Positions 1-64,000 of a stretch of 64,000 nt of DNA are shown here, piece by piece; the first letter of the stretch is position 1, and the number at the start of each line of letters is the position of its first letter. The DNA lies in contig NZ_JBQEKA010000005.1 in assembly GCF_052103615.1 (NCBI RefSeq), positions 11,357 through 75,356 of the forward strand, given 5' to 3'. The stretch is from Kerstersia sp. GTDB lineage: Bacteria; Pseudomonadota; Gammaproteobacteria; Burkholderiales; Burkholderiaceae_B. Made by a program: the position numbers and the translations under genes. The notes under the pieces were generated by a model. It saw only the letters and a list, made by a program, of their open reading frames with translations. It did not search any database and was not told the origin of the DNA.

Positions 1-1490
1 CCGCCATCGCCCATGATGCTGATGGTGCGCCTGTCGGTTTCCGGTGTATTGAATGCTGCCGCCCCGGCGGCGCCCAGGCCGTAGCCCATGGACGTCGCGC
101 CGATATTGAATGGCGCCAGCGCAGCAAACTGATGGCAGCCGATGTCCGCGCTGACATAGTGCTTGCCTAGGCGGTTTTCGGTCATTTTCAGCGCCGTGAA
201 AATTGGCCGTTCCGGGCAGCCGGTACAAAACGATGGCGGCCGCGGCAGCACGCCCGAGACGGGCTCCAAGGCCACGCCCGGCATGGATGGCACAATCGGA
301 ATCACCTTGGGGTCCAGCAGCCTGGCCACGCCTGGCGGCAAGGCGCGTCGGCCCAGCAGCGCCGGGGCATGCGCCTGGAAAAATTGCCGCAAGCCCTTGA
401 GCAAGACGCGCGGCGTGTATTCGCCCGCGCGCGGCAGCATGTCCTTGCCATGCAGCCGGGTCGGCGCATCGGCGCGCCGCAAAATCGTGTGCAGTTCCTG
501 CTCGATGAATTCCGGCTGGCCTTCTTCCAGCATCAGCACGGCGGCTTTACCCTCGCAGAACTGCAAGACCTCATCAGGCAGCACCGGATAGACCACATTC
601 ATCACATAAATGGGGAGGTGAGTCTGCCCATAGATATCCGCCAGCCCCATCAGCGCCAGCACCCGCATCAAGGTGTTGTAGATACCGCCCTGCACGATAA
701 TGCCCAGCCCGCGTTCCTCACCCTCAAAAAACTCGTTGAGCCGCTGGTCGCGAATGTAGCGCTGCGCGGCCTGCCAGCGCGATTCGACTTTTTCATGCTC
801 ATGCAGGAATGTGGCCGGGGCCAGCGCCATGCGTTCCACATCGCGCCGCGGATTCTCCATGGCTTCTTTCAGGGAAAAGGCCGGCGCCTGATTGTCCTTG
901 GTTTGGAAGCGGCCATGAAAATGGCAGGCACGCACCCGCAGCGTCAGCATCACCGGCGTATGACTGGCCTCCGACAGTTCGAAACTGCGCTCGACCGCAT
1001 TGACCAGCGAAGTCAGATTGGGGCGCGGGTCCAGCAGCCACATCTGCGACTTCATCGCAAAGGCATGGGAGCGTTCCTGAATGATGCTGGAGCCCTCGCC
1101 GTAGTCTTCACCCAGAATCACCAGCGCGCCCCCAGTGACCCCGCCAGACGCCAAATTCGAGAGCGCATCCGAGGCCACGTTGGTGCCAACCGTGGATTTG
1201 AAGGTAATGGCGCCGCGCAAGGGATAATGCACCGACGCGCCCAGCATGGCTGCCGCCGTGGCTTCGCTGGCGCTGCTCTCAAAATGCACGCCCAGCGCGT
1301 CCAGTTCTTCGCTGGCATCGGCCAGCACATCCATCAGGTGCGATACCGGCGAGCCCTGATAGCCGCCAACATAGGCCACACCTGCCTGCAGCAGCGCCTT
1401 GGTCACGGCGAGGATGCCCTCGCCCTCGAACTCCTGACCGGCGCCCAGCCGCAGTTTTTTGACTTCTTGCTTGAATGATCGCTCTGCCAT
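1..1490 (-). CDS. iorA: Indolepyruvate ferredoxin oxidoreductase alpha subunit (runs off the left edge)
   Basis: Not in the ORF track. Manual minus-strand translation from ATG 1490 (GGGAGA SD) gives MAERSFKQEVKKLRLGAGQEFEGEGILAVTKALLQAGVAYVGGYQGSPVSHL...GEDYGEGSSIIQERSHAFAMKS, typical of the IorA N-terminus. Confidence 0.85.
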   Translation of the reverse strand, partial: MAERSFKQEVKKLRLGAGQEFEGEGILAVTKALLQAGVAYVGGYQGSPVSHLMDVLADASEELDALGVHFESSASEATAAAMLGASVHYPLRGAITFKSTVGTNVASDALSNLASGGVTGGALVILGEDYGEGSSIIQERSHAFAMKSQMWLLDPRPNLTSLVNAVERSFELSEASHTPVMLTLRVRACHFHGRFQTKDNQAPAFSLKEAMENPRRDVERMALAPATFLHEHEKVESRWQAAQRYIRDQRLNEFFEGEERGLGIIVQGGIYNTLMRVLALMGLADIYGQTHLPIYVMNVVYPVLPDEVLQFCEGKAAVLMLEEGQPEFIEQELHTILRRADAPTRLHGKDMLPRAGEYTPRVLLKGLRQFFQAHAPALLGRRALPPGVARLLDPKVIPIVPSMPGVALEPVSGVLPRPPSFCTGCPERPIFTALKMTENRLGKHYVSADIGCHQFAALAPFNIGATSMGYGLGAAGAAAFNTPETDRRTISIMGDG

Positions 1491-1575
1491 GGTGTCTCCC
1501 GTGGAATCGTTGAGCCGAGCGCCCCCCTGCCCGCGCGGCGGAGGGCCTGAAAAAAATGAAAGCGTCAGGAAATGC

Positions 1576-2889
1576 CTAGCCGAAGCGCGCTGGCAGCCAG
1601 GTCGCGATGGCCGGCCAGTAGAAGATGGCTGCCAGCAGCACCAGCGTGATGAGCACATAAGGCGTCACCGCGCGGAAGATATCGGCCATGGACACTTCCG
1701 GCGGCGCCACGCCGCGCATGGTCATCAGCAACATGCCGTGGGGCGGCAGCAGCAAGCCCAGCTGCATGCAGATCAGATACATGATGCCGAACCACACCTG
1801 ATCCACGCCGAGTTGATTCACGATAGGCATGAAGACCGGCAAGGTAATCATCATCATCGAGATCTGCTCGATGAACAGCCCCAGGAAGATCAGCAACAGC
1901 AACATGCAAGCAATGATGGCCGTGGTTGACAGTCCGGTGCCGGTAATCAATTGCACCAGGCCATTGGTAGCGCCGGAAAAACTCAGGATCTGCGAGAACG
2001 TGGCTGCACCCAGGATGATGAACAGAATCATCGCGGAAATAACCATCGTCCCTTTCAGCGCATCGAACAGCTTGCGCGGCGTCAGGGCGCGGTACAGCAC
2101 GGTAATCAAAATGCTGGCCAGAGCGCCCAGGGCCGCGGATTCCGTCGGCGTGGCCCAGCCCGCCAGCATGGAACCGACCACGACAATGAAGATGGCAGCC
2201 AGCGGCAGCACATACACCAGGAACGGCGTGAAACGCGCCCAGCCGTAGTAAGGCTGCAATTCGCTATTGGGTGCGCTCTTGGGGTTCAGGGTGGCGCGCA
2301 CCACGATGTAGCCGATGAAAATCAGGCTCAGGATAAAGCCCGGGGTAATCCCGCCGATGAGCAGCTTGGAAATCGAAATACCGGACAAAGACCCCAGCAG
2401 CACCGTAATCGCTGACGGCGGAATCAGCATATCGACCGCCCCGATGGCCATGATGGGGCCGCAGGCCATCGTGGGCTTGTAGCCACGTTGCAGCATCATG
2501 GGCATCAGCAGGCTGCCCAGCATGGCCGTGGTTGCGATGGTCGATCCCGAAATAGCGGAAAACACCGTTCCGGCCACCACCGCGACCACGGCCAGCCGGC
2601 CCGGCACGGCGCGTATCAGCCGCTCGATGCCATCTATGACCTTCATCGCCACGCCGGTATGGAACAACACCTCCCCCATGAGGATGAACAAGGGAATCGG
2701 CGTCAGGGAAAAACTGGTGACCGAAGCTGAACCATTACGCACCAATTGCCCCAGGCCAGGCTCCCCGCCCAGGTACAGCAATGCGCCCAGCACATTGATC
2801 ACAAGAAATGAGAAGGCGACGGGCATGCCGAGAAACAGCAGCACTGTCGAGCCTCCGAAAAGAAATAAAGCAGCAAGTTGCCATGTCAT
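1576..2889 (-). CDS. TRAP transporter large permease (DctM family)
   Basis: 437 aa, highly hydrophobic, with FSAISGSTIAT and LIPPS motifs. Confidence 0.92.
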   Translation of the reverse strand: MTWQLAALFLFGGSTVLLFLGMPVAFSFLVINVLGALLYLGGEPGLGQLVRNGSASVTSFSLTPIPLFILMGEVLFHTGVAMKVIDGIERLIRAVPGRLAVVAVVAGTVFSAISGSTIATTAMLGSLLMPMMLQRGYKPTMACGPIMAIGAVDMLIPPSAITVLLGSLSGISISKLLIGGITPGFILSLIFIGYIVVRATLNPKSAPNSELQPYYGWARFTPFLVYVLPLAAIFIVVVGSMLAGWATPTESAALGALASILITVLYRALTPRKLFDALKGTMVISAMILFIILGAATFSQILSFSGATNGLVQLITGTGLSTTAIIACMLLLLIFLGLFIEQISMMMITLPVFMPIVNQLGVDQVWFGIMYLICMQLGLLLPPHGMLLMTMRGVAPPEVSMADIFRAVTPYVLITLVLLAAIFYWPAIATWLPARFG

Positions 2890-2967
2890 GATGGTCTATA
2901 CCTTGATTCAGGCACGCGGCGCGCGCCGTGCTGTAGGAATGTCCGGGGTAACGCGGATGGCGCCGTC

Positions 2968-3483
2968 TCAGCTGGCCGACACGGCGTCATGCCGCGGCTG
3001 GTGTTTGGCGCGCCGCAGACGGTCCATGCGGAAGATGAATTCCAGGCTCAGGAGCGCAAACCCCAGCACCCAGGGCGTCGTCGCCCACCACTCCGGCGTG
3101 ACCAGGGTTTTGGTCACCATGCCGCCGCCCTCATAGGCTTCCCAGGTTACCTGCCAGCCCCAGATCGCCAGGATCAGGCTGCAAGCCAGGCCCAGCAGAT
3201 CCGTCAGCCATTCGCAATACCAGCCCGCCCGGGCCGGCAGCGCCTGGAGCAGGATATCGACGCGGATATGCTGGCCCTGGCGCAACAGCCAGGGCGCGGC
3301 CAACAGCGTCATGACGGCCAGCATCCGTTCGGATACCTCATTGCTCCAGGACAGATCCAGCCAGCCAGTATTGCGAAACAGCACATCGGCGCAGATCAAC
3401 AGCGTCATGGCCAGCAGGATCAGGCAGGCAATGCTGAAACACAGATACAGCAGCTGCCCATAAAAACGGGATGCCATGTTCAT
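2968..3483 (-). CDS. TRAP transporter small permease (DctQ family)
   Basis: Four TM segments, SNEVSE and HIRVDIL motifs; start is approximate. Confidence 0.9.
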   Translation of the reverse strand: MNMASRFYGQLLYLCFSIACLILLAMTLLICADVLFRNTGWLDLSWSNEVSERMLAVMTLLAAPWLLRQGQHIRVDILLQALPARAGWYCEWLTDLLGLACSLILAIWGWQVTWEAYEGGGMVTKTLVTPEWWATTPWVLGFALLSLEFIFRMDRLRRAKHQPRHDAVSAS

Positions 3484-3572
3484 GGACGTACCTCGCAGAG
3501 AAATAGACGGGCGCAAACCGGCGGGCGGACCTCACCGAGGCCGCCACGCGGTGCGCATCCAATAATTCAGGG

Positions 3573-4655
3573 TCAGGGCTGGCCGAACAACGCCTGCAAC
3601 TTGTCGCCATGCTTGGGGCTGATTTCCTTCACCCTGCCCCAGGCCTCATCACTGGCTGTCTTGCGCAGTTTTTCCGCCGCCGCCTCATCCAGCGCAATGA
3701 CGTGAATACCGGCCTGCGCCTGGCGCGCGGCCTCCTCGGCCACCTCCTGCTGGTAGGTGGCATTCTGTGCTTCCGCCCAGGCAAACTGTTGGCTCAGGAA
3801 ATCACGCTGTTCCTGCGTCAGGCTATTCCACACGGCCAGATTCATCAGCACACCATTTTCGGAGCTGTAGAACCCAGGATCGACCCGGTACTTGGTTTTC
3901 TCATGCCAGCCCAGATCCAGCATGCCGCCGATGGGCCAGCCATAGCCGTCCACCACACCGCGTTCCAGCGCCGTGTACAGTTCGCCTGGCGCAGTCTGCA
4001 CCACGGTCGCACCCAGCGCCCGGAACAGATCGCGATATACCGGCGTGATACGCATTTTCTGCCCGTCCAGGTCTCCATCGAAACCCTTGTTGGTATAGAT
4101 GTGATACGGCACATGGTCGCTCAGCCTGGCCTGATAAATCAGGCCTTTGGGCGCCATCAGCGTATTCATGTAGTCGATGGCGCCGTTGGCGCGCAGCTCT
4201 TCCGTGCTGCGGTCGGTAAAGGCCATGGCAATCGCCTCGGGCACGATATTGGTGTAGAACACCCCAGTCACGTTAACCAGATCAACCACCCGGTTGCGCA
4301 CGGCATTGCCGACCTCGAACGGCGGCACAGCCTTGGGGCCGCCGATATAGTTGATCTGCACGAGCCCTTTTCCTTCCGCATTGATCTTATCGACCAATTG
4401 TTCGAAATGACGGGAAAAAAATGACCCTTCATCAAACGCGCTGACTGCGCGCAAAGTCACTTCCTGGGCGGCAGCAGGTGCCGCCAGCAGACTGGCGGCC
4501 GCCGCAGCCAGAACGGCAACGGCGGCATGCGCGGCCGCGCGGGGATGCCGTATGGCGCTGCCCTCTCTGCGGAAAACCAAACAGGATACGAAAGCGCGCC
4601 AATTGCCAGGCTGGCGTTCTCCACGGGATTCGCGCATGTATTCAAGCGTAGGCAT
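3573..4655 (-). CDS. TRAP substrate-binding protein (DctP family)
   Basis: GGAG SD before ATG 4655, signal peptide ending AAA-Q, motifs KMRITP and ELYTALERGVVDG. Confidence 0.9.
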   Translation of the reverse strand: MPTLEYMRESRGERQPGNWRAFVSCLVFRREGSAIRHPRAAAHAAVAVLAAAAASLLAAPAAAQEVTLRAVSAFDEGSFFSRHFEQLVDKINAEGKGLVQINYIGGPKAVPPFEVGNAVRNRVVDLVNVTGVFYTNIVPEAIAMAFTDRSTEELRANGAIDYMNTLMAPKGLIYQARLSDHVPYHIYTNKGFDGDLDGQKMRITPVYRDLFRALGATVVQTAPGELYTALERGVVDGYGWPIGGMLDLGWHEKTKYRVDPGFYSSENGVLMNLAVWNSLTQEQRDFLSQQFAWAEAQNATYQQEVAEEAARQAQAGIHVIALDEAAAEKLRKTASDEAWGRVKEISPKHGDKLQALFGQP

Positions 4656-4856
4656 GTTGTCTCCATTGATGGATATCGAAACCGGCTGTCAGCAGCCGGC
4701 TCTTTCTTATTGTTTGTCTTGGTGCTGCCGCCCCGCCCGTCTCCATACGGGCAAGCACGCGATCTCCGTACCTCCGCGGCAAACCGCCAGCTATCACGCA
4801 CAAACAGTCTACGAGCCAGCATTTATGACGGTCAATCACGTTTATTGCTAATATCC

Positions 4857-4872
4857 ATTAATTATTTTCATA
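4857..4872. promoter_or_regulatory. Putative LysR-type recognition site (T-N11-A)
   Basis: ATTAATTATTTTCATA in the AT-rich spacer between the divergent TRAP and LysR genes; near-identical copy at 37985-38000. Confidence 0.55.
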
Positions 4873-4914
4873 CTCAAGACTACAATCCAGGCAGTCTTTC
4901 AAAGGGACACGGGC

Positions 4915-5859
4915 ATGGAAATCAAGCAACTCAAGGCCTTGCAGGCCATCGTGGACACCGGCAGCTTCAGCGAAGCCGCCGCCCAGCTGGATCTGACGCA
5001 ATCCGCCCTGAGTCATCAAGTGCGGCGCCTGGAAGAGGAGCTGGATGAAACGCTGCTGATCCGCGCCCGCCCCAAGGTCTATCCTTCCGAAGCAGGCCAG
5101 GCCGTGCTGGCGTCGGCCCGGCGCATCCAGGCGGAACTCGCCGCCCTGGAAACGCGCTTTGCACGCACCCGCAAAGGACCGGTCACTGGCACCTTGCGGA
5201 TTGCCGCGACCTCTCTATCCATCGTCTATGTGCTGGGCGACCTTTGTGAAGCCTTTCTGGAAAAATATCCCGGCATCGAAGTCATTTTCACTGCGGCCGA
5301 AACAGCCAACGCCGCGGTCCGGCGCGTGCTATCCGGGACGTCCGACCTGGCGTTCGCGCCCATCATCGAAGCGAACCGGCAACTGGTCACCGTTGCGCTG
5401 GGGCGAACGGAACACGCTTTCATCGTGCGCAACAGCCACCCGCTGGCACAGCAGGACGCGGTCTCGCTCGATGAGTTGCGTGTGTTTCCGTTCGTGCTGT
5501 TTCAATCTGGCAGCGGCACCCGCGACATCATGGATACCCTGCTGCTGCCCGGCGGCGGCTATGGCCGCATCCTGACGGAATCCAACGATGCCCAGTTCAT
5601 CAAGCGCATCGTCTCCATCACCAATGGCGTCGCGCTAATGCCGGTTTATGCCTTGTCAGACAGCGTGGCGCGGGAAAAACTAAGCTTGCTGCCCTGCTCG
5701 GAGGCCGTGCCGCATGTCGATATAGGCATCGTGCACCGCCGCAGCGTGCAAATGCACACGATTGAACTCTTCAAGCAGCTCTGCCTGGACCAGCGCGGCC
5801 CATCCATGCTGCACTTCACCCGCGCCAATCTGGGCCGGACGGGGTTGGGCGGCGCCTAG
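4915..5859 (+). CDS. LysR family transcriptional regulator
   Basis: N-terminal HTH MEIKQLKALQAIVDTGSFSEAAAQLDLTQSALSHQVRRLEEEL. Confidence 0.95.
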   Translation: MEIKQLKALQAIVDTGSFSEAAAQLDLTQSALSHQVRRLEEELDETLLIRARPKVYPSEAGQAVLASARRIQAELAALETRFARTRKGPVTGTLRIAATSLSIVYVLGDLCEAFLEKYPGIEVIFTAAETANAAVRRVLSGTSDLAFAPIIEANRQLVTVALGRTEHAFIVRNSHPLAQQDAVSLDELRVFPFVLFQSGSGTRDIMDTLLLPGGGYGRILTESNDAQFIKRIVSITNGVALMPVYALSDSVAREKLSLLPCSEAVPHVDIGIVHRRSVQMHTIELFKQLCLDQRGPSMLHFTRANLGRTGLGGA

Positions 5860-5886
5860 AAGCCAGGAACATGGCGCGCGGGCAGC

Positions 5887-5919
5887 AAAAAAATGGGCCG
5901 GCATCAGGCCGGCCCATTT
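5887..5919 (-). terminator. Intrinsic terminator between convergent lysR and ssb
   Basis: Perfect 12-bp stem AAATGGGCCGGC/GCCGGCCCATTT with a 5-nt loop and an A-run giving a U tail on the minus strand. Confidence 0.8.
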
Positions 5920-5931
5920 CTGTCTGCGGGA

Positions 5932-6450
5932 TCAGAACGGAATGTCGTCGTCCATATCCGCCAGATTTGCAGCCTGGCTGGGGCGCGGCGCGGTTTGCTG
6001 CGGCGCCTGGCGCTGTTGCGTCATCTGGCGCGGCGCGGGCGCCGCGTCGCCATAATCGGAACCGCCGGAACGGCCGCCGCCGTAATTGCCGCCACCACCG
6101 CCGCCACCGCCATCTTCACGGCCGCCCAGCATTTGCATCTGGTCAGCCACGATTTCCGTGGTGTAGCGCTCGATGTTTTCCTTGTCCGTCCACTTGCGGG
6201 TTTTCAGGCGGCCTTCGAGGTAAATGGAACGGCCCTTCTTCAGGTACTCGCCAGCGATCTCGGCCAGGCGGCCATAGAACACCACGCGGTGCCATTCCGT
6301 TTCCTCACGGCGATCGCCGCTTGCCTTGTCTTTCCATTGAGAAGTCGTTGCCACGGATACGTTGCAGATTGCCGCGCCATCCGCGCTGTAGCGGACTTCG
6401 GGGTCGCGCCCCAGGTTGCCCACGATAATGACCTTGTTGACCGACGCCAT
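5932..6450 (-). CDS. ssb: Single-stranded DNA-binding protein
   Basis: [18 protein letters not shown] start, Gly-rich linker, C-terminal DDDIPF. Confidence 0.98.
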
Positions 6451-6522
6451 GCCGTTCTCCTCTACGCACTACATTGAAGGGCGCTATAGTACCAAGTTGG
6501 CCTACGCATCTGTGACTACCGG

Positions 6523-9384
6523 ATGGACGAAATTCGCATACGCGGCGCACGCACCCATAACCTGAAAAACATTTCCCTGGACCTGCCCCGCCACAAGCTG
6601 GTGGTGATGACCGGCGTCTCGGGTTCTGGCAAATCTTCCCTGGCTTTCGACACTTTGTATGCCGAAGGCCAGCGGCGCTATGTCGAAAGCCTGTCGGCCT
6701 ACGCGCGCCAATTCCTGCAACTGATGGACAAGCCTGATGTCGATCTGATCGAGGGCCTGTCCCCCGCCATCGCCATCGAGCAAAAATCCGCCGGCCACAA
6801 CCCGCGATCCACCGTCGGCACGGTAACAGAAATCCACGACTATCTGCGCCTGCTGTATGCCAGAGTTGGCACGCCTTATTGCCCGGAGCACGGACAGCCG
6901 CTGGAGGCGCAAAGCATTGCGCAAATGGTCGATGCCATCCTGGCCATGCCCGAGGAAAGCCGCATCGCCATTCTCGCCCCCGTGGCCCATGACCGCAAGG
7001 GCAGCTTCGAAGCGGAATGTGCCAATCTGCAAGCGCAAGGCTATGTGCGCCTGCGGCTGGATGGCGAGATGACGGATATCGACAGCATGCCGGCGCTGGA
7101 CCCGAATGCCCGCCATAGCCTGGATGTCGTGGTTGACCGGCTGCGGGTGCGCGCCGGTGTGCGCTCGCGCCTGGCGGAAAGCCTGGAAACCGCGCTGTCA
7201 CTGTCGCAGGGCCGCATTCTGGTTCTCGATATGGACAGCAATGCTGAACAGGTCTTTTCCAGCCGCTACGCCTGTCCGGTCTGCAGCCGCGGCCTGACGG
7301 AACTGGAACCGCGCCTGTTCAGCTTCAATAACCCCATGGGTGCCTGCCCCTGCTGCGACGGCCTGGGCCAGGTTGGTGTTTTCGATGCCAAACGGATTGT
7401 CGCTTTCCCCGAGCTAAGTCTGGCCGGTGGCGCCATCAAGGGCTGGGACAGGCGCAATGCCTTCGCCTTCAATATGCTCAACAGCCTGGCAACGCATTAT
7501 GGTTTCGATCTGGAAACCCCGTTTGATGACTTGCCCGAAGACGTCCGCCAGATCGTGCTGCACGGCTCCGGCACCGAGGAAATCGAATTCGCCTACCTGA
7601 ATGAGAAAGGCCGCAGCACGGTACGCAGCCACCCCTTCGAAGGCATCATCCCGAATCTGGAACGGCGCTGGCGCGAAACCGACTCTTCCGCCGTGCGCGA
7701 GGAATTGGAAAAATTCCGCAGCATCCAGACCTGCCCCGATTGCGGCGGCTCGCGCCTGCGCGCAGAGGCCCGCCATGTCCGCATCGGCAACGACATGCCG
7801 CCGGGCGAGCGCCTGGGCCAGGAAACCGGTCTGGCCATTTATGAGGTCGAGGCCATGCCGCTGGCCGCCTGCCAGACCTGGTTCGACAATCTGGCGCTGG
7901 AAGGCGCGCGCCAGGAAATCGCGGCGCGTATTGTCAATGAAATCAGCGCCCGGCTGCGTTTCCTGAATAATGTCGGCCTGGGCTATCTGTCCCTAGATCG
8001 CAGCGCCACCACGATTTCCGGCGGCGAAGCCCAGCGCATCCGCCTGGCCAGCCAGATCGGCTCGGGCCTGACCGGCGTCATGTATGTGCTGGATGAACCG
8101 TCCATCGGCTTGCACCAGCGTGACAATGACCGCCTCATCAGCACGCTCAAGCATTTGCGCGACCTGGGCAATAGCGTCATCGTCGTGGAACATGACGAAG
8201 ACATGATCCGTGAGGCCGACTGGGTCGTGGATATGGGGCCAGGCGCAGGCGAGCACGGCGGCACCGTGACGGCGCAGGGCACACCGGCCGAGATCCAGGC
8301 GCAGCCTGCGTCGCTGACCGGCCAGTACCTCAATGGCACGCGCGCCGTTGCCATTCCGCAACGCCGCAGCGTCGATCCCGACACCCGCTGGCTGGAAATT
8401 TCCGGCTGCACGGGCAACAACCTGAAAAACGTCGATCTGCGCCTGCCTGTGGGCAAGCTGGTCTGCGTTGCCGGGGTGTCAGGCTCGGGCAAATCGACGC
8501 TAGTCAACGACACCCTGGCGCGTGTCGCCGCCATGGCCTTGAACCGCGCCCAGGAAGAATCCGCGCCTTACAGCGCCGTGACCGGCCTGGAGCATTTCGA
8601 CAAAATCATCACGGTTGACCAAAGCCCTATCGGCCGCACGCCACGCAGCAACCCGGCCACCTACACCGGCCTGTTCACCCCTATGCGCGAACTGTTCGCC
8701 GGCGTGCCCGAAGCCCGGGCGCGGGGCTATGACCCCGGCCGTTTCAGTTTCAACGTCAAGGGCGGCCGCTGCGAAGCCTGCCAGGGCGATGGCGTGGTCA
8801 AGGTCGAAATGCACTTCCTGCCGGATATGTATGTGCCTTGCGATACCTGCCACGGAAAACGCTACAACCGGGAAACCCTGGAAATCCGTTACCGGGGCCG
8901 CAATATCAGCGAAGTGCTGGACCTGACGGTGGGGCAGGCGCTGGAATATTTCGACGCGGTCCCGGCCATCGCCCGGCGCCTGCAAACGCTGGCGGACGTC
9001 GGCCTGTCCTACATCCGCCTGGGGCAAAGCGCCACGACCCTGTCAGGCGGCGAAGCCCAGCGCGTCAAGCTTTCGCTGGAACTGGCGCGGCGCGGTACCG
9101 GCAAAACCCTGTATGTCCTGGATGAGCCGACCACCGGCTTGCACTTCCAGGATATCCAGATGCTGCTGCAAGTGCTCAATCAATTGGTGGAAGCGGGCAA
9201 TACCGTCCTGGTGATCGAACACAATCTGGATGTCATCAAGACCGCAGACTGGGTCATAGACATGGGGCCGGAAGGCGGCCAGGGCGGCGGGCAGATCGTT
9301 GCCCAGGGCACACCTGAGTCCATCGCCAGCACGGACAGCCCCACCGCCCCCTATCTGCAGCGTGCGCTTTCCATGGCAATATAG
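6523..9384 (+). CDS. uvrA: Excinuclease ABC subunit A
   Basis: [10 protein letters not shown], two Walker A motifs (GVSGSGKS), Cys zinc fingers, LSGGEAQR; divergent from ssb. Confidence 0.98.
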
Positions 9385-9433
9385 TGCCGGCGCGCGCCTG
9401 CCTTTCCCTCATTCGCAACAGGAGTTTTACCCT

Positions 9434-10333
9434 ATGAACGGTATTTCAGATCGTGAAGCCATCGGCGAACTGCGCAATACCCTGGGGCTGGATTGCGTTG
9501 AGTTCATCGAATACGCCACCACCCGCCCGCAGGCATTCGGGCAGTTGCTGGAAAAACTGGGCTTTCATCTTGCCGGGCGCCACCGTTCCCGCGAAGTCCT
9601 GCTGTACCGCCAGGGCGGCATGAACATTATCGTCAATGCCCATACCCAGGAAGGGCTGAGCACGGCTTACCCGTCCGCCATGCCCGAAATCGCCGCCATC
9701 GCCTTCCGCGTGCGCGATGCCGGTGCCGCCTGGCGCGCTGCCACGGCGCGCGGCGCCTGGCCGGTCGCGCCTCAGGTCGAAGCCATGGAGCTGAACATCC
9801 CGGCCATCCGGGGCGTGGGCGCCAGCAAAATCTATTTCGTGGACCGCTACGAAGAATTCTCCATTTATGACGTCGATTTCGTGCCTGTGGACGTTCCGGC
9901 GGCCCGCCGCCCGCTGGCCACGCCGCTGCGCTTTTTCGGCATCGTGCAGTATGTCGGCATCGGCCGCCTGGACGACTGGATCGCCTTTTACGAAAACCTG
10001 CTCGATTTCAGCGCCCTGCCGCCGGGCACGCGTTTTGGCAACCTGCCCAGCGGCCGCGTGCTGCAAAGCCCCTGCCACCGCTTTTTCCTGCAACTGATCG
10101 AACCCACGCCTGACGCTGCCAGCGCCCATCCGGTCGAACAATTGCACCGGCTGGCCTTTGCCACGCCCGATGTGCTGGCCAGCGTGGAACAAATGCGCCG
10201 CAATGGCCTGGATTTCGTCGAATCTTCCCTGCTGCACAGCGATGACCGCGGCGCCCTGACCCAGGCCTATCTGGATGGCGTGCATTTTGAACTGGTGCGC
10301 GAGCTGGACGATGCCCCGGGGGCAGCGTCATGA
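9434..10333 (+). CDS. HPPD-like VOC-fold protein resembling the C-terminal half of QuiC-type dehydroshikimate dehydratases
   Basis: CVEFIEYA and GRHRSREVLLYRQGGMNIIVNA; start chosen after GGAG at 9421; the first HPPD iron-binding His (DH motif) appears replaced (GIVQYV). Confidence 0.75.
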   Translation: MNGISDREAIGELRNTLGLDCVEFIEYATTRPQAFGQLLEKLGFHLAGRHRSREVLLYRQGGMNIIVNAHTQEGLSTAYPSAMPEIAAIAFRVRDAGAAWRAATARGAWPVAPQVEAMELNIPAIRGVGASKIYFVDRYEEFSIYDVDFVPVDVPAARRPLATPLRFFGIVQYVGIGRLDDWIAFYENLLDFSALPPGTRFGNLPSGRVLQSPCHRFFLQLIEPTPDAASAHPVEQLHRLAFATPDVLASVEQMRRNGLDFVESSLLHSDDRGALTQAYLDGVHFELVRELDDAPGAAS

Positions 10334-11208
10334 ATATCGGACAATTCGGCATAGATAGCGTTTCGCTTGCCGGGCCCTTGCAGGCCCGTCTGGCTGCCTC
10401 GCAAGCCGCCGGCTTCACCCGCATCTGCCTGACCGCCCAGGATCTGGTCGAACACCCGCAGGGTCTGGACGACGCCATCAGTCTGGTGCGCCATAGCGGC
10501 CTGGAAGTCACCGCGCTGCAGGCGCTGCGCGATTACGAAGGTTTGCCCGGCCTGCTGCGCGAATACAAGACGGATATTGCCAAGCACCTGCTGGAACTCT
10601 GCCAGGCATTGGATTGCCGCGTGCTGATTGCCAGCGCCTCGACCTCCGGCCACGCCAGCCAGGATCAGGACATCATCGCCACCGATCTGCGGCGCCTGGC
10701 CACCCTGGCCATTCCGCTGAACATCCGGATTGCCTACGAGGCCATTTCCTGGGCGCGCACCGTCAATGATTACCGCCTGGCCTGGAATATCGTGGAAGCG
10801 GCCGACAGCCCCAACCTCGGGCTGGTGCTCGACTCTTACCACATCCTGGCCACGGCCACCCCGCTGGCCGACCTGAGCGATATTTCCCCGGAAAAAATCT
10901 TCCTGGTGCAGCTGGCGGATTTTCTCTGGCACAGCGTGGAAACCGCCAGCGAACGCCGCGCCGCCGCCAGGCATTTCCGTGTGTTTCCCGGCGAAGGCCC
11001 GCACAATGCCCAGTTGACGGATATTGTGATGCGGCTGCATGAGATCGGCTATACCGGCCCGTACAGTTTCGAAGTCTTCAATGATGACTACCGCCAGCTA
11101 CCCGCTGCGCTGGTGGCGCAGCGCGCCCACCGCGCCGCCGCCTGGCTGAGCGAAGCGGTACTGCGGCAATCCGCGCCCATGCCGGTGTTCAATCGCCAGG
11201 CTGGTTAA
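10330..11208 (+). CDS. Sugar phosphate isomerase/epimerase TIM-barrel protein, probable 3-dehydroshikimate dehydratase catalytic domain
   Basis: Motifs IAYEAISW, LVLDSYH, FLVQLAD, RHFRVFPGEG, SFEVFND; ATGA overlap with the upstream gene. Confidence 0.75.
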   Translation: MNIGQFGIDSVSLAGPLQARLAASQAAGFTRICLTAQDLVEHPQGLDDAISLVRHSGLEVTALQALRDYEGLPGLLREYKTDIAKHLLELCQALDCRVLIASASTSGHASQDQDIIATDLRRLATLAIPLNIRIAYEAISWARTVNDYRLAWNIVEAADSPNLGLVLDSYHILATATPLADLSDISPEKIFLVQLADFLWHSVETASERRAAARHFRVFPGEGPHNAQLTDIVMRLHEIGYTGPYSFEVFNDDYRQLPAALVAQRAHRAAAWLSEAVLRQSAPMPVFNRQAG

Positions 11209-11319
11209 AACCGCCCCCGCCGTACACCGGCGGGACGGCCCGCACGCCTGCCGCCGTCCCGTCAGCGCATCATCATCGCCATCGCCAGCATTGGGCCTTG
11301 CCAGACGCCTAGGCCTGGA

Positions 11320-12498
11320 TTACTCCACCCGCCGCATATCAAACAAGCGCTCATGCTCGCGCATGGCGTAGCGGTCTGTCATGCCGGCAATATAGTCAGC
11401 AATGGCCCGGGCCTGCCCGGCCTTGTCCTGGTGCCGGTAATCCGGCGGCAACAGACGAGGGTCATCCAGAAACGCCGCGTACAGCTCGCGCACAATGCGC
11501 CGCGCCTTGCCCGTCATGCGCATGACCTTGTAGTGACGGTACAGATGCTCAAACAGGAAGTGCTTCAGCTCGTCGCTTTCGCGCCGCAAAACCGGTGAAA
11601 ATCCGGCCAGCAAGGGCGCCGCGCGAACCGCATCGGCACTCGCTGGCGCATGCTCGGCAATGCGCCCGGCCGTCGCCACCGTCAAATCCAGGATCAGCGT
11701 TCCTATCATTTGACGGATGGTTTCCGCCACCAGCCGCCGCTCCGGCAATGCCGGGTAACGGGCACTGGCCTCGGCGTAATGGCGCCCGAATACCGGCACC
11801 TCCAGCAGTTGCGGCAATTGCACCAGCCCGGAACGCAGGCCGTCATCAATATCATGATTGTTGTAGGCAATTTCATCAGCCAGATTGGCCAATTGCGCCT
11901 CCAGCGAAGGCTGCGTCCGCGTCAGGAAACGCTGCCCGACTTCGCCCAGCTGACGGGCATGCGATACCGAGCAGTGCTTGAGTATGCCCTCGCGTGTTTC
12001 AAAACACAGATTCAGCCCCTTGAAGTCCGCGTAGCGTTCTTCCAGCTCATCCACGACCCGCAGGCTTTGCAGATTGTGCTCAAAGCCGCCCGCCTCGGGC
12101 GACAGCTCACGCATGCAGGCATTGAGCTCATCCTGCCCCGCATGGCCGAAGGGCGTGTGCCCCAGGTCATGCGCCAGGGAAATCGCTTCGATCAGGTCTT
12201 CATTCAAATGCAGGCTGCGCGCCAGCGTGCGCGCAATCTGCGCCACTTCCAGGCTGTGCGTGAGCCGGGTGCGAAACAGGTCCCCTTCGTGGTTGATGAA
12301 AACCTGGGTCTTGTATTCCAGCCGGCGAAAAGCGCCGGCATGAATAATGCGGTCGCGGTCGCGCTGGAACTCGCTGCGGTTGGACGGCGGAGCTTCGGCT
12401 ACCCGACGGCCCCGCGTCTGGCCGGGGTCGCATGCGTAAGCGCCCAGGCCATTGGCGCCCGGCGCGGGCAGGAGCCTGGCCAGGCGCTCGGCGCTCAT
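11320..12498 (-). CDS. dgt: Deoxyguanosinetriphosphate triphosphohydrolase
   Basis: [20 protein letters not shown] and [12 protein letters not shown] motifs; start overlaps the aroB stop. Confidence 0.95.
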
Positions 12499-13586
12499 GC
12501 CGGCGTCCCGCAAGCCACCGTGCGCGACAGCACCGCACGCACAGCGTCGTCCGGTGCGGTACGGGTGATGGCGCGGCCGATTTCCGGCGTCAGCACAAAA
12601 CGAATTTCCCCGGCGGCGGCCTTTTTATCGACCTTCATCAGCTCGAACCAGCGCTGCTCGCCCAGATCCGGCGCCTGCACCGGGCAGCCCAGCGCCGCCA
12701 CCACCTTTCGCACACGCTCGACTTCCGCGCGCGGCAAGCCCTCTACTTCGGCGGACAGCTCGGCTGCCTGCACCAGCCCGCAACCCACGGCTTCGCCGTG
12801 CAGCCACTTGCCGTAGCCCAGACCGGCCTCAATAGCATGGCCAAACGTGTGGCCCAGATTCAGCACCGCGCGGATACCGGTTTCCCGCTCATCCTGCGAC
12901 ACGACCCAGGCTTTCAGCTCGCAGGAGCGGCGGATGGCATAGCCCATGGCCTGCGGATCCAGCTCACGCAAGGCCTGAGCGTTGGTTTCGCACCACTCGA
13001 AAAATTCGCGGTCCAGGATCAGACCATATTTCACGACCTCAGCCAGGCCTGCCGAAATTTCCCGCGCCGGCAGGCTGCGCAGCACATCCGTGTCGATTTC
13101 CACGGCCACCGGCTGGTAGAAAGCACCCACCATATTCTTGCCTAGCGGATGATTGATGCCCGTTTTGCCGCCGACCGAGGAATCCACCTGCGCCAGCAGC
13201 GTGGTAGGCACCTGCACAAAGCGGATCCCGCGCATATAGGAGGCCGCCGCAAACCCGGCGATATCGCCGGTCACGCCGCCGCCCAGCGCCACAATCACCG
13301 CGCGCCGGTCGCATTTCTGGCGCAGCATGGCGTCGAAAATCAATTGCAGGGTTTCCCAGGTCTTGTATTGCTCGCCGTCCGGCAACAAGACATCGAACAC
13401 CGGCTTGCCGCTGGCAGCCAGCGCCTGGCGCACGCGGTCCCCATAAATCGCGTCTATCGTCGGATTCGTCACCAGCGCAATGCGTGTCGCATCAGCCGGA
13501 ATCGCCCCAGCCAGGGCATCCAGCCGACCTGGCGCGATGGTGATGGGGTAGTGGCCGCCAGGGGTATCAACGGAAACGACGTTCAT
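12495..13586 (-). CDS. aroB: 3-dehydroquinate synthase
   Basis: [45 protein letters not shown]. Confidence 0.98.
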
Positions 13587-13613
13587 GGGTTCTTCTCAAA
13601 TGACAATGCGGTT

Positions 13614-14291
13614 TTATGACTTGCTGCCAGGCGCAAGGCTGGCATGAACAGCAACCGGAGCGCCCGCGGGGGGCAGTGGGCCAACTTCCTTTTCAATATT
13701 CTGCAGCAGCGGCACCAGGTTCTTCAGCACCTGGGAAATCGACACACTGCCGGTATCGACCACGATATCGGCCACTTCTTCATAGATAGGCTCGCGCCGC
13801 GCCAGTAAATCGCGCAGCGTGGTCCGCGGATCGCTGGTCGCCAGCAAGGGCCGGTTGCGGTCCGAGCAGGTGCGGCGCCAAAGTTCATCGACAGAAGCGC
13901 GCAAATAAACAACAATGCCGCGTTGCTTGAGCAACACGCGATTTTCCTGCGCCACTGGCGCGCCGCCCCCTGTTGCCAGGATAATGCTGCGCTGACGCGT
14001 GCATTCTTCCAGAGCCGCAGTTTCCCGGCGCCGGAAACCTGCTTCGCCCTCGATCTCGAAAATGACGGGCACGCGCACGCCGCAACGGGCTTCCAGCTCG
14101 TGGTCCAGGTCGAGAAACTCCCTGCCGCAGGCCCGCGCCAGCCGCTTGCCTATGGTGGTTTTGCCCGCGCCCATCATACCTACCAGAAAAATAGGCAGGT
14201 CATGATGCAACCAAGTTACGCGTTCGCCATCTAAGGATGAAGCCGCTGGTGACGAATCCGGCGGCAAGGAAGAAATTGCATTCATTCGCAC
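13614..14291 (-). CDS. aroK: Shikimate kinase
   Basis: GMMGAGKTT Walker A, IFEIEGEAGFRRRE, RPLL. Confidence 0.96.
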   Translation of the reverse strand: MRMNAISSLPPDSSPAASSLDGERVTWLHHDLPIFLVGMMGAGKTTIGKRLARACGREFLDLDHELEARCGVRVPVIFEIEGEAGFRRRETAALEECTRQRSIILATGGGAPVAQENRVLLKQRGIVVYLRASVDELWRRTCSDRNRPLLATSDPRTTLRDLLARREPIYEEVADIVVDTGSVSISQVLKNLVPLLQNIEKEVGPLPPAGAPVAVHASLAPGSKS

Positions 14292-14409
14292 ATTATCCCA
14301 TCGCGACGCGCGTCGCGGGGGCTAAACTGCGCGATCGGGACAGCATATCCGGGCGCCGTAACGAAAATTTGCCCGTTCTGTCGTCGCCTGCCCTTTAAAA
14401 TCCCCGGTC

Positions 14410-16869
14410 ATGAGTAAAACCGCCAATTCGAAATCCTCCGACACGCCCCGCCGCAAGTTTTCCTTGGGCCGTTTCCTGACGAAAGCCGCCGTGCTCTGCG
14501 CCGGCCTGGGCCTGGCTGTCGCGCTGCTGGTCGGCCTGGCGCTGGCCCTGGCCTGGCCCAACCTGCCAGAGCTGCACGCGATGACCGACTACCGGCCGCG
14601 TGTGCCGCTGCGCGTCTATACCGCCGATAACGTCCTGATCGGCGAGTTCGGTGAAGAACGCCGCAATGTGTTGCGCATTGACGAAATCCCGGACGTCATG
14701 AAATCCGCCATGCTGGCCGCCGAAGATGACAATTTCTATCATCATGGCGGCATTGACTGGCGTGGCGTGGCGCGCGCCGGCCTGACCAACATGCTCAACA
14801 TGTCCAAGAGTCAGGGCGCCAGCACCATCACCATGCAGGTGGCGCGGAACTTCTATTTGTCTTCCGACAAAACCTACTCGCGCAAATTCTATGAGCTGCT
14901 GCTGACGTTCAAGATCGAGGCCAATCTGACCAAGGATCAGATTCTCGAGCTCTACATGAACCAGATTTACCTGGGCCACCGCTCCTACGGCTTTGCGGCC
15001 GCCGCGCGCACCTATTTCGGCAAGCCGCTCTCCGAGATCACGACGGCAGAAGCCGCCATGCTGGCCGGTATTCCCAAGGCGCCTTCGCGTATCAACCCGA
15101 TCGCCAACCTGGCCCGCGCCACGACTCGCCAGCGCTATGTGCTGAACCGCATGCGGCAGCTCGGCTATATCACCGAAGACGAATATCAGACCGCCATCGC
15201 CCAGCCCATCACGCTGCGCTCCATGCAGGGGTCGCGTTCCGGCGGGTATGCCGTGCATGGCGAATATGTCGCTGAGCTGGCCCGTCAATTGCTGTACGAC
15301 GTCTATCAGGATGACCTGTATGGCCGCGGGCTGAATGTCTATACGACCGTCACTTCGCAGGAACAGGAACAGGCTTACCGCGCCCTGCGCAATGGTGTGC
15401 TGGATTACACCCGCCGGTCTCGCTATCCCGGCCCCGAAGCGCAGCTCGATCTGCCCGACGGCCTGGAAAACAACGCCGCCGCCTTTGATGAATTCCTCGA
15501 TGGCGTGCTGGAACAGTACCCAGACAGCGATGACCTGCTGACTGGCGTCGTGCTGTCGGCCAGCCCGACGGAAATCCGCGTGGCTCGCACGGCCTCGGAA
15601 ATCCACACCATCACCGATAAAAAGACTCTGGCTATCGTGGCCCGCGCCCTGGCCAGCACCGCCAAGCCCGACGAACAGCTGCGCCGCGGCTCGGTCGTGC
15701 ATCTGCACAAGAACGGCGATGGCTGGGAAGTCATCAACCTGCCCGCCGTACAGGCTGCCTTTGTCGCGGTATCACCGGACGATGGCGCCATCCGCGCCAT
15801 GGTTGGCGGCTTCGACTTCGACCGCGGCAAGTTCAACCGCGTGACGCAAGCCTGGCGCCAGCCTGGCTCCGTCTTCAAGCCCTTCATCTACGCCGCCGCC
15901 CTGGAGCGCGGCATGACCCCGGGCACGCAAATCTCCGACCAGCCCTTCACGCTGACGGCCGCGCAAACCGGCTCGCGCCCGTGGACCCCGAAGAACTACG
16001 GCGGCGGCTATGAAAATATGCTGACGATGCGCACGGGGCTCTACAAGTCCAAGAATATGGTGTCCATCCGTATTCTGCAGGCCATCACGCCGGCTTATGC
16101 GCAGGAATACATCGCCCGTTTCGGCTTTGACCCGGCGCGCCATCCGGCAGTGCTGCCCATGGCCCTGGGCGCAGGCTCCGTCACGCCCTTGCAGCTGGCC
16201 AGCGCCTATGCCGTCTTTGCCAATGGCGGCTACCGTGTCGAGCCCTACCTGATCCAGCGTGTGACCGACAGCGAAGGCAAAGTCCTGATGCGCGCCAACC
16301 CGGCAGTGGCGGGTGACGTCCAGGCCAGGGTGATTGACCCGCGCACGGCCTATGTCATGGATGACCTGCTGCGCGGCGTCGCCACCTCCGGCACAGCCGC
16401 CCGCGCCCGCGCTGCGCTGCAGCGCAACGACATGGGTGGCAAGACGGGTACCACCAATGAATCCCACGATGCCTGGTTTGCCGGTTATACGCCGCACCTG
16501 TCAGGCGTCGCCTGGATGGGCTTCGACAATCCGCGCTCGCTGGGTTCGCGCGAAACCGGCGGCGGCGTCGCCATGCCGATCTGGGTCAGCTTCATGTCGC
16601 AGGCGCTCAAGGGGAAACCGGAAAGCCGCCAGTCCAAGCCGGATGGCCTGATCAGCGAAAACGGCGATCTGTACTTCGCCGAATTCCCGCCAGGGCAAGC
16701 CATCGCCAGCGTCGGCCTGCCAACGCCGGACACGCTGGGCGAGTTCCTGATGAACCTGCCTGCCGCGGAAGGGGAAGCCATTCCCATCCGCTCGGACAAC
16801 AATGCTCAACCCTCCATGAGCAACGACGAGCTGGGACAATTGCTGAACCGCCTGGAACGCAATAACTAA
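14410..16869 (+). CDS. mrcA: Penicillin-binding protein 1A
   Basis: Transglycosylase motifs EDDNF and GASTITMQ; transpeptidase motifs SVFK, SKN, KTG. Confidence 0.96.
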   Translation: MSKTANSKSSDTPRRKFSLGRFLTKAAVLCAGLGLAVALLVGLALALAWPNLPELHAMTDYRPRVPLRVYTADNVLIGEFGEERRNVLRIDEIPDVMKSAMLAAEDDNFYHHGGIDWRGVARAGLTNMLNMSKSQGASTITMQVARNFYLSSDKTYSRKFYELLLTFKIEANLTKDQILELYMNQIYLGHRSYGFAAAARTYFGKPLSEITTAEAAMLAGIPKAPSRINPIANLARATTRQRYVLNRMRQLGYITEDEYQTAIAQPITLRSMQGSRSGGYAVHGEYVAELARQLLYDVYQDDLYGRGLNVYTTVTSQEQEQAYRALRNGVLDYTRRSRYPGPEAQLDLPDGLENNAAAFDEFLDGVLEQYPDSDDLLTGVVLSASPTEIRVARTASEIHTITDKKTLAIVARALASTAKPDEQLRRGSVVHLHKNGDGWEVINLPAVQAAFVAVSPDDGAIRAMVGGFDFDRGKFNRVTQAWRQPGSVFKPFIYAAALERGMTPGTQISDQPFTLTAAQTGSRPWTPKNYGGGYENMLTMRTGLYKSKNMVSIRILQAITPAYAQEYIARFGFDPARHPAVLPMALGAGSVTPLQLASAYAVFANGGYRVEPYLIQRVTDSEGKVLMRANPAVAGDVQARVIDPRTAYVMDDLLRGVATSGTAARARAALQRNDMGGKTGTTNESHDAWFAGYTPHLSGVAWMGFDNPRSLGSRETGGGVAMPIWVSFMSQALKGKPESRQSKPDGLISENGDLYFAEFPPGQAIASVGLPTPDTLGEFLMNLPAAEGEAIPIRSDNNAQPSMSNDELGQLLNRLERNN

Positions 16870-17078
16870 GCCTGCCATCACTAAACGTGCCATAACTCGG
16901 CACGCAACAGCCGGCACAGCACAGTGTGCTCAGCGCTCCAAGCGCAAAAAAACGGCCAGATACTTGTGTATCTGGCCGTTTTCACATGGCAGCGCCGCCA
17001 CATTCATACGCTAAGCGGCGGCTGGCCCGGACGGCGGCCAAGCCACGGCGGGCCGGGCCGCTTCGGTCTGCGCGGCGT

Positions 17079-17411
17079 TCAGAGCTTGAGCACCAGCGTT
17101 TCGCCGCTGGCATTCGAACAGATTTGCGACACAGCATCCTGCAAATCCGGGCCGCCGCGTGTGTCTTGCCAGGTTTTATCGTCCACCAGGCGATAATGGA
17201 AGCCGCCACTGCGTGCTGCTACCCAGATTTCCCGCATGGCGGCCTGGCTGTTTATCACAACCTGTTCGCCGTTTTCAAAAGCCAGCGTCAGCACATTGCC
17301 GCTGAAGCTGGCCTCGATATCGACATCGGCCGTGGCATTCCAGTCATCCACCTGCCTTTCTATGGTTTCCAGCACAGCATGGGCTCGCGCCAGGAATTCA
17401 GTTTCAGTCAT
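17079..17411 (-). CDS. cyaY: Iron donor protein CyaY (frataxin)
   Basis: MTETEFL start, GNVLTL, VINSQAAMREIWVAARSGGFHY. Confidence 0.95.
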   Translation of the reverse strand: MTETEFLARAHAVLETIERQVDDWNATADVDIEASFSGNVLTLAFENGEQVVINSQAAMREIWVAARSGGFHYRLVDDKTWQDTRGGPDLQDAVSQICSNASGETLVLKL

Positions 17412-17444
17412 AATCGTACCTTGCACGCATTAACGGAGTTTCCA

Positions 17445-17594
17445 GTGTTCACATTGGCCCGCTTACGCTCGGCCTGCCGCATTTTAGCCAGCATAGTCCT
17501 TATCGGGCAGTTGCTCGCCTGCGGTTACAAAGGCCCCTTGTATCTGCCATCCTCGCAGTCCGAGACTGCGACTACCTCTTCTCCCGCAACATGA
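17445..17594 (+). CDS. lptM: Small lipoprotein, LptM/YifL family
   Basis: GTG start after GGAG; lipobox LLA-C followed by GYKGPLYLP; stop overlaps the lysA start, matching the known cyaY/lptM-lysA synteny. Confidence 0.85.
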   Translation: MFTLARLRSACRILASIVLIGQLLACGYKGPLYLPSSQSETATTSSPAT

Positions 17595-18904
17595 GCCTAC
17601 ACCCCAGCGTTCCCGCCACCCTGCCCGAACCCGTCGGCGCCCCTTATTTCCACTACGAGCATGGCGAGCTGTACGCCGAAGGCGTGCCGGTCAGCGACCT
17701 GGCGCGCCTGCATGGCACGCCGCTCTATGTTTACTCACGCGCCGCCCTGCGTGCGGCCTGGCAGCGTTTCGCCGATGCCATCAACGGGCGCGACGCGCTG
17801 GTGTGCTACGGCATGAAAGCCAATTCCAACCTGGCCGTGCTGCGTGAATTCGCCCGCCTGGGCGCCGGATTCGATATCGTGTCCGGCGGCGAACTGGCCC
17901 GGGTCCAGGCTGCTGGCGGCGATCCTGGCAAAGTGGTGTTCTCCGGGGTAGGCAAACAAACCTGGGAACTGGAAGCAGCACTCCACGCCGGCGTGCGCTG
18001 CTTCAATGTGGAATCCGTCGCTGAATTGCAGCATCTTTCAGCCACCGCGGCCCGGCTAGGCCTGAAGGCGCCGGTATCGCTGCGCGTGAACCCGGATGTG
18101 GACGCCCATACCCACCCCTATATTTCCACCGGCCTGAAAGAAAACAAGTTTGGCATCGCCATTGAAGAAGCCGTCGCCGCCTACCGCCTGGCCGCCAAAC
18201 TGCCGGGCCTGGAAATCGTGGGGGTGGATTGCCATATCGGTTCTCAGCTGACCGAAATCGACCCGTACCTGGACGCGCTCGACAAACTGCTGGATCTGAT
18301 CGACGCCCTGGCAGCCGAAAACATCCGCCTGCGCCATCTGGACATCGGCGGCGGCGTCGGCATCCGCTATCGCGACGAACAGCCGCTATCCCTGCGCGCC
18401 CTGCTGGACGAAGTCTTCCGCCGCGTGGCCGCGCGCGGCCATGGCAATCTGCAACTCGTCATGGAGCCCGGCCGGTCGCTGGTCGGCAATGCCGGCATTC
18501 TCGTGACTGAAGTGCTGTATCTGAAGCATGCCGAAGCCAAAAACTTCGCCATTATCGACGCGGCCATGACTGACCTCATCCGGCCCACGCTGTATGACGC
18601 CTGGCACGGCGTGCTGCCCGTCAAAACACCGGCCAGCGATACCGCCGCCGCCCATTACGATATCGTCGGCCCGGTCTGTGAAAGCGGCGATTGGCTGGCG
18701 CGCGACCGCCAATTGGCGCTGCGCCAGGGCGATTTGCTGGCCATTGAATCGGCAGGCGCCTATGCCTTCGTGATGAGCAGCCAGTACAACACCCGGCCAC
18801 GCGCCGCAGAAGTCCTGGTGGACGGCACCGTGGCGCATCTGATACGCAAACGCGAACAAATCGCCGAGCTCTTCGCCAGCGAGATGCTGCCGCCGGACGC
18901 CTGA
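17591..18904 (+). CDS. lysA: Diaminopimelate decarboxylase
   Basis: YGMKANSN PLP lysine, HIGSQ, EPGR, GPVCESGD. Confidence 0.97.
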   Translation: MSLHPSVPATLPEPVGAPYFHYEHGELYAEGVPVSDLARLHGTPLYVYSRAALRAAWQRFADAINGRDALVCYGMKANSNLAVLREFARLGAGFDIVSGGELARVQAAGGDPGKVVFSGVGKQTWELEAALHAGVRCFNVESVAELQHLSATAARLGLKAPVSLRVNPDVDAHTHPYISTGLKENKFGIAIEEAVAAYRLAAKLPGLEIVGVDCHIGSQLTEIDPYLDALDKLLDLIDALAAENIRLRHLDIGGGVGIRYRDEQPLSLRALLDEVFRRVAARGHGNLQLVMEPGRSLVGNAGILVTEVLYLKHAEAKNFAIIDAAMTDLIRPTLYDAWHGVLPVKTPASDTAAAHYDIVGPVCESGDWLARDRQLALRQGDLLAIESAGAYAFVMSSQYNTRPRAAEVLVDGTVAHLIRKREQIAELFASEMLPPDA

Positions 18905-18946
18905 CAGCCGCCCCCTAAGCGCGGGGCGCAGCGCGGCATGTCCCTG

Positions 18947-18978
18947 AAAAACCGGCAGGCAACTGCCGGTTTTTTTTA
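18947..18978 (+). terminator. Intrinsic terminator after lysA
   Basis: AAAAACCGGCAG-GCAA-CTGCCGGTTTTTTTT, a GNRA-loop hairpin with a U tail. Confidence 0.88.
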
Positions 18979-19051
18979 TTGCTTGCTGGCTGGGCAGAAT
19001 CCCTGCCCTGCCCCTGTCACAGCCGGCGTTCAGCGTTTATCATACCTGCCA

Positions 19052-19070
19052 GCAAATGAGAACGCTTACT
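19052..19070 (+). promoter_or_regulatory. Weak Fur-box-like site
   Basis: GCAAATGAGAACGCTTACT matches 11/19 of GATAATGATAATCATTATC, with an AATGAGAA core. Confidence 0.35.
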
Positions 19071-19155
19071 TCTAGCGTTCCCTGATTTCCACGCGGGCGC
19101 TGCGGCTCCCTTCCTTCACGCTTGCCGCCGCCCTATCACCAGGACCTCACACCGC

Positions 19156-20130
19156 ATGTTCCGTTCCGCCCTCATGCTGGCAGCCGCGCTATTGCTCAGC
19201 GGCTGTCTTTCGACCTCGAATATCACCACCATAGATGCCCCTGAAAAACTGCAGGCTATCACTGCCCTGCAAGGGCTGGAACGGGACCGCCAGGCCATCC
19301 TGGCCATGCAGGGCGAATACGAAGTCGGCTTTGCTTTCGATGAAATCGACCCAGCCCCTGGTTATGAGCCCAAGCCGCCCAAGCGCAGCGGCGCTTTCGA
19401 ACTGGTGCTGGTTGAAGAAGACACGGGCAAGAACATCGTCCTGCAGCATCTGCTCGTGCATCGCACACTGGGTTTCGTGATCAAGCACTGGCGCCAGGAT
19501 TGGCACTACGAAGCCCCCTCCCGCCTGGTCTTCACGGATGACCAGACCTGGCGTCTGGAACCCATCCCGGCGGAACAGACGGCAGGCGCCTGGACCCAAT
19601 GCGTGTATGAAGTCAGCGACGCGCCGCGCTACTGCGGCACCGGCAAATGGCGCTATGACAGCGGCGAGCCGGTCTGGACCTCGGACGCCGGCTGGCGCCC
19701 CTTGCCGCGCCGTGAATACAGCACCCGCAACGATTACAACGCCGTCGGCATGGTCAACCGTCACCGCATTACCCGCGACGGCTGGCGCCACGAGCAGGAC
19801 AACCGCAAAGTCATCCGTGAAAACGGCCAGGAAGTTGCCACGCTGGTGCAAGAACATGGCGTCAACACCTACCGTCATATCCGCGGCTTCAACTTCAATA
19901 GCGGCTACCGCTACTGGAATGACAACAGCCGCGCCTACTGGCAGCGTATCCGGGCGGAATGGCAACGCCGGGCCGAACAAAACGGCGGCATCCGCCTGAA
20001 CTATCCGGTCGATGGCATGGACATGATCTGGAATATGTACTGGCAATCGGAAGCCGCGCGCCAGGGCAACCGGGAGGTCGGCAACGAAGAAATCGTGGAA
20101 TTGTTCGAACCCTGGGTGGCCGCGCCCTGA
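19156..20130 (+). CDS. Lipoprotein of unknown function (DUF6607-like)
   Basis: Lipobox LLSG-C; IKHWRQDWHYE, WTQCVYEVSDAPRY and PLPRREY motifs recalled for DUF6607. Confidence 0.65.
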   Translation: MFRSALMLAAALLLSGCLSTSNITTIDAPEKLQAITALQGLERDRQAILAMQGEYEVGFAFDEIDPAPGYEPKPPKRSGAFELVLVEEDTGKNIVLQHLLVHRTLGFVIKHWRQDWHYEAPSRLVFTDDQTWRLEPIPAEQTAGAWTQCVYEVSDAPRYCGTGKWRYDSGEPVWTSDAGWRPLPRREYSTRNDYNAVGMVNRHRITRDGWRHEQDNRKVIRENGQEVATLVQEHGVNTYRHIRGFNFNSGYRYWNDNSRAYWQRIRAEWQRRAEQNGGIRLNYPVDGMDMIWNMYWQSEAARQGNREVGNEEIVELFEPWVAAP

Positions 20131-20224
20131 TAGGCGCTGAGGGCGCCTGATTGTCCCCTATTGCCCCCCTGCTGCGCCCCAATGCTACCTGCCGCGCCCG
20201 TCTTGCCGCGCTGCGGCAGAACGC

Positions 20225-20737
20225 CTAAGGGGTATCGTCCGCGGTGGATGCCTGGCCCGCCGTCCGGCGCGCCAGCATCTCCTGCATGACATCCTGCAGG
20301 GGAATCACCCCTGCCGTCCGTGATTTCCCGGCATGCCCCAGCATATCAGCCAGGGTATGGGCATCCAGCGTGGCCATGAACGCTTGCAGAGCCTGGTGCA
20401 ACAGGCCCTGCAAGCTACAGGAATCTGTCAGCAGGCAGGCCCGATCCGGCTCCTGCGGCCCAAAACAGGCCACCAGCGCCATATCGTCCTCCATGGCCCG
20501 CACCACATCGCCAATACTGATTTCAGCCGGCTGAAGCAGCAACCGGATCCCTCCGCCCTTGCCGCGCAGCGTTTCAATAAAACCTTTGCGGCCTAGCTCG
20601 TGCACCACCTTGACCAGGTGGTTTTCGGAAATGCCATAGAACTCGGCCACGGAAGCAATGGACGTCAAACGGCCGCGCTGCTGTCCCAAGTACATCAGCG
20701 TGCGCAAGGCATAGTCCGTTTTCAGCGTCAATCTCAT
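20225..20737 (-). CDS. nsrR: Rrf2-family Fe-S regulator, NsrR-like
   Basis: MRLTLKTDYALRTL, NHLVKVV, RGKGGGIRL and three Cys (VACF, RACL, SCSL); NsrR boxes in the adjacent spacer. Confidence 0.85.
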   Translation of the reverse strand: MRLTLKTDYALRTLMYLGQQRGRLTSIASVAEFYGISENHLVKVVHELGRKGFIETLRGKGGGIRLLLQPAEISIGDVVRAMEDDMALVACFGPQEPDRACLLTDSCSLQGLLHQALQAFMATLDAHTLADMLGHAGKSRTAGVIPLQDVMQEMLARRTAGQASTADDTP

Positions 20738-20905
20738 TGCATATCCATCAAGCCATCAAGGGCTGTCCTGCCCGCCGCCATGCGGTCCACAGCCATCCAG
20801 CCAGCAAGCATCTGACGGGCAAGCGCGCCGCCAGCAAATTCCAAGGGTACTCAAATCGTCCCGCAGGCGCCAGCGCCGCCCCCGCGATGTCGCGACGCAA
20901 CATCA

Positions 20906-20930
20906 AAAGATGCATTTCACTTGCATCTTT
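20906..20930. promoter_or_regulatory. NsrR box 1
   Basis: AAAGATGCA-TTTCACT-TGCATCTTT, a perfect 9-bp inverted repeat matching the 11-1-11 NsrR consensus AAGATGCATTTnAAATGCATCTT. Confidence 0.85.
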
Positions 20931-20945
20931 AATCGCGAACGCTAT

Positions 20946-20968
20946 AAGATGCATAAAAAATACACCTT
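20946..20968. promoter_or_regulatory. NsrR box 2
   Basis: AAGATGCATAA-A-AAATACACCTT, a second 23-bp match about 40 bp downstream of box 1. Confidence 0.75.
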
Positions 20969-21038
20969 AAAGCATTCAGCGGGCATGACATCAGGTACTG
21001 GCCTGCCGATTTTTACCCAACCGACACAAGGAATCATC

Positions 21039-21464
21039 ATGAGCCACACCCTGGAAGCCTCCCAACTGCTGGGCGCCCTGGAAAACGTCGCGGTCATCTC
21101 CACGACCGACCTGCAAGGGAACATCACCTACGCCAATGACCTGTTCTGCAAGCTGACCGGCTACGCCCGCGAAGAACTGATTGGCCAGCCGCACAGCCTG
21201 GTGCGCCACCCGGCGGTGCCCAAAGCGGTTTACAAGGAAATGTGGGACACCATCAAGGCTGGGCAGATCTGGACCGGCATCATCCCGAACGTCGGCAAGG
21301 GCGGCGGCGTCTATGTTGTGGATACCACGGTGCAACCGCTGTTTGACGATCAAGGCAACATCACGTCGTACATCAGCATCCGCCGCGTCATCAACGATCT
21401 GATGCAAGATTTCGAGTCGGTAGAATTCTCCAAGGAACAATTCGACGAGTACTACGACAAATAA
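21039..21464 (+). CDS. Stand-alone PAS domain protein (Aer/NifL-like, probably flavin-binding)
   Basis: AAGGA SD before ATG 21039; TDLQGNITYANDLFCKLTGYAREELIGQPHSLVRHP...MWDTIKAGQIWTG; no output domain. Confidence 0.85.
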   Translation: MSHTLEASQLLGALENVAVISTTDLQGNITYANDLFCKLTGYAREELIGQPHSLVRHPAVPKAVYKEMWDTIKAGQIWTGIIPNVGKGGGVYVVDTTVQPLFDDQGNITSYISIRRVINDLMQDFESVEFSKEQFDEYYDK

Positions 21465-21469
21465 GCATC

Positions 21470-23014
21470 ATGGCCGCCATCATCGAACACCTGCTGATCG
21501 GCTACGGCTCGGAATCCGGCAATGCCCGCGCACTCGCCCGCCGTCTGGGCGACCTGCCCGCCTTGCAGCCCTATGCGCCACGCGTACAGGCGCTCAACGA
21601 CATCGAGCCCGCCCAACTTCCCGCCGGCACGCTGCTGGCGATCATCTCCAGCTCCTTCGGTGATGGCGACCCGCCAGGCAACGCCGAAAATTTCCTGGCC
21701 CGCGTCCGCCAGGCCGGGCGCCTGGAATCGCTGAATTACGCCATCTTCGGCCTGGGCGATACGGCCTATCCGAATTTCTGCGGCTTCACCAAAACCCTGG
21801 ATCAAGCCCTCACGGAACGCGGCGCCGCCCCCGTCATCCTGCGCGTCGATGCCGACGCCTGCTATGAAGATTTCTTCGAGCGCTGGACACCCGTGCTGCA
21901 GCAAGTGCTGTCGGGCAACTTGCGGGCAGGCCAGCTCTTACGGCTGCAAGTCACCGCCTATGGCGCCCACACGGCCTTTGCCGCACCCATTCTGGAGCGC
22001 CTTCAGCTGAACCAGGGCGCCCCCGGGGCCTGGCATATCCGCCTGGACATCACCGGCAGCGGCATGATTTATCGCGCCGGGGACAATCTCTACGTCATGC
22101 CCGAAAACGACCCGGCGCTGCTGCAAGGCCTGGCCGACTGGTATGGCAACCCCGAAGCCGCCACGGCCCTGGCAGGCAAAGAGTTGCGCCTGCTGGGCAA
22201 AGGCCTGCTGCGTGACCTGGCGCGCCTGTCCGGCAACGAGCGCTTGAAAGAGCTGCTGAAGATCAGCCAGCGCAAGGCTCTGGATGACTACCTCTGGGGC
22301 GCTGACCTGCTGGATCTGCTGCAGGACTTCTGCTCCCCTGAAACCGTGCCGCTGGACGCGCTGCTGGACTGCGCCCTGCCCGCCTGCCTGCCTCGCGCCT
22401 ACTCGATCGCCTCCGCTGGCGGCGACCATATCGACCTGTGCATCCGTGAAGTCGCCCATGAACGCAACGGCCGCCTGCATCGCGGCTGCGCGACCGGCTG
22501 GCTGCTCCGTCATGATGGCCCGGTACGCGTTTTCTGCCGCGCCAACCCCGGCTTCCACCTGCCGCGCGACGCCAGCCTGCCGCTCATACTGGTCGGCACC
22601 GGCACCGGTATCGCCCCATTGATGGGCCTGCTGCGCGAAATGCGCAGCAGCGGCAAGCGGCGCGAAACCTGCCTGATCTTCGGCGAGAAATGCAGCGACA
22701 AGGATTTTCTCTATCACCAGGAATTGCGCGCCATGCTGGATGACGGCACGCTCTCGGACCTCTATACCGCGTTCTCCCGCGATGGCGGCACGAAATACTA
22801 CGTCCAGCACGCCATGGCAGACCAGAGCGGTTACCTGCGCGACATGCTCGCCCAAGGCGCCCATCTCTACCTGTGCGGCAACAAGCGGCACCTGGAACAG
22901 GCCGTGGCCAGCGCCATTGACCACATCATGGAAGGCGTCCCCGGCCTGGCGGACAATGAAACCGGCTGGCAATTGCTGGGACGCACCGGCAGATTGCACC
23001 GGGAGCTTTACTAA
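21470..23014 (+). CDS. Diflavin oxidoreductase (flavodoxin + FNR domains; CysJ/NOS-reductase-like)
   Basis: FMN motifs YGSESGNA, SSFGDGDPPGNA and FGLGDTAY; FAD motif RAYSIAS; NAD(P) motifs GTGTGIAP, AFSRD, YVQH, LYLCG. Confidence 0.88.
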   Translation: MAAIIEHLLIGYGSESGNARALARRLGDLPALQPYAPRVQALNDIEPAQLPAGTLLAIISSSFGDGDPPGNAENFLARVRQAGRLESLNYAIFGLGDTAYPNFCGFTKTLDQALTERGAAPVILRVDADACYEDFFERWTPVLQQVLSGNLRAGQLLRLQVTAYGAHTAFAAPILERLQLNQGAPGAWHIRLDITGSGMIYRAGDNLYVMPENDPALLQGLADWYGNPEAATALAGKELRLLGKGLLRDLARLSGNERLKELLKISQRKALDDYLWGADLLDLLQDFCSPETVPLDALLDCALPACLPRAYSIASAGGDHIDLCIREVAHERNGRLHRGCATGWLLRHDGPVRVFCRANPGFHLPRDASLPLILVGTGTGIAPLMGLLREMRSSGKRRETCLIFGEKCSDKDFLYHQELRAMLDDGTLSDLYTAFSRDGGTKYYVQHAMADQSGYLRDMLAQGAHLYLCGNKRHLEQAVASAIDHIMEGVPGLADNETGWQLLGRTGRLHRELY

Positions 23015-23252
23015 ACCCCCGGACAGCTAGCAGGCCGACAAGCGGCACAGCGGCAAGAGCCGCCATGGACAATCCATTCACCGCGGCAACACCGCGCCGC
23101 CTGGCCCGCTCATGCGGGGGCTTCTTGTCACGGAGCGCCCGCATGACGTTGCCGCCAGCCGTGCCCCTGCTCATCCATACCGGCTCGCGCAACGGAAATT
23201 CGGAACGTTGCCGCCAGCCGGACTGAAAAAAACTGGCCCAGGCGCCCATCTC

Positions 23253-23294
23253 GTTATGGCATCAACGGTCAAACTCATGACTTGATGCCATAAC
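23253..23294. repeat. 13-bp perfect inverted repeat with 16-bp spacer
   Basis: GTTATGGCATCAA (23253-23265) and TTGATGCCATAAC (23282-23294). Confidence 0.85.
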
Positions 23295-23375
23295 CCAGGA
23301 TGAAATCTTCGGCTGAACCGGCAGGCAGCGCTGGCAAGACTACAATACGCAGACTCCTTTTTTCCAGGCTTTCCC

Positions 23376-23999
23376 GTGTCCCTATTGCATCGTGCCGCCT
23401 TTACGGTTTCCGCCGCCCGGCTGGACCAGCTCCCGCCGCCCGGCCCACCCGAGGTCTGTTTCGTGGGCCGCTCGAACTCCGGCAAATCGTCTTCCATCAA
23501 TGTGCTGACCAATCAGCGCCGCCTGGCCTTTTCCAGTAAAACGCCCGGCCGCACGCGGCTGATCAATCTGTTCGGCATTCCCGACCCGCTGGAACCTGGC
23601 GCGCAATTGGGCTACCTGGTTGACCTGCCAGGGTACGGCTATGCCGCAGTCGATAAAAAATCCCGCGAGGAATGGGCAGATGTCCTGGGCGGCTACCTGC
23701 ACACCCGCACATCGCTGGCGGGCGTCGTGATGCTGATCGACATCCGCCGCGGCGTCACCGAACTGGACCGGCGCCTGGTGAACTGGATCGCCCCAACCGG
23801 GCGGCCGGTACTGGCGCTGCTGACCAAAGCTGACAAACTGCCCTACGGACAGCGCATCAAAGCCGTCTATGCCGCGCGCAAAGACCTGGCCGACATCGGC
23901 GCCCTGCACACGGTGCCGTTTTCCGCACCCGAGCGCATCGGCCTGGAAGAAGCGACGCTGCTGATCCAGAACTGGATTTCCCCGACCTTCGTGCCCTGA
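23376..23999 (+). CDS. yihA: Ribosome biogenesis GTPase YihA/EngB
   Basis: GRSNSGKSS, SKTPGRT, DLPGYG, TKADK. Confidence 0.96.
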   Translation: MSLLHRAAFTVSAARLDQLPPPGPPEVCFVGRSNSGKSSSINVLTNQRRLAFSSKTPGRTRLINLFGIPDPLEPGAQLGYLVDLPGYGYAAVDKKSREEWADVLGGYLHTRTSLAGVVMLIDIRRGVTELDRRLVNWIAPTGRPVLALLTKADKLPYGQRIKAVYAARKDLADIGALHTVPFSAPERIGLEEATLLIQNWISPTFVP

Positions 24000-25151
<1,152 letters not shown>

Positions 25152-25390
25152 ATAGATACGGTACCTATCAGGCCCTCGGGCAGCCATCGTGCCGCCTGGG
25201 GCCTGTGGCCCTATCCGTGAATGCAGGAACAGCCTAATATCGGCACGCTGAGGCAGTGTTTATCAGGCAGGCCCGCGGCACACGCCACAGCAACAATATG
25301 CTTGCCGCGCGCAGGCTCCGCGCCGCATGGCGCGCGTCCATGCAGATCCTGCAAAAACAGCAGGGCGCGCATTCGTATCAAGAGGACTGC

Positions 25391-25915
25391 GTGAACAACG
25401 GGAAAAAGATCATCATCATCGCTGGCCCAAATGGGGCAGGTAAAACGACCTTCGCCCGTTCTTTCCTGCCTGCCGAAGCCGGGGTGTTGCGCTTCATCAA
25501 CGCGGATCTTATCGCTGCGGGGCTCTCACCCTTTGAACCAGAAGCCGCTGCCATCAAGGCAGGCCGTCTCATGCTCGAAGAAGTGAAGCAATCCGTCGCC
25601 GATGGCGCCAGCTTCGCGCTGGAAACGACACTATCGGGCCATGGTTATCTGCGCCACATCCGGCGCTGGCAAACGCTGGGCTACCGCGTCAGCCTGTATT
25701 TTCTCAGTCTGTCCGATGCCGACACAGCAGTCGCCCGTGTGGCAGAAAGAGTCAGGCAAGGCGGCCACCATATTCCTGAACCCGTCATTCGCAGACGCTT
25801 TATTGCTGGCATGAAAAACTTTATCCAGCACTATCGCCAGCAAGTCGATGACTGGGCGCTGTATGATAATTCCGGTAGCCATCCTATATTATTGGAATGG
25901 GGAGAAAATTCATGA
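25391..25915 (+). CDS. Zeta-toxin-like P-loop ATPase (COG4185 type)
   Basis: GTG start after AGAGGA; IAGPNGAGKTT, NADLIA, ETTLSG, RVAERVRQGGH, YDNSG. Confidence 0.85.
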   Translation: MNNGKKIIIIAGPNGAGKTTFARSFLPAEAGVLRFINADLIAAGLSPFEPEAAAIKAGRLMLEEVKQSVADGASFALETTLSGHGYLRHIRRWQTLGYRVSLYFLSLSDADTAVARVAERVRQGGHHIPEPVIRRRFIAGMKNFIQHYRQQVDDWALYDNSGSHPILLEWGENS

Positions 25916-26100
25916 GCCACGCAGACATCTCGACCGCCAAGAACCCGGACTTGCGGGCATCCATGGCTGCCTTGCAACGTGCGGCCGAAGCCGCCAGGCA
26001 ACTCGCCATACAAACCAATACCGCCATTGTTCTGGTGGAACACGGCAAGCTGGTCAAAGTCTCTGCCGAGCAGTTGCGCCGGCAAACGCGCCAGCGCTGA
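25912..26100 (+). CDS. Small helical protein translationally coupled to the ATPase (possible TA partner)
   Basis: 62 aa, ATGA overlap with the ATPase stop, GGGGAG SD. Confidence 0.65.
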   Translation: MSHADISTAKNPDLRASMAALQRAAEAARQLAIQTNTAIVLVEHGKLVKVSAEQLRRQTRQR

Positions 26101-26682
26101 AACCGCCTTCCGCCGTCAAGACCCCTCACTGACCCATCAAATAAACCGGCCAGGCCTGCCCGCCTTCCCGCATGGCCTTGCGCGTGCCCAGGCACGTGTC
26201 CCGCCAATCTCCTGGCTGCTCTGGCACGCCGCTGCCCGATTCAGCCTCATTCCGCACTAGCATGACGTGATGCGGCACAAGCGTGCCCAAGGCACACTTG
26301 CGCCCCGCCCGCCCCTCCCCGGATAGAAAGACCATCCACGCGCCATGGCAGGCCTATGACGCGGTCAAACATCGTTTCCGTCACCTCTGGCCCCATCCGC
26401 GTCCTGCAAACCGCGCCAATATATTAATGCGTGTCATTATCGGAACCATTTTTAGCTAATATAGGTATCTCGCCCTGAGAACCTTCGCCTAAACCGGCCC
26501 CGAACTCACCAGTCCGTAACGAATAAGTCACCGCGCAAGCAGCTGAGCACAACAAGGCAGCACCGGACTGCCTGGTTCTAGCACCACGCACCAATATTTC
26601 GCTCAGCACTATCAAAGAAGCACGCAAGAACACCGTATGACAGCAAATAAATTAGTGCAGTTAAACAGTCACCATCAGCGAT

Positions 26683-26716
26683 ACATATACAAATATAAAC
26701 CCGCCCTTCTCATTAG
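26683..26716 (+). repeat. Relic copy of the 5' end of the 29548 gene
   Basis: 31/34 nt identical to 29551-29584. Confidence 0.85.
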
Positions 26717-26757
26717 GGTTCGAGAGATATTCAACACTCGCCTATCCCATGTAAAAC

Positions 26758-27078
26758 ATGAAAGCAGACATACTAATCGCTATATACCTTTTAAAGCCCA
26801 ATGAGGGCGGCCGAAAAACGGACATAGAAGGCGACATTTTTAAATGCCCGATTTTTGTCAACCAAACCGGATTTGATTGCAGACTGATTCTTCACGGCAA
26901 AAAAATGATCCTGGGGACCAACCATACTCTCCCTGCCGCCTTTCTTGACCGGGATAGCGCACTTTCAAAAATAAAAACAGGCACAAAAATCTCATTGTGG
27001 GAAGGAAAAACAATTGGCTATGGAGAAGTCCTGGAAATATACGGCCAGCAGCCTCAGCAGTTCCCCATACCAGTCTAA
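26758..27078 (+). CDS. Stand-alone EF-Tu domain III-like protein
   Basis: IYLLKPNEGGRKT...MILGTN...WEGKTIGYGEVLEI parallels EF-Tu VYILSKDEGGRHT...MVMPGDN...REGGRTVGAGVVAKV. Confidence 0.65.
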   Translation: MKADILIAIYLLKPNEGGRKTDIEGDIFKCPIFVNQTGFDCRLILHGKKMILGTNHTLPAAFLDRDSALSKIKTGTKISLWEGKTIGYGEVLEIYGQQPQQFPIPV

Positions 27079-27142
27079 GCTCTTTCCAAGCACGCCAGAA
27101 CTCTGAAAGATCCATCAACGGAACAACCTGAGCGCAACATTA

Positions 27143-27667
27143 ATGTTTTCATCCAGAACATTACACTCTCTTACAGATCTTGAAAGAGAGCTTCAAAAAG
27201 AACATAAACACTGGCTGGTCCTTGGGGCTTCCCATGAAGCCACCATCGAATTTCATCAGATCCAAACATGCAGAAAAGGCATGAATTTCGGAATAGGCGT
27301 CGCCATTGCAATCAGTGGCGCCAGACCAAAATGCATCACAAGCACCAACCAAAAAAACATTCTCATTGGATTTGACTCATTTATCTCAAAAGTACCGCTA
27401 CGACCCTCACCCAACTCTTTACCTCAATATGAAATCAAAAAAATAGATGGCGTTTTTTTTGATTTCATACCAATAAAAGATCAAATCTGCGTCATCCACG
27501 AAATCGGAGCATATCTGATGACGGAAGATCTATAAATCATTTGGAGCATATCCACTGACATTTTATCCACCTGGACCTTGGATAAAGAAAAAGAAACTCT
27601 ATTACTAACAGAACTGTACTTTTCAAAACCAATATTAGTATCCATTCACACAGGAAAGAAAACCTAA
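27143..27667 (+). pseudogene. Hypothetical immunity-like gene interrupted by an in-frame TAA at 27533-27535
   Basis: The frame continues past the stop as IIWSISTDILSTWTLDKEKETLLLTELYFSKPILVSIHTGKKT* to 27667. Confidence 0.65.
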
Positions 27668-27789
27668 CATCTCCATCTATACCACGCCGACTAAGCAACC
27701 ATCGGCTTCTGTTACTTAACAAAACCCCAAACACCCAGTCATTTCAGACGTTTCAAAAATAACCAACGCACTAAAAGCCAAAATGTAGC

Positions 27790-27882
27790 GGACATGTCAT
27801 CGTCGATGGCATCCGGCTAGATTACAGCGCCTTCAAATTCCCCGATGGAGCAATTAACATTGAACGCTTCACTCATCCCTAA
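27790..27882 (+). pseudogene. Probable polymorphic toxin C-terminal relic
   Basis: GHVIVDGIRLDYSAFKFPDGAINIERFTHP* ends just before the core of the DUF6984-like ORF. Confidence 0.45.
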
Positions 27883-28243
27883 AAGCAAGCTTCTTAGAAA
27901 ACTGCGAGAAGAAGAAAAAAGACTAATCACAGCCATGCTTAGCGAAAAAATCATTGATCTGACTAACGCAGAAATTGATTCAGCCCTAGTCATAGACCTG
28001 AACGATGGGAATATGGGCAGCATAAGATTCATCTATGACACAGACTCTACCTATCAAGCCCAAATTGCGAGCGCTGAGTATGCAGATAGTGATGGAGCAA
28101 TAGTCAGCATTGCGATCAACACTAACACCCAAGGCAATTTATATGAAATTGATTTTTGGAAAACAGACTTTTCAGCCCTACTAAAATACCCCACGCCAGA
28201 GAAACTTATCAGACACAAAGAACAAGGCGCATCAAGCCAATGA
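27845..28243 (+). CDS. DUF6984-like putative immunity protein
   Basis: RKLREEEKRLI...DGNMGSIRF...DSDG...LYEIDFWKTDFSAL..YP; the true start is probably near 27893. Confidence 0.65.
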   Translation: MEQLTLNASLIPKSKLLRKLREEEKRLITAMLSEKIIDLTNAEIDSALVIDLNDGNMGSIRFIYDTDSTYQAQIASAEYADSDGAIVSIAINTNTQGNLYEIDFWKTDFSALLKYPTPEKLIRHKEQGASSQ

Positions 28244-28522
28244 TATACATGAATCAGCCGCACGTTCCAAACAGGCGCCCAGGCAACTCTTATCAAGAAC
28301 CTTTGCAAAACCTCGCCCGACAAGAGAACCGAGCAGACGTTATCAGCAAATCAAAATCAGAAGATAGTTCGGCCAGCAACCGAAGCAATCAAGCAGTGAG
28401 ACAAAACATGAACCATATTCTCAATAACTTCACGGATCGGAACAATTAAAGCGCTACATTCCCCGCCGCATTTATCCAACCAAGAATATCCAAGCTATTC
28501 CTGTCGAATTTGGGAAATAAAG

Positions 28523-28900
28523 ATGAAAGTAAAATGCGTACGCTTCCTTGACGAAAATGGAAACATCAAATCTGACTCAGCATGGCTAACGATTGGACAG
28601 ACCTACCACGTCATGGAAATCTACATTAGCAGCTCTAGAGCGTGCCGCTATAGAATAATTTCAAATCACAAAGATCCCGGGTTTTTTTCTATGGGATTGC
28701 ATCCCGCCGAATGCTTCGAAATCACCAGCGACATCATCCCTTCCAACTGGAAAATGAAGATCCACAAGATGTCAGCCATTGAAATATCTCCAGCACGCTG
28801 GCAAGAGAACAATTTTTTAGAAGATTTTTATGATGCAGACCCCGCCGTTTACCCTATCTTTGAAGCGGAACGCGACATTATTATGCGCGAAGACCCTTGA
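28523..28900 (+). CDS. Hypothetical protein, immunity-like
   Basis: 125 aa with WLTIGQTY and PARWQENNFLEDFYDADP; lies in the AT-rich array. Confidence 0.7.
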   Translation: MKVKCVRFLDENGNIKSDSAWLTIGQTYHVMEIYISSSRACRYRIISNHKDPGFFSMGLHPAECFEITSDIIPSNWKMKIHKMSAIEISPARWQENNFLEDFYDADPAVYPIFEAERDIIMREDP

Positions 28901-29026
28901 GCCAATTGAGAGCACAAAAAGACTAATAAAGCCAATGATATAAAGAAATCATCGCTTTGATTTCATTTTACAACCAAGGATCGCATTGCCAAAACAATCC
29001 CCATTTACATATCTGACGGATGAATA

Positions 29027-29494
29027 ATGAGCGAAACAATAGAACTTACATTTGAAAACGTTCCGGAAACGTTATTTGAAAAACCCATCCAAACCATCAC
29101 ACTCCATGCCAAACCCGAAAAAATATTCACAAGTGAAGATGGCGACGCAATTTACATTGCAGGCGAAAGCATATCCGAAACAATAAGAAGAATCAAACCA
29201 CCAACAGCATTATTTTTTATTTTTGAAAGAGTAAGAATCGGAACCATAGAAATAAAAAAACCATTAATAAGAATTTTATTATTAGAAAAAGAGAATGAAC
29301 TTAACCTGATATTCAATGACAATGACATAGCAGGAGACTCCGAAAAATCCACAATTCAGCAACTTGCAATAGCAACCAAGCAACTGGCATTTGAAAACAA
29401 CATAGAAATTTACTATTGTGGCCTAGAGCCAGCCAATGACACAAACACCCAGTTTTTTTCAAACTCCAAAACCGGCATAGGCGGCCCATCATAA
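29027..29494 (+). CDS. Hypothetical protein, immunity-like
   Basis: 155 aa, acidic, with a C-terminal YYCGLEPAND..TQFF motif. Confidence 0.7.
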   Translation: MSETIELTFENVPETLFEKPIQTITLHAKPEKIFTSEDGDAIYIAGESISETIRRIKPPTALFFIFERVRIGTIEIKKPLIRILLLEKENELNLIFNDNDIAGDSEKSTIQQLAIATKQLAFENNIEIYYCGLEPANDTNTQFFSNSKTGIGGPS

Positions 29495-29547
29495 CCGCTC
29501 TTAAAACACCCACAACAAAACGGTCTTCACACTATCATTCATTGAGC

Positions 29548-30120
29548 ATGACTTATACAAACATAAGCCCGCCCTTCTCATTAGATTTTCGAGAAATGCC
29601 AAAGACAGAACTCAAGAACTACGCCAAGTGGTTCCATGAAATCCTGCCAGTCCGAATCAAAGAATTGGAAAGTTTTGTACAAAGCACGGCTGGATTCGAA
29701 AAATGGCAGGCTGACTTCACCCCTGACTCCTTGAACCAGCTCGACAGTTGGTTCGAGGAACAGATCGAAACCCGGACAATGACCCAAGATGAAATCGAAG
29801 AAACAAGAAGAAAATTAGTGATTCCAATAGAAATTGGCACAACCGAACTCTCAAACCGGACATTTTCCTTGGCGATAGACATCGGGATGTATTTTGGACA
29901 AACATTACTGAAAGGAAATCCAAAATTGAAATGGGGCCAAAATTTAAAATCAAAAAGACACATTGACTATGGACAGCCCATCCTCATTGGCCAAGGCTCC
30001 ATCCCGTGCAACCCAGTAGGCCTCTTAATCACGCGAGCCTATGCAATAACTAGAAAATCAAAAAACAAGAAAGAATTATTGGAAACTTATAAAATCTGGG
30101 CAAACATTCTGAGTACATGA
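29548..30120 (+). CDS. Hypothetical protein, immunity-like
   Basis: 190 aa with SLAIDIGMYFG and DYGQP motifs. Confidence 0.7.
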   Translation: MTYTNISPPFSLDFREMPKTELKNYAKWFHEILPVRIKELESFVQSTAGFEKWQADFTPDSLNQLDSWFEEQIETRTMTQDEIEETRRKLVIPIEIGTTELSNRTFSLAIDIGMYFGQTLLKGNPKLKWGQNLKSKRHIDYGQPILIGQGSIPCNPVGLLITRAYAITRKSKNKKELLETYKIWANILST

Positions 30121-30196
30121 TGATGTCCAAAAAAACCGAGCAGACAAGCTAAAACCAGAAACCAGACCAACACACCAAACCCAATACCAAACAGAT

Positions 30197-30535
30197 ATGA
30201 GTCAAACCAGGTCAGATCAAGTTGATGCGATATTAAAAATCGGAAAATCAATGGAAACCGAAGGAATAAGAAATTGGGCCTTAACCCCCAAAAAAGCCAT
30301 CACAGCAATTCGCTCGCTAGAAAAAATGAAAATTGCCATTCTAGGTGGCGATGTATATGAAATCATTAACAACCGTTTCACATCCACATATGAGAACTGG
30401 TATTGCAATAAAGCACAAGACGAGGATGACAATCAGTATCTATTTAGGAGCATCCATATGGCAAGACAATACATCCTCAACCATCAATCGAATAGCAAAA
30501 TCATCTATTTCTGCCTGGTGCCCGACGTTCGATAA
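30197..30535 (+). CDS. Immunity protein, Imm40-like
   Basis: GKSM..EGIRNWA...AILGGDVY...YENWY...YLFRS..MARQYI matches the recalled Imm40 pattern. Confidence 0.72.
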   Translation: MSQTRSDQVDAILKIGKSMETEGIRNWALTPKKAITAIRSLEKMKIAILGGDVYEIINNRFTSTYENWYCNKAQDEDDNQYLFRSIHMARQYILNHQSNSKIIYFCLVPDVR

Positions 30536-30561
30536 AATAAATCTTTGCCCCCCAAAAAACC

Positions 30562-31029
30562 ATGACCCCTTTTGAAATCATACAAGAGCATCATTTCCTA
30601 GATTGGGTCACACTACTGGCAGGCTTAGAACGAGGATGGTGCACAAAGGAAGATGTCGTTAAGTATGCTGAGAACCAGCCATAAAAAAGCAATAGCGAAA
30701 TAGATACTCGGCTGATAGGTATCATCAACTCAGAACAAACTTCATATCTTGAACTTATTTCACAAATTCAAGATTTTCTTGACCACCCTGAAATTGAAAA
30801 AAACGAGAGCAACTCCGCATTATTAAAATGGAGGTTTGCATTCATCACGTCTTTACTAGAAAAAGAAACTTCAAAGCAAGAAAAAATAGCCCTGCTCCAG
30901 GAAATATATAGTCAATTTGGGTACCCTGAAGACATGATATCTTGCAGCGTTTACCACAACGACGGCATTGACCCTCTAGTCGCTGCGCAGACGGTTGTTG
31001 ATCTGTTACGCAAGAACCTCGAAAAATAA
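30562..31029 (+). pseudogene. DUF2247 (Imm38)-like immunity gene with a premature TAA at 30682-30684
   Basis: Not in the ORF track. MTPFEIIQEHHFLDWVTLLAGLERGWCTKEDVVKYAENQP*KSN...KWRFAF...EIYSQFGYPEDM...LEK*. Confidence 0.75.
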
Positions 31030-31248
31030 TCCTAATTTTTCAGGCAAATAACTTCAAAATTATTTGAAAACCTGTCACCAGCAGCACACGGTTGTCCGGA
31101 TAGGCACGGCAGAATCGTCAGGTGCAGGCACCCGGCGGTGCTGGCGGAAGACTGATATTTTTCCGAAAATACGATGCCACTCATGACATGAAGGCTTCCC
31201 GTCCGCCTGTCAGGCCGATTGGCAGCGGGTCGTTGATATAATGATTAT

Positions 31249-31600
31249 TTGATCAGCCTGCGCGGCGCGCCGACCTGTCTGTGTCGCGGCAGCTGCCCTG
31301 AGTTCACCCACATCCTGCTCTTGCGATGGGCGGCAGATGACCAGGCGGCAGATATACATCCGGCAACGGTACTGATCAAACCCGAAGCGCCCAGGCAGAA
31401 CAGCACCACGGGAACGCAACCCATAAAAGCTGCGACACCGGCTTCGGGATAAGTGCCTCTCAAGGGAATGGTTCCGCAGCCGCTTCGGGGCGCGGGTCAT
31501 CTTGAGGACTGGCTGCGCCGTCACCATGAGGTTCGGTCTCACGCCAGTCTGAATGACCTGACACCCTGGCAGTTCGTGGAAGCGCAGAGCCAGGATTGCA
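31249..31600 (+). mobile_element. Degraded IS3-family transposase C-terminal fragment
   Basis: Frameshifted pieces RGAP..GSCPEFT, LIKPEAPRQNS, LRDKCLSREWFRSRFGARVI and EDWLRRHHEVRSHASLNDLTPWQF parallel the IS3 OrfB motifs DNGPEF, IQPGKPQQN, LRDECL..EWF and RPHSSL..LTP. Confidence 0.85.
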
Positions 31601-31726
31601 CCGCCATGGCCAGCGCCCCTCATACCCATGACAGGAAATTCCAGGCAGGGGAACGGCTATCGTTCGTTGCTTCGCCTGGCCTACAAGCCGTAGTAAATAA
31701 AGCTGCTGAAACAGCGTTTTGAGAAA

Positions 31727-31882
31727 ATGATGGATGATTGGGTCCCTTTAGCCTTAGGTACGATCAAGTTCATTGTGCTGGGCACATGCTGTTTTTTCGC
31801 CATTAAGTCGCATCGCGATGGCGCAAAAAAAGAGCGTGAGGAAGAGCTGGAAAGAGAGAGAAAGATGAAGGAATCGTCGTAG
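31727..31882 (+). CDS. Small single-pass membrane protein (51 aa)
   Basis: MMDDWVPLALGTIKFIVLGTCCFFAIKSHRDGAKKEREEELERERKMKESS; below the ORF track cutoff. Confidence 0.6.
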   Translation: MMDDWVPLALGTIKFIVLGTCCFFAIKSHRDGAKKEREEELERERKMKESS

Positions 31883-31958
31883 GCCAACGCCACACGATGT
31901 CATCCAGGGCGCTCAGAAATACCGTGTTTCACGACGCTTGCCCTGCACGTCCTGGCAC

Positions 31959-32762
31959 TCACATCAAACGCGACAACAACTCCTGACGGTAGCGAATGCC
32001 CATGCGGGCAAATGCCCGATTGCGATAGGTTTTGGTCGTCGATACCGACAGAGACAAATCTGCCGCAATGCCGTCGTATGTCCACCCCAAGGCCAGCCGG
32101 ACGCAAACGTCGCGCTCACGCGGGCTCAAGGTCGGGCAATAGCGCGCCAGACGCTGGCGCATGGCATCCATGGACGGCAGTCCCGCCGGTGCCTCCAGCG
32201 CCAGATGGCGGGTCAGGCAGGCACGCACGACAGGGACTAGCCCGCCCAATATGTCGATTTCACGCTCACTGAAACCGCTCTGGCCTGCATGCCGATAGAA
32301 ATTGATGGCCAGCAGTTCATTATCCTGCTCGACATTGACCACAGAAACACGCTCGCGCATCCCATGCCGGCGATAAATACGGTCGCTATGCGCACGCGGC
32401 AAATCATGCGCATGTATGTGGGATAGCACCGCGTCGCCCGGGATGGCCATGCCGTGCATAACGCCTAGTGACGCATCCTGCTGGTACAAGCCATCGGCAT
32501 AGGCTGCAAAACAATCCTGCGTGATATCCAGCGCCCGGTACGCGCCTGACACATGCAGGCGCGGAGGACGATCCCGATACAAGCGATAGACCGACCAGGA
32601 CGCTGCCGGCATGGTCAAGTTGAAAGCAGCCAGTGCTGCCTTGCCAAACTCCGCGCCTCCAATGCCCGCCACCATCTCTGCCACGGTATGCAAATGCTGG
32701 CGCAGACCTGTCTCCCGGCCTGATGCCGAATCCTGTATCTGGGCTAGGTTCCAGTATCTCAT
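31959..32762 (-). CDS. LuxR-type HTH regulator with an N-terminal GAF-like sensor
   Basis: GGAGG SD before ATG 32762; LSPRERDV...GWTYDGIAADLSLSVSTTKTYRNRAFARMGI. Confidence 0.88.
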   Translation of the reverse strand: MRYWNLAQIQDSASGRETGLRQHLHTVAEMVAGIGGAEFGKAALAAFNLTMPAASWSVYRLYRDRPPRLHVSGAYRALDITQDCFAAYADGLYQQDASLGVMHGMAIPGDAVLSHIHAHDLPRAHSDRIYRRHGMRERVSVVNVEQDNELLAINFYRHAGQSGFSEREIDILGGLVPVVRACLTRHLALEAPAGLPSMDAMRQRLARYCPTLSPRERDVCVRLALGWTYDGIAADLSLSVSTTKTYRNRAFARMGIRYRQELLSRLM

Positions 32763-32922
32763 CGCCCCTCCCTCTACCCGTACTGTCGTCTTCATGGACG
32801 ACATGACGGATTGCCTCCTGGTTTCTAAGCTCTATTCCGTACCGGCAACACCATAACCAGCCTGCGTGTCACCCGGCAATCGGGCCTAACGCTAACCCCT
32901 ATCGCCGGCACGGGAGATCCTT

Positions 32923-34080
32923 ATGAAACGACGTATTCTTGCCTATGCCGTCGCATTGGGCGGTATCAGCTTCGCCCCCGTTCACGCTATCGAACCGGTA
33001 TTGAATATCGGCGTCATCCTATCGACCACCGGGCCCGGCGCCTCGCTAGGCAAACCCGCGGAAAAGACGGTTGCCCTGTGGCCGGAGCGGATCGGCGGCA
33101 TCAAAACCCGTGTCACCTTGCTTAATGACGACACAGACCCCACTACCGCCGCCCGCAATGCCTCACGACTCATCATCAATGACTCCGTCGATGTCATCGT
33201 AGGCCCTTCCTTGACGCCGTCTTCCATCGCCATTCTGGATACGGTGGCCCAACACAGGACGCCGCTGATTTCTCTGGCGGGTGGCGGTGATATCGTCGCG
33301 CCCATGAACGGCACACGCAAATGGGCCTTCAAGATGTCTCCCCCCGAAGCCATTGCCGTCCGCAAGGTATTGGCGCATATGCAAGCAAACCAGCAGACCC
33401 GCCTGGGCGCCGCCGCGATTACCACCAGCTATGGTGATGGCTTTCTGAAAGCCCTGACGGAGGCCGCGCCGCACTATGGCGTTCAGCTGACCGGCGTGGA
33501 ACGCTACAACCAGACAGATCCCAGCTTTACGGCCCAGGCCTTGAAACTCATAGCAGGCAAGCCAGACGCGATTTACATCTTCAGTGCGGGCACGCCTGGC
33601 GCCCTCCCTCAGCTGGAACTGGCGGCACGCAACTACCGCGGCCAGATTTACCAAACCCAGGGGGTCGCCAATGCTGACTTTCTGCGGGTTGGAGGCAAGA
33701 TCCTGGAAGGAACGCTGTTAACAGCCGGGCCGGTTCTGGTTGCAGAGCAACTGCCAGACACCCATTCCAGCAAAGCCACAGCAGTCGATTACGTCAACCG
33801 CTATGAAGCCGCCCATGGCCCTGGGTCACGCTCTTTATTTGGCGCCAGCGCCTGGACCGCCATGCTGTGGCTGGATCACGCCGTGCCCCAGGCCTTGGCG
33901 CACGCGCAACCCGGTACACCCGCATTCCGTTCCGCCCTTCGTGACGCGCTCGAAACCATGCAAGGTGTCACCACGCCGGAAGGCAGCTACAGCATGTCGG
34001 CTGATGACCACAATGGCGCCGGTGATGACACACAGGTTCTGGTCCGCATCGGACACAATGCCTGGAGGCTGGCGGAATGA
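32923..34080 (+). CDS. ABC substrate-binding protein (LivJ-like, aromatic-acid-binding type)
   Basis: Signal peptide; LSTTGPGASLG, NDDTDPT, VANADFLRVGG. Confidence 0.85.
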   Translation: MKRRILAYAVALGGISFAPVHAIEPVLNIGVILSTTGPGASLGKPAEKTVALWPERIGGIKTRVTLLNDDTDPTTAARNASRLIINDSVDVIVGPSLTPSSIAILDTVAQHRTPLISLAGGGDIVAPMNGTRKWAFKMSPPEAIAVRKVLAHMQANQQTRLGAAAITTSYGDGFLKALTEAAPHYGVQLTGVERYNQTDPSFTAQALKLIAGKPDAIYIFSAGTPGALPQLELAARNYRGQIYQTQGVANADFLRVGGKILEGTLLTAGPVLVAEQLPDTHSSKATAVDYVNRYEAAHGPGSRSLFGASAWTAMLWLDHAVPQALAHAQPGTPAFRSALRDALETMQGVTTPEGSYSMSADDHNGAGDDTQVLVRIGHNAWRLAE

Positions 34081-34577
34081 CATCAACATTGCATCTGCCA
34101 TCGCCTGGCCTGATTCCCGCCATGACGCTTTCTGTCGATGTCGGTGAAGCGCAGGACGTCGGCTGGGTGAACTCCGCTCATGGCAGCGGGCGCAGGCGTG
34201 TCGTGCCTATCCTGGGCGGCCATGCCCGTTGCGTCCACCCGAGCGGCCAGTGGCAGGCGCGGATTTTGCCTGCTGGCGCCGACTTTCAGTTGCTGACGCA
34301 AGACGGCGTTGCCTGCCTGAATGCCCGCTATTTGCTGGAAACCGATGCGGGCGACCTGATTTATGTTGACAACACCGCCATTCGCCGCGGCCCGCCAGAT
34401 GTCATCGCCCATTTGTTGGCGGGCGATGCCGTTGACCCCGCGCAGGTTTATTTTCGCTGCCAGCCACGCTTTGAAACGCAGCAAAACAGCCTGCGCTGGC
34501 TCAATGAGAGCCTGTTTCTAGGCAGCGGCACCCGCCAGCCAACAGACGTCTATCTAGAAATCTACGCCGTCACATGA
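34077..34577 (+). CDS. DUF3237 (UPF0311) family protein
   Basis: RRVVPILGG, GADFQ, LNARY, YFRCQPRFET, WLN..LFLG.G.R. Confidence 0.85.
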   Translation: MTSTLHLPSPGLIPAMTLSVDVGEAQDVGWVNSAHGSGRRRVVPILGGHARCVHPSGQWQARILPAGADFQLLTQDGVACLNARYLLETDAGDLIYVDNTAIRRGPPDVIAHLLAGDAVDPAQVYFRCQPRFETQQNSLRWLNESLFLGSGTRQPTDVYLEIYAVT

Positions 34578-34659
34578 AGGCAGCAATGCCTACTTAACAC
34601 CGCTCGCACCGTCCAGCAGACGGCACAGCCTGTTCTGGGCCTGACTCACCGCCCAAATA

Positions 34660-34669
34660 ATGTATACAT
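34660..34669. promoter_or_regulatory. Putative GntR/FCD operator ATGTATACAT
   Basis: Perfect 10-bp palindrome; further copies at 34869-34889. Confidence 0.55.
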
Positions 34670-34868
34670 AACCTCCTAAAAACTCAGACAACAGGGCAAG
34701 CATTGATCCTCACCAGTTGATTTCAACTTATTGGAAATCTGCATTGCATCTCATCAAAAACGCCTGATACCCAGAAAAAAAATACTCAAAAACATCAAGA
34801 CAAAGGTTTTCCCTAGCTCTCGCTTACCCTCGAATTCACACTCACCCCATTGTCATTCCCGAGCCAGG

Positions 34869-34889
34869 ATGAATACATTATGTATACAA
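34869..34889. promoter_or_regulatory. Tandem putative GntR operators upstream of vanA
   Basis: ATGAATACAT-T-ATGTATACAA, about 30 bp before the start codon. Confidence 0.6.
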
Positions 34890-34919
34890 CACATCCAATA
34901 CCCTTCCGGGAGACAAAAC

Positions 34920-36038
34920 ATGAGCGAACGCAAGCCGGCCTTCCCCCTTAATGCCTGGTACGCCGCCGCCTATGACGTGGAGATCACGCACGCGCTGCTG
35001 GCCCGCACCATCTGCAAGCAGGATATGGTGTTCTACCGCCGCACCGATGGCGTGGTCGCCGCGCTGGAAGATGCCTGTTGGCACCGGCTGCTGCCCTTGT
35101 CCATGGGGCGCCTGGAAGGCGACGAGCTGGTCTGCGGCTATCATGGCCTGGTGTTTAATTCGGCTGGCCGCTGCACCCATATGCCCAGCCAGGAAACACT
35201 GAACCCTTCGGCCTGTGTGCGCACTTTCCCAGTGGTGGAGCGCCACCGTTTTGTTTGGGTATGGCCCGGTGATCCGGCCAAGGCCGACCCTGTGCTGATT
35301 CCCGACCTGCATTGGAATCATGACCCGGCCTGGGCCGGTGACGGCAAACGTATCCAGGTGAAGTGCGATTACCGGCTGGTGATCGACAACCTGATGGATC
35401 TGACGCACGAAACCTTTGTGCATGGCTCCAGCATCGGCAACCGCGCCGTGGCGGAAGCGCCCTTTGTCGCCACCCACGGCGACCGCACTGCGACGGTGAC
35501 GCGCTGGATGGAAAACATCGAAGCGCCGCCGTTCTGGGCCGGGCAAATCAAGCAGGCGCGCGGCTACACCGGCCCGGTGGACCGCTGGCAGGTCATCCGC
35601 TTCGAGGCTCCCTGTACGGTCACCATTGATGTGGGCGTTGCCGAGACTGGCACCGGCGCTATTCCGCCTGGCGGCAATGCCGGCGACCCGAATGCCGGTG
35701 ACCGCAGTTGCGGCGTCAATGGCTTCGTGCTCAATACCATCACGCCGGAAACGGATGGCACCTGCCATTACTTCTGGGCCATCACGCGCAATTACCTGAC
35801 GGACGAGCAGCGCCTGACGCATCAAATGCGCGAAGGGGTTTCTTCGATTTTCCGTGAGGACGAAGTGGTGCTCGAAGCCCAGCAGCGCGCCATCGACGCC
35901 CGCCCCGGCCACAAGTTCTACAACCTGAATATCGACGCCGGTTCCATGTGGGCGCGGCGCCTGATCGACGGGCTGGTCGAACGCGAAACATCCGGCACCA
36001 AACCGCCAGCCATTGTTCCCATCCGCCAGGTAGCCTGA
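34920..36038 (+). CDS. vanA: Rieske oxygenase alpha subunit, vanillate O-demethylase-like
   Basis: CWH-X-CGYH Rieske motif, DNLMDLTHETFVH, EDEVVLEAQQ; GGGAGA SD. Confidence 0.88.
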   Translation: MSERKPAFPLNAWYAAAYDVEITHALLARTICKQDMVFYRRTDGVVAALEDACWHRLLPLSMGRLEGDELVCGYHGLVFNSAGRCTHMPSQETLNPSACVRTFPVVERHRFVWVWPGDPAKADPVLIPDLHWNHDPAWAGDGKRIQVKCDYRLVIDNLMDLTHETFVHGSSIGNRAVAEAPFVATHGDRTATVTRWMENIEAPPFWAGQIKQARGYTGPVDRWQVIRFEAPCTVTIDVGVAETGTGAIPPGGNAGDPNAGDRSCGVNGFVLNTITPETDGTCHYFWAITRNYLTDEQRLTHQMREGVSSIFREDEVVLEAQQRAIDARPGHKFYNLNIDAGSMWARRLIDGLVERETSGTKPPAIVPIRQVA

Positions 36039-36150
36039 TCACCGCGAGCACCGGCAGTTGCGGCCCGCAGCAAAAAACCGCGCCCGCCCATGGCATCACC
36101 CCGCCAGGGCGGTTACCCTGCCGAACAGTTCCCTTACCTTGCAGGAATGA

Positions 36151-36933
36151 ATGATGCCCACTGCTCTCCGACAAGCCGGCGATGACGCTGCCACCAGCAC
36201 CTCGCAAACCGTCAAGGCGCAACGCCAGATCCGGGAATTGATACTGGCCGGCACCCTGCCAGGCGGCAGCCGTATTGCCGAGCTGACCATCGTGGAAAAG
36301 CTGGGCATTTCACGCACGCCCATCCGTGCCGCGCTCATGCGGCTGGAACAGGAAGGCCTGCTGGAAACCCTGCCCGGCGGCGGCTACGCCGTCAAGATTT
36401 TCTCGGAACGCGATGTCACGGACGCCATCGAATTGCGCGGCATGCTCGAAGGCCTGCTGGCACGCCTGGCCGCTGAACGCGGCGCTTCCGGCATGTTGCT
36501 GCAGGAAGCGCGGCGCTGCCTGATCCATATTGATGAATGGCTGCGCGCGCCCACGCTCAGCGACGACACGTTTTCCCAGTATGTCGCGATGAACGAGCGC
36601 TTCCATGCGCTGCTGCACGACATGGCTGACAGCCCGACCATCGCGCGCCAGCTCGAACGCGTCATCAGCCTGCCATTTGCCTCGCCTTCCGGCTTTGTGA
36701 TTGCCGAAGCCGAATCCCCCAACGCCCGCGACCTGCTGGCCGTGGCGCAGTATCAGCACTGGCAGGTGCTGGACGCCATCGAGGCGCGCGAAGGGGCGCG
36801 CGCGGAAATCATCATGCGCGAACACTCGCGTATCGCCCAGCACAATTTCCAGCGCGTGCTGCATAGCCCGGACGCCGTGCCCGCGTTGCCCCCGCAATCC
36901 ATCGGCGTGCCATTGATACGCCGCAAGATCTGA
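36151..36933 (+). CDS. GntR/FCD regulator (VanR-like)
   Basis: ISRTPIRAALMRLEQEGL HTH, NERFH, HWQVLDAI. Confidence 0.88.
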   Translation: MMPTALRQAGDDAATSTSQTVKAQRQIRELILAGTLPGGSRIAELTIVEKLGISRTPIRAALMRLEQEGLLETLPGGGYAVKIFSERDVTDAIELRGMLEGLLARLAAERGASGMLLQEARRCLIHIDEWLRAPTLSDDTFSQYVAMNERFHALLHDMADSPTIARQLERVISLPFASPSGFVIAEAESPNARDLLAVAQYQHWQVLDAIEAREGARAEIIMREHSRIAQHNFQRVLHSPDAVPALPPQSIGVPLIRRKI

Positions 36934-36961
36934 ACGTCACCAAGACCTGGCAGGATCCACC

Positions 36962-37972
36962 ATGAGAACCCACGACAGCACGCCTCTACCGGCCCTTATC
37001 GTCAGCACCCGAGACCTGACGCCAAGCATCCGCGAATTCCTGATCCAGCCTCAGGACAGCCCTGTCGTCGGACACGAGCCTGGCGCCCATCTGCCGGTGC
37101 AAGTCATGGTGCCCAATGCCAGCGGCACATTGCAGCCGCAACTGCGCCATTACTCCCTGGTCGGCGAACCGGATGCCGCCGGCTACCGCATCGCCGTCAA
37201 ACGGCAGGACGATGGCCGTGGCGGCTCGCTGGCCATGTGGCGCCTGGAACCGGGCGACCGGCTGGCCATTTTCACGCCCAACAATCATTTCCCGCTGGAT
37301 CTCCAGGCCAGCAGCTATCTGCTGGCCGCAGGCGGCATAGGCATTACACCGCTGGTCTTCATGGCGCAACGCCTGCAAGCGCGCGGCGCCAGCCTGCAGA
37401 TGATTTACAGCGCCCGCTCGGCCCAGGAGCTGGCCTATGCCCAGCTCTTGCGCGGGCAGCTGGGTGATGCGCTGCAACTGCATGACGGCAGCAGCGCGGC
37501 CCTGCCTGACTACGCCGCCGCCATTCGCCAACTGCCCGCCGATGGCCTGATGTACACCTGTGGCCCCGCCCCCATGCTGGAAGCGCTCAAACGCTGCTGG
37601 GCGGAAAGCGGCCGCCCGCTGGCGAATCTGCGTTTCGAAACCTTCGGCAGCAGCGGCAGCCACCCGGCCCAGGCATTCACCGTGCGGATCCCGCGCCACG
37701 ATATGGAAGTGACCGTCCCGGTGGGCGCCAGTCTGCTGGACACACTGGAAGCCGCAGGCGTTGCCACGATTTCCGACTGCCGCCGGGGCGAATGCGGCCT
37801 GTGCGTCATGGATGTCCTGGGGGTGGAGGGTGTCATCGACCACCGCGACGTCTTCCTGTCTGAAGAAGAAAAGCACAGCAACACCCGTCTGTGCGCCTGC
37901 GTCTCACGCGTTGTTGGCAATATCTCGCTGGATACGGCCTACCGTTGCGACACCCTGCCTCTGCCAGCCTAG
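36962..37972 (+). CDS. vanB: PDR/VanB family oxidoreductase
   Basis: RHYSL, AGGIGITP, YTCGP and the C-terminal 2Fe-2S motif CRRGECGLC...C. Confidence 0.9.
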   Translation: MRTHDSTPLPALIVSTRDLTPSIREFLIQPQDSPVVGHEPGAHLPVQVMVPNASGTLQPQLRHYSLVGEPDAAGYRIAVKRQDDGRGGSLAMWRLEPGDRLAIFTPNNHFPLDLQASSYLLAAGGIGITPLVFMAQRLQARGASLQMIYSARSAQELAYAQLLRGQLGDALQLHDGSSAALPDYAAAIRQLPADGLMYTCGPAPMLEALKRCWAESGRPLANLRFETFGSSGSHPAQAFTVRIPRHDMEVTVPVGASLLDTLEAAGVATISDCRRGECGLCVMDVLGVEGVIDHRDVFLSEEEKHSNTRLCACVSRVVGNISLDTAYRCDTLPLPA

Positions 37973-37984
37973 CTCATGTTTATT

Positions 37985-38000
37985 ATGAATTATTTTCATA
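37985..38000. promoter_or_regulatory. Putative LysR-type site ATGAA-N5-TTCAT
   Basis: ATGAATTATTTTCATA upstream of the ABC operon; 15/16 identical to 4857-4872. Confidence 0.6.
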
Positions 38001-38117
38001 TTAACCGTTTATCCATATTGCTTTAAGCCAGCATAAGAACTGGTGCTATCCCTGCATATTTAGGACAATTACAATCCTTGTCTGACTCACCTGCTGTTCC
38101 GCCGGAGACTTTCTAAC

Positions 38118-39311
38118 ATGAAAAAACGTCAATTTCTGGGTGCCCTGCTGGGCGCCGCCGCCTTTGCCGGGATCGCGCCTTCCGCCCTGGCGCAGGAAAA
38201 ACCTTTCAAGGTAGGCCTGCTGCTGCCCATGACGGGCCAGTTCGCCACCACCGGCCGCCAGCTGGAAGCCGCGGCCAAGCTGTATGTCCAGGAACATGGC
38301 GATGTCGTCGCAGGCCGCAAGGTCGAACTGATCGTCAAGGACGATACGGGCGTGCCGGATATCTCCCGCCGCCAGGCTCAGGAATTGCTGGTCAAGGATA
38401 AAGTCGATGTGCTGGCCGGTTTCGGCCTGACGCCGCTGGCGCTGGCTGCCGCGCCGCTGGCGACGCAATCCAAGACCCCCGAAGTCGTCATGGCTGCCGG
38501 CACTGCCAGCATTACCGAAGCATCTCCCTACATTGTGCGTACCAGCGTCACCCTGCCTCAGGGCGCAGCCACCATGGCCAAATGGGCGCCGGAAAACGGC
38601 ATCAAGAAAGTCGTGACACTGGTCAGCGACTACGGCCCCGGTATCGACGCCGAACAGTCCTTCATCGAAGAATTCAAGAGCAAGGGCGGTGAAGTCGTCG
38701 AAACCCTGCGCGTGCCGCTGCGCAACCCGGACTTCTCCCCCTTCCTGCAGAAAGTGCGTGACATCCAGCCCGATGCCGTCTTCGTCTTCGTGCCCTCTGG
38801 CGCTGGCGCAGCCCTGGTCAAGCAGTTCGTGGAACGCGGCATGGACAAGGCCGGCATCCGCCTGATCGGCACCGGCGACCTGACCGACGACGACCTGCTC
38901 AACGGCATGGGCGACGACGCGCTGGGCATCATCACCGCCTATCACTACTCAGCCGCGCACCCGTCGGAAGCCAACAAACAATTCGTGGACGCCTTCAAAA
39001 AGGCCAACAACGGCATGCGCCCCAACTTCATGGCCATTGGCGCCTATGACGGCATGCATGTGATCTACGAAGCCATCAAGGCCACCGAAGGCAAGGGCGA
39101 CGGCCCGGCGCTGCTGGCCGCCATGAAAGGCCTGAGCTACGAAAGCCCGCGCGGCCCGGTCACCATCGACCCGGAAACGCGTGACATTATTCAGAACATC
39201 TACCTGCGTGAAGTGAAGCGCGACCCGGCAGATGGCGAACTCTACAACATCGAATTCGACGTGGCCGAAGCCGTGAAGGATCCGTACAAGGAAGCCAAGA
39301 AGAACAAGTAA
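38118..39311 (+). CDS. Branched-chain-type ABC substrate-binding protein
   Basis: Signal peptide; LLPMTG, KDDTG, SDYGPG, ESPRGP. Confidence 0.92.
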   Translation: MKKRQFLGALLGAAAFAGIAPSALAQEKPFKVGLLLPMTGQFATTGRQLEAAAKLYVQEHGDVVAGRKVELIVKDDTGVPDISRRQAQELLVKDKVDVLAGFGLTPLALAAAPLATQSKTPEVVMAAGTASITEASPYIVRTSVTLPQGAATMAKWAPENGIKKVVTLVSDYGPGIDAEQSFIEEFKSKGGEVVETLRVPLRNPDFSPFLQKVRDIQPDAVFVFVPSGAGAALVKQFVERGMDKAGIRLIGTGDLTDDDLLNGMGDDALGIITAYHYSAAHPSEANKQFVDAFKKANNGMRPNFMAIGAYDGMHVIYEAIKATEGKGDGPALLAAMKGLSYESPRGPVTIDPETRDIIQNIYLREVKRDPADGELYNIEFDVAEAVKDPYKEAKKNK

Positions 39312-39418
39312 TCCGCGTTCAGCGGCGGCCGGGCCTTGCCGTCCGCCGCTGCCCGCCAGGCGCGCGCCCCGCGGCGCCGCCCGCCCTTTCCGCTTCTCTC
39401 CGCTACGCCCCGCCCCCT

Positions 39419-40297
39419 ATGCTGACCATACTTTTCGACGGCATCGCCTACGGCATGCTGCTCTTCGTATTGGCTGTCGGCCTGGCAGTCACCATGGGCC
39501 TGATGAATTTCATCAACCTGGCCCATGGCGCCTTCGCCATGGTTGGCGGCTATGTCACCGTGATCCTGATGCAGCGTCACGGCATTCCCTTCCTCGTCTG
39601 TCTGCCGGTGGCCTTCATTGTGGCCGCCGCCCTGGGCGCCCTGCTTGAGCGCACGCTCTACCGCCATATGTATGGCCGCCCCCACCTGGACCAGGTGCTG
39701 TTTTCCATCGGCCTGACCTTCATGGCTATTGCCGCCGCCGACTACTACATGGGCTCGTCCCAGCAGCTCGTCCAGATGCCGGACTGGCTGCGCGGCCGCA
39801 CCGAAGTCGCCATCGGCCCCTGGACACTGGGCATGGGGTACTACCGTATCTTCATCATCGCGGTCTGCGCCGCGCTGACGCTGGTTCTGCAGTATCTGCT
39901 GTCCCGCACCCGTTTCGGCAGCCGCCTGCGCGCCGCCGTGGACGATCAGCGTGTCGCGGCCGGCATGGGCATCAATGTCAACCGTGTCTTTCTGCTGACC
40001 TTTGCCGCAGGCTCCGGGCTGGCCGGGCTGGGCGGCGCCATGGGGGCTGACCTCATGGGCCTGGACCCCAGCTTTCCGCTCAAGTTCATGGTGTATTTCC
40101 TGATCGTGGTCGCCGTCGGCGGCACCGCCTCCATCACCGGGCCCTTGCTGGCCGCACTGCTGCTGGGGATTGCTGACATCGCCGGCAAATACTACATCCC
40201 GCAACTGGGCGGTTTCATTGTCTATGGCGTCATGATCGTCATCCTGATCTGGCGCCCCCAGGGCCTGTTTGCCCGCAAAGGAGGCCGAAAAGCATGA
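39419..40297 (+). CDS. Branched-chain ABC permease (LivH-like)
   Basis: NLAHGAF, GSRLRAAVDD, GMGINV. Confidence 0.92.
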   Translation: MLTILFDGIAYGMLLFVLAVGLAVTMGLMNFINLAHGAFAMVGGYVTVILMQRHGIPFLVCLPVAFIVAAALGALLERTLYRHMYGRPHLDQVLFSIGLTFMAIAAADYYMGSSQQLVQMPDWLRGRTEVAIGPWTLGMGYYRIFIIAVCAALTLVLQYLLSRTRFGSRLRAAVDDQRVAAGMGINVNRVFLLTFAAGSGLAGLGGAMGADLMGLDPSFPLKFMVYFLIVVAVGGTASITGPLLAALLLGIADIAGKYYIPQLGGFIVYGVMIVILIWRPQGLFARKGGRKA

Positions 40298-41310
40298 ACT
40301 CCTCCCCTTCTCTTTCCCCCGCGCTGGCCCTGCGCCGCCAGGGTGCCTGGCGTCTCTGGGAAGCGCCATTCTGGCTGGCGGTATTCCTGCTGCCATGGCT
40401 GGCCAGCGACTATGCCATGCTCATCAATGAGATCGCCATCGTTGCGCTGTTCGCGCTCTCGCTGGACCTGATCCTGGGCTATGCCGGTATCGTCTCGCTG
40501 GGCCACGCCGCCTTCTTTGGCATGGGTGCCTATAGCGCTGGCCTGTTCGCCCTGCATGTGTCCCCGGATCCGCTGCTGGGCCTGGCCTTCGGCACGGTTT
40601 GCGCCTTGCTGCTGGGCCTGCTGTTCAGCCCGTCCATCATGCGCGGCACCGACCTCAGCCGCCTGATGGTCACCATCGGCGTCACACTGATCCTGTACGA
40701 ACTGGCCAACCAGATGGCCTGGCTGACGGGCGGCGCGGATGGCCTGCAAGGCATCTTCATGGGGCCTTTGTTCGGCGCCATTGAATTCGACTTCTACGGC
40801 CAGACCGCCGCCTGGTATTCCATCACCGTCCTGCTATTGATGCTGGCCTTCATGCGCGTGCTGGTGAATTCGCCCTTTGGCGCCACCCTGCAAGCCGTGC
40901 GCGACAACCCCTTGCGCGCCTCTGCCATCGGCATTCCCGTGGCAGCGCGCCTGGCAGTGGCCTATACCCTCTCGGCCGGCATGGCGGGCATGGCGGGTTC
41001 GCTGCTGGCGCAAACCAATGCCTTTGTTTCGCTGGATGTATTCGACTTCGCGCGTTCGGCCGACGTCGTCCTGATTCTGGTGATAGGCGGCGCAGGCTGG
41101 CTCTACGGCGGTATTTTCGGCGCCATCGTCTTCAAGCTGATGCACGATGTGCTCTCGGCCATCACGCCGCAGTACTGGATGTTCTGGCTGGGCCTGTTCC
41201 TGGTGCTCCTGACGCTGGTAGGCCGTGACCGCCTGCTGCGCCCCTGGACCTTGCTGCGCCGCCCTGGCAAGCGCGCCAGCGCCTCGAACGCTGCGGGAGA
41301 AACGCCATGA
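40294..41310 (+). CDS. Branched-chain ABC permease (LivM-like)
   Basis: GYAGIVSLGHAAFFG, SPFGATLQAVRDN. Confidence 0.92.
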   Translation: MNSSPSLSPALALRRQGAWRLWEAPFWLAVFLLPWLASDYAMLINEIAIVALFALSLDLILGYAGIVSLGHAAFFGMGAYSAGLFALHVSPDPLLGLAFGTVCALLLGLLFSPSIMRGTDLSRLMVTIGVTLILYELANQMAWLTGGADGLQGIFMGPLFGAIEFDFYGQTAAWYSITVLLLMLAFMRVLVNSPFGATLQAVRDNPLRASAIGIPVAARLAVAYTLSAGMAGMAGSLLAQTNAFVSLDVFDFARSADVVLILVIGGAGWLYGGIFGAIVFKLMHDVLSAITPQYWMFWLGLFLVLLTLVGRDRLLRPWTLLRRPGKRASASNAAGETP

Positions 41311-42089
41311 GCCATACCACTCCGGACACCGCCCCCGTCGTCTTGCAGGCCGAAGGCCTGGCCAAGAAATTCGGCGGCATCGTTGCCACCAACAACGTCT
41401 CGCTGGCCCTGCGCCGCGGCGCGCGGCATGCGCTCATCGGCCCCAACGGCGCGGGCAAGACCACACTCATCAACCTGCTGACGGGTGTGCTGACACCCAC
41501 CAGCGGCCGTATCCTGCTGGAAGGCGAAGATATCTCCCGCCTGCAGCCCTACAAGCGCGTGCAGCGCGGCCTGGTGCGCACCTTCCAGATCAACCAGCTG
41601 TTCGACCAGTTCACACCGCTGCAAACACTGGCGATGACCCTGAGCCAGCACCGTGGCCTGGGTGCGCGCCTGATTGGCAAACTGGGACGCGACCCCGGCA
41701 TTGCGGAACGCTGCGAGGAACTGCTGCAACGCTTCCACCTGAGCAGCGTGATGCACCAAAGCACACGCACCCTGCCCTACGGCAAGCGCCGCCTGCTGGA
41801 AATTGCCATCGCGCTGGCCTGCGAACCGCGCGTGCTGCTGCTCGACGAACCCGTGGCAGGGGTGCCAGCGGGCGAACGCGAAGAACTGTTGCGCACGGTG
41901 GCGGAACTGCCTGAGGACGTTTCCGTCCTGCTGATCGAACACGACATGGATCTGGTGTTCAGTTTTGCCAAGCGCATGACGGTACTGGTCAACGGCACCG
42001 TTCTCACCGAAGGCTCGCCCGAGGAAATCGCCAACGACCCCGAAGTCAAAGCGGTCTATCTCGGCCATGGAGATGAAGCACATGCCTGA
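41307..42089 (+). CDS. ABC ATP-binding protein (LivG-like)
   Basis: GPNGAGKT, LPYG, LLLDEP, IEHDM. Confidence 0.93.
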   Translation: MSHTTPDTAPVVLQAEGLAKKFGGIVATNNVSLALRRGARHALIGPNGAGKTTLINLLTGVLTPTSGRILLEGEDISRLQPYKRVQRGLVRTFQINQLFDQFTPLQTLAMTLSQHRGLGARLIGKLGRDPGIAERCEELLQRFHLSSVMHQSTRTLPYGKRRLLEIAIALACEPRVLLLDEPVAGVPAGEREELLRTVAELPEDVSVLLIEHDMDLVFSFAKRMTVLVNGTVLTEGSPEEIANDPEVKAVYLGHGDEAHA

Positions 42090-42786
42090 ATTACTGCAAG
42101 TCGAAAACCTGAGCGCAGGCTACGGCGAAGCCATCATCCTGCAGAACCTGAGCTTCACGCTGGCCGAAGGCCATACCCTGGCCTTGCTGGGGCGTAACGG
42201 CACGGGCAAAACCACGCTGATCAGCACCCTGGTCGGCGCGACCCGCCGCCATGCCGGCAGCATTACGCTGGCTGGCGTGCCTGTACACAACCGGCCCTCG
42301 CACGAACGGGCGGCGGCCGGGATAGGCTGGGTGCCGCAGGAACGCAACATTTTCAAATCGCTGACGGTGCACGAAAACCTGACAGCCGTGGCACGCCCCG
42401 GCAAGTGGACGCCGGAACGCATCTACGCCATGTTCCCCAGGCTGGCCGAACGCAAGGAAAGCATGGGCACGCAGCTCTCCGGCGGCGAACAGCAAATGCT
42501 GGCCGTCGGGCGGGCACTGGCACTCAACCCGCGCCTGCTGTTGCTGGACGAACCCCTGGAAGGCTTGGCGCCCATCATCGTCGAGGAACTGCTCAAGGCC
42601 ATCCGCCGCATCACCCGCGAAGAAGGCCTGAGCGCCATCATCGTGGAACAGCACCCGCAGGCGATCCTGGCGATTTCCGACGACGCCATCGTGCTGGACC
42701 GCGGCAGCATCGTGCATCGCGGCGCGGCGCAGGCGTTGAAGGACGATGCGGAACTGCTGGATTCCCTGCTGGGCGTGGCGCGTTAG
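42082..42786 (+). CDS. ABC ATP-binding protein (LivF-like)
   Basis: GRNGTGKTT, LSGGEQQML, LLDEP. Confidence 0.93.
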   Translation: MPELLQVENLSAGYGEAIILQNLSFTLAEGHTLALLGRNGTGKTTLISTLVGATRRHAGSITLAGVPVHNRPSHERAAAGIGWVPQERNIFKSLTVHENLTAVARPGKWTPERIYAMFPRLAERKESMGTQLSGGEQQMLAVGRALALNPRLLLLDEPLEGLAPIIVEELLKAIRRITREEGLSAIIVEQHPQAILAISDDAIVLDRGSIVHRGAAQALKDDAELLDSLLGVAR

Positions 42787-42937
42787 GCCGCCCACAACCC
42801 TCCTGGCCATGAGCTGTCCCCCGACCGGCATGGCCAGGGACATGCCCTATGCACCGGCATAGGCCCCGTCGCCCTGGATTCCCTGGATGGCCACATCCAA
42901 TTCCCTACCGCGATAGAGCAAGGGGTCTTTTGACGAG

Positions 42938-42964
42938 AACGGCGCCAGCAGGCGCCGTTTTTTT
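42938..42964 (+). terminator. Intrinsic terminator
   Basis: AACGGCGCC-AGCA-GGCGCCGTT followed by a T run. Confidence 0.8.
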
Positions 42965-43087
42965 CGCCAGGCATGCGCCACCGGCCGCGAATACCGCTTG
43001 CGGGCATCTGCGCCAGCACCAAGCCGTGGCCTGTCTGACTTTTCCAGGATGTGAAAACCTCTTCTTGACCAGCCCAGTTCAAATACC

Positions 43088-43106
43088 GATAATCACTCTT
43101 ATTCTC
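43088..43106. promoter_or_regulatory. Fur box upstream of the ECF sigma operon
   Basis: GATAATCACTCTTATTCTC; 14/19 match to the Fur consensus when read on the reverse strand. Confidence 0.65.
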
Positions 43107-43282
43107 GATATTCGTGCGTGCGGACGGTATAGATTTGCAAGAACGCGCCCAGCAAGGATCAGCACCGTGCCTTGCCAACGAGGCAGCAGAATGCCTGACT
43201 GGCCTGCTGCAGCTGATCTGCCACCACCGTCCTCCGCCGTCTTCCTGCTTCTTAGTGTTCCTTATCGCGCGAACTTTCCACC

Positions 43283-43810
43283 GTGGCCCCTACAAGCTGG
43301 TTCGGCATAGAACTGTCTTATCTTTACGGCACCCTGCTCGACGGTATCGTCCGGCAGACACGCTGTAGCCATCGCGCGCGCGATATCCTGCACGACGCGC
43401 TGGTGCGCTATGCCACCGCCGCTTCCGCCAGCCACATCGAAACCCCGCACCTGTATTTGCGCCGCATTGTCGGCTCGGCGCTGGCCGACCATTACCGCCT
43501 GGAGCGACGCTATATTGCGCTGCCGGAAGAAGACAGTGACACTGCACTGGTCCGGCAGGGCGAGGCCAGGGTGCCGTCGCCCGAGGAAATCGCCGACATG
43601 CGGCAACGCCTGGCCCAGCTTCAGGCCGTGCTGGAAGCGTTGCCGCCCAAGTGCCGTGAAGTGTTCTGGCTGTTGCGCATCGAAGGCATGAGCCATGAGG
43701 AAATTTCCACGCGCCTGAGCATCAGCCGCAAGACCGTGGAAGGCCATGTGGCGCGCGCCTTGGTGCGGCTGGTCGCGTTGCGGCGCCACATCGGGACGGA
43801 ACACGGATGA
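43283..43810 (+). CDS. ECF sigma factor (FecI/HasI-like)
   Basis: ARDILHDA region 2; LPPKCREVFWLLRIEGMSHEEISTRLSISRKTVE region 4; start uncertain. Confidence 0.9.
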   Translation: MAPTSWFGIELSYLYGTLLDGIVRQTRCSHRARDILHDALVRYATAASASHIETPHLYLRRIVGSALADHYRLERRYIALPEEDSDTALVRQGEARVPSPEEIADMRQRLAQLQAVLEALPPKCREVFWLLRIEGMSHEEISTRLSISRKTVEGHVARALVRLVALRRHIGTEHG

Positions 43811-44787
43811 AGACACCGCTGGAACAGGCCGCGCAGTGGTTCATGCGCCTGCAGCAGTCGCCCGACGACGACTCGCTGCAAGCCTGCTTCGAGCGCTGGA
43901 TCTGGCAGGACCCGGCGCACGCCACCGCCTATCGCGAGGTCTGTCACGCCTGGGATGCCTTTGATTCCGACCAGGCGCTGGGCCGTCTGGCCAGCGCCGC
44001 CACGCGCGCCAGCACGAATCAGGCGCAGCGCCGCAGAACGCTCAAGCATCTTTCCATCGGGGCTGTCTCCATCCTGGCAGTCGGCGGGCTGGCATGGCAG
44101 CGCCAGCGGCCGGATTGGCATGGCCAATGGCAAACGGCCCAGGCTGCCCCGCTGTTAGGCCAGACCTTGCCGGACGGCTCGGTATTCGACCTCGGCCCGG
44201 ACGCCATCCTGCAAGCCAGCTTCCGGCCTGACCTGCGTTCGGCCGAGCTGCCGCAAGGCGCGCTCATTCTTGCTGCGGCGGCAGACGGGCAACGCCCCTG
44301 GCGGCTGCGCAGCCAGAATGTGGACATACAGCTGCAAAATGGCCGCATCGCCATCGACCGCTGGCGCCCGGAACAGATCCGCATCAGCCTGGAACACGGC
44401 CAGGCGACTGCCACCCTGAACGAGCCACGCTGGCTAGGCCTGAGCCGCATTGAGCGCGGCCACTGGCCCTTGCGTGCCGGGCAGGTACTGGACATTCAGG
44501 CAGGACAGGCCCGCTATCTGGATACCCCCGCCACAGACGCCTATGCCTGGCGCGACGGTGTGCTGGTGTTTTCGAATGCCAGTCTGGACGAAATCGCCGC
44601 GCAGCTTTCACGCTATGCCGCCCTGCCCGTCCGCGCTCCGCTGGGCAATGGCGCCATCCCGCGCCAGCCGCGCATTGCCGCCTCGGTGCGCCTCACGGAT
44701 ATCCCCCAGTTCCTCGCCAGCCTGCCCGCGCTAGGCAACATCCGCGTGCGCTCCCTCCCCGACCGCATCGAATTGCTGCCGGTCTAG
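43807..44787 (+). CDS. FecR/HasS-like anti-sigma sensor
   Basis: EQAAQWFMRL (DUF4880-like), one TM segment, LPDGS, AWRDGVLVF; ATGA overlap. Confidence 0.9.
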   Translation: MKTPLEQAAQWFMRLQQSPDDDSLQACFERWIWQDPAHATAYREVCHAWDAFDSDQALGRLASAATRASTNQAQRRRTLKHLSIGAVSILAVGGLAWQRQRPDWHGQWQTAQAAPLLGQTLPDGSVFDLGPDAILQASFRPDLRSAELPQGALILAAAADGQRPWRLRSQNVDIQLQNGRIAIDRWRPEQIRISLEHGQATATLNEPRWLGLSRIERGHWPLRAGQVLDIQAGQARYLDTPATDAYAWRDGVLVFSNASLDEIAAQLSRYAALPVRAPLGNGAIPRQPRIAASVRLTDIPQFLASLPALGNIRVRSLPDRIELLPV

Positions 44788-44986
44788 CTCCCCCGTTTAC
44801 CCGCGGGCAGCCTGCATGGCCTGCCGTGCCGCCGCCTGCCCGAAACGGCAACAGCCCCCGGCACGATCACCAAACCCGCGAAAATTACATTTTGTTTCAT
44901 AGTCAAGCAAGGGTATTTCGCGCCCCCAACCGTCTTTACGGCATTGCCGGCATGCATGGGCTTGCTGGCCATCCCGTGGAGTTTTC

Positions 44987-47542
44987 ATGCGTTCCCTTCT
45001 GATTCCGCTCGCACTCCCTCTGGCTGTCAGCCTGGCGTTACTGGCGCCGGTGACCGCCGAGGCAGCGGACACGGTCGCCAGCACCCGCTTGGTAGATTTC
45101 GACGTTCCCGCCCAAGCGCTGGACCTGGCGCTCAAGGTCGCAGCTGCCCAGGCAGGCCTTTCCGTCGCCGCGGATCAGTCCCTGCTCGGCGGCCGCCGTT
45201 CCGCTCCGCTGCACGGCAGCTATTCCGTCCAGCAAGGCTTCGAACACTTGCTGGCGGGCTCCGGGCTGCGGGTGACTGTCAGCGCCAACCTGGTCGCCAT
45301 CACCCCGCCTCCGGCATCCGCCACGCCCGCCACGGAGCTTGCCCCCGTGCTCGTGACCGGCAATATCAGCGAACGGGCCGAAATTTTTACCACCCCAGAG
45401 ATGCTCTCACGCGTCACGGCGGAAGATCTGCGCCGCCTGCCGCCGCGCAATGCTGCGGATGCACTGGCGAATGTTTCAGGGGTTTACACCAGCCAGGGCC
45501 GCGCGGACCCTGGTGTTTCAGTCAACATCTGGGGCATGCAGGATTTCGGGCGAGTCAATGTCATGGTAGATGGCACGCGGCAGAATTTCCAGCGCAGCGG
45601 GCACGGTTCGAACGGACAGGTGTATGTCGATCCAGCCCTGCTGGCAAGCGTGGATGTCCACAAAGGCCCCAGTTCTACCGTCGGCGGTGCCGGCATGATT
45701 GCCGGTATGGTGAATTTCCGCACACTGGAAATCGAAGACATTCTGCTCCCCGGACAACAAACCGGGGGCCGGATCACAAGCACGACCGGCAGCAACGCCT
45801 ACCACTTCGAAGGCAGTGCAGCGCTGGGGCACCATTTCAATGATGACCTGAACATCATGGCCGTCGTCAGCCGCCGCAATATCGGCGCCTTCCGGCTGGG
45901 CAAACGCAATGGCGTTCCCCAGTACAACAATTCCCCCGACAGCATCCCGGCAGACGAGCCTACCAAAACAACCTGGCAAGACGCCTGGTCCGGATTGGTC
46001 AAACTAGGCTGGCAGCCATCGGCTTCACACCACCTGCAACTGAGCTACATGGGCTTCGACACGAAGTTCGCCAACGGCGGAGATGATGACAGGCTGTCGG
46101 AATCAGGCTCCCCGATTGACGAAGGCCGGTACTCTGTCCGCACGGATACACTCAAGCTGAACTACGATTATCGCCCGGACAACGACTGGATCGACCTCTC
46201 TAGCTCCCTCTACTACACCGGCACCCGCCGCAACGAAGCACGCGTTGTCACCGAAAATAATGCCAGCGGTGCCTATGCCCTGAAATTCGCCACGCATACC
46301 GTGGGCGGCACACTGGAAAACACAGCACTCTTCCAGTACGGCGACTGGGAATTGACGGCACGCACTGGCGGGGAATTTTTCTACGACTGGACCAAGCCCA
46401 GCTACAACGACCACGTGGACGAAGCCTCGCGCGATCCGGCCTGGTATGTCGGCCCGACGCCTGAAGGTAAACGCACAGTAGCCAGCGTTTTCCAGGACGC
46501 TGTGGTGGAATACAAAGACTGGCTGCGCCTGGGCATGGGCCTGCGCCTGGATCATTTCTGGCTCTCTGGCTCCGGGCAGATGTACATGAAAACAATCCGC
46601 AACGAACAAGGGGTGCGGCCATCCTCGACGGCTCTCTACACCAAGTTCGAAGTCGATCGTTCCGCCTATGGCGTCGCGCCAACGCTCTCCCTGGCGCTAA
46701 AGCCCGTTGAGTGGTTACAGGTATTCGCCAATTACGGCCAGGGTTTGCGCCCGCCAGCCATCACTGAAACGTTGATGTACGGGATGCACGTCAACAATAT
46801 GTTCCCGTTCTACCCCAGCCCCGGCCTCAAGGAAGAACGCTCGCGCTCATGGCAGTTCGGCGCCAATCTGAATTTCCTCGGCGTACTGCAAAGCAATGAT
46901 TCTCTACGAGCCAAACTGGCCTGGTTCGATACGCGGGTACGCAATTACATCACCGGAACCTCCATCATGTCTCCGGTGGCAACCGCTGATTGCGGCGGCT
47001 GGATGTGCCCGAATGCCTATGTCAATCTGAACGAACCCGCACGCTTCCGTGGCATAGATTTCCAGGTGGACTACGAGTCGGAGCACATATTCGCCAACCT
47101 GAATCTGACTCGCACCCTGTCACGCCTGAATACCCGGGATTACAACCCCTTCCCGCTAGGCAGCTGGACAGGCTATCCCGACACAACCTTGGGCAATGGC
47201 GACCGAGACAGCAACGGCATGTTCGACATTTTCGCCTCGGAACCACCAAAACTTAAGCTGGGCGTAAGTGGGGGTGTGCGCCTGTTTGACAGCACGCTGG
47301 AACTGGGCGGCCGCTGGCGCTATGAAGAACCGGCGCAGGAATACTCGCAGACCCGCAAAAGCGTGCGTACCGTGCGCCTCTGGGATGCCTGGGCATCCTG
47401 GCACGCCACGCGCAGCCTGCGCCTGAGCCTGTCCGTCGATAACCTGCTGAACGAAAACTACGTCGAACTGGCGGGTTCAGGCGGCGGCTTCAGCTACGGG
47501 CCGGGCCGCACGGTACGCGGCACGCTGGCCTGGCAATTCTGA
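44987..47542 (+). CDS. TonB-dependent transducer/receptor, HasR-like heme family, with N-terminal signalling (STN) domain
   Basis: Signal peptide, FDVPAQALD STN domain, GMQDFGRVNVMVDGTRQNFQRSGHG plug, LRPPAITETL and SPGLKEERS (FRAP/NPNL-like), terminal WQF. Confidence 0.88.
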   Translation: MRSLLIPLALPLAVSLALLAPVTAEAADTVASTRLVDFDVPAQALDLALKVAAAQAGLSVAADQSLLGGRRSAPLHGSYSVQQGFEHLLAGSGLRVTVSANLVAITPPPASATPATELAPVLVTGNISERAEIFTTPEMLSRVTAEDLRRLPPRNAADALANVSGVYTSQGRADPGVSVNIWGMQDFGRVNVMVDGTRQNFQRSGHGSNGQVYVDPALLASVDVHKGPSSTVGGAGMIAGMVNFRTLEIEDILLPGQQTGGRITSTTGSNAYHFEGSAALGHHFNDDLNIMAVVSRRNIGAFRLGKRNGVPQYNNSPDSIPADEPTKTTWQDAWSGLVKLGWQPSASHHLQLSYMGFDTKFANGGDDDRLSESGSPIDEGRYSVRTDTLKLNYDYRPDNDWIDLSSSLYYTGTRRNEARVVTENNASGAYALKFATHTVGGTLENTALFQYGDWELTARTGGEFFYDWTKPSYNDHVDEASRDPAWYVGPTPEGKRTVASVFQDAVVEYKDWLRLGMGLRLDHFWLSGSGQMYMKTIRNEQGVRPSSTALYTKFEVDRSAYGVAPTLSLALKPVEWLQVFANYGQGLRPPAITETLMYGMHVNNMFPFYPSPGLKEERSRSWQFGANLNFLGVLQSNDSLRAKLAWFDTRVRNYITGTSIMSPVATADCGGWMCPNAYVNLNEPARFRGIDFQVDYESEHIFANLNLTRTLSRLNTRDYNPFPLGSWTGYPDTTLGNGDRDSNGMFDIFASEPPKLKLGVSGGVRLFDSTLELGGRWRYEEPAQEYSQTRKSVRTVRLWDAWASWHATRSLRLSLSVDNLLNENYVELAGSGGGFSYGPGRTVRGTLAWQF

Positions 47543-47591
47543 GCCCGCTGCATCCGTTTCCTTTTTCCTCGCACACCACAAAGGTCAGACC

Positions 47592-49511
47592 ATGGCTTTC
47601 CCTTCTATCCATCGCACATTGCCTGGCCCTCGCCGCGCATTGACCCTGGCCTTGCTGGCCGCCATGCCTGATGCCCACGCGCAGTGGGCCGCTGACTTTC
47701 CTGAACTGGAATTCGAGGTTCTGAAACATTTCTCGACCTTGCACTTGGACGGGGCCAAAGAAAAAGCCTACCCCTTCATCCCCCCTGTCGCGGTACAACA
47801 AGACAGCCAAGGCTGGTTCCTGCAAGGCGGCACGATGTACGGCGCAGCCCAGGAAGACATCTCGCGCAAGTACCCCATCTACGGCATGAGCGATGGCCTG
47901 AGCTATCGCCTGGACCTGGATACCGCAGGCGCTGCCACCCGTTACCAGCAATGGGCCGTCCCCACCGGCATAGGCTGGACCAACACGGATTACACGGAAC
48001 TGGGCAGCGGACGTTTCCTGGCCAATGCGCTCCCTCCCCCCATGGGCAGCAAAGGAGACCCGCAACTGGTCGTCCTCGAAAAGGGTCAGTTGAGCCCATG
48101 GCTCCCAACAGGCACGGATACTTATAGCGGCCCCAACAGCGCAACCGGACAATTCGCGCGCGACCCCGATGGCAATATCTATCTTGGGGAATCTATCGCC
48201 ATGGGCAGCACCACCAACCGCAGCTACAGCTACCCGCTGATACGCATCAACGCCGATGGCAGCCGGGAAGTCATCGTCGATTTCGCCAGTTTCCTCGACC
48301 CCGACAGCAAGGCTTACATCAAGGGTGGCGCCCCCACGCAGCTATTCTGGAGCACGCTGGACGACTCCCTGTACATCGGCTCACTGATCACCATCGCCAC
48401 GGCTAGCATGCACTATCCTGGCGTCGCCCCCACAGAAACGGTCACTTCTGTCCTGAGCCGCATTTCCGGTACCGCGCTCCGGCGTGGCAACATCCAGGCC
48501 GACGATATCGAGGTGTTGCACTACTTCCTCAAGGGTTCCGAAGGCACCATCGCCACCAACAGTTCGGAACGCCTATACAGTATTGTCGAAGACGGTGACT
48601 GGCTTTATGGCAACGCCCTGCTCGGTGCCGGGGGCAGCGGCCTGTGGCGGCTGAACCGCAAGACGCCTGAAAATGGCGTCGGCATCATCCTGCTCACGTC
48701 CGTGCTAGATGCCGTCCATGGCACAGACGGCTCACCTCCCAACCTGAATGGCGGCCCCAGCGGCAACAACCTGGGTCTGCTTGCCAAGGCACTGGATGGC
48801 AATATCTATGGCACCACGCTCAAGGACGCCTCGGTAACATCGGCCAACAGCCGGGGCATCATTAGCGCCCAAGGCAAAGGCCTGCTCTACCGTCTGGTGC
48901 CCGGCACCCTGCCCGACCGTTCCGATGACAAACTGGAATGGGTGCGCTACTTCAACGACGATGCCACCAGCCATACCCCCTACGGCCTGCGTGCAGGCCC
49001 GGTCATCGGCAACCAGCAGTGGCTGCTGGGCGTCACCAAGGACGGCACACCCGCAACCGATTGCGGCACCGTCTGCCAAGCCGGCGCTCTGTATGCACTG
49101 AAAATCACCTTGCCTGAAGTCGTGTTCACCCAGGCGCTGCAAACCGACAAGACCCGCTACATCATCGGTGACCAGCCCATCATCAGCTGGGCCACCACAG
49201 GTACGCAACAATGCGAAGCAGGCGGCGGCTGGAGCGGCGCGCAGCTGACCAAGGATCGTATCCAGCTGCCCGCCCTGCAAGCAGCCGGCAACGTGCAATA
49301 CATCCTGACCTGCACCGGCCCGACCGGCAGCAAGATCAGCGAAACCAACATCACGGTCACCGCGTCGGATATCACGCAACCCGTGCCGCCCACCGAAAAA
49401 CAGGTCGTCGATGGTGGTGGCGCCTTGACGCCATCCAAGCTGTTCGGCCTGTTCAGCCTGGCCCTGCTGGCTGGCTTGCGCCAGCGCCGCCTGCGTCGCC
49501 TGCGTCGCTAA
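47592..49511 (+). CDS. Secreted beta-propeller (GloVer-like repeats) + Ig-like domain + GlyGly-CTERM anchor
   Basis: Signal peptide AHA-Q; DGNIYGTT and GGTMYG repeats; W..TG...C...GGW...Y.LTC domain; tail DGGGALTPSKLFGLFSLALLAGLRQRRLRRLRR. Confidence 0.75.
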   Translation: MAFPSIHRTLPGPRRALTLALLAAMPDAHAQWAADFPELEFEVLKHFSTLHLDGAKEKAYPFIPPVAVQQDSQGWFLQGGTMYGAAQEDISRKYPIYGMSDGLSYRLDLDTAGAATRYQQWAVPTGIGWTNTDYTELGSGRFLANALPPPMGSKGDPQLVVLEKGQLSPWLPTGTDTYSGPNSATGQFARDPDGNIYLGESIAMGSTTNRSYSYPLIRINADGSREVIVDFASFLDPDSKAYIKGGAPTQLFWSTLDDSLYIGSLITIATASMHYPGVAPTETVTSVLSRISGTALRRGNIQADDIEVLHYFLKGSEGTIATNSSERLYSIVEDGDWLYGNALLGAGGSGLWRLNRKTPENGVGIILLTSVLDAVHGTDGSPPNLNGGPSGNNLGLLAKALDGNIYGTTLKDASVTSANSRGIISAQGKGLLYRLVPGTLPDRSDDKLEWVRYFNDDATSHTPYGLRAGPVIGNQQWLLGVTKDGTPATDCGTVCQAGALYALKITLPEVVFTQALQTDKTRYIIGDQPIISWATTGTQQCEAGGGWSGAQLTKDRIQLPALQAAGNVQYILTCTGPTGSKISETNITVTASDITQPVPPTEKQVVDGGGALTPSKLFGLFSLALLAGLRQRRLRRLRR

Positions 49512-49519
49512 AGCGCGGC

Positions 49520-49555
49520 GTGGCACGCAGCCGGCCTCTTGCCGCTGCGTGCCAC
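49520..49555 (+). other. Intercistronic GC hairpin without a U tail
   Basis: GTGGCACGCAGC...GCTGCGTGCCAC, 12-bp perfect arms. Confidence 0.6.
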
Positions 49556-49700
49556 CGAACCTCATCACGCCCTCTGCCCCGGAATTCCAGCCATGCCCCG
49601 TCCCTTTCACCCCACTCCGACTACGCCTCCCATGACAAGCCTTACTGTGCATGCGGCGGCCCGGCCGGGCAACCGAGATCAGTCTCGACAACCCGCCAGC

Positions 49701-51962
49701 ATGACGCTGAAGACGGCGAGCCAGCACAGCGGACATGCGCAACAGGCCCCCCGTGCAAAGCACGGTATCACCCTGGTCTGCGTCAGCCTGCTAGCCTGCA
49801 TTTTCAGCCATTCGCCACAGGCCTCGGCACAGGTTGCAGACATGGAGATGCAACGCCTGGTGACGCTATCGGAACGCCACATTACCGATGCCGCACCTGT
49901 CGATGCAGCATGGGCCCATGAAGGCGGGCGCGCTTCTTTTTATGATGCCCCTGTCATGGCGGGCGGCACCCAATATGGTAATTATCTCTACTGGGGTGGA
50001 AATGGCTCCAGCTTCGACCCCAACGACTGGACCTCTGGCGTCAACTGGAGCAACTTGCCCAGCAATTCGCGGTCCCGCATGGGGCCTGCCATCCTGCGCG
50101 TATCGCCGACCCCGGCCAAATACCAGAAATCGGTCATCACCAAGGAAATCTTCGGCGTGCTAATGTCCACAGCCATGCTGGGCACGCAAGTCATCGAACG
50201 CACTGACGGCTCGTTGATCGCAGGATTGATCCAGGACGGCAGAACACTTAGCGAACCCTGGTCGCGGGACAACATGTACCCCGCGCCAGCACGCGAATTC
50301 CGCGCAGACCAATACGGCAGCACCTTGTTGAAAACGGGCGCGCTGGTTCGTACAGACGGCGACGGAGCCAATGCGCGCCTGATTCTCAGCACGCTCAACC
50401 AGGTACACTTTCCCTATGGGCGCTTCGCCCAGGCCAGCGACGGCACACTCTACGGCATGGATGAAGGCCCTGACGGCCACGGCCGCATCTACCGGCTGTC
50501 GCCCAGTGACAAGTTCAGCACTGTGCATACCTTTCCCGCGCCTGCGGCGGGCACCGGACAGTGGCTCAACGACGTCATGCTGGGCAGCGACGGCTGGCTC
50601 TATGGCATCCTGGCCTACGGCCGCGGCAAGCCTGGCGCGCCAGCCACACGCACCACCGCGGACACGCCAACGGGCCTCGTATTCAAGCTGCACCCGGACC
50701 AGCCTGGCAGCTACACCGTCCTGCGAACATTCACCCTGAAAGAAGGGGAGTTCAATGTCGATAACCCCTACCATAGCAACGGCTTGTCCGTCAGCCTGAA
50801 ACCCACTGGCATGAACACCCTGACCGAAGGGCCGGATGGACGTATCTATGGCACCAGTTCGATCAGCAGTTGTTCCGTATTCAGTGATTTTCAAACCTGG
50901 GTCTTGCGTCCGGAAACCAGTACCAACGAATTGGTCACTAGCCAAAGGGTCACGCCCAGCCTTCTCTGCGGCTCGACCGAAGGCTCACGTTCTCTGACCT
51001 CAGCAGGCACCGGCTTCCCTCGCTGGGAATTTCTCGGCAACGGCAACACCTATGACGTGGATTTCCAGCGCAACGGCACGCTCTTCCGGCTGGATCGCGA
51101 TGGCAATAACTTCCAGGTACTGCATCGTTTCGAAGGCGGCAGTCATGGCGCCACACCGCGCGGCTCCTTTGTTTTCCTGGGTAACACACTGGTCGGTACG
51201 ACCTTGTCTGGCGGGGAGCCCCACTACTCCTATAGCAACTATCCCGATCCTGTTCCAGCAGGCTGGGTACGCAACAATATGCCCGCTCACCGCAGTGAAG
51301 ACGATTTCGCCCACAAAACCAGTGACGGCCTGCTCTATGCGCTGGACATCGCCGCCTGGGAAAACGGTGCGGACAATGCCTTCCAAATCCTCCACGAGTT
51401 TTCCGAACGCACCACTGGCCGCACGCCTACCGGCGTCACACTGGGCCAGGACGGCGCCCTCTACGGCATGACACGCTACGGTGGCGCGGATCGCTGGTTC
51501 AGCAACCAGCAAGGCCGCAGCATAGAGTATGCCTATTCCACCTCGGGTACGATCTGGCGCTACGGCCCGGACCAGGGGGCCAGCATCAACCTGAATGTGT
51601 TCCCGGCTGCCCTCAAACGCGGCGAAACAGCCCGCCTGACCTGGACGGCAGCCGGCGTGGTGGAAGGCTCCTGCACAGCCACCTCCAAATCCGGCGATTG
51701 GACGGGTCCACAAGCAGCAGAAGGCAGCATCGACCTGACCAAAACCGACAGCGGCATCTACACTTATTCCCTCTCCTGCGTCAGCGCAACGACAGGACAA
51801 GCTGTTGGCTCCGACCCCGCCACCCTGCGCGTTGACAGCCCGGCCAGCGAAACCGACGGCAACTCCATCAAGTACACCGGCGGCGGCGGCGCCCTGCCGC
51901 TGTGGCCAGCACTGGGCTTGCTGCTGTTGGCCGCAGGACGCCGCGCCCGCAGGCCGTACTGA
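49701..51962 (+). CDS. Secreted GloVer-repeat beta-propeller + Ig-like domain + GlyGly-CTERM anchor (start may be 49593-49701)
   Basis: Signal peptide ASA-Q; GTLFRL..DG..FQVLHRF..G.TP, DGALYGMTRYGG, DGTLYG, DGRIYGTS; tail TGGGGALPLWPALGLLLLAAGRRARRPY. Confidence 0.82.
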   Translation: MTLKTASQHSGHAQQAPRAKHGITLVCVSLLACIFSHSPQASAQVADMEMQRLVTLSERHITDAAPVDAAWAHEGGRASFYDAPVMAGGTQYGNYLYWGGNGSSFDPNDWTSGVNWSNLPSNSRSRMGPAILRVSPTPAKYQKSVITKEIFGVLMSTAMLGTQVIERTDGSLIAGLIQDGRTLSEPWSRDNMYPAPAREFRADQYGSTLLKTGALVRTDGDGANARLILSTLNQVHFPYGRFAQASDGTLYGMDEGPDGHGRIYRLSPSDKFSTVHTFPAPAAGTGQWLNDVMLGSDGWLYGILAYGRGKPGAPATRTTADTPTGLVFKLHPDQPGSYTVLRTFTLKEGEFNVDNPYHSNGLSVSLKPTGMNTLTEGPDGRIYGTSSISSCSVFSDFQTWVLRPETSTNELVTSQRVTPSLLCGSTEGSRSLTSAGTGFPRWEFLGNGNTYDVDFQRNGTLFRLDRDGNNFQVLHRFEGGSHGATPRGSFVFLGNTLVGTTLSGGEPHYSYSNYPDPVPAGWVRNNMPAHRSEDDFAHKTSDGLLYALDIAAWENGADNAFQILHEFSERTTGRTPTGVTLGQDGALYGMTRYGGADRWFSNQQGRSIEYAYSTSGTIWRYGPDQGASINLNVFPAALKRGETARLTWTAAGVVEGSCTATSKSGDWTGPQAAEGSIDLTKTDSGIYTYSLSCVSATTGQAVGSDPATLRVDSPASETDGNSIKYTGGGGALPLWPALGLLLLAAGRRARRPY

Positions 51963-52074
51963 CCCCCGGCAAGGTGTTCTGCCCGGCCCTGACGCCCGGC
52001 TTGAACACCCGCCACACGGCCCTGCTTGATGGCACAGCCGCCTGTTTTTCTTGCGGAAGAACGGCGGCTTGTTT

Positions 52075-52758
52075 TCATACCCGCACTTTGGCTGGCACAG
52101 CGTCTTGCGGCGTATCCGCCACGGCCGCATCCAGCCCCAAACAACGCCGCATCAGCGCCGCCATCTCGCGCGCCTGGGAATCCGTCTGGGCTTCCAGCGC
52201 CGCCACCACCCCTAATTGATCCTCCCGGGACTTGTCCTGGTTGATTTTGAACTTGCCTTCCAGCGTCGCCACCGGAATACGCACCCCCATGATGGCGCGC
52301 AGGCGCGGCACGATCATATCGGCGGGCATGACGTCGAAGCGCCAGTTGCCGCCCAGCGGCGTGTCATAAAGCGCCACGGTTTCGCGCAGCAGTTCATGTA
52401 TGTCTTCCGGCTCTTCAATCAGTTCCGGCTGGCCGCGCGCATGGATGGCGGTGTAGTTCCAGGTCGGAAAAGTCATCTGGTTCGCATACCAGCTCGGTGT
52501 CACAAAGGCATGCGGCCCCTGAAAAATGACCAGCGCCGGCGCGCCCGCCAGCAGGTCCTGGCTCTGCGGGTTGGCCCGCGCCAAGTGGGTGGTCAGAATG
52601 CCCAGGCCTTCCGGCCCGCCTTCCTCCAGCAAAAACGGCAAATGCGTGGCCTGCACGCCATTGGCGCCGCAAGTCACCAGGGTGGCAAAACTCCAGAGCC
52701 GCATGTGCTCATGCAGCACGCCAAGATCATTTTCGACATACGCTTTCGGGGTATACAT
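52075..52758 (-). CDS. PaiB-like FMN-binding split-barrel protein
   Basis: MYTPKAY, ATHLPFLL, HLARANPQ, FQGPHAFVTPSWY, PTWNY, GKFKINQ. Confidence 0.9.
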   Translation of the reverse strand: MYTPKAYVENDLGVLHEHMRLWSFATLVTCGANGVQATHLPFLLEEGGPEGLGILTTHLARANPQSQDLLAGAPALVIFQGPHAFVTPSWYANQMTFPTWNYTAIHARGQPELIEEPEDIHELLRETVALYDTPLGGNWRFDVMPADMIVPRLRAIMGVRIPVATLEGKFKINQDKSREDQLGVVAALEAQTDSQAREMAALMRRCLGLDAAVADTPQDAVPAKVRV

Positions 52759-52866
52759 ATCCGTCGTCTCCTGCGTCCGCCTCTCCGTAGGCGCGCACGC
52801 TCCCTGCCCCACCCCGGCGGGATGGGGGAAAGACAGCGTCTGGCCACGGCCTCGCGGCCGCTTTGC

Positions 52867-53862
52867 TCATCTCATAGGTTCAGCGTGCCTGCGCATCCAG
52901 TCGCAGCTTTCATCAAAGGCGCGGCCTGCCACCTCTGCGACCGCAACCGCTTCCAGAAAGCTGTGCACAGTCCCCGGATAGACCCGGGCATCCACTTCCA
53001 CCCCGGCTGCTTTCAGGCACGCCGCCATTTCGATACTGTCGTCATAAATCGGATCACATTCCGCGATGACCAGCAGCGCTGGCGGCAGGCCGTCGAGCCG
53101 CGCTTTCACCAGACACATGCGCGGGTCTTCGAAATCCTCGGGGCGGCCCAGATAAGCCCGGTAAAACCAGGCCATCATATGCAGCGACAGGCCATATTCG
53201 CCCCCGCCATAACGCACCATGGAATCACGGTACATACGGGTGCTGAAACCGCCATAATTGAGCAGCATGCCCAGCGGCAAGGGTTCCCCGGCGTCGCGCA
53301 ATGCCACGCAAGTGCCCAGCGACAAGTTGCCGCCAGCAGAGTCCCCGCCAATGAATAGCCCCGCCGGGTCCACCTCCAGTTCGCCCGCATGCTCGCGCAG
53401 CCAGCGCATGACATCCGTACACTCTTCCAGCGGCTGCGGGAAGCGCGCCTCAGGCGCCAGGGAATAATCGACCCCGACCACCACGATGCCGGCACGCTGC
53501 GCGTACTCGCGCATGACCCGGTCATGCGTATCCAGGCTGAACACCACGAAACCGCCGCCATGGATATACATCAAGGCGCCCGGCAGCCGGCGCTGCGCCG
53601 GGTAATGCACGCGGATACGCACCGGCCCATGCCGTGTCGGCACCTCGCGTTCCACTGTGCGCACCATCTCCGGGCCGCCTGCCACCCATTGCGCCTTGAC
53701 CAATTCGCCAATGCGGCGCCCTTCGGCCAGGCTGACGCGGTCACGCCTGGGATGCTGCGCCGCCACTTCCGCCGTGCGGCTCAGAAAAGTGGCGATCTGG
53801 GGGTCCACGGGCGCGAAATGCCCGGGGTACATAGCGTTGATATCCCTCTCGTTGCTACTCAT
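52867..53862 (-). CDS. Alpha/beta hydrolase, HSL/Aes esterase family
   Basis: HGGGF, GDSAGG, ECDPIYD, HSF catalytic motifs. Confidence 0.9.
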   Translation of the reverse strand: MSSNERDINAMYPGHFAPVDPQIATFLSRTAEVAAQHPRRDRVSLAEGRRIGELVKAQWVAGGPEMVRTVEREVPTRHGPVRIRVHYPAQRRLPGALMYIHGGGFVVFSLDTHDRVMREYAQRAGIVVVGVDYSLAPEARFPQPLEECTDVMRWLREHAGELEVDPAGLFIGGDSAGGNLSLGTCVALRDAGEPLPLGMLLNYGGFSTRMYRDSMVRYGGGEYGLSLHMMAWFYRAYLGRPEDFEDPRMCLVKARLDGLPPALLVIAECDPIYDDSIEMAACLKAAGVEVDARVYPGTVHSFLEAVAVAEVAGRAFDESCDWMRRHAEPMR

Positions 53863-53918
53863 GAGTTCTGGCTCCCGGCAATCTGAATTTGATGAATGAA
53901 CATGCGAATCTCCGGTTC

Positions 53919-54893
53919 TCAATAGCCCAGCACCGGATCCACGGTATTGAGAAAATCCCGCCCGTCACGCAGCCGCGCCACGTTTTCCGCTACCTGGCTG
54001 ATCACGGCTTCCCACGAGGCCATGGTGGCCATATGCGGCGTGACCACCACGCCCGGCATGCGCCAGAAAGGATGGTCCTCGGGCAAGGGTTCACGCGCGA
54101 ACACATCCAGCACGGCGCCGCGCATATGGCCGCTGGCCAGGGCATCCGCCAAATCCTGCTCCACGAGATGCGCGCCGCGGCCGCAGTGAATCAGCGCCGC
54201 GCCTTGCGGCAAGGCGGCGAACAGGCGCCGGTCCAGAATGCCGCGCGTGCTGTCCGTCAGTGGCAGCAGGCACACCAGGATGTCGCAGCCCGACAGAAAC
54301 TCGTCGAACTGCGCCGCGCCGCTGAAAGTCTGCACGCCGTCCAGGCTGCGCGGCGTGCGCGACCAGCCGCGCACGGCATAGCCCCGCTGCGCCAGGCCTT
54401 GCGCCACATGCCCGCCCATTTCGCCCAGCCCCATGATGCCCACCCGGCAACTTGAAGCATGCGTCTGCAACGGCCGCAACCACTGCGACTGACGCTGCTG
54501 GGCCAGCGCCAGGTCCAGGCTGCGGTGAAAATACAGGACACTCCACAGCACATACTGCAACATGCCTTCGGCCAGATCCGGATCCACCACCCGGCATACC
54601 GGCAGGCCGCGCAAATCCTGCCCGGCCACGACGTTATCCACCCCGGCGGCAATGCTGTGCACCAGTTTCAGCCTGGGCATGCCGGCATAGACATCGTCCG
54701 GCACATCCCAGCACACAGCCAGTTCCGCTTGCGTATGACGCGGGTCTGGCCACTCGACCACTTCCAGCGCGGGAATGGCCGCTTCCAGCTGCTGCTTGAG
54801 AAACGACAAATCGAAGGAGCGGCTCAACAAGGCAGCGGTCAGCGTGCCGGTCTCCTGCCCAACGCGGGGGGGTGCTTGCGTGCGTTCAATCAT
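53919..54893 (-). CDS. ghrA: Glyoxylate/hydroxypyruvate reductase A-like 2-hydroxyacid dehydrogenase
   Basis: AGVD, GLGEMG, LLPLT..TRGIL, GRG.HL, LDVF..EPLP..HPFW, TPHMA. Confidence 0.85.
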   Translation of the reverse strand: MIERTQAPPRVGQETGTLTAALLSRSFDLSFLKQQLEAAIPALEVVEWPDPRHTQAELAVCWDVPDDVYAGMPRLKLVHSIAAGVDNVVAGQDLRGLPVCRVVDPDLAEGMLQYVLWSVLYFHRSLDLALAQQRQSQWLRPLQTHASSCRVGIMGLGEMGGHVAQGLAQRGYAVRGWSRTPRSLDGVQTFSGAAQFDEFLSGCDILVCLLPLTDSTRGILDRRLFAALPQGAALIHCGRGAHLVEQDLADALASGHMRGAVLDVFAREPLPEDHPFWRMPGVVVTPHMATMASWEAVISQVAENVARLRDGRDFLNTVDPVLGY

Positions 54894-54967
54894 GGGTACG
54901 GCTTCCTCTTTCCGAATCAATCACGGCCGTCCGTCTCCAGGCCGGACGCCCTCGTGCTGGCTTGGCC

Positions 54968-56770
54968 TCACGCCACTGCGGGCGCGCTGCCGGTTTTCAA
55001 TCGCTCGTCCATCAGGCGGCTATACCACTGCTGGCCCGGAATGGCGCGGACCAGGCGCTGGGTATAGGGGTCTGCCGGCGCATCGAAAATCTTTGCCGCC
55101 GGCCCATACTCCACGACCTTGCCTTTATGCATGACCGCCACGCGATGGCAAATTTGTGCCGCCACGCGTAAATCATGGGTGATGAAAATCATGGCGATAT
55201 CCAGGCTGCGCTGCAAATCGGCCAGCAGGGCCAGCACCTGCTCCTGCACCGAAACATCCAGCGCCGATACCGACTCATCGGCCACCAGCAGGCGTGGCTC
55301 CAGCGCCAGCGCCCGGGCAATGCCGATACGCTGCCGCTGGCCCCCGGAAAACTGCCCCGGATGCCTGTCATACGCCGAAGCTTCCAGGCCGACCCGTTCC
55401 AGCAGCGCGCGGGCGCGCCGTTCCGCCTCGGCCTGCGGCACGCCATTGGCGCGCGGCCCATCGGTAATAATGCGTCCCACCGTATGCCGCGGGTTAAGCG
55501 ATGCGAACGGATCCTGGAAAATCATCTGCACATCCTTGCGCAAGGGACGGAATTCCCGCTCGCTCATGCGTGTGATGTCCACACCGCCGAAATGGATGGC
55601 GCCGCCGTCCACGGACGTCAGGCGCAACAGGCACTTGCCTATCGTGGACTTGCCCGATCCGGACTCCCCGACGATGCCCAGCGTTTCGCCCCGGCGCACT
55701 TCCAGACTGACCTCATCGACCGCCACCACTTCGCGGCGGGTGCGCAGCAAGCGGCTGCCGCTGGCGTACACCTTGCGCAGGCGCTCCACCCGCATGACGC
55801 AATCGTCGGTTTTCTCCGGTAGCGCCGTTCCGCGCCGCCCCGGCACGGCGGCAATCAGCCGGCGCGTATAGGGGTGAGCTGGCGCTTCCAGCACCTGGGC
55901 CGCCGGCCCTTGCTCGACCAGCAGGCCACGCTCCATGACAGCCACCCGGTCCGCGATTTCCGCCACCACGCCAAAGTCATGGGTCACGAACACCACGCCC
56001 ATGCCCTTCTCACGCTGGATGCGCTTGATCAGCGCCAGAATCTGCGCCTGCGTCGTCACATCCAGCGCCGTCGTCGGTTCATCGGCAATCAACAGGCCCG
56101 GCTCCAGCGCCAAAGCCATGGCGATCACAACCCGCTGGCGCTGGCCGCCAGACAGGCGGAAGGGATAAGCCTTATACAGCGTGGCAGGCTCAGGCAAGCC
56201 CACGAATTCCAGCAATTCCAGCACCCGCCGCACCCCTTGCGGGCCAGGATAGGCCTGGTGCACGCGCAGGACTTCCAGAATCTGATCGCCCACGCTCATT
56301 ACCGGATTGAGCGCCGACAGCGGCTCCTGGAACACCATGGCGATTTCCCGGCCGCGCAGCTTGCGCATTTCCTCCTCGCCTGTTTGCAGCAGATCACGCC
56401 CGCGAAACAGAATGCGGCCTGCCTCCGGCTTCAGATAGTCAGGCAGCAGCCCCATGATGGCATTGGCGCTCATGGATTTGCCCGAACCGGACTCCCCGAC
56501 CAGGCACAGGATTTCCCCGGCGCGCACGTCATAGGAGACATCCCTCACCGCATAGGGCCGGTCGCTGCCGCTGGACGGCAGCGCAATACTGAGGCCCTGC
56601 ACCTGCAGCAAGGCGGCCTGCGGCGTCTCGGCCGCCACGCTGTCATGCGGGCCAGGCGCGGCAGCCGGCGCGTGGCTCCGCGCGGCGAAAAACTGCAGGT
56701 CGCGGCGTTCCGCGCCCCCCTGCATCTGCCGCAGCAAGCCCGCGTTTGCACTCGTATGGCTCGTATTCAT
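54968..56770 (-). CDS. Fused dual ABC ATP-binding protein (dipeptide/oligopeptide type)
   Basis: Two GESGSGKS motifs, LSGGQRQR and FSGGQRQR. Confidence 0.93.
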
Positions 56771-56797
56771 CTTGTGTTTCCCCTTGGCTCGCACCGT

Positions 56798-57637
56798 TTA
56801 CTCGCCGCGCCGGCGCAAATGCGGATTGAGCGCGTCATTGAGCCCCTCGCCGATCAGGTTGATGGCCAGCACTGTCATCAGAATTGCCACCCCAGGCGCA
56901 ATACTCAGCCACCAGGATTGGCGGATCACACTGCGCGCCGCACCGATCATGAATCCCCAGCTCATCTGATTGCGGTCGCCCAGCCCCAGGAAGGACAGGG
57001 CCGCTTCCGTCAGAATGGCCGTGGCCACCATGAAAGACCCCATGACGATGATGGATGACATGGCATTGGGCAGGATCTGCGTCAGCACGATGCGGCTGGG
57101 GCGCTGGCCGATCACGACTGCCGCCTGTACGAACTCACGCTCGCGCAAGGCCATGAACTCCCCTCGCACCAGCCGCGCCACTGGCGGCCACGACACCAGC
57201 GCAATCGCCCCCACCACGGAATACAGCGAAGGGTTGAGAATGGCGACCACCAGCACGGCCATGACCAGTTGCGGAATGGTCTGGAAGAACTCGGTCACGG
57301 CCATCAAGGCATCGTCAATCAGACCGCCGGCGTAACCTGCCACCGCGCCCACCAGGACACCGACACTGAGCGCCACGGCAGTCGCAACCAGGCCGACCGT
57401 CAGCGACACGCGGGCGCCGTAAATCAATCCGGCCAGCACGTCACGCCCCAGCATATCCGTGCCCAGCGGATAGGCCATATCGGAAAACGGCAATTGCATG
57501 GGCCGCGCCACGATCATCCAGGGTGATTGCGGATACAGCGCCGGCCCCAGCAACGCGACCAATGCCACCAGCGCGAAAAACGCCAGTCCAGCCACCGCGC
57601 CGTAATTGCGCAGGTAATGTTTGCTCAGCGATTTCAT
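56798..57637 (-). CDS. ABC permease (DppC-like)
   Basis: PLGTDMLGRDV, EFVQAAVVIG, EAALSFLGLG. Confidence 0.93.
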   Translation of the reverse strand: MKSLSKHYLRNYGAVAGLAFFALVALVALLGPALYPQSPWMIVARPMQLPFSDMAYPLGTDMLGRDVLAGLIYGARVSLTVGLVATAVALSVGVLVGAVAGYAGGLIDDALMAVTEFFQTIPQLVMAVLVVAILNPSLYSVVGAIALVSWPPVARLVRGEFMALREREFVQAAVVIGQRPSRIVLTQILPNAMSSIIVMGSFMVATAILTEAALSFLGLGDRNQMSWGFMIGAARSVIRQSWWLSIAPGVAILMTVLAINLIGEGLNDALNPHLRRRGE

Positions 57638-58629
57638 GATTTCGCTCCGTTGGCGCCAATGCGCGGGTCCAGCACCCGATACACCAGATCCGCCATGAAG
57701 TTGAAGAACACCACCATGGCCGACGTCACCAGAAAACCGCCCAGCAACAATTGATAGTCACGCTGCAACAAGGCATCGAACATCAGCCTGCCCACACCAG
57801 GCCAGCCAAACACGGTTTCCGTCAGCACCGCGCCGCCAGCCAGCTGGCCCAGTTGCACGCCCGCAAACGTCACCACTGGCATCAATGCGTTGCGCATCAC
57901 ATGCACCCGCAGTACCCGGCCTGAGGGCACCCCCTTGGCGCGCGCCGTCTTGACGTAATCCATGCCCATCACTTCCAGCATGGACGCACGGATCAGCCGG
58001 GCATAGACCGCCATGAAAAATGCCGCCAGAGAACAGGCCGGCAAGACCAGATGGCGGCCAATGTCGAGCATTCTTTCCCAGCCGGTAAAACCGGCGGCAA
58101 CCGTCTCCATGCCAAAGGCCGGGAACCAGCCCAGAATCACCGAAAACACGATCACGCTGAGCAAGGCCAGCCAGAACAGCGGCGTGGCATACAACAGCAT
58201 CGCCGACGACATCACCAGGCTATCGACCCAGCGGTGACGGTTACGAAACCGCGAACGCGCCGCCAGCGCGCCAAGCGCCACGCCAGCCACGATGGAAATC
58301 ACAAAGGCTGCCGCCATCAGCAGCAAGGTGGCGGGCAGACGCTCCATAATCAGGTCGAACACCGGGATATGGTTGCGGTAGGAATACCCCAGATCCAGTT
58401 GCACCGCGCCCTTCAAATACACCCACAGTTGCGTCAGCAAAGGCTGATCCAGCCCGAATTGCGCGCGCAGCGCTTCGACGAATGCCGGGTCGCTCGCCCC
58501 CGACTCGCCAGCCAGCACGGCGGCAGGATCGCCGGGCGCCATGCGGATCAGGAAAAAGTTGATGACGACCACGCCCAGCATCACCATCAGGGCTTTGAAC
58601 AGCCGCGTCGTAAGGAAAGAAATAAACAT
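57634..58629 (-). CDS. ABC permease (DppB-like)
   Basis: PGDPA, DLGYSY, DYVKTARAKG, TETVFGWPGVG. Confidence 0.93.
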   Translation of the reverse strand: MFISFLTTRLFKALMVMLGVVVINFFLIRMAPGDPAAVLAGESGASDPAFVEALRAQFGLDQPLLTQLWVYLKGAVQLDLGYSYRNHIPVFDLIMERLPATLLLMAAAFVISIVAGVALGALAARSRFRNRHRWVDSLVMSSAMLLYATPLFWLALLSVIVFSVILGWFPAFGMETVAAGFTGWERMLDIGRHLVLPACSLAAFFMAVYARLIRASMLEVMGMDYVKTARAKGVPSGRVLRVHVMRNALMPVVTFAGVQLGQLAGGAVLTETVFGWPGVGRLMFDALLQRDYQLLLGGFLVTSAMVVFFNFMADLVYRVLDPRIGANGAKS

Positions 58630-58727
58630 CGGATACCTCTCGTCCAGTTGCCTGGCGCGGCCCCCGCGCCGCGCCAGTTAGCTGCCCATCCTGGCCGTGA
58701 CAGCCGTCACGGCCATTGCTGCATGCG

Positions 58728-60314
58728 CTATTCGATGGAGACGGAGTCCAGCGATTCGGTCAGGCTGTGCCCCGAGCTCACCGGATTCTTCACGTTGGAC
58801 TTGGAGATCGTGCCGAACTCGATATCCATCAGCCAGTTGTTCGCCACATCCCGCGCCAGGATTTTTTGCAGATCGCTGTAATACGCCGCCCGCTTGGCCG
58901 GATCCAATTCCTGGCCCGCCTTATCCCACAGCGCATCGGCTTCCGGGTTGCTGTAGCCCTGGTTATTGGCAAACGGGCTGCCCTTGGAAATATTGCGCGT
59001 CACATACAGGCGCTCCACCCCCAATGCCGGGTCGCCATATTGGTAAGGCAGGTTGAAGGTGATGTCGTAATCCCAATTGCTGACCTTGCTTGCCCAGGTA
59101 CCGCCGTCACTGGCTTCGATGTCCACCTGGAAGCCGATTTGCTCCAGCATCTGCTTGGTGTATTCCAGCAAGCGGTCATAGTTGCCGCCCAGCGCCATAT
59201 TGAGCAGCTTGACCGGCCGCGCGCCGACGTCCACACCCGACTCCTTGATCAAGGCACGCGCCTTGTCGAGGTCATACGGGTACTGCGGCAAATCCTTTTC
59301 GTAGAACAGTTCCGTCTTGGCGAACGGCCCTGTCGCCGGCCAGTTCAGGCCTTCGAAAATCACATCGACAATGAACTGCCGGTCCAGCGCATGCTGAATC
59401 GCCTGGCGTACCTTTACGTTATCGAAGGGGGGTTTACGCAGGTTCAGCTGCAAGTGATACGTCGGCGAAAACAGTTCCCAGCCCTTGGCGGTGTAGTCCA
59501 CCCCATCCATGCCCTGCAAACGCTTGAGGTCGGACACTTCCAGATCGCCGCTGCGCAGCATCTGCACCGTGCCGTTCTCGAAGGCCACCACTCGCGAAGC
59601 GGCGTCCGGCATCATGTAGAACACCACGCCATCCAGATACGGCTGGCCTGGCTTCCAGTAATCCGGGTTGCGTTCCAGGCGCAGATAGGAACCGCGCTTC
59701 CATTCCTTGAAGCGGAACGGGCCGGTGCCGACCGGCTTCTGGTTTGCCGGATTGCGGGCAAAGTCCGTGCCCTCGTACAAGTGCTTGGGCATCATGGGCA
59801 TGGTGCCGGACTCGAACATGTAGATGAACGGCGGGAACGGCTTCTTCAGCTTGATTTCGACCGTGTTCGGATCCTTGGCCGTCACGGATTCAAGATAGTT
59901 CTTCAGCACCAAACCGGTGCGCACATGCACCGCGGGCAGCAATGTGCCAATGGTGAAGACCGCGTCATCGGCGGTAAATGGCTGGCCATCGTGCCATTTC
60001 ACCCCTTCCTGCAACTCGAATACATAGGTCAGGCCATCGTCGGAAACCGTCCAGGATTTGGCCAGCTCGGGACGCGGCTTCAAATCGCCATCGTAGGTCA
60101 GCAGGCCCTGGAATACCTTGCTGCCCATGTATTGCGCCGCCACCATGGAATTCATGGCCGTCACGATGGAAGGCGGCTCGGGGTTGGCAACCAGCCCCAG
60201 CGTGCCGCCACGCGTCTGGGCCTGTGCTGCCGTGCCCGCCATCATCATGGGCAACAGGGCCAGCGCCACGCCGCACACAAATTTCCGAGGAAAGGAATTA
60301 AGGTTTTTCATCAT
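58728..60314 (-). CDS. ABC substrate-binding protein, family 5
   Basis: Signal peptide; LAKSW, VKWHDG.PFTADD, GTGPF, VRQAI. Confidence 0.93.
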   Translation of the reverse strand: MMKNLNSFPRKFVCGVALALLPMMMAGTAAQAQTRGGTLGLVANPEPPSIVTAMNSMVAAQYMGSKVFQGLLTYDGDLKPRPELAKSWTVSDDGLTYVFELQEGVKWHDGQPFTADDAVFTIGTLLPAVHVRTGLVLKNYLESVTAKDPNTVEIKLKKPFPPFIYMFESGTMPMMPKHLYEGTDFARNPANQKPVGTGPFRFKEWKRGSYLRLERNPDYWKPGQPYLDGVVFYMMPDAASRVVAFENGTVQMLRSGDLEVSDLKRLQGMDGVDYTAKGWELFSPTYHLQLNLRKPPFDNVKVRQAIQHALDRQFIVDVIFEGLNWPATGPFAKTELFYEKDLPQYPYDLDKARALIKESGVDVGARPVKLLNMALGGNYDRLLEYTKQMLEQIGFQVDIEASDGGTWASKVSNWDYDITFNLPYQYGDPALGVERLYVTRNISKGSPFANNQGYSNPEADALWDKAGQELDPAKRAAYYSDLQKILARDVANNWLMDIEFGTISKSNVKNPVSSGHSLTESLDSVSIE

Positions 60315-60514
60315 GGTCTCATCGTCCATAAATGACAACACTGTTGAAATGCGGGGCATGCCCATCATCGTGACTGGCAGCACCGCGCCACCATTCGGAC
60401 TAGCCGGGGGCTACCCGAATGAAGGCCTCGCCTGGCTCCGCCCCGCAGGGAGGGCAGCGCGCCGGCAGGGCCGTCCGCGGCATCTATCCGTCGCACGCTG
60501 TTATGAAACAGTAC

Positions 60515-60568
60515 GCGCCACGTGGACCACTAAAAAGCGCCACTTCAGGCTTTCTTCGTGGTACCACT
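60515..60568. promoter_or_regulatory. Putative MocR operator repeats
   Basis: GTGGACCAC (60522-60530) and GTGGTACCAC (60558-60567), plus repeated GCGCCAC, in the divergent spacer. Confidence 0.45.
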
Positions 60569-60624
60569 TGGCATGATTCTTGCTAGGGTTTTCCCTGTCA
60601 CCCTGATTTTTCGACGTCGCTATC

Positions 60625-62136
60625 GTGCTGCTATCCGACTACCTGCTGCAGTACCTGGATTACGACAAACTGTCGCCGCGAGGTCCGCTTAACCGGCAGA
60701 TCTACGATCTGCTGCGCCAAGCCATCCTGAAAGGCATGTGGCCGCCCGATATGCGCATGCCCTCCACGCGCGCGCTGGCCGACGAACTCAAGCTATCGCG
60801 CAATACCGTGCTGCATGCTTTTGAGCAGTTGCTGGCCGAGGGCTACCTGATCAGCCGGCCCGGCAGCGGCACCTACCTGTCCGATACACTGCCCGGCCAT
60901 GTGCCCGACCGCCTGCTGGTCGCAGGCGAAGTTCAGCCCGCGCCCGACCCAGGCTTATCCCGGCGCGGTTTGCTGGTGCTGAAAGATGCCGCCATTGTGG
61001 AAAGCCCCTCCGGCGCCTTCGCGCTGGGCGTCTCGGATACCGACCACTTTCCCCATGCGGCCTGGGCCAGGATGATCGGCCGCCACTGGCGCTATTGCCG
61101 CCGCGAACGCCTGAACTATGCCCACCATGGCGGTTATTACCCTTTGCGGCAGGCCGTGGCCGAACACTTGCGGCTGTCACGCTCGGTCAATTGCACGCCT
61201 GAGCAGGTCATCATCACCACCAGCATCCAGCAGTCCATTGCGCTGGTCAGCCAGATGCTGGCCGATACCGGCGACCGCGTCTGGGTCGAAGAACCTGGCT
61301 ACCGCCCCGCGCGCAGCCTGTTGCAGGCCCAGGGATTGGAGCTAGTCCCGGTTCCGGTGGACGCCGAAGGGCTGACCTTGCAAGGCGAGCTGATGCTGCA
61401 CCCGCCGCGCCTGATCTACGTCACGCCTTCGCACCAGTTTCCGCTGGGCATGGTGATGAGCCTGGCGCGCCGCCGCCGGCTGCTGGAGTATGTGCGCCAG
61501 CATGACGCCTGGGTGCTGGAGGACGACTACGACAGCGAATTCCGCTTTGAAGGCCGGGTGCTGGCCTCGCTGCAAGGCCTTGATGAGCATGGCCGGGTGA
61601 TCTACATGGGGTCGCTGTCCAAAACACTGTTCCCCGGCATACGCACCGGCTATGTGGTCTTGCCCGAAGCCATTGCCGCCCAGTGCGCCGACGGCTATGC
61701 CGAACTGTTCCGTGACGGGCAACTGGTGCAGCAGGCCGCCCTGGCGGAATTCATTTCCCAGGGCATGTATGCCGCTCACATCCGCCGCATGCGCCAGCTC
61801 TATGCGCGCAAGCAGACCCTGCTGCGCGCCGCCATCGCCAAACGGCTGGGCAGCGGCTGGCCGGTATCGGCCCACGAGGCCGGTCTGCATCTGGTGCTGC
61901 ACCTGCCGCCAGACAGCCCGCCAGACACCGATCAGGACATCGTCCTGCTGGCGCGGCGCCAGGGGCTGGTCGCCCGCGCCCTGTCCTCGCACTACGCGGG
62001 CAGTTCAATCCCCAGCCAGGGCCTGCTGCTGGGCTATGCGGGCGTGCAGGAAAACCAGATCGTGCCCGCCTTCGAGCGGCTGGCGCAAATCATCGAACAG
62101 GCGCTCTCGGCCCGGCGGGAAACGGCACCGGCCTGA
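60625..62136 (+). CDS. MocR/GabR family PLP-dependent regulator
   Basis: wHTH STRALADELKLSRNTV; YVTPSHQFPLG, EDDYDSEF, GSLSKTLFPGIR. Confidence 0.95.
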   Translation: MLLSDYLLQYLDYDKLSPRGPLNRQIYDLLRQAILKGMWPPDMRMPSTRALADELKLSRNTVLHAFEQLLAEGYLISRPGSGTYLSDTLPGHVPDRLLVAGEVQPAPDPGLSRRGLLVLKDAAIVESPSGAFALGVSDTDHFPHAAWARMIGRHWRYCRRERLNYAHHGGYYPLRQAVAEHLRLSRSVNCTPEQVIITTSIQQSIALVSQMLADTGDRVWVEEPGYRPARSLLQAQGLELVPVPVDAEGLTLQGELMLHPPRLIYVTPSHQFPLGMVMSLARRRRLLEYVRQHDAWVLEDDYDSEFRFEGRVLASLQGLDEHGRVIYMGSLSKTLFPGIRTGYVVLPEAIAAQCADGYAELFRDGQLVQQAALAEFISQGMYAAHIRRMRQLYARKQTLLRAAIAKRLGSGWPVSAHEAGLHLVLHLPPDSPPDTDQDIVLLARRQGLVARALSSHYAGSSIPSQGLLLGYAGVQENQIVPAFERLAQIIEQALSARRETAPA

Positions 62137-62220
62137 TATGGCCGCCTGGGTGACAACCCAGCGGCAAGCAAGCGTGCCGCCCTGGCTGCCGTCCAGGCGG
62201 CCGCCAGGATTCCTGCCTCT

Positions 62221-63102
62221 TCAGGCAGCCTGAATCATGGCCGCGAACTCGCGGAACAATGGCTGCGCCGGGTCGCACCAGCGGTCTATCATGTCGAAGT
62301 GGTGGCCATCCGGCTGCGGCACGACCGTCACCGCCACACCGCGCTCCTGGCATGCCTGGGCATAGGTCTCCTGCTGCCGCTGGAACTCAGGCGATTCATC
62401 TCCGCCCACCGACAAAATCAGCGGCAGCCCCGTCTGCGGCAAGCGGTACAGCGGACTATTGCGGTGCGCCTGCGCCACGTCCAGCCCCACCACCGCATTG
62501 AGAAAGCAGCGCCGGATAGGCTCCAGCTCATAAATGCCGCTCAGCGCGCAACCGCCACGCACGATATCCTCGCGCACACCCAGCGCGGCCCAATCCGTCG
62601 CCATCAAGGTGGCTACCAGATGGCCGCCCGCCGAACTGCCGGCAATATAGATCCGGTCGCGCGCGATGCCCAAAGCCTGCGCCTGCCCATCCAGCCAGGC
62701 CACGCTGGCGCGCAGATCATCAACGATGTGATCCATATTCACGGCAGGCGCCAAGCGGTAATTCACCAGGGCGACATGGCAACCCAGCGCCTGATAGGCC
62801 GCCGCGGTATAGCCGAAGGCCGATTTATCCTGGGAACGCCAGTAGCCGCCATGAATAAACACCACCACCGGCGCCAGCGCCGCGCCGCAAGAAAAGAAGT
62901 CGATTTCCTGTAGCGCAAACGCCCCGTAGCGCAGCACCTGCAAACGCCCTTCGCGGCGCGCCTGGCTGCGTGCCGCCTCGCTATCCGCATCCCAGCGCGC
63001 GAAGATTTCCTTGTAGCCGGGAATCATCCCCAGAATGTTGTACTGCACATCCAGCGCGGCCTGATCGTAAGTCCCGTAAACGGGATGGTTAGCTCGTTCC
63101 AA
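62221..63102 (-). CDS. Arylformamidase/kynurenine formamidase-like alpha/beta hydrolase
   Basis: TTG start after an AGGGG SD; FIHGGYWR, GSSAGGHL, SGIYELEP, HHF. Confidence 0.82.
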   Translation of the reverse strand: MERANHPVYGTYDQAALDVQYNILGMIPGYKEIFARWDADSEAARSQARREGRLQVLRYGAFALQEIDFFSCGAALAPVVVFIHGGYWRSQDKSAFGYTAAAYQALGCHVALVNYRLAPAVNMDHIVDDLRASVAWLDGQAQALGIARDRIYIAGSSAGGHLVATLMATDWAALGVREDIVRGGCALSGIYELEPIRRCFLNAVVGLDVAQAHRNSPLYRLPQTGLPLILSVGGDESPEFQRQQETYAQACQERGVAVTVVPQPDGHHFDMIDRWCDPAQPLFREFAAMIQAA

Positions 63103-63350
63103 GATCTTTCCCCTGCAAGCAATAAAAAAACGCCAGCCTCCGGTCAGGCCGGACGGCATGCGGCCCGCGGGCGGCAGCGCCTCTGGCTGCTGCGCGCCCT
63201 CGCAGCTATCTTGCGCGTGCTGTCCGCCATCATCTATCGCATAGACGCCATTCACTCTCTGTTTCACGCCATCCGGTCCATGCCATCACGCCCGCCCCGC
63301 CGCCCGGCCCATGACTGCGCCGCCTGCCGCCGCCAGCCCCGCTGAGATGG

Positions 63351-64000
63351 TTACGGCTGCGCGCCACCGGCCCGGCATGCGGCATACGCCGACGGGCTCA
63401 CCCCGACTTGCCGCAAAAACATGGCGCCAAAAGCACTGGCCGAGGCATAACCCAAATCCAAGGCCACTGCGCCTACTGTCCGGCCAGCCGCCAAACGCTC
63501 CAGCGCCGCCAGCAATAGCAATTGCTGCCGCCAGGCGCGGTAGCTCAGCCCGGTTTCACGCGGGAAAAGACGCGTCAGCGTCCGCTGGCTGATGCCAGCC
63601 AGGCCGGTCCAGTGCGACATCGGCAAACGGCTGCCGGGATCTCGCAGCAGGGTTTCACACACCCGGCGCAAACGTCTGTCCACCGGCATGGGCAAGCGCA
63701 AGGCCAAGGCCGGTTGGCGCTGAATATCATGGACGGTCAGCGCGCTCAGCAAAGCGGCACGCCCCTCATCCGGCGGCGCCTGTGCCATATCCAGCACCGC
63801 GGCAGTCAACTCGCGCAACAATGGCGGCACCGCCAGCAGGCGGCAGGCAGGCAGCGCGGCCTGCCCCCATAATTCCGGGGCGATATACAGGCTGCGCACC
63901 CGCGCCGGGCCGAAATACCGGTTGTCATGCGTCAGCCCGGCAGGCATCAGCAAAGCATGGTGCTGCGGCACCAGCCATTGCTCCTTGCCCACCCTGACCG
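63351..64000 (-). CDS. AraC family regulator (5' end beyond the window)
   Basis: Cupin N-terminal part, SQRTLTRLF, LDLGYASASAF. Confidence 0.9.
   Translation of the reverse strand, partial: VRVGKEQWLVPQHHALLMPAGLTHDNRYFGPARVRSLYIAPELWGQAALPACRLLAVPPLLRELTAAVLDMAQAPPDEGRAALLSALTVHDIQRQPALALRLPMPVDRRLRRVCETLLRDPGSRLPMSHWTGLAGISQRTLTRLFPRETGLSYRAWRQQLLLLAALERLAAGRTVGAVALDLGYASASAFGAMFLRQVGVSPSAYAACRAGGAQP

What the first reader, a model, noticed from the sequence alone, without database searches (positions are those of the whole stretch)
20225..23014. NsrR-controlled stand-alone PAS + diflavin reductase: candidate new nitrosative-stress module
Seen in sequence: nsrR is divergent from a two-gene operon preceded by two strong NsrR boxes. 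The targets are none of the classic ones (hmp, ytfE, hcp-hcr, nnrS). One is a 141-aa output-less Aer/NifL-like PAS protein. The other is a CysJ/NOS-reductase-like FMN+FAD+NAD(P)H protein with no CysI or NOS oxygenase partner nearby. Inference: the reductase passes electrons to the PAS cofactor, in analogy to the globin+FNR design of flavohemoglobin, for NO detoxification, redox repair or signalling.
Basis: partly seen in the sequence, partly recalled or inferred. Interest (0 to 1): 0.75.

Follow-up and report, generated by a model that had tools for sequence, protein, structure and literature searches.

The report
NO-regulated PAS-flavoprotein plus diflavin reductase pair
A very conserved, uncharacterised pair of genes (a small sensor-like flavin protein and an NADPH-driven electron-donating enzyme) sits behind binding sites for a nitric-oxide-sensing repressor, and in other bacteria behind sites for other nitric-oxide regulators, so it is probably an undescribed part of the bacterial defence against nitric oxide.

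Summary
The window holds an NsrR-like Rrf2 gene (20225-20737, minus strand) divergent from a tightly spaced two-gene operon. The operon encodes a 141-aa output-less PAS protein (21039-21464) and a 514-aa FMN+FAD+NADPH diflavin reductase (21470-23014). Two NsrR boxes precede it; they are the only such sites in 64 kb.

The PAS protein is of the flavin-binding Aer/MmoS/NifL type, not a haem PAS. The reductase is a CysJ/CPR-type enzyme but fails the tests for true CysJ.

The pair is a fixed module. About 443 species genomes encode the PAS protein. In all of the roughly 80 loci examined where the sequence extends far enough, the reductase follows directly. The module is wired to different nitrogen-oxide regulators:
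- NsrR boxes in beta-, some alpha-proteobacteria and Enterobacterales.
- Three NorR-type sites plus a sigma-54-like promoter in some Pseudomonas.
- An FNR/DNR-like box in Stenotrophomonas.

In 7 of the 80 loci and on a Rhizobium plasmid, a group III truncated haemoglobin is the next gene.

The nitrosative-stress link is therefore well supported by inference. Electron transfer from reductase to PAS is plausible but untested, and the final chemistry is unknown. I found no published characterisation.

The parts
20225..20737 (-). nsrR-like Rrf2 repressor gene (170 aa), divergent from the operon
   Evidence: It hits Pfam Rrf2 at 2.2e-35. NCBIfam NsrR is the top hit at 127.6 bits but falls below the 182 cut-off, and RirA scores almost the same. 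The best solved relative is S. coelicolor NsrR 5n07; Cys91, Cys101, Cys107 and Asp8 align with its cluster ligands.
20838..20875 (.). Conserved non-coding block of unknown role between nsrR and the boxes
   Evidence: It is nearly invariant between the window, K. gyiorum and K. similis. It matches no recognised motif. It could be the nsrR promoter or leader.
20907..20929 (.). NsrR box 1, AAGATGCATTTCACTTGCATCTT
   Evidence: It matches 20 of 22 consensus positions and is the only match with up to 3 mismatches in 64 kb, against 0 expected. It has one mismatch to the published core (PMC1274295) and is conserved in Kerstersia. It overlaps the -35-like hexamer.
20921..20948 (+). Inferred sigma-70 promoter: TTGCAT (20921-20926), 16-nt spacer, TATAAG (20943-20948)
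   Evidence: I read this from the sequence. Both hexamers are conserved in Kerstersia. It is below the threshold of the promoter scan, which found none, so it is inference only.
20946..20968 (.). NsrR box 2, AAGATGCATAAAAAATACACCTT
   Evidence: It matches 18 of 22 consensus positions and is the second-best score in the window. It has one mismatch to the published core and is conserved in Kerstersia at the same 39-nt spacing. It overlaps the -10-like hexamer.
21039..21464 (+). Stand-alone PAS protein (141 aa), predicted flavin-binding, with N-cap helix and a conserved acidic C-terminal helix
   Evidence: It has PAS folds only. The best solved relatives are MmoS 3ewk, Aer 8dik and NifL 2gj3. The AF2 model has pLDDT 79, and Foldseek ranks Aer, NifL, MmoS and then LOV domains on top. 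H52, N84, R115, M68 and G27 correspond to the Aer FAD contacts and are invariant in a 14-sequence alignment. An AAGGAA ribosome-binding site lies at 21028-21033.
21470..23014 (+). NADPH-dependent diflavin (FMN+FAD) reductase, 514 aa
   Evidence: It has Flavodoxin_1, FAD_binding_1 and NAD_binding_1. The best solved relatives are CysJ 6efv, CPR, NOS reductase and BM3. The AF2 model has pLDDT 91.9, with CysJ and CPR as top Foldseek hits. Motifs read in the sequence: GSESGNA and GLGDTAY (FMN), RAYSIAS (FAD), GTGTGIAP and FSRD (NADPH), and a C-terminal Tyr.
23105..23128 (+). Weak terminator-like hairpin after the operon
   Evidence: From the terminator scan. It has a 5-bp GC stem and a poor T run, and the count does not exceed that in shuffles. 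Low confidence.

Best explanation
This is a self-contained operon, repressed by NsrR and so switched on by NO. It encodes a two-protein, NADPH-driven flavin electron-transfer system.

The proposed chain is as follows. The 514-aa enzyme takes a hydride from NADPH onto FAD and passes single electrons through FMN, as CysJ, CPR and NOS reductases do. Its dedicated partner is the 141-aa PAS protein. That protein binds a flavin (most likely FAD) in an Aer/MmoS-type pocket and is reduced by the FMN domain. The pair works in the nitrosative-stress response. The PAS flavoprotein acts as the terminal one-electron carrier or gate. It hands electrons on to, or controls their flow to, an NO-consuming or NO-damaged target. 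In the lineages where a group III truncated haemoglobin is the third gene, that target is probably the globin.

Shown here:
- gene order and boxes;
- domain content and cofactor-binding motifs;
- strict pairing of the two genes;
- regulator sites in relatives.

Inferred:
- NO induction;
- flavin binding by the PAS protein;
- electron transfer from reductase to PAS;
- the downstream chemistry.
For: (1) Regulation in the window. Two outlier NsrR boxes overlap the -35- and -10-like hexamers of the inferred promoter. The adjacent Rrf2 protein keeps the ScNsrR cluster ligands.

(2) Regulon switching in relatives.
- NsrR boxes lie upstream of the PAS gene in 22 loci. These include Erwinia, Pantoea, Pectobacterium and Serratia, where nsrR is not adjacent. 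Nearly all boxes found in those 10-kb loci lie in that upstream region.
- Six Pseudomonas loci have three tandem GT-N7-AC sites plus TGGCAY-N5-YTGAA, which is the NorR architecture (PMC1274295).
- 33 of 42 Stenotrophomonas loci have TTGAY-N4-RTCAA.
- A Rhizobium plasmid copy and a cyanobacterial copy have Rrf2 neighbours.

(3) Obligate pairing. The reductase follows the PAS gene directly in every locus where the sequence extends far enough: about 80 from the genome scan plus 9 other contexts. The median gap is 5 nt, and 29 of 79 loci have a 4-nt overlap. No other neighbour recurs except the regulator and the globin.

(4) The PAS flavin pocket is conserved (PMC9668731).

(5) The reductase has complete FMN, FAD and NADPH motifs and a confident three-domain model.

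(6) A group III truncated haemoglobin (trHb) is the third gene in 7 loci and on the plasmid.

(7) Analogy from established knowledge: NO-detoxifying proteins usually come with a dedicated reductase (Hcp-Hcr, NorV-NorW, the FNR domain of Hmp). The Aer FADox/semiquinone couple is -290 mV (PMC9668731). From my own knowledge, the CysJ-type FMN hydroquinone couple is about -330 mV, so it could reduce such a flavin.
Against: - No expression data under NO were obtainable. The public RNA runs were assembled contigs only.
- Cofactor binding is predicted, not shown. The RRK stretch after the conserved Asn in Aer, NifL and MmoS is replaced here by VGKGGG, and the Trp of the Aer 'YW' is Val. FAD versus FMN, or even a different ligand, therefore stays open.
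- Both the PAS protein and the FMN domain are net acidic by my count from the sequence. That differs from the usual acidic-FMN to basic-partner docking.
- Most loci, including this window, have no globin in the operon.
- A flavin alone has no known efficient NO-reducing chemistry.
- The NCBIfam NsrR model is not passed (127.6 against a cut-off of 182), and RirA scores nearly the same.
- The P. fluorescens-group, Methylococcales and Lautropia loci show none of the three NO-regulator motifs.
Confidence: 0.5

Rival explanations
1. This is a signalling module. The PAS flavoprotein would be a 'short' redox, O2 or NO sensor, like short LOV proteins or a detached Aer PAS domain. The reductase would only poise its flavin against the NADPH pool. 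The output would be a protein-protein interaction through the conserved C-terminal helix, not catalysis.
For: - All close relatives of the PAS domain are sensors: Aer, MmoS, NifL and LOV.
- The PAS protein is far more conserved (74-93% identity) than the reductase (41-87%) across the same loci. That fits a protein with several binding partners.
- The C-terminal helix is conserved but modelled with low confidence (pLDDT 44-52), as expected for a segment that docks on something else.
Against: - No conserved signalling partner (kinase, MCP, GGDEF or transcription factor) lies near the pair in any lineage.
- A dedicated 514-aa NADPH reductase is an expensive way to poise a sensor.
Confidence: 0.22
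2. The reductase is the real effector and the PAS protein is only its regulatory subunit. The reductase would be the native electron donor of haem or iron proteins encoded elsewhere, such as a group III truncated haemoglobin or other globins, or would serve ferric or Fe-S repair. The PAS protein would switch it on or off according to redox state or O2.
For: - A group III trHb lies directly downstream in 7 of 80 loci and on a Rhizobium plasmid, there with a ferredoxin.
- Diflavin reductases classically serve haem proteins.
- Native reductases are known for only a few NO-dioxygenase globins, and the role of Ctb is unresolved (PMC3820574).
Against: - The globin is absent from the operon in most lineages and from this 64-kb window.
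- The flavin pocket of the PAS protein is intact, so it is likely redox-active itself.
- This rival overlaps with the best explanation and differs only in whether electrons pass through the PAS flavin.
Confidence: 0.18
3. The module is not NO-related. The Rrf2 regulator would be an iron, Fe-S or redox sensor (RirA-, IscR- or RsrR-like), and the pair would serve general redox or sulfur metabolism, for example as a CysJ paralogue for a distant CysI.
For: - The regulator scores below the NsrR equivalog cut-off, and RirA scores almost equally.
- Databases name the reductase 'sulfite reductase flavoprotein'.
Against: - The boxes match the NsrR motif specifically.
- In Enterobacterales the same motif precedes the pair.
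- NorR-type and FNR/DNR-type sites replace it in lineages that lack NsrR boxes.
- The reductase fails four CysJ criteria.
Confidence: 0.07

Closest known systems
Two-component NO-detoxification systems with a dedicated reductase (Hcp-Hcr, NorV-NorW; flavohaemoglobin Hmp as the fused form)
   Same: - A small redox protein is encoded next to its own NAD(P)H-dependent reductase.
- The pair is placed under NsrR, NorR or DNR-type control, and the regulator differs between lineages (PMC1274295).
   Different: - The partner here is a PAS-fold, probably flavin-only, protein with no metal or haem site.
- The reductase is a diflavin CPR/CysJ-type enzyme rather than a single-flavin FNR- or rubredoxin-reductase-type one.
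- No catalytic activity is known.
FAD-binding PAS sensor domains of Aer, MmoS and NifL
   Same: - 44-50% identity to the Aer PAS domain over the fold.
- The same flavin contacts (His stacking on the ring, Asn to N3/O4, Arg near N5), an N-cap and a C-terminal helix (PMC9668731).
   Different: - Stand-alone, with no HAMP, kinase or other output domain.
- VGKGGG replaces the RRK loop.
- Always encoded with a reductase.
- Extreme conservation: the whole family falls in one 50%-identity cluster.
CysJ (sulfite reductase flavoprotein) and other diflavin reductases (CPR, NOS reductase, BM3 reductase)
   Same: - The same three-domain architecture, cofactor motifs and C-terminal aromatic residue.
- Best sequence and structural matches.
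   Different: - No octamerisation domain.
- Below the CysJ equivalog cut-off.
- Val500 is replaced by Gln.
- No cysI partner nearby.
- The partner gene encodes a PAS protein.
Campylobacter jejuni Ctb (group III truncated haemoglobin, NO-inducible through NssR)
   Same: Homologues (E 6.6e-20 to 2ig3) are encoded right after the reductase in Vandammella, Lampropedia, Lautropia, a Comamonadaceae MAG and a Rhizobium plasmid, behind NsrR-type boxes or next to Rrf2 genes.
   Different: - Absent from this window.
- In Campylobacter no PAS-reductase pair is known to accompany Ctb (my own knowledge, not tested here).

Membership tests
NsrR (NO-sensing Rrf2 repressor) | Rrf2 winged-helix domain | tested here: met
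   Pfam Rrf2 hit at 2.2e-35 over residues 4-133.
NsrR (NO-sensing Rrf2 repressor) | Three Cys plus Asp8 ligands of the [4Fe-4S] cluster | tested here: met
   Cys91, Cys101, Cys107 and Asp8 align with the Cys triplet and Asp8 of S. coelicolor NsrR 5n07. The identity of those residues as ligands is from my own knowledge.
NsrR (NO-sensing Rrf2 repressor) | Passes the curated NsrR equivalog model | tested here: not met
   NF008240 scores 127.6 bits against a cut-off of 182. RirA NF008886 scores 124.7. The model is built on enterobacterial NsrR, so divergence in a beta-proteobacterium is expected, but the test is failed.
NsrR (NO-sensing Rrf2 repressor) | Operator with the NsrR motif gATGyAT-N5-ATrCATc next to the gene | tested here: met
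   Two sites, each with one mismatch; they are the only such sites in 64 kb (PMC1274295).
NsrR (NO-sensing Rrf2 repressor) | Release from DNA on exposure to NO | not testable with these tools
   This needs EMSA or reporter assays.
Flavin (FAD)-binding PAS domain, Aer/MmoS/NifL type | PAS fold closest to the flavin-binding members | tested here: met
   phmmer gives MmoS 2.6e-37, Aer 2.2e-29 and NifL 1.1e-17. Foldseek ranks Aer, NifL and MmoS in the top 6.
Flavin (FAD)-binding PAS domain, Aer/MmoS/NifL type | Flavin-contact residues (Aer H53, N85, R115, M69; Gly at position 28) | tested here: met
   H52, N84, R115, M68 and G27 are aligned and invariant in 14 diverse family members. The contacts are taken from PMC9668731.
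Flavin (FAD)-binding PAS domain, Aer/MmoS/NifL type | Actually binds FAD | not testable with these tools
   This needs purification and spectroscopy. The loop after N84 differs (VGKGGG in place of RRK), so FAD versus FMN is open.
LOV photoreceptor | Photoactive Cys in the GxNCRFLQ motif | tested here: not met
   The aligned position is His52 in GQPHSLVRH. LOV domains are only weaker matches (1e-9 or worse).
Haem-binding PAS (FixL/DOS/Aer2 type) | Proximal His on the Falpha helix; similarity to haem-PAS structures | tested here: not met
   Helix 62-73 (PKAVYKEMWDTIK) has no His. No haem-PAS structure appears among the 60 listed sequence matches or the top 50 fold matches.
Diflavin reductase (CPR/CysJ/NOS-reductase superfamily) | Flavodoxin-like FMN domain + FAD domain + NADPH domain, with their motifs | tested here: met
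   Three Pfam domains, the motifs read in the sequence (alignment), and an AF2 model with pLDDT 91.9 that matches CysJ and CPR over its full length.
CysJ (assimilatory sulfite reductase flavoprotein) | N-terminal octamerisation domain | tested here: not met
   The match to TIGR01931 starts at model position 61 and protein residue 8, so only about 7 residues precede the flavodoxin domain.
CysJ (assimilatory sulfite reductase flavoprotein) | Passes the curated cysJ equivalog models | tested here: not met
   TIGR01931 scores 281 against a cut-off of 668. NF008197 scores 213 against 838.
CysJ (assimilatory sulfite reductase flavoprotein) | CysI-binding residues Phe496 and Val500 (PMC11947256) | tested here: inconclusive
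   DFLYQVEW aligns with DFLYHQEL here. Phe is kept, but from my own knowledge the DFLY stretch is shared with other diflavin reductases, so this is not CysJ-specific. Val500 is Gln.
CysJ (assimilatory sulfite reductase flavoprotein) | Encoded with cysI | tested here: not met
   No sulfite or nitrite reductase haemoprotein is among the examined neighbours in the window. None recurred among conserved neighbours in the 80 related loci.
Flavohaemoglobin-type NO dioxygenase (globin + reductase) | A globin partner | tested here: not met
   There is no globin in the window. A group III trHb is adjacent in 7 of 80 related loci and on one plasmid, so the feature is met only in some relatives.

The most novel reading that the evidence does not exclude
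The PAS flavoprotein would itself be a new kind of NO-reactive enzyme with no metal or haem. The diflavin reductase would load it one electron at a time to the flavin radical state that Aer-type pockets stabilise. That radical would then react directly with NO, or with an NO-derived species. This would make the pair a fourth, flavin-only route of bacterial NO detoxification beside Hmp, NorVW and Hcp.
Probability: 0.1. Interest if true: 0.9.

Novelty: new variant of a known kind. Interest (0 to 1): 0.68.

Why it matters
- The known NO-stress regulons are thought to be largely catalogued (hmp, norVW, hcp-hcr, ytfE, nnrS). This module is compact, extremely conserved and laterally mobile, and is present in roughly 440 sampled species. 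These include Serratia, Stenotrophomonas, Pectobacterium and Pseudomonas. It appears to belong to three of those regulons, yet I found no published function for it.
- It would be the first case of a PAS flavoprotein with its own dedicated NADPH reductase. That bears on the open question of how Aer- and NifL-type PAS flavins are reduced in cells.
- The link to group III truncated haemoglobins points to a candidate native reductase for a globin class whose electron donor and function are unresolved (PMC3820574).
- The pair is small and soluble, so the hypothesis can be tested directly in vitro.

Tried and rejected
- **Literature.** Nine full-text searches combined NsrR, NorR, FhpR, PAS, diflavin, sulfite reductase flavoprotein, truncated haemoglobin and Serratia. 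None found a paper describing this pair. The Rodionov 2005 regulon tables do not list it. The A. baumannii haemoglobin paper that came up is unrelated.
- **Fusion proteins.** The exhaustive representative search gave no Rosetta-stone clue. Multi-PAS sensors dominate the list, and the whole family collapses to one 143-aa representative.
- **Expression evidence.**
  - The window comes from metagenomes only, with no RNA runs.
  - Runs found with locus L018 were assembled contigs, several probably DNA, and are useless for induction. One metatranscriptome contig spans the 3' end of the PAS gene and the whole reductase gene, which fits co-transcription.
- **Promoter scan.** It found no sigma-70 promoter at its threshold. 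The promoter I give is inferred from conservation.
- **Complex modelling.** I considered modelling a PAS-linker-reductase fusion with a paired alignment.
- **Pseudomonas fluorescens-group loci.** I found no recognisable NO-regulator motif. The PAS gene there follows a glycine-zipper lipoprotein gene.
- **Rejected identities.** A LOV photoreceptor, a haem PAS and true CysJ are all rejected (see the membership tests).


Full report
**1. What is in the window**

ORF listing and direct reading of 19.5-21.5 kb show three genes:
- a 170-aa gene on the minus strand (20225-20737);
- after a 301-bp intergenic region, a 141-aa ORF from the ATG at 21039 to 21464;
- five bases later, a 514-aa ORF (21470-23014).

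Family assignments:
- The first gene is an Rrf2 regulator by Pfam.
- The second contains PAS folds only.
- The third has Flavodoxin_1 + FAD_binding_1 + NAD_binding_1.
- For the regulator, NCBIfam ranks NsrR first (127.6 bits, below the 182 cut-off) with RirA almost equal.
- The regulator's best solved relative is S. coelicolor NsrR. Cys91, Cys101, Cys107 and Asp8 align with that protein's Cys triplet and Asp8.

The intergenic region holds two NsrR-type sites: AAGATGCATTTCACTTGCATCTT (20907-20929) and AAGATGCATAAAAAATACACCTT (20946-20968).
- Against a 22-position consensus they score 20 and 18. The rest of the 64 kb reaches 15 once and otherwise 13 or less. Shuffles give no match with up to 3 mismatches.
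- Each site has one mismatch to the published core gATGyAT-N5-ATrCATc (PMC1274295).
- They overlap a TTGCAT-16 nt-TATAAG pair that I take to be the promoter. The scan tool does not call it. The hexamers and both boxes are conserved islands in K. gyiorum and K. similis.

The neighbours are housekeeping genes: uvrA, aroB, aroK, a PBP1A-type penicillin-binding protein, cyaY, lysA, a DUF6607 gene, yihA, hemB and a zeta-toxin-like gene. No CysI, NOS oxygenase or classical NO gene is among them.

**2. The two proteins**

The PAS protein:
- Its closest solved relatives are the FAD-binding PAS domains of MmoS (2.6e-37), Aer (2.2e-29) and NifL (1.1e-17). LOV domains come far behind.
- An AlphaFold model (pLDDT 79) gives the same ranking by fold.
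- The residues that contact FAD in the Aer crystal structure are present. His53 stacks on the ring, Asn85 bonds to N3/O4, Arg115 sits over N5, and Met69 and Gly28 complete the set (PMC9668731). Here they are His52, Asn84, Arg115, Met68 and Gly27, all invariant in 14 diverse family members.
- The LOV cysteine position is His. The Falpha helix has no His for haem. A flavin cofactor is therefore the well-supported prediction.
- FAD versus FMN stays open, because the RRK loop of Aer, NifL and MmoS is VGKGGG here.
- The protein has an N-cap helix and a conserved, acidic C-terminal helix that is modelled with low confidence.

The reductase:
- It aligns over its full length with CysJ, CPR, NOS reductase and BM3 reductase.
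- It carries the FMN, FAD and NADPH motifs and a C-terminal Tyr.
- It folds with pLDDT 91.9 into a model whose best structural matches are CysJ and CPR.
- It is not CysJ proper. It has no octamerisation domain. It scores 281 against a cut-off of 668 on the cysJ equivalog model. It has Gln where CysJ has the CysI-contact Val500 (PMC11947256). It has no cysI neighbour.

**3. The pair is a fixed, widespread module**

- The PAS protein has hundreds of near-relatives at 75-93% identity in beta-, gamma- and alpha-proteobacteria. In a library clustered at 50% identity the whole family is represented by a single protein.
- A scan of one genome per species found 443 genomes with a relative. I examined the best 80 loci.
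- In every one where the sequence reaches far enough, the reductase follows on the same strand. The median gap is 5 nt, and 29 of 79 loci have a 4-nt overlap.
- The same holds for nine further contexts: Serratia, Stenotrophomonas, Pseudomonas, Epibacterium, an Osedax symbiont, a cyanobacterial MAG, a Rhizobium plasmid and others.
- Clustering all neighbouring ORFs showed that nothing else recurs across genera except an Rrf2 gene (14 loci, 9 genera) and a globin.
- The PAS protein is much more conserved (74-93%) than the reductase (41-87%) across the same loci.
- High identity across classes suggests lateral spread. The PAS protein is 88% identical between this beta-proteobacterium and the alpha-proteobacterium Pseudochelatococcus. 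A Serratia allele also lacks exactly the 2.16-kb module.

**4. Regulation in relatives: the strongest argument for an NO role**

NsrR boxes (at least 16 of 22 positions) lie 80-170 nt upstream of the PAS gene in the following:
- all loci with an adjacent Rrf2 gene;
- Erwinia, Pantoea, Pectobacterium and Serratia, where nsrR is elsewhere.

In those 10-kb loci almost every box found is the one in front of the PAS gene. The Rhizobium plasmid copy has AAGATGTATTGAAAATGTATCTT.

Stenotrophomonas and Pseudomonas loci have no such box anywhere.
- Of 42 Stenotrophomonas loci, 33 carry a TTGAY-N4-RTCAA box of the FNR/DNR type, and 38 carry a palindrome CTGCGAC-N5-GYCGYA.
- Six Pseudomonas loci carry three tandem GT-N7-AC sites (GTCAT.ATGAC-like, 18-26 nt apart). 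They lie 50-100 nt upstream of a TGGCAY-N5-YTGAA element.
- That is the published NorR/sigma-54 architecture (PMC1274295; examples), except that the -12 element reads GA rather than GC.

Rodionov et al. documented this pattern for hmp, hcp, dnrN and nnrS: the same genes sit under different nitrogen-oxide regulators in different lineages. By the same reasoning this pair belongs to the nitrosative-stress response.

This is inference from sites. No expression data were available to me. Some lineages show none of these motifs: the P. fluorescens group, Methylococcales and Lautropia.

**5. The globin link**

- In Vandammella (2 loci), a Comamonadaceae MAG, Lampropedia (3) and Lautropia, a 140-155-aa gene follows the reductase on the same strand.
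- It is a group III truncated haemoglobin: E 6.6e-20 to C. jejuni Ctb 2ig3, and Pfam Bac_globin above its threshold.
- A more distant copy of the module (PAS 66% identical) on a Rhizobium megaplasmid has the same arrangement. RefSeq annotates that gene as 'group III truncated hemoglobin'. A ferredoxin gene and a convergent Rrf2 gene follow it.
- Ctb is NO-inducible in Campylobacter. [quoted passage not shown]
- No such globin is in the present window.

**6. How it most likely works**

Shown:
- an operon of two genes behind two NsrR operators;
- a complete NADPH-FAD-FMN reductase;
- a PAS protein with an intact Aer-type flavin pocket;
- obligate pairing of the two genes;
- NO-regulator sites in relatives.

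Inferred:
- NO inactivates NsrR and the operon is derepressed.
- The reductase passes single electrons from its FMN to the PAS flavin. The Aer couple is -290 mV (PMC9668731), and a CysJ-type FMN hydroquinone is more reducing (my own knowledge).
- The reduced PAS flavoprotein is a carrier or gate towards an NO-consuming or NO-damaged target. That target is a group III globin where one is encoded alongside.

I put this at about 0.5. The main rivals keep the same first steps but differ downstream:
- a pure sensor with a poising reductase (0.22);
- a reductase that serves haem or iron clients directly, with the PAS protein as its regulatory subunit (0.18).

A non-NO role (an iron or redox Rrf2 regulator, or a CysJ paralogue) is unlikely (0.07).

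Points against a simple docking model:
- Both the PAS protein and the FMN domain are net acidic.
- Flavin-only NO chemistry has no precedent.

**7. Comparison with the known, and novelty**

- Functionally, the nearest known things are the paired NO systems Hcp-Hcr and NorV-NorW, and the fused Hmp.
- By descent, the parts belong to the Aer/MmoS/NifL flavin-PAS group and to the diflavin reductase superfamily. The reductase is not CysJ itself.
- I found no paper that describes the pair. Regulon databases that I cannot query may list it as a predicted target.
- I rate it a new variant of a known kind: a dedicated reductase plus a small redox partner under NO control, with an unprecedented PAS-flavoprotein partner.
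- It is worth bench work. It is widespread, present in opportunistic and plant pathogens, and small and soluble. It also bears on two open questions: who reduces PAS flavins, and who reduces group III globins.

Noticed in passing
window 26000-32000: A low-GC island (41-47% GC against about 62% elsewhere) with few long ORFs and no tRNA gene. It lies just after a zeta-toxin-like kinase ORF (25256-25915). It is probably horizontally acquired DNA.
   Followed up: no
window 20838-20875: A non-coding block (TCCAAGGGTACTCAAATC...CAGGCGCCAGCGCC) is nearly invariant between the window, K. gyiorum and K. similis. It lies between nsrR and the NsrR boxes and matches no motif I know.
   Followed up: partly
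L018 4806-6968 (Serratia ureilytica locus): One assembled contig of a public run joins 4806 to 6968 with 37 other bases in between. That is an allele lacking exactly the PAS-reductase module and its NsrR box, so the module behaves as a discrete insertion/deletion cassette in Serratia.
   Followed up: no
L012, L013, L020, L054, L058, L062, L079 (about 7000-7550 in the full-length loci); L087 9187-9648: A group III truncated haemoglobin gene lies directly downstream of the reductase in Lampropedia, Lautropia, Vandammella and a Comamonadaceae MAG. On a Rhizobium plasmid a ferredoxin FdxA gene follows it.
   Followed up: yes
Stenotrophomonas loci, e.g. L015 about 4880-4930: Besides the FNR/DNR-like box, a palindrome CTGCGAC-N5-GYCGYA is conserved upstream of the PAS gene in 38 of 42 Stenotrophomonas loci. 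Its regulator is unknown.
   Followed up: partly
L050 and L057: Assemblies labelled Bacillus subtilis SK7B5 and Nocardiopsis yanglingensis A18 carry loci whose PAS protein is 76-78% identical to the window's, in the range of the Stenotrophomonas loci. L050 also aligns with the Stenotrophomonas upstream region. These contigs are probably contaminants.
   Followed up: no
L089 165-3555 and about 3890; L074 about 4860: In an Osedax symbiont the pair is divergent from a MarR-family gene and a cydABX (cytochrome bd) operon, and is preceded by TTGTTGCATATAAAATACAACAA, which is NsrR-like. A Granulosicoccaceae MAG has a perfect TGTGA-N6-TCACA palindrome (CRP/HcpR type) upstream.
   Followed up: partly
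window 19156-20130: A DUF6607 protein gene (324 aa, with what I read as a signal peptide) lies next to nsrR on the other side. It is not conserved next to the module in other genera.
   Followed up: no
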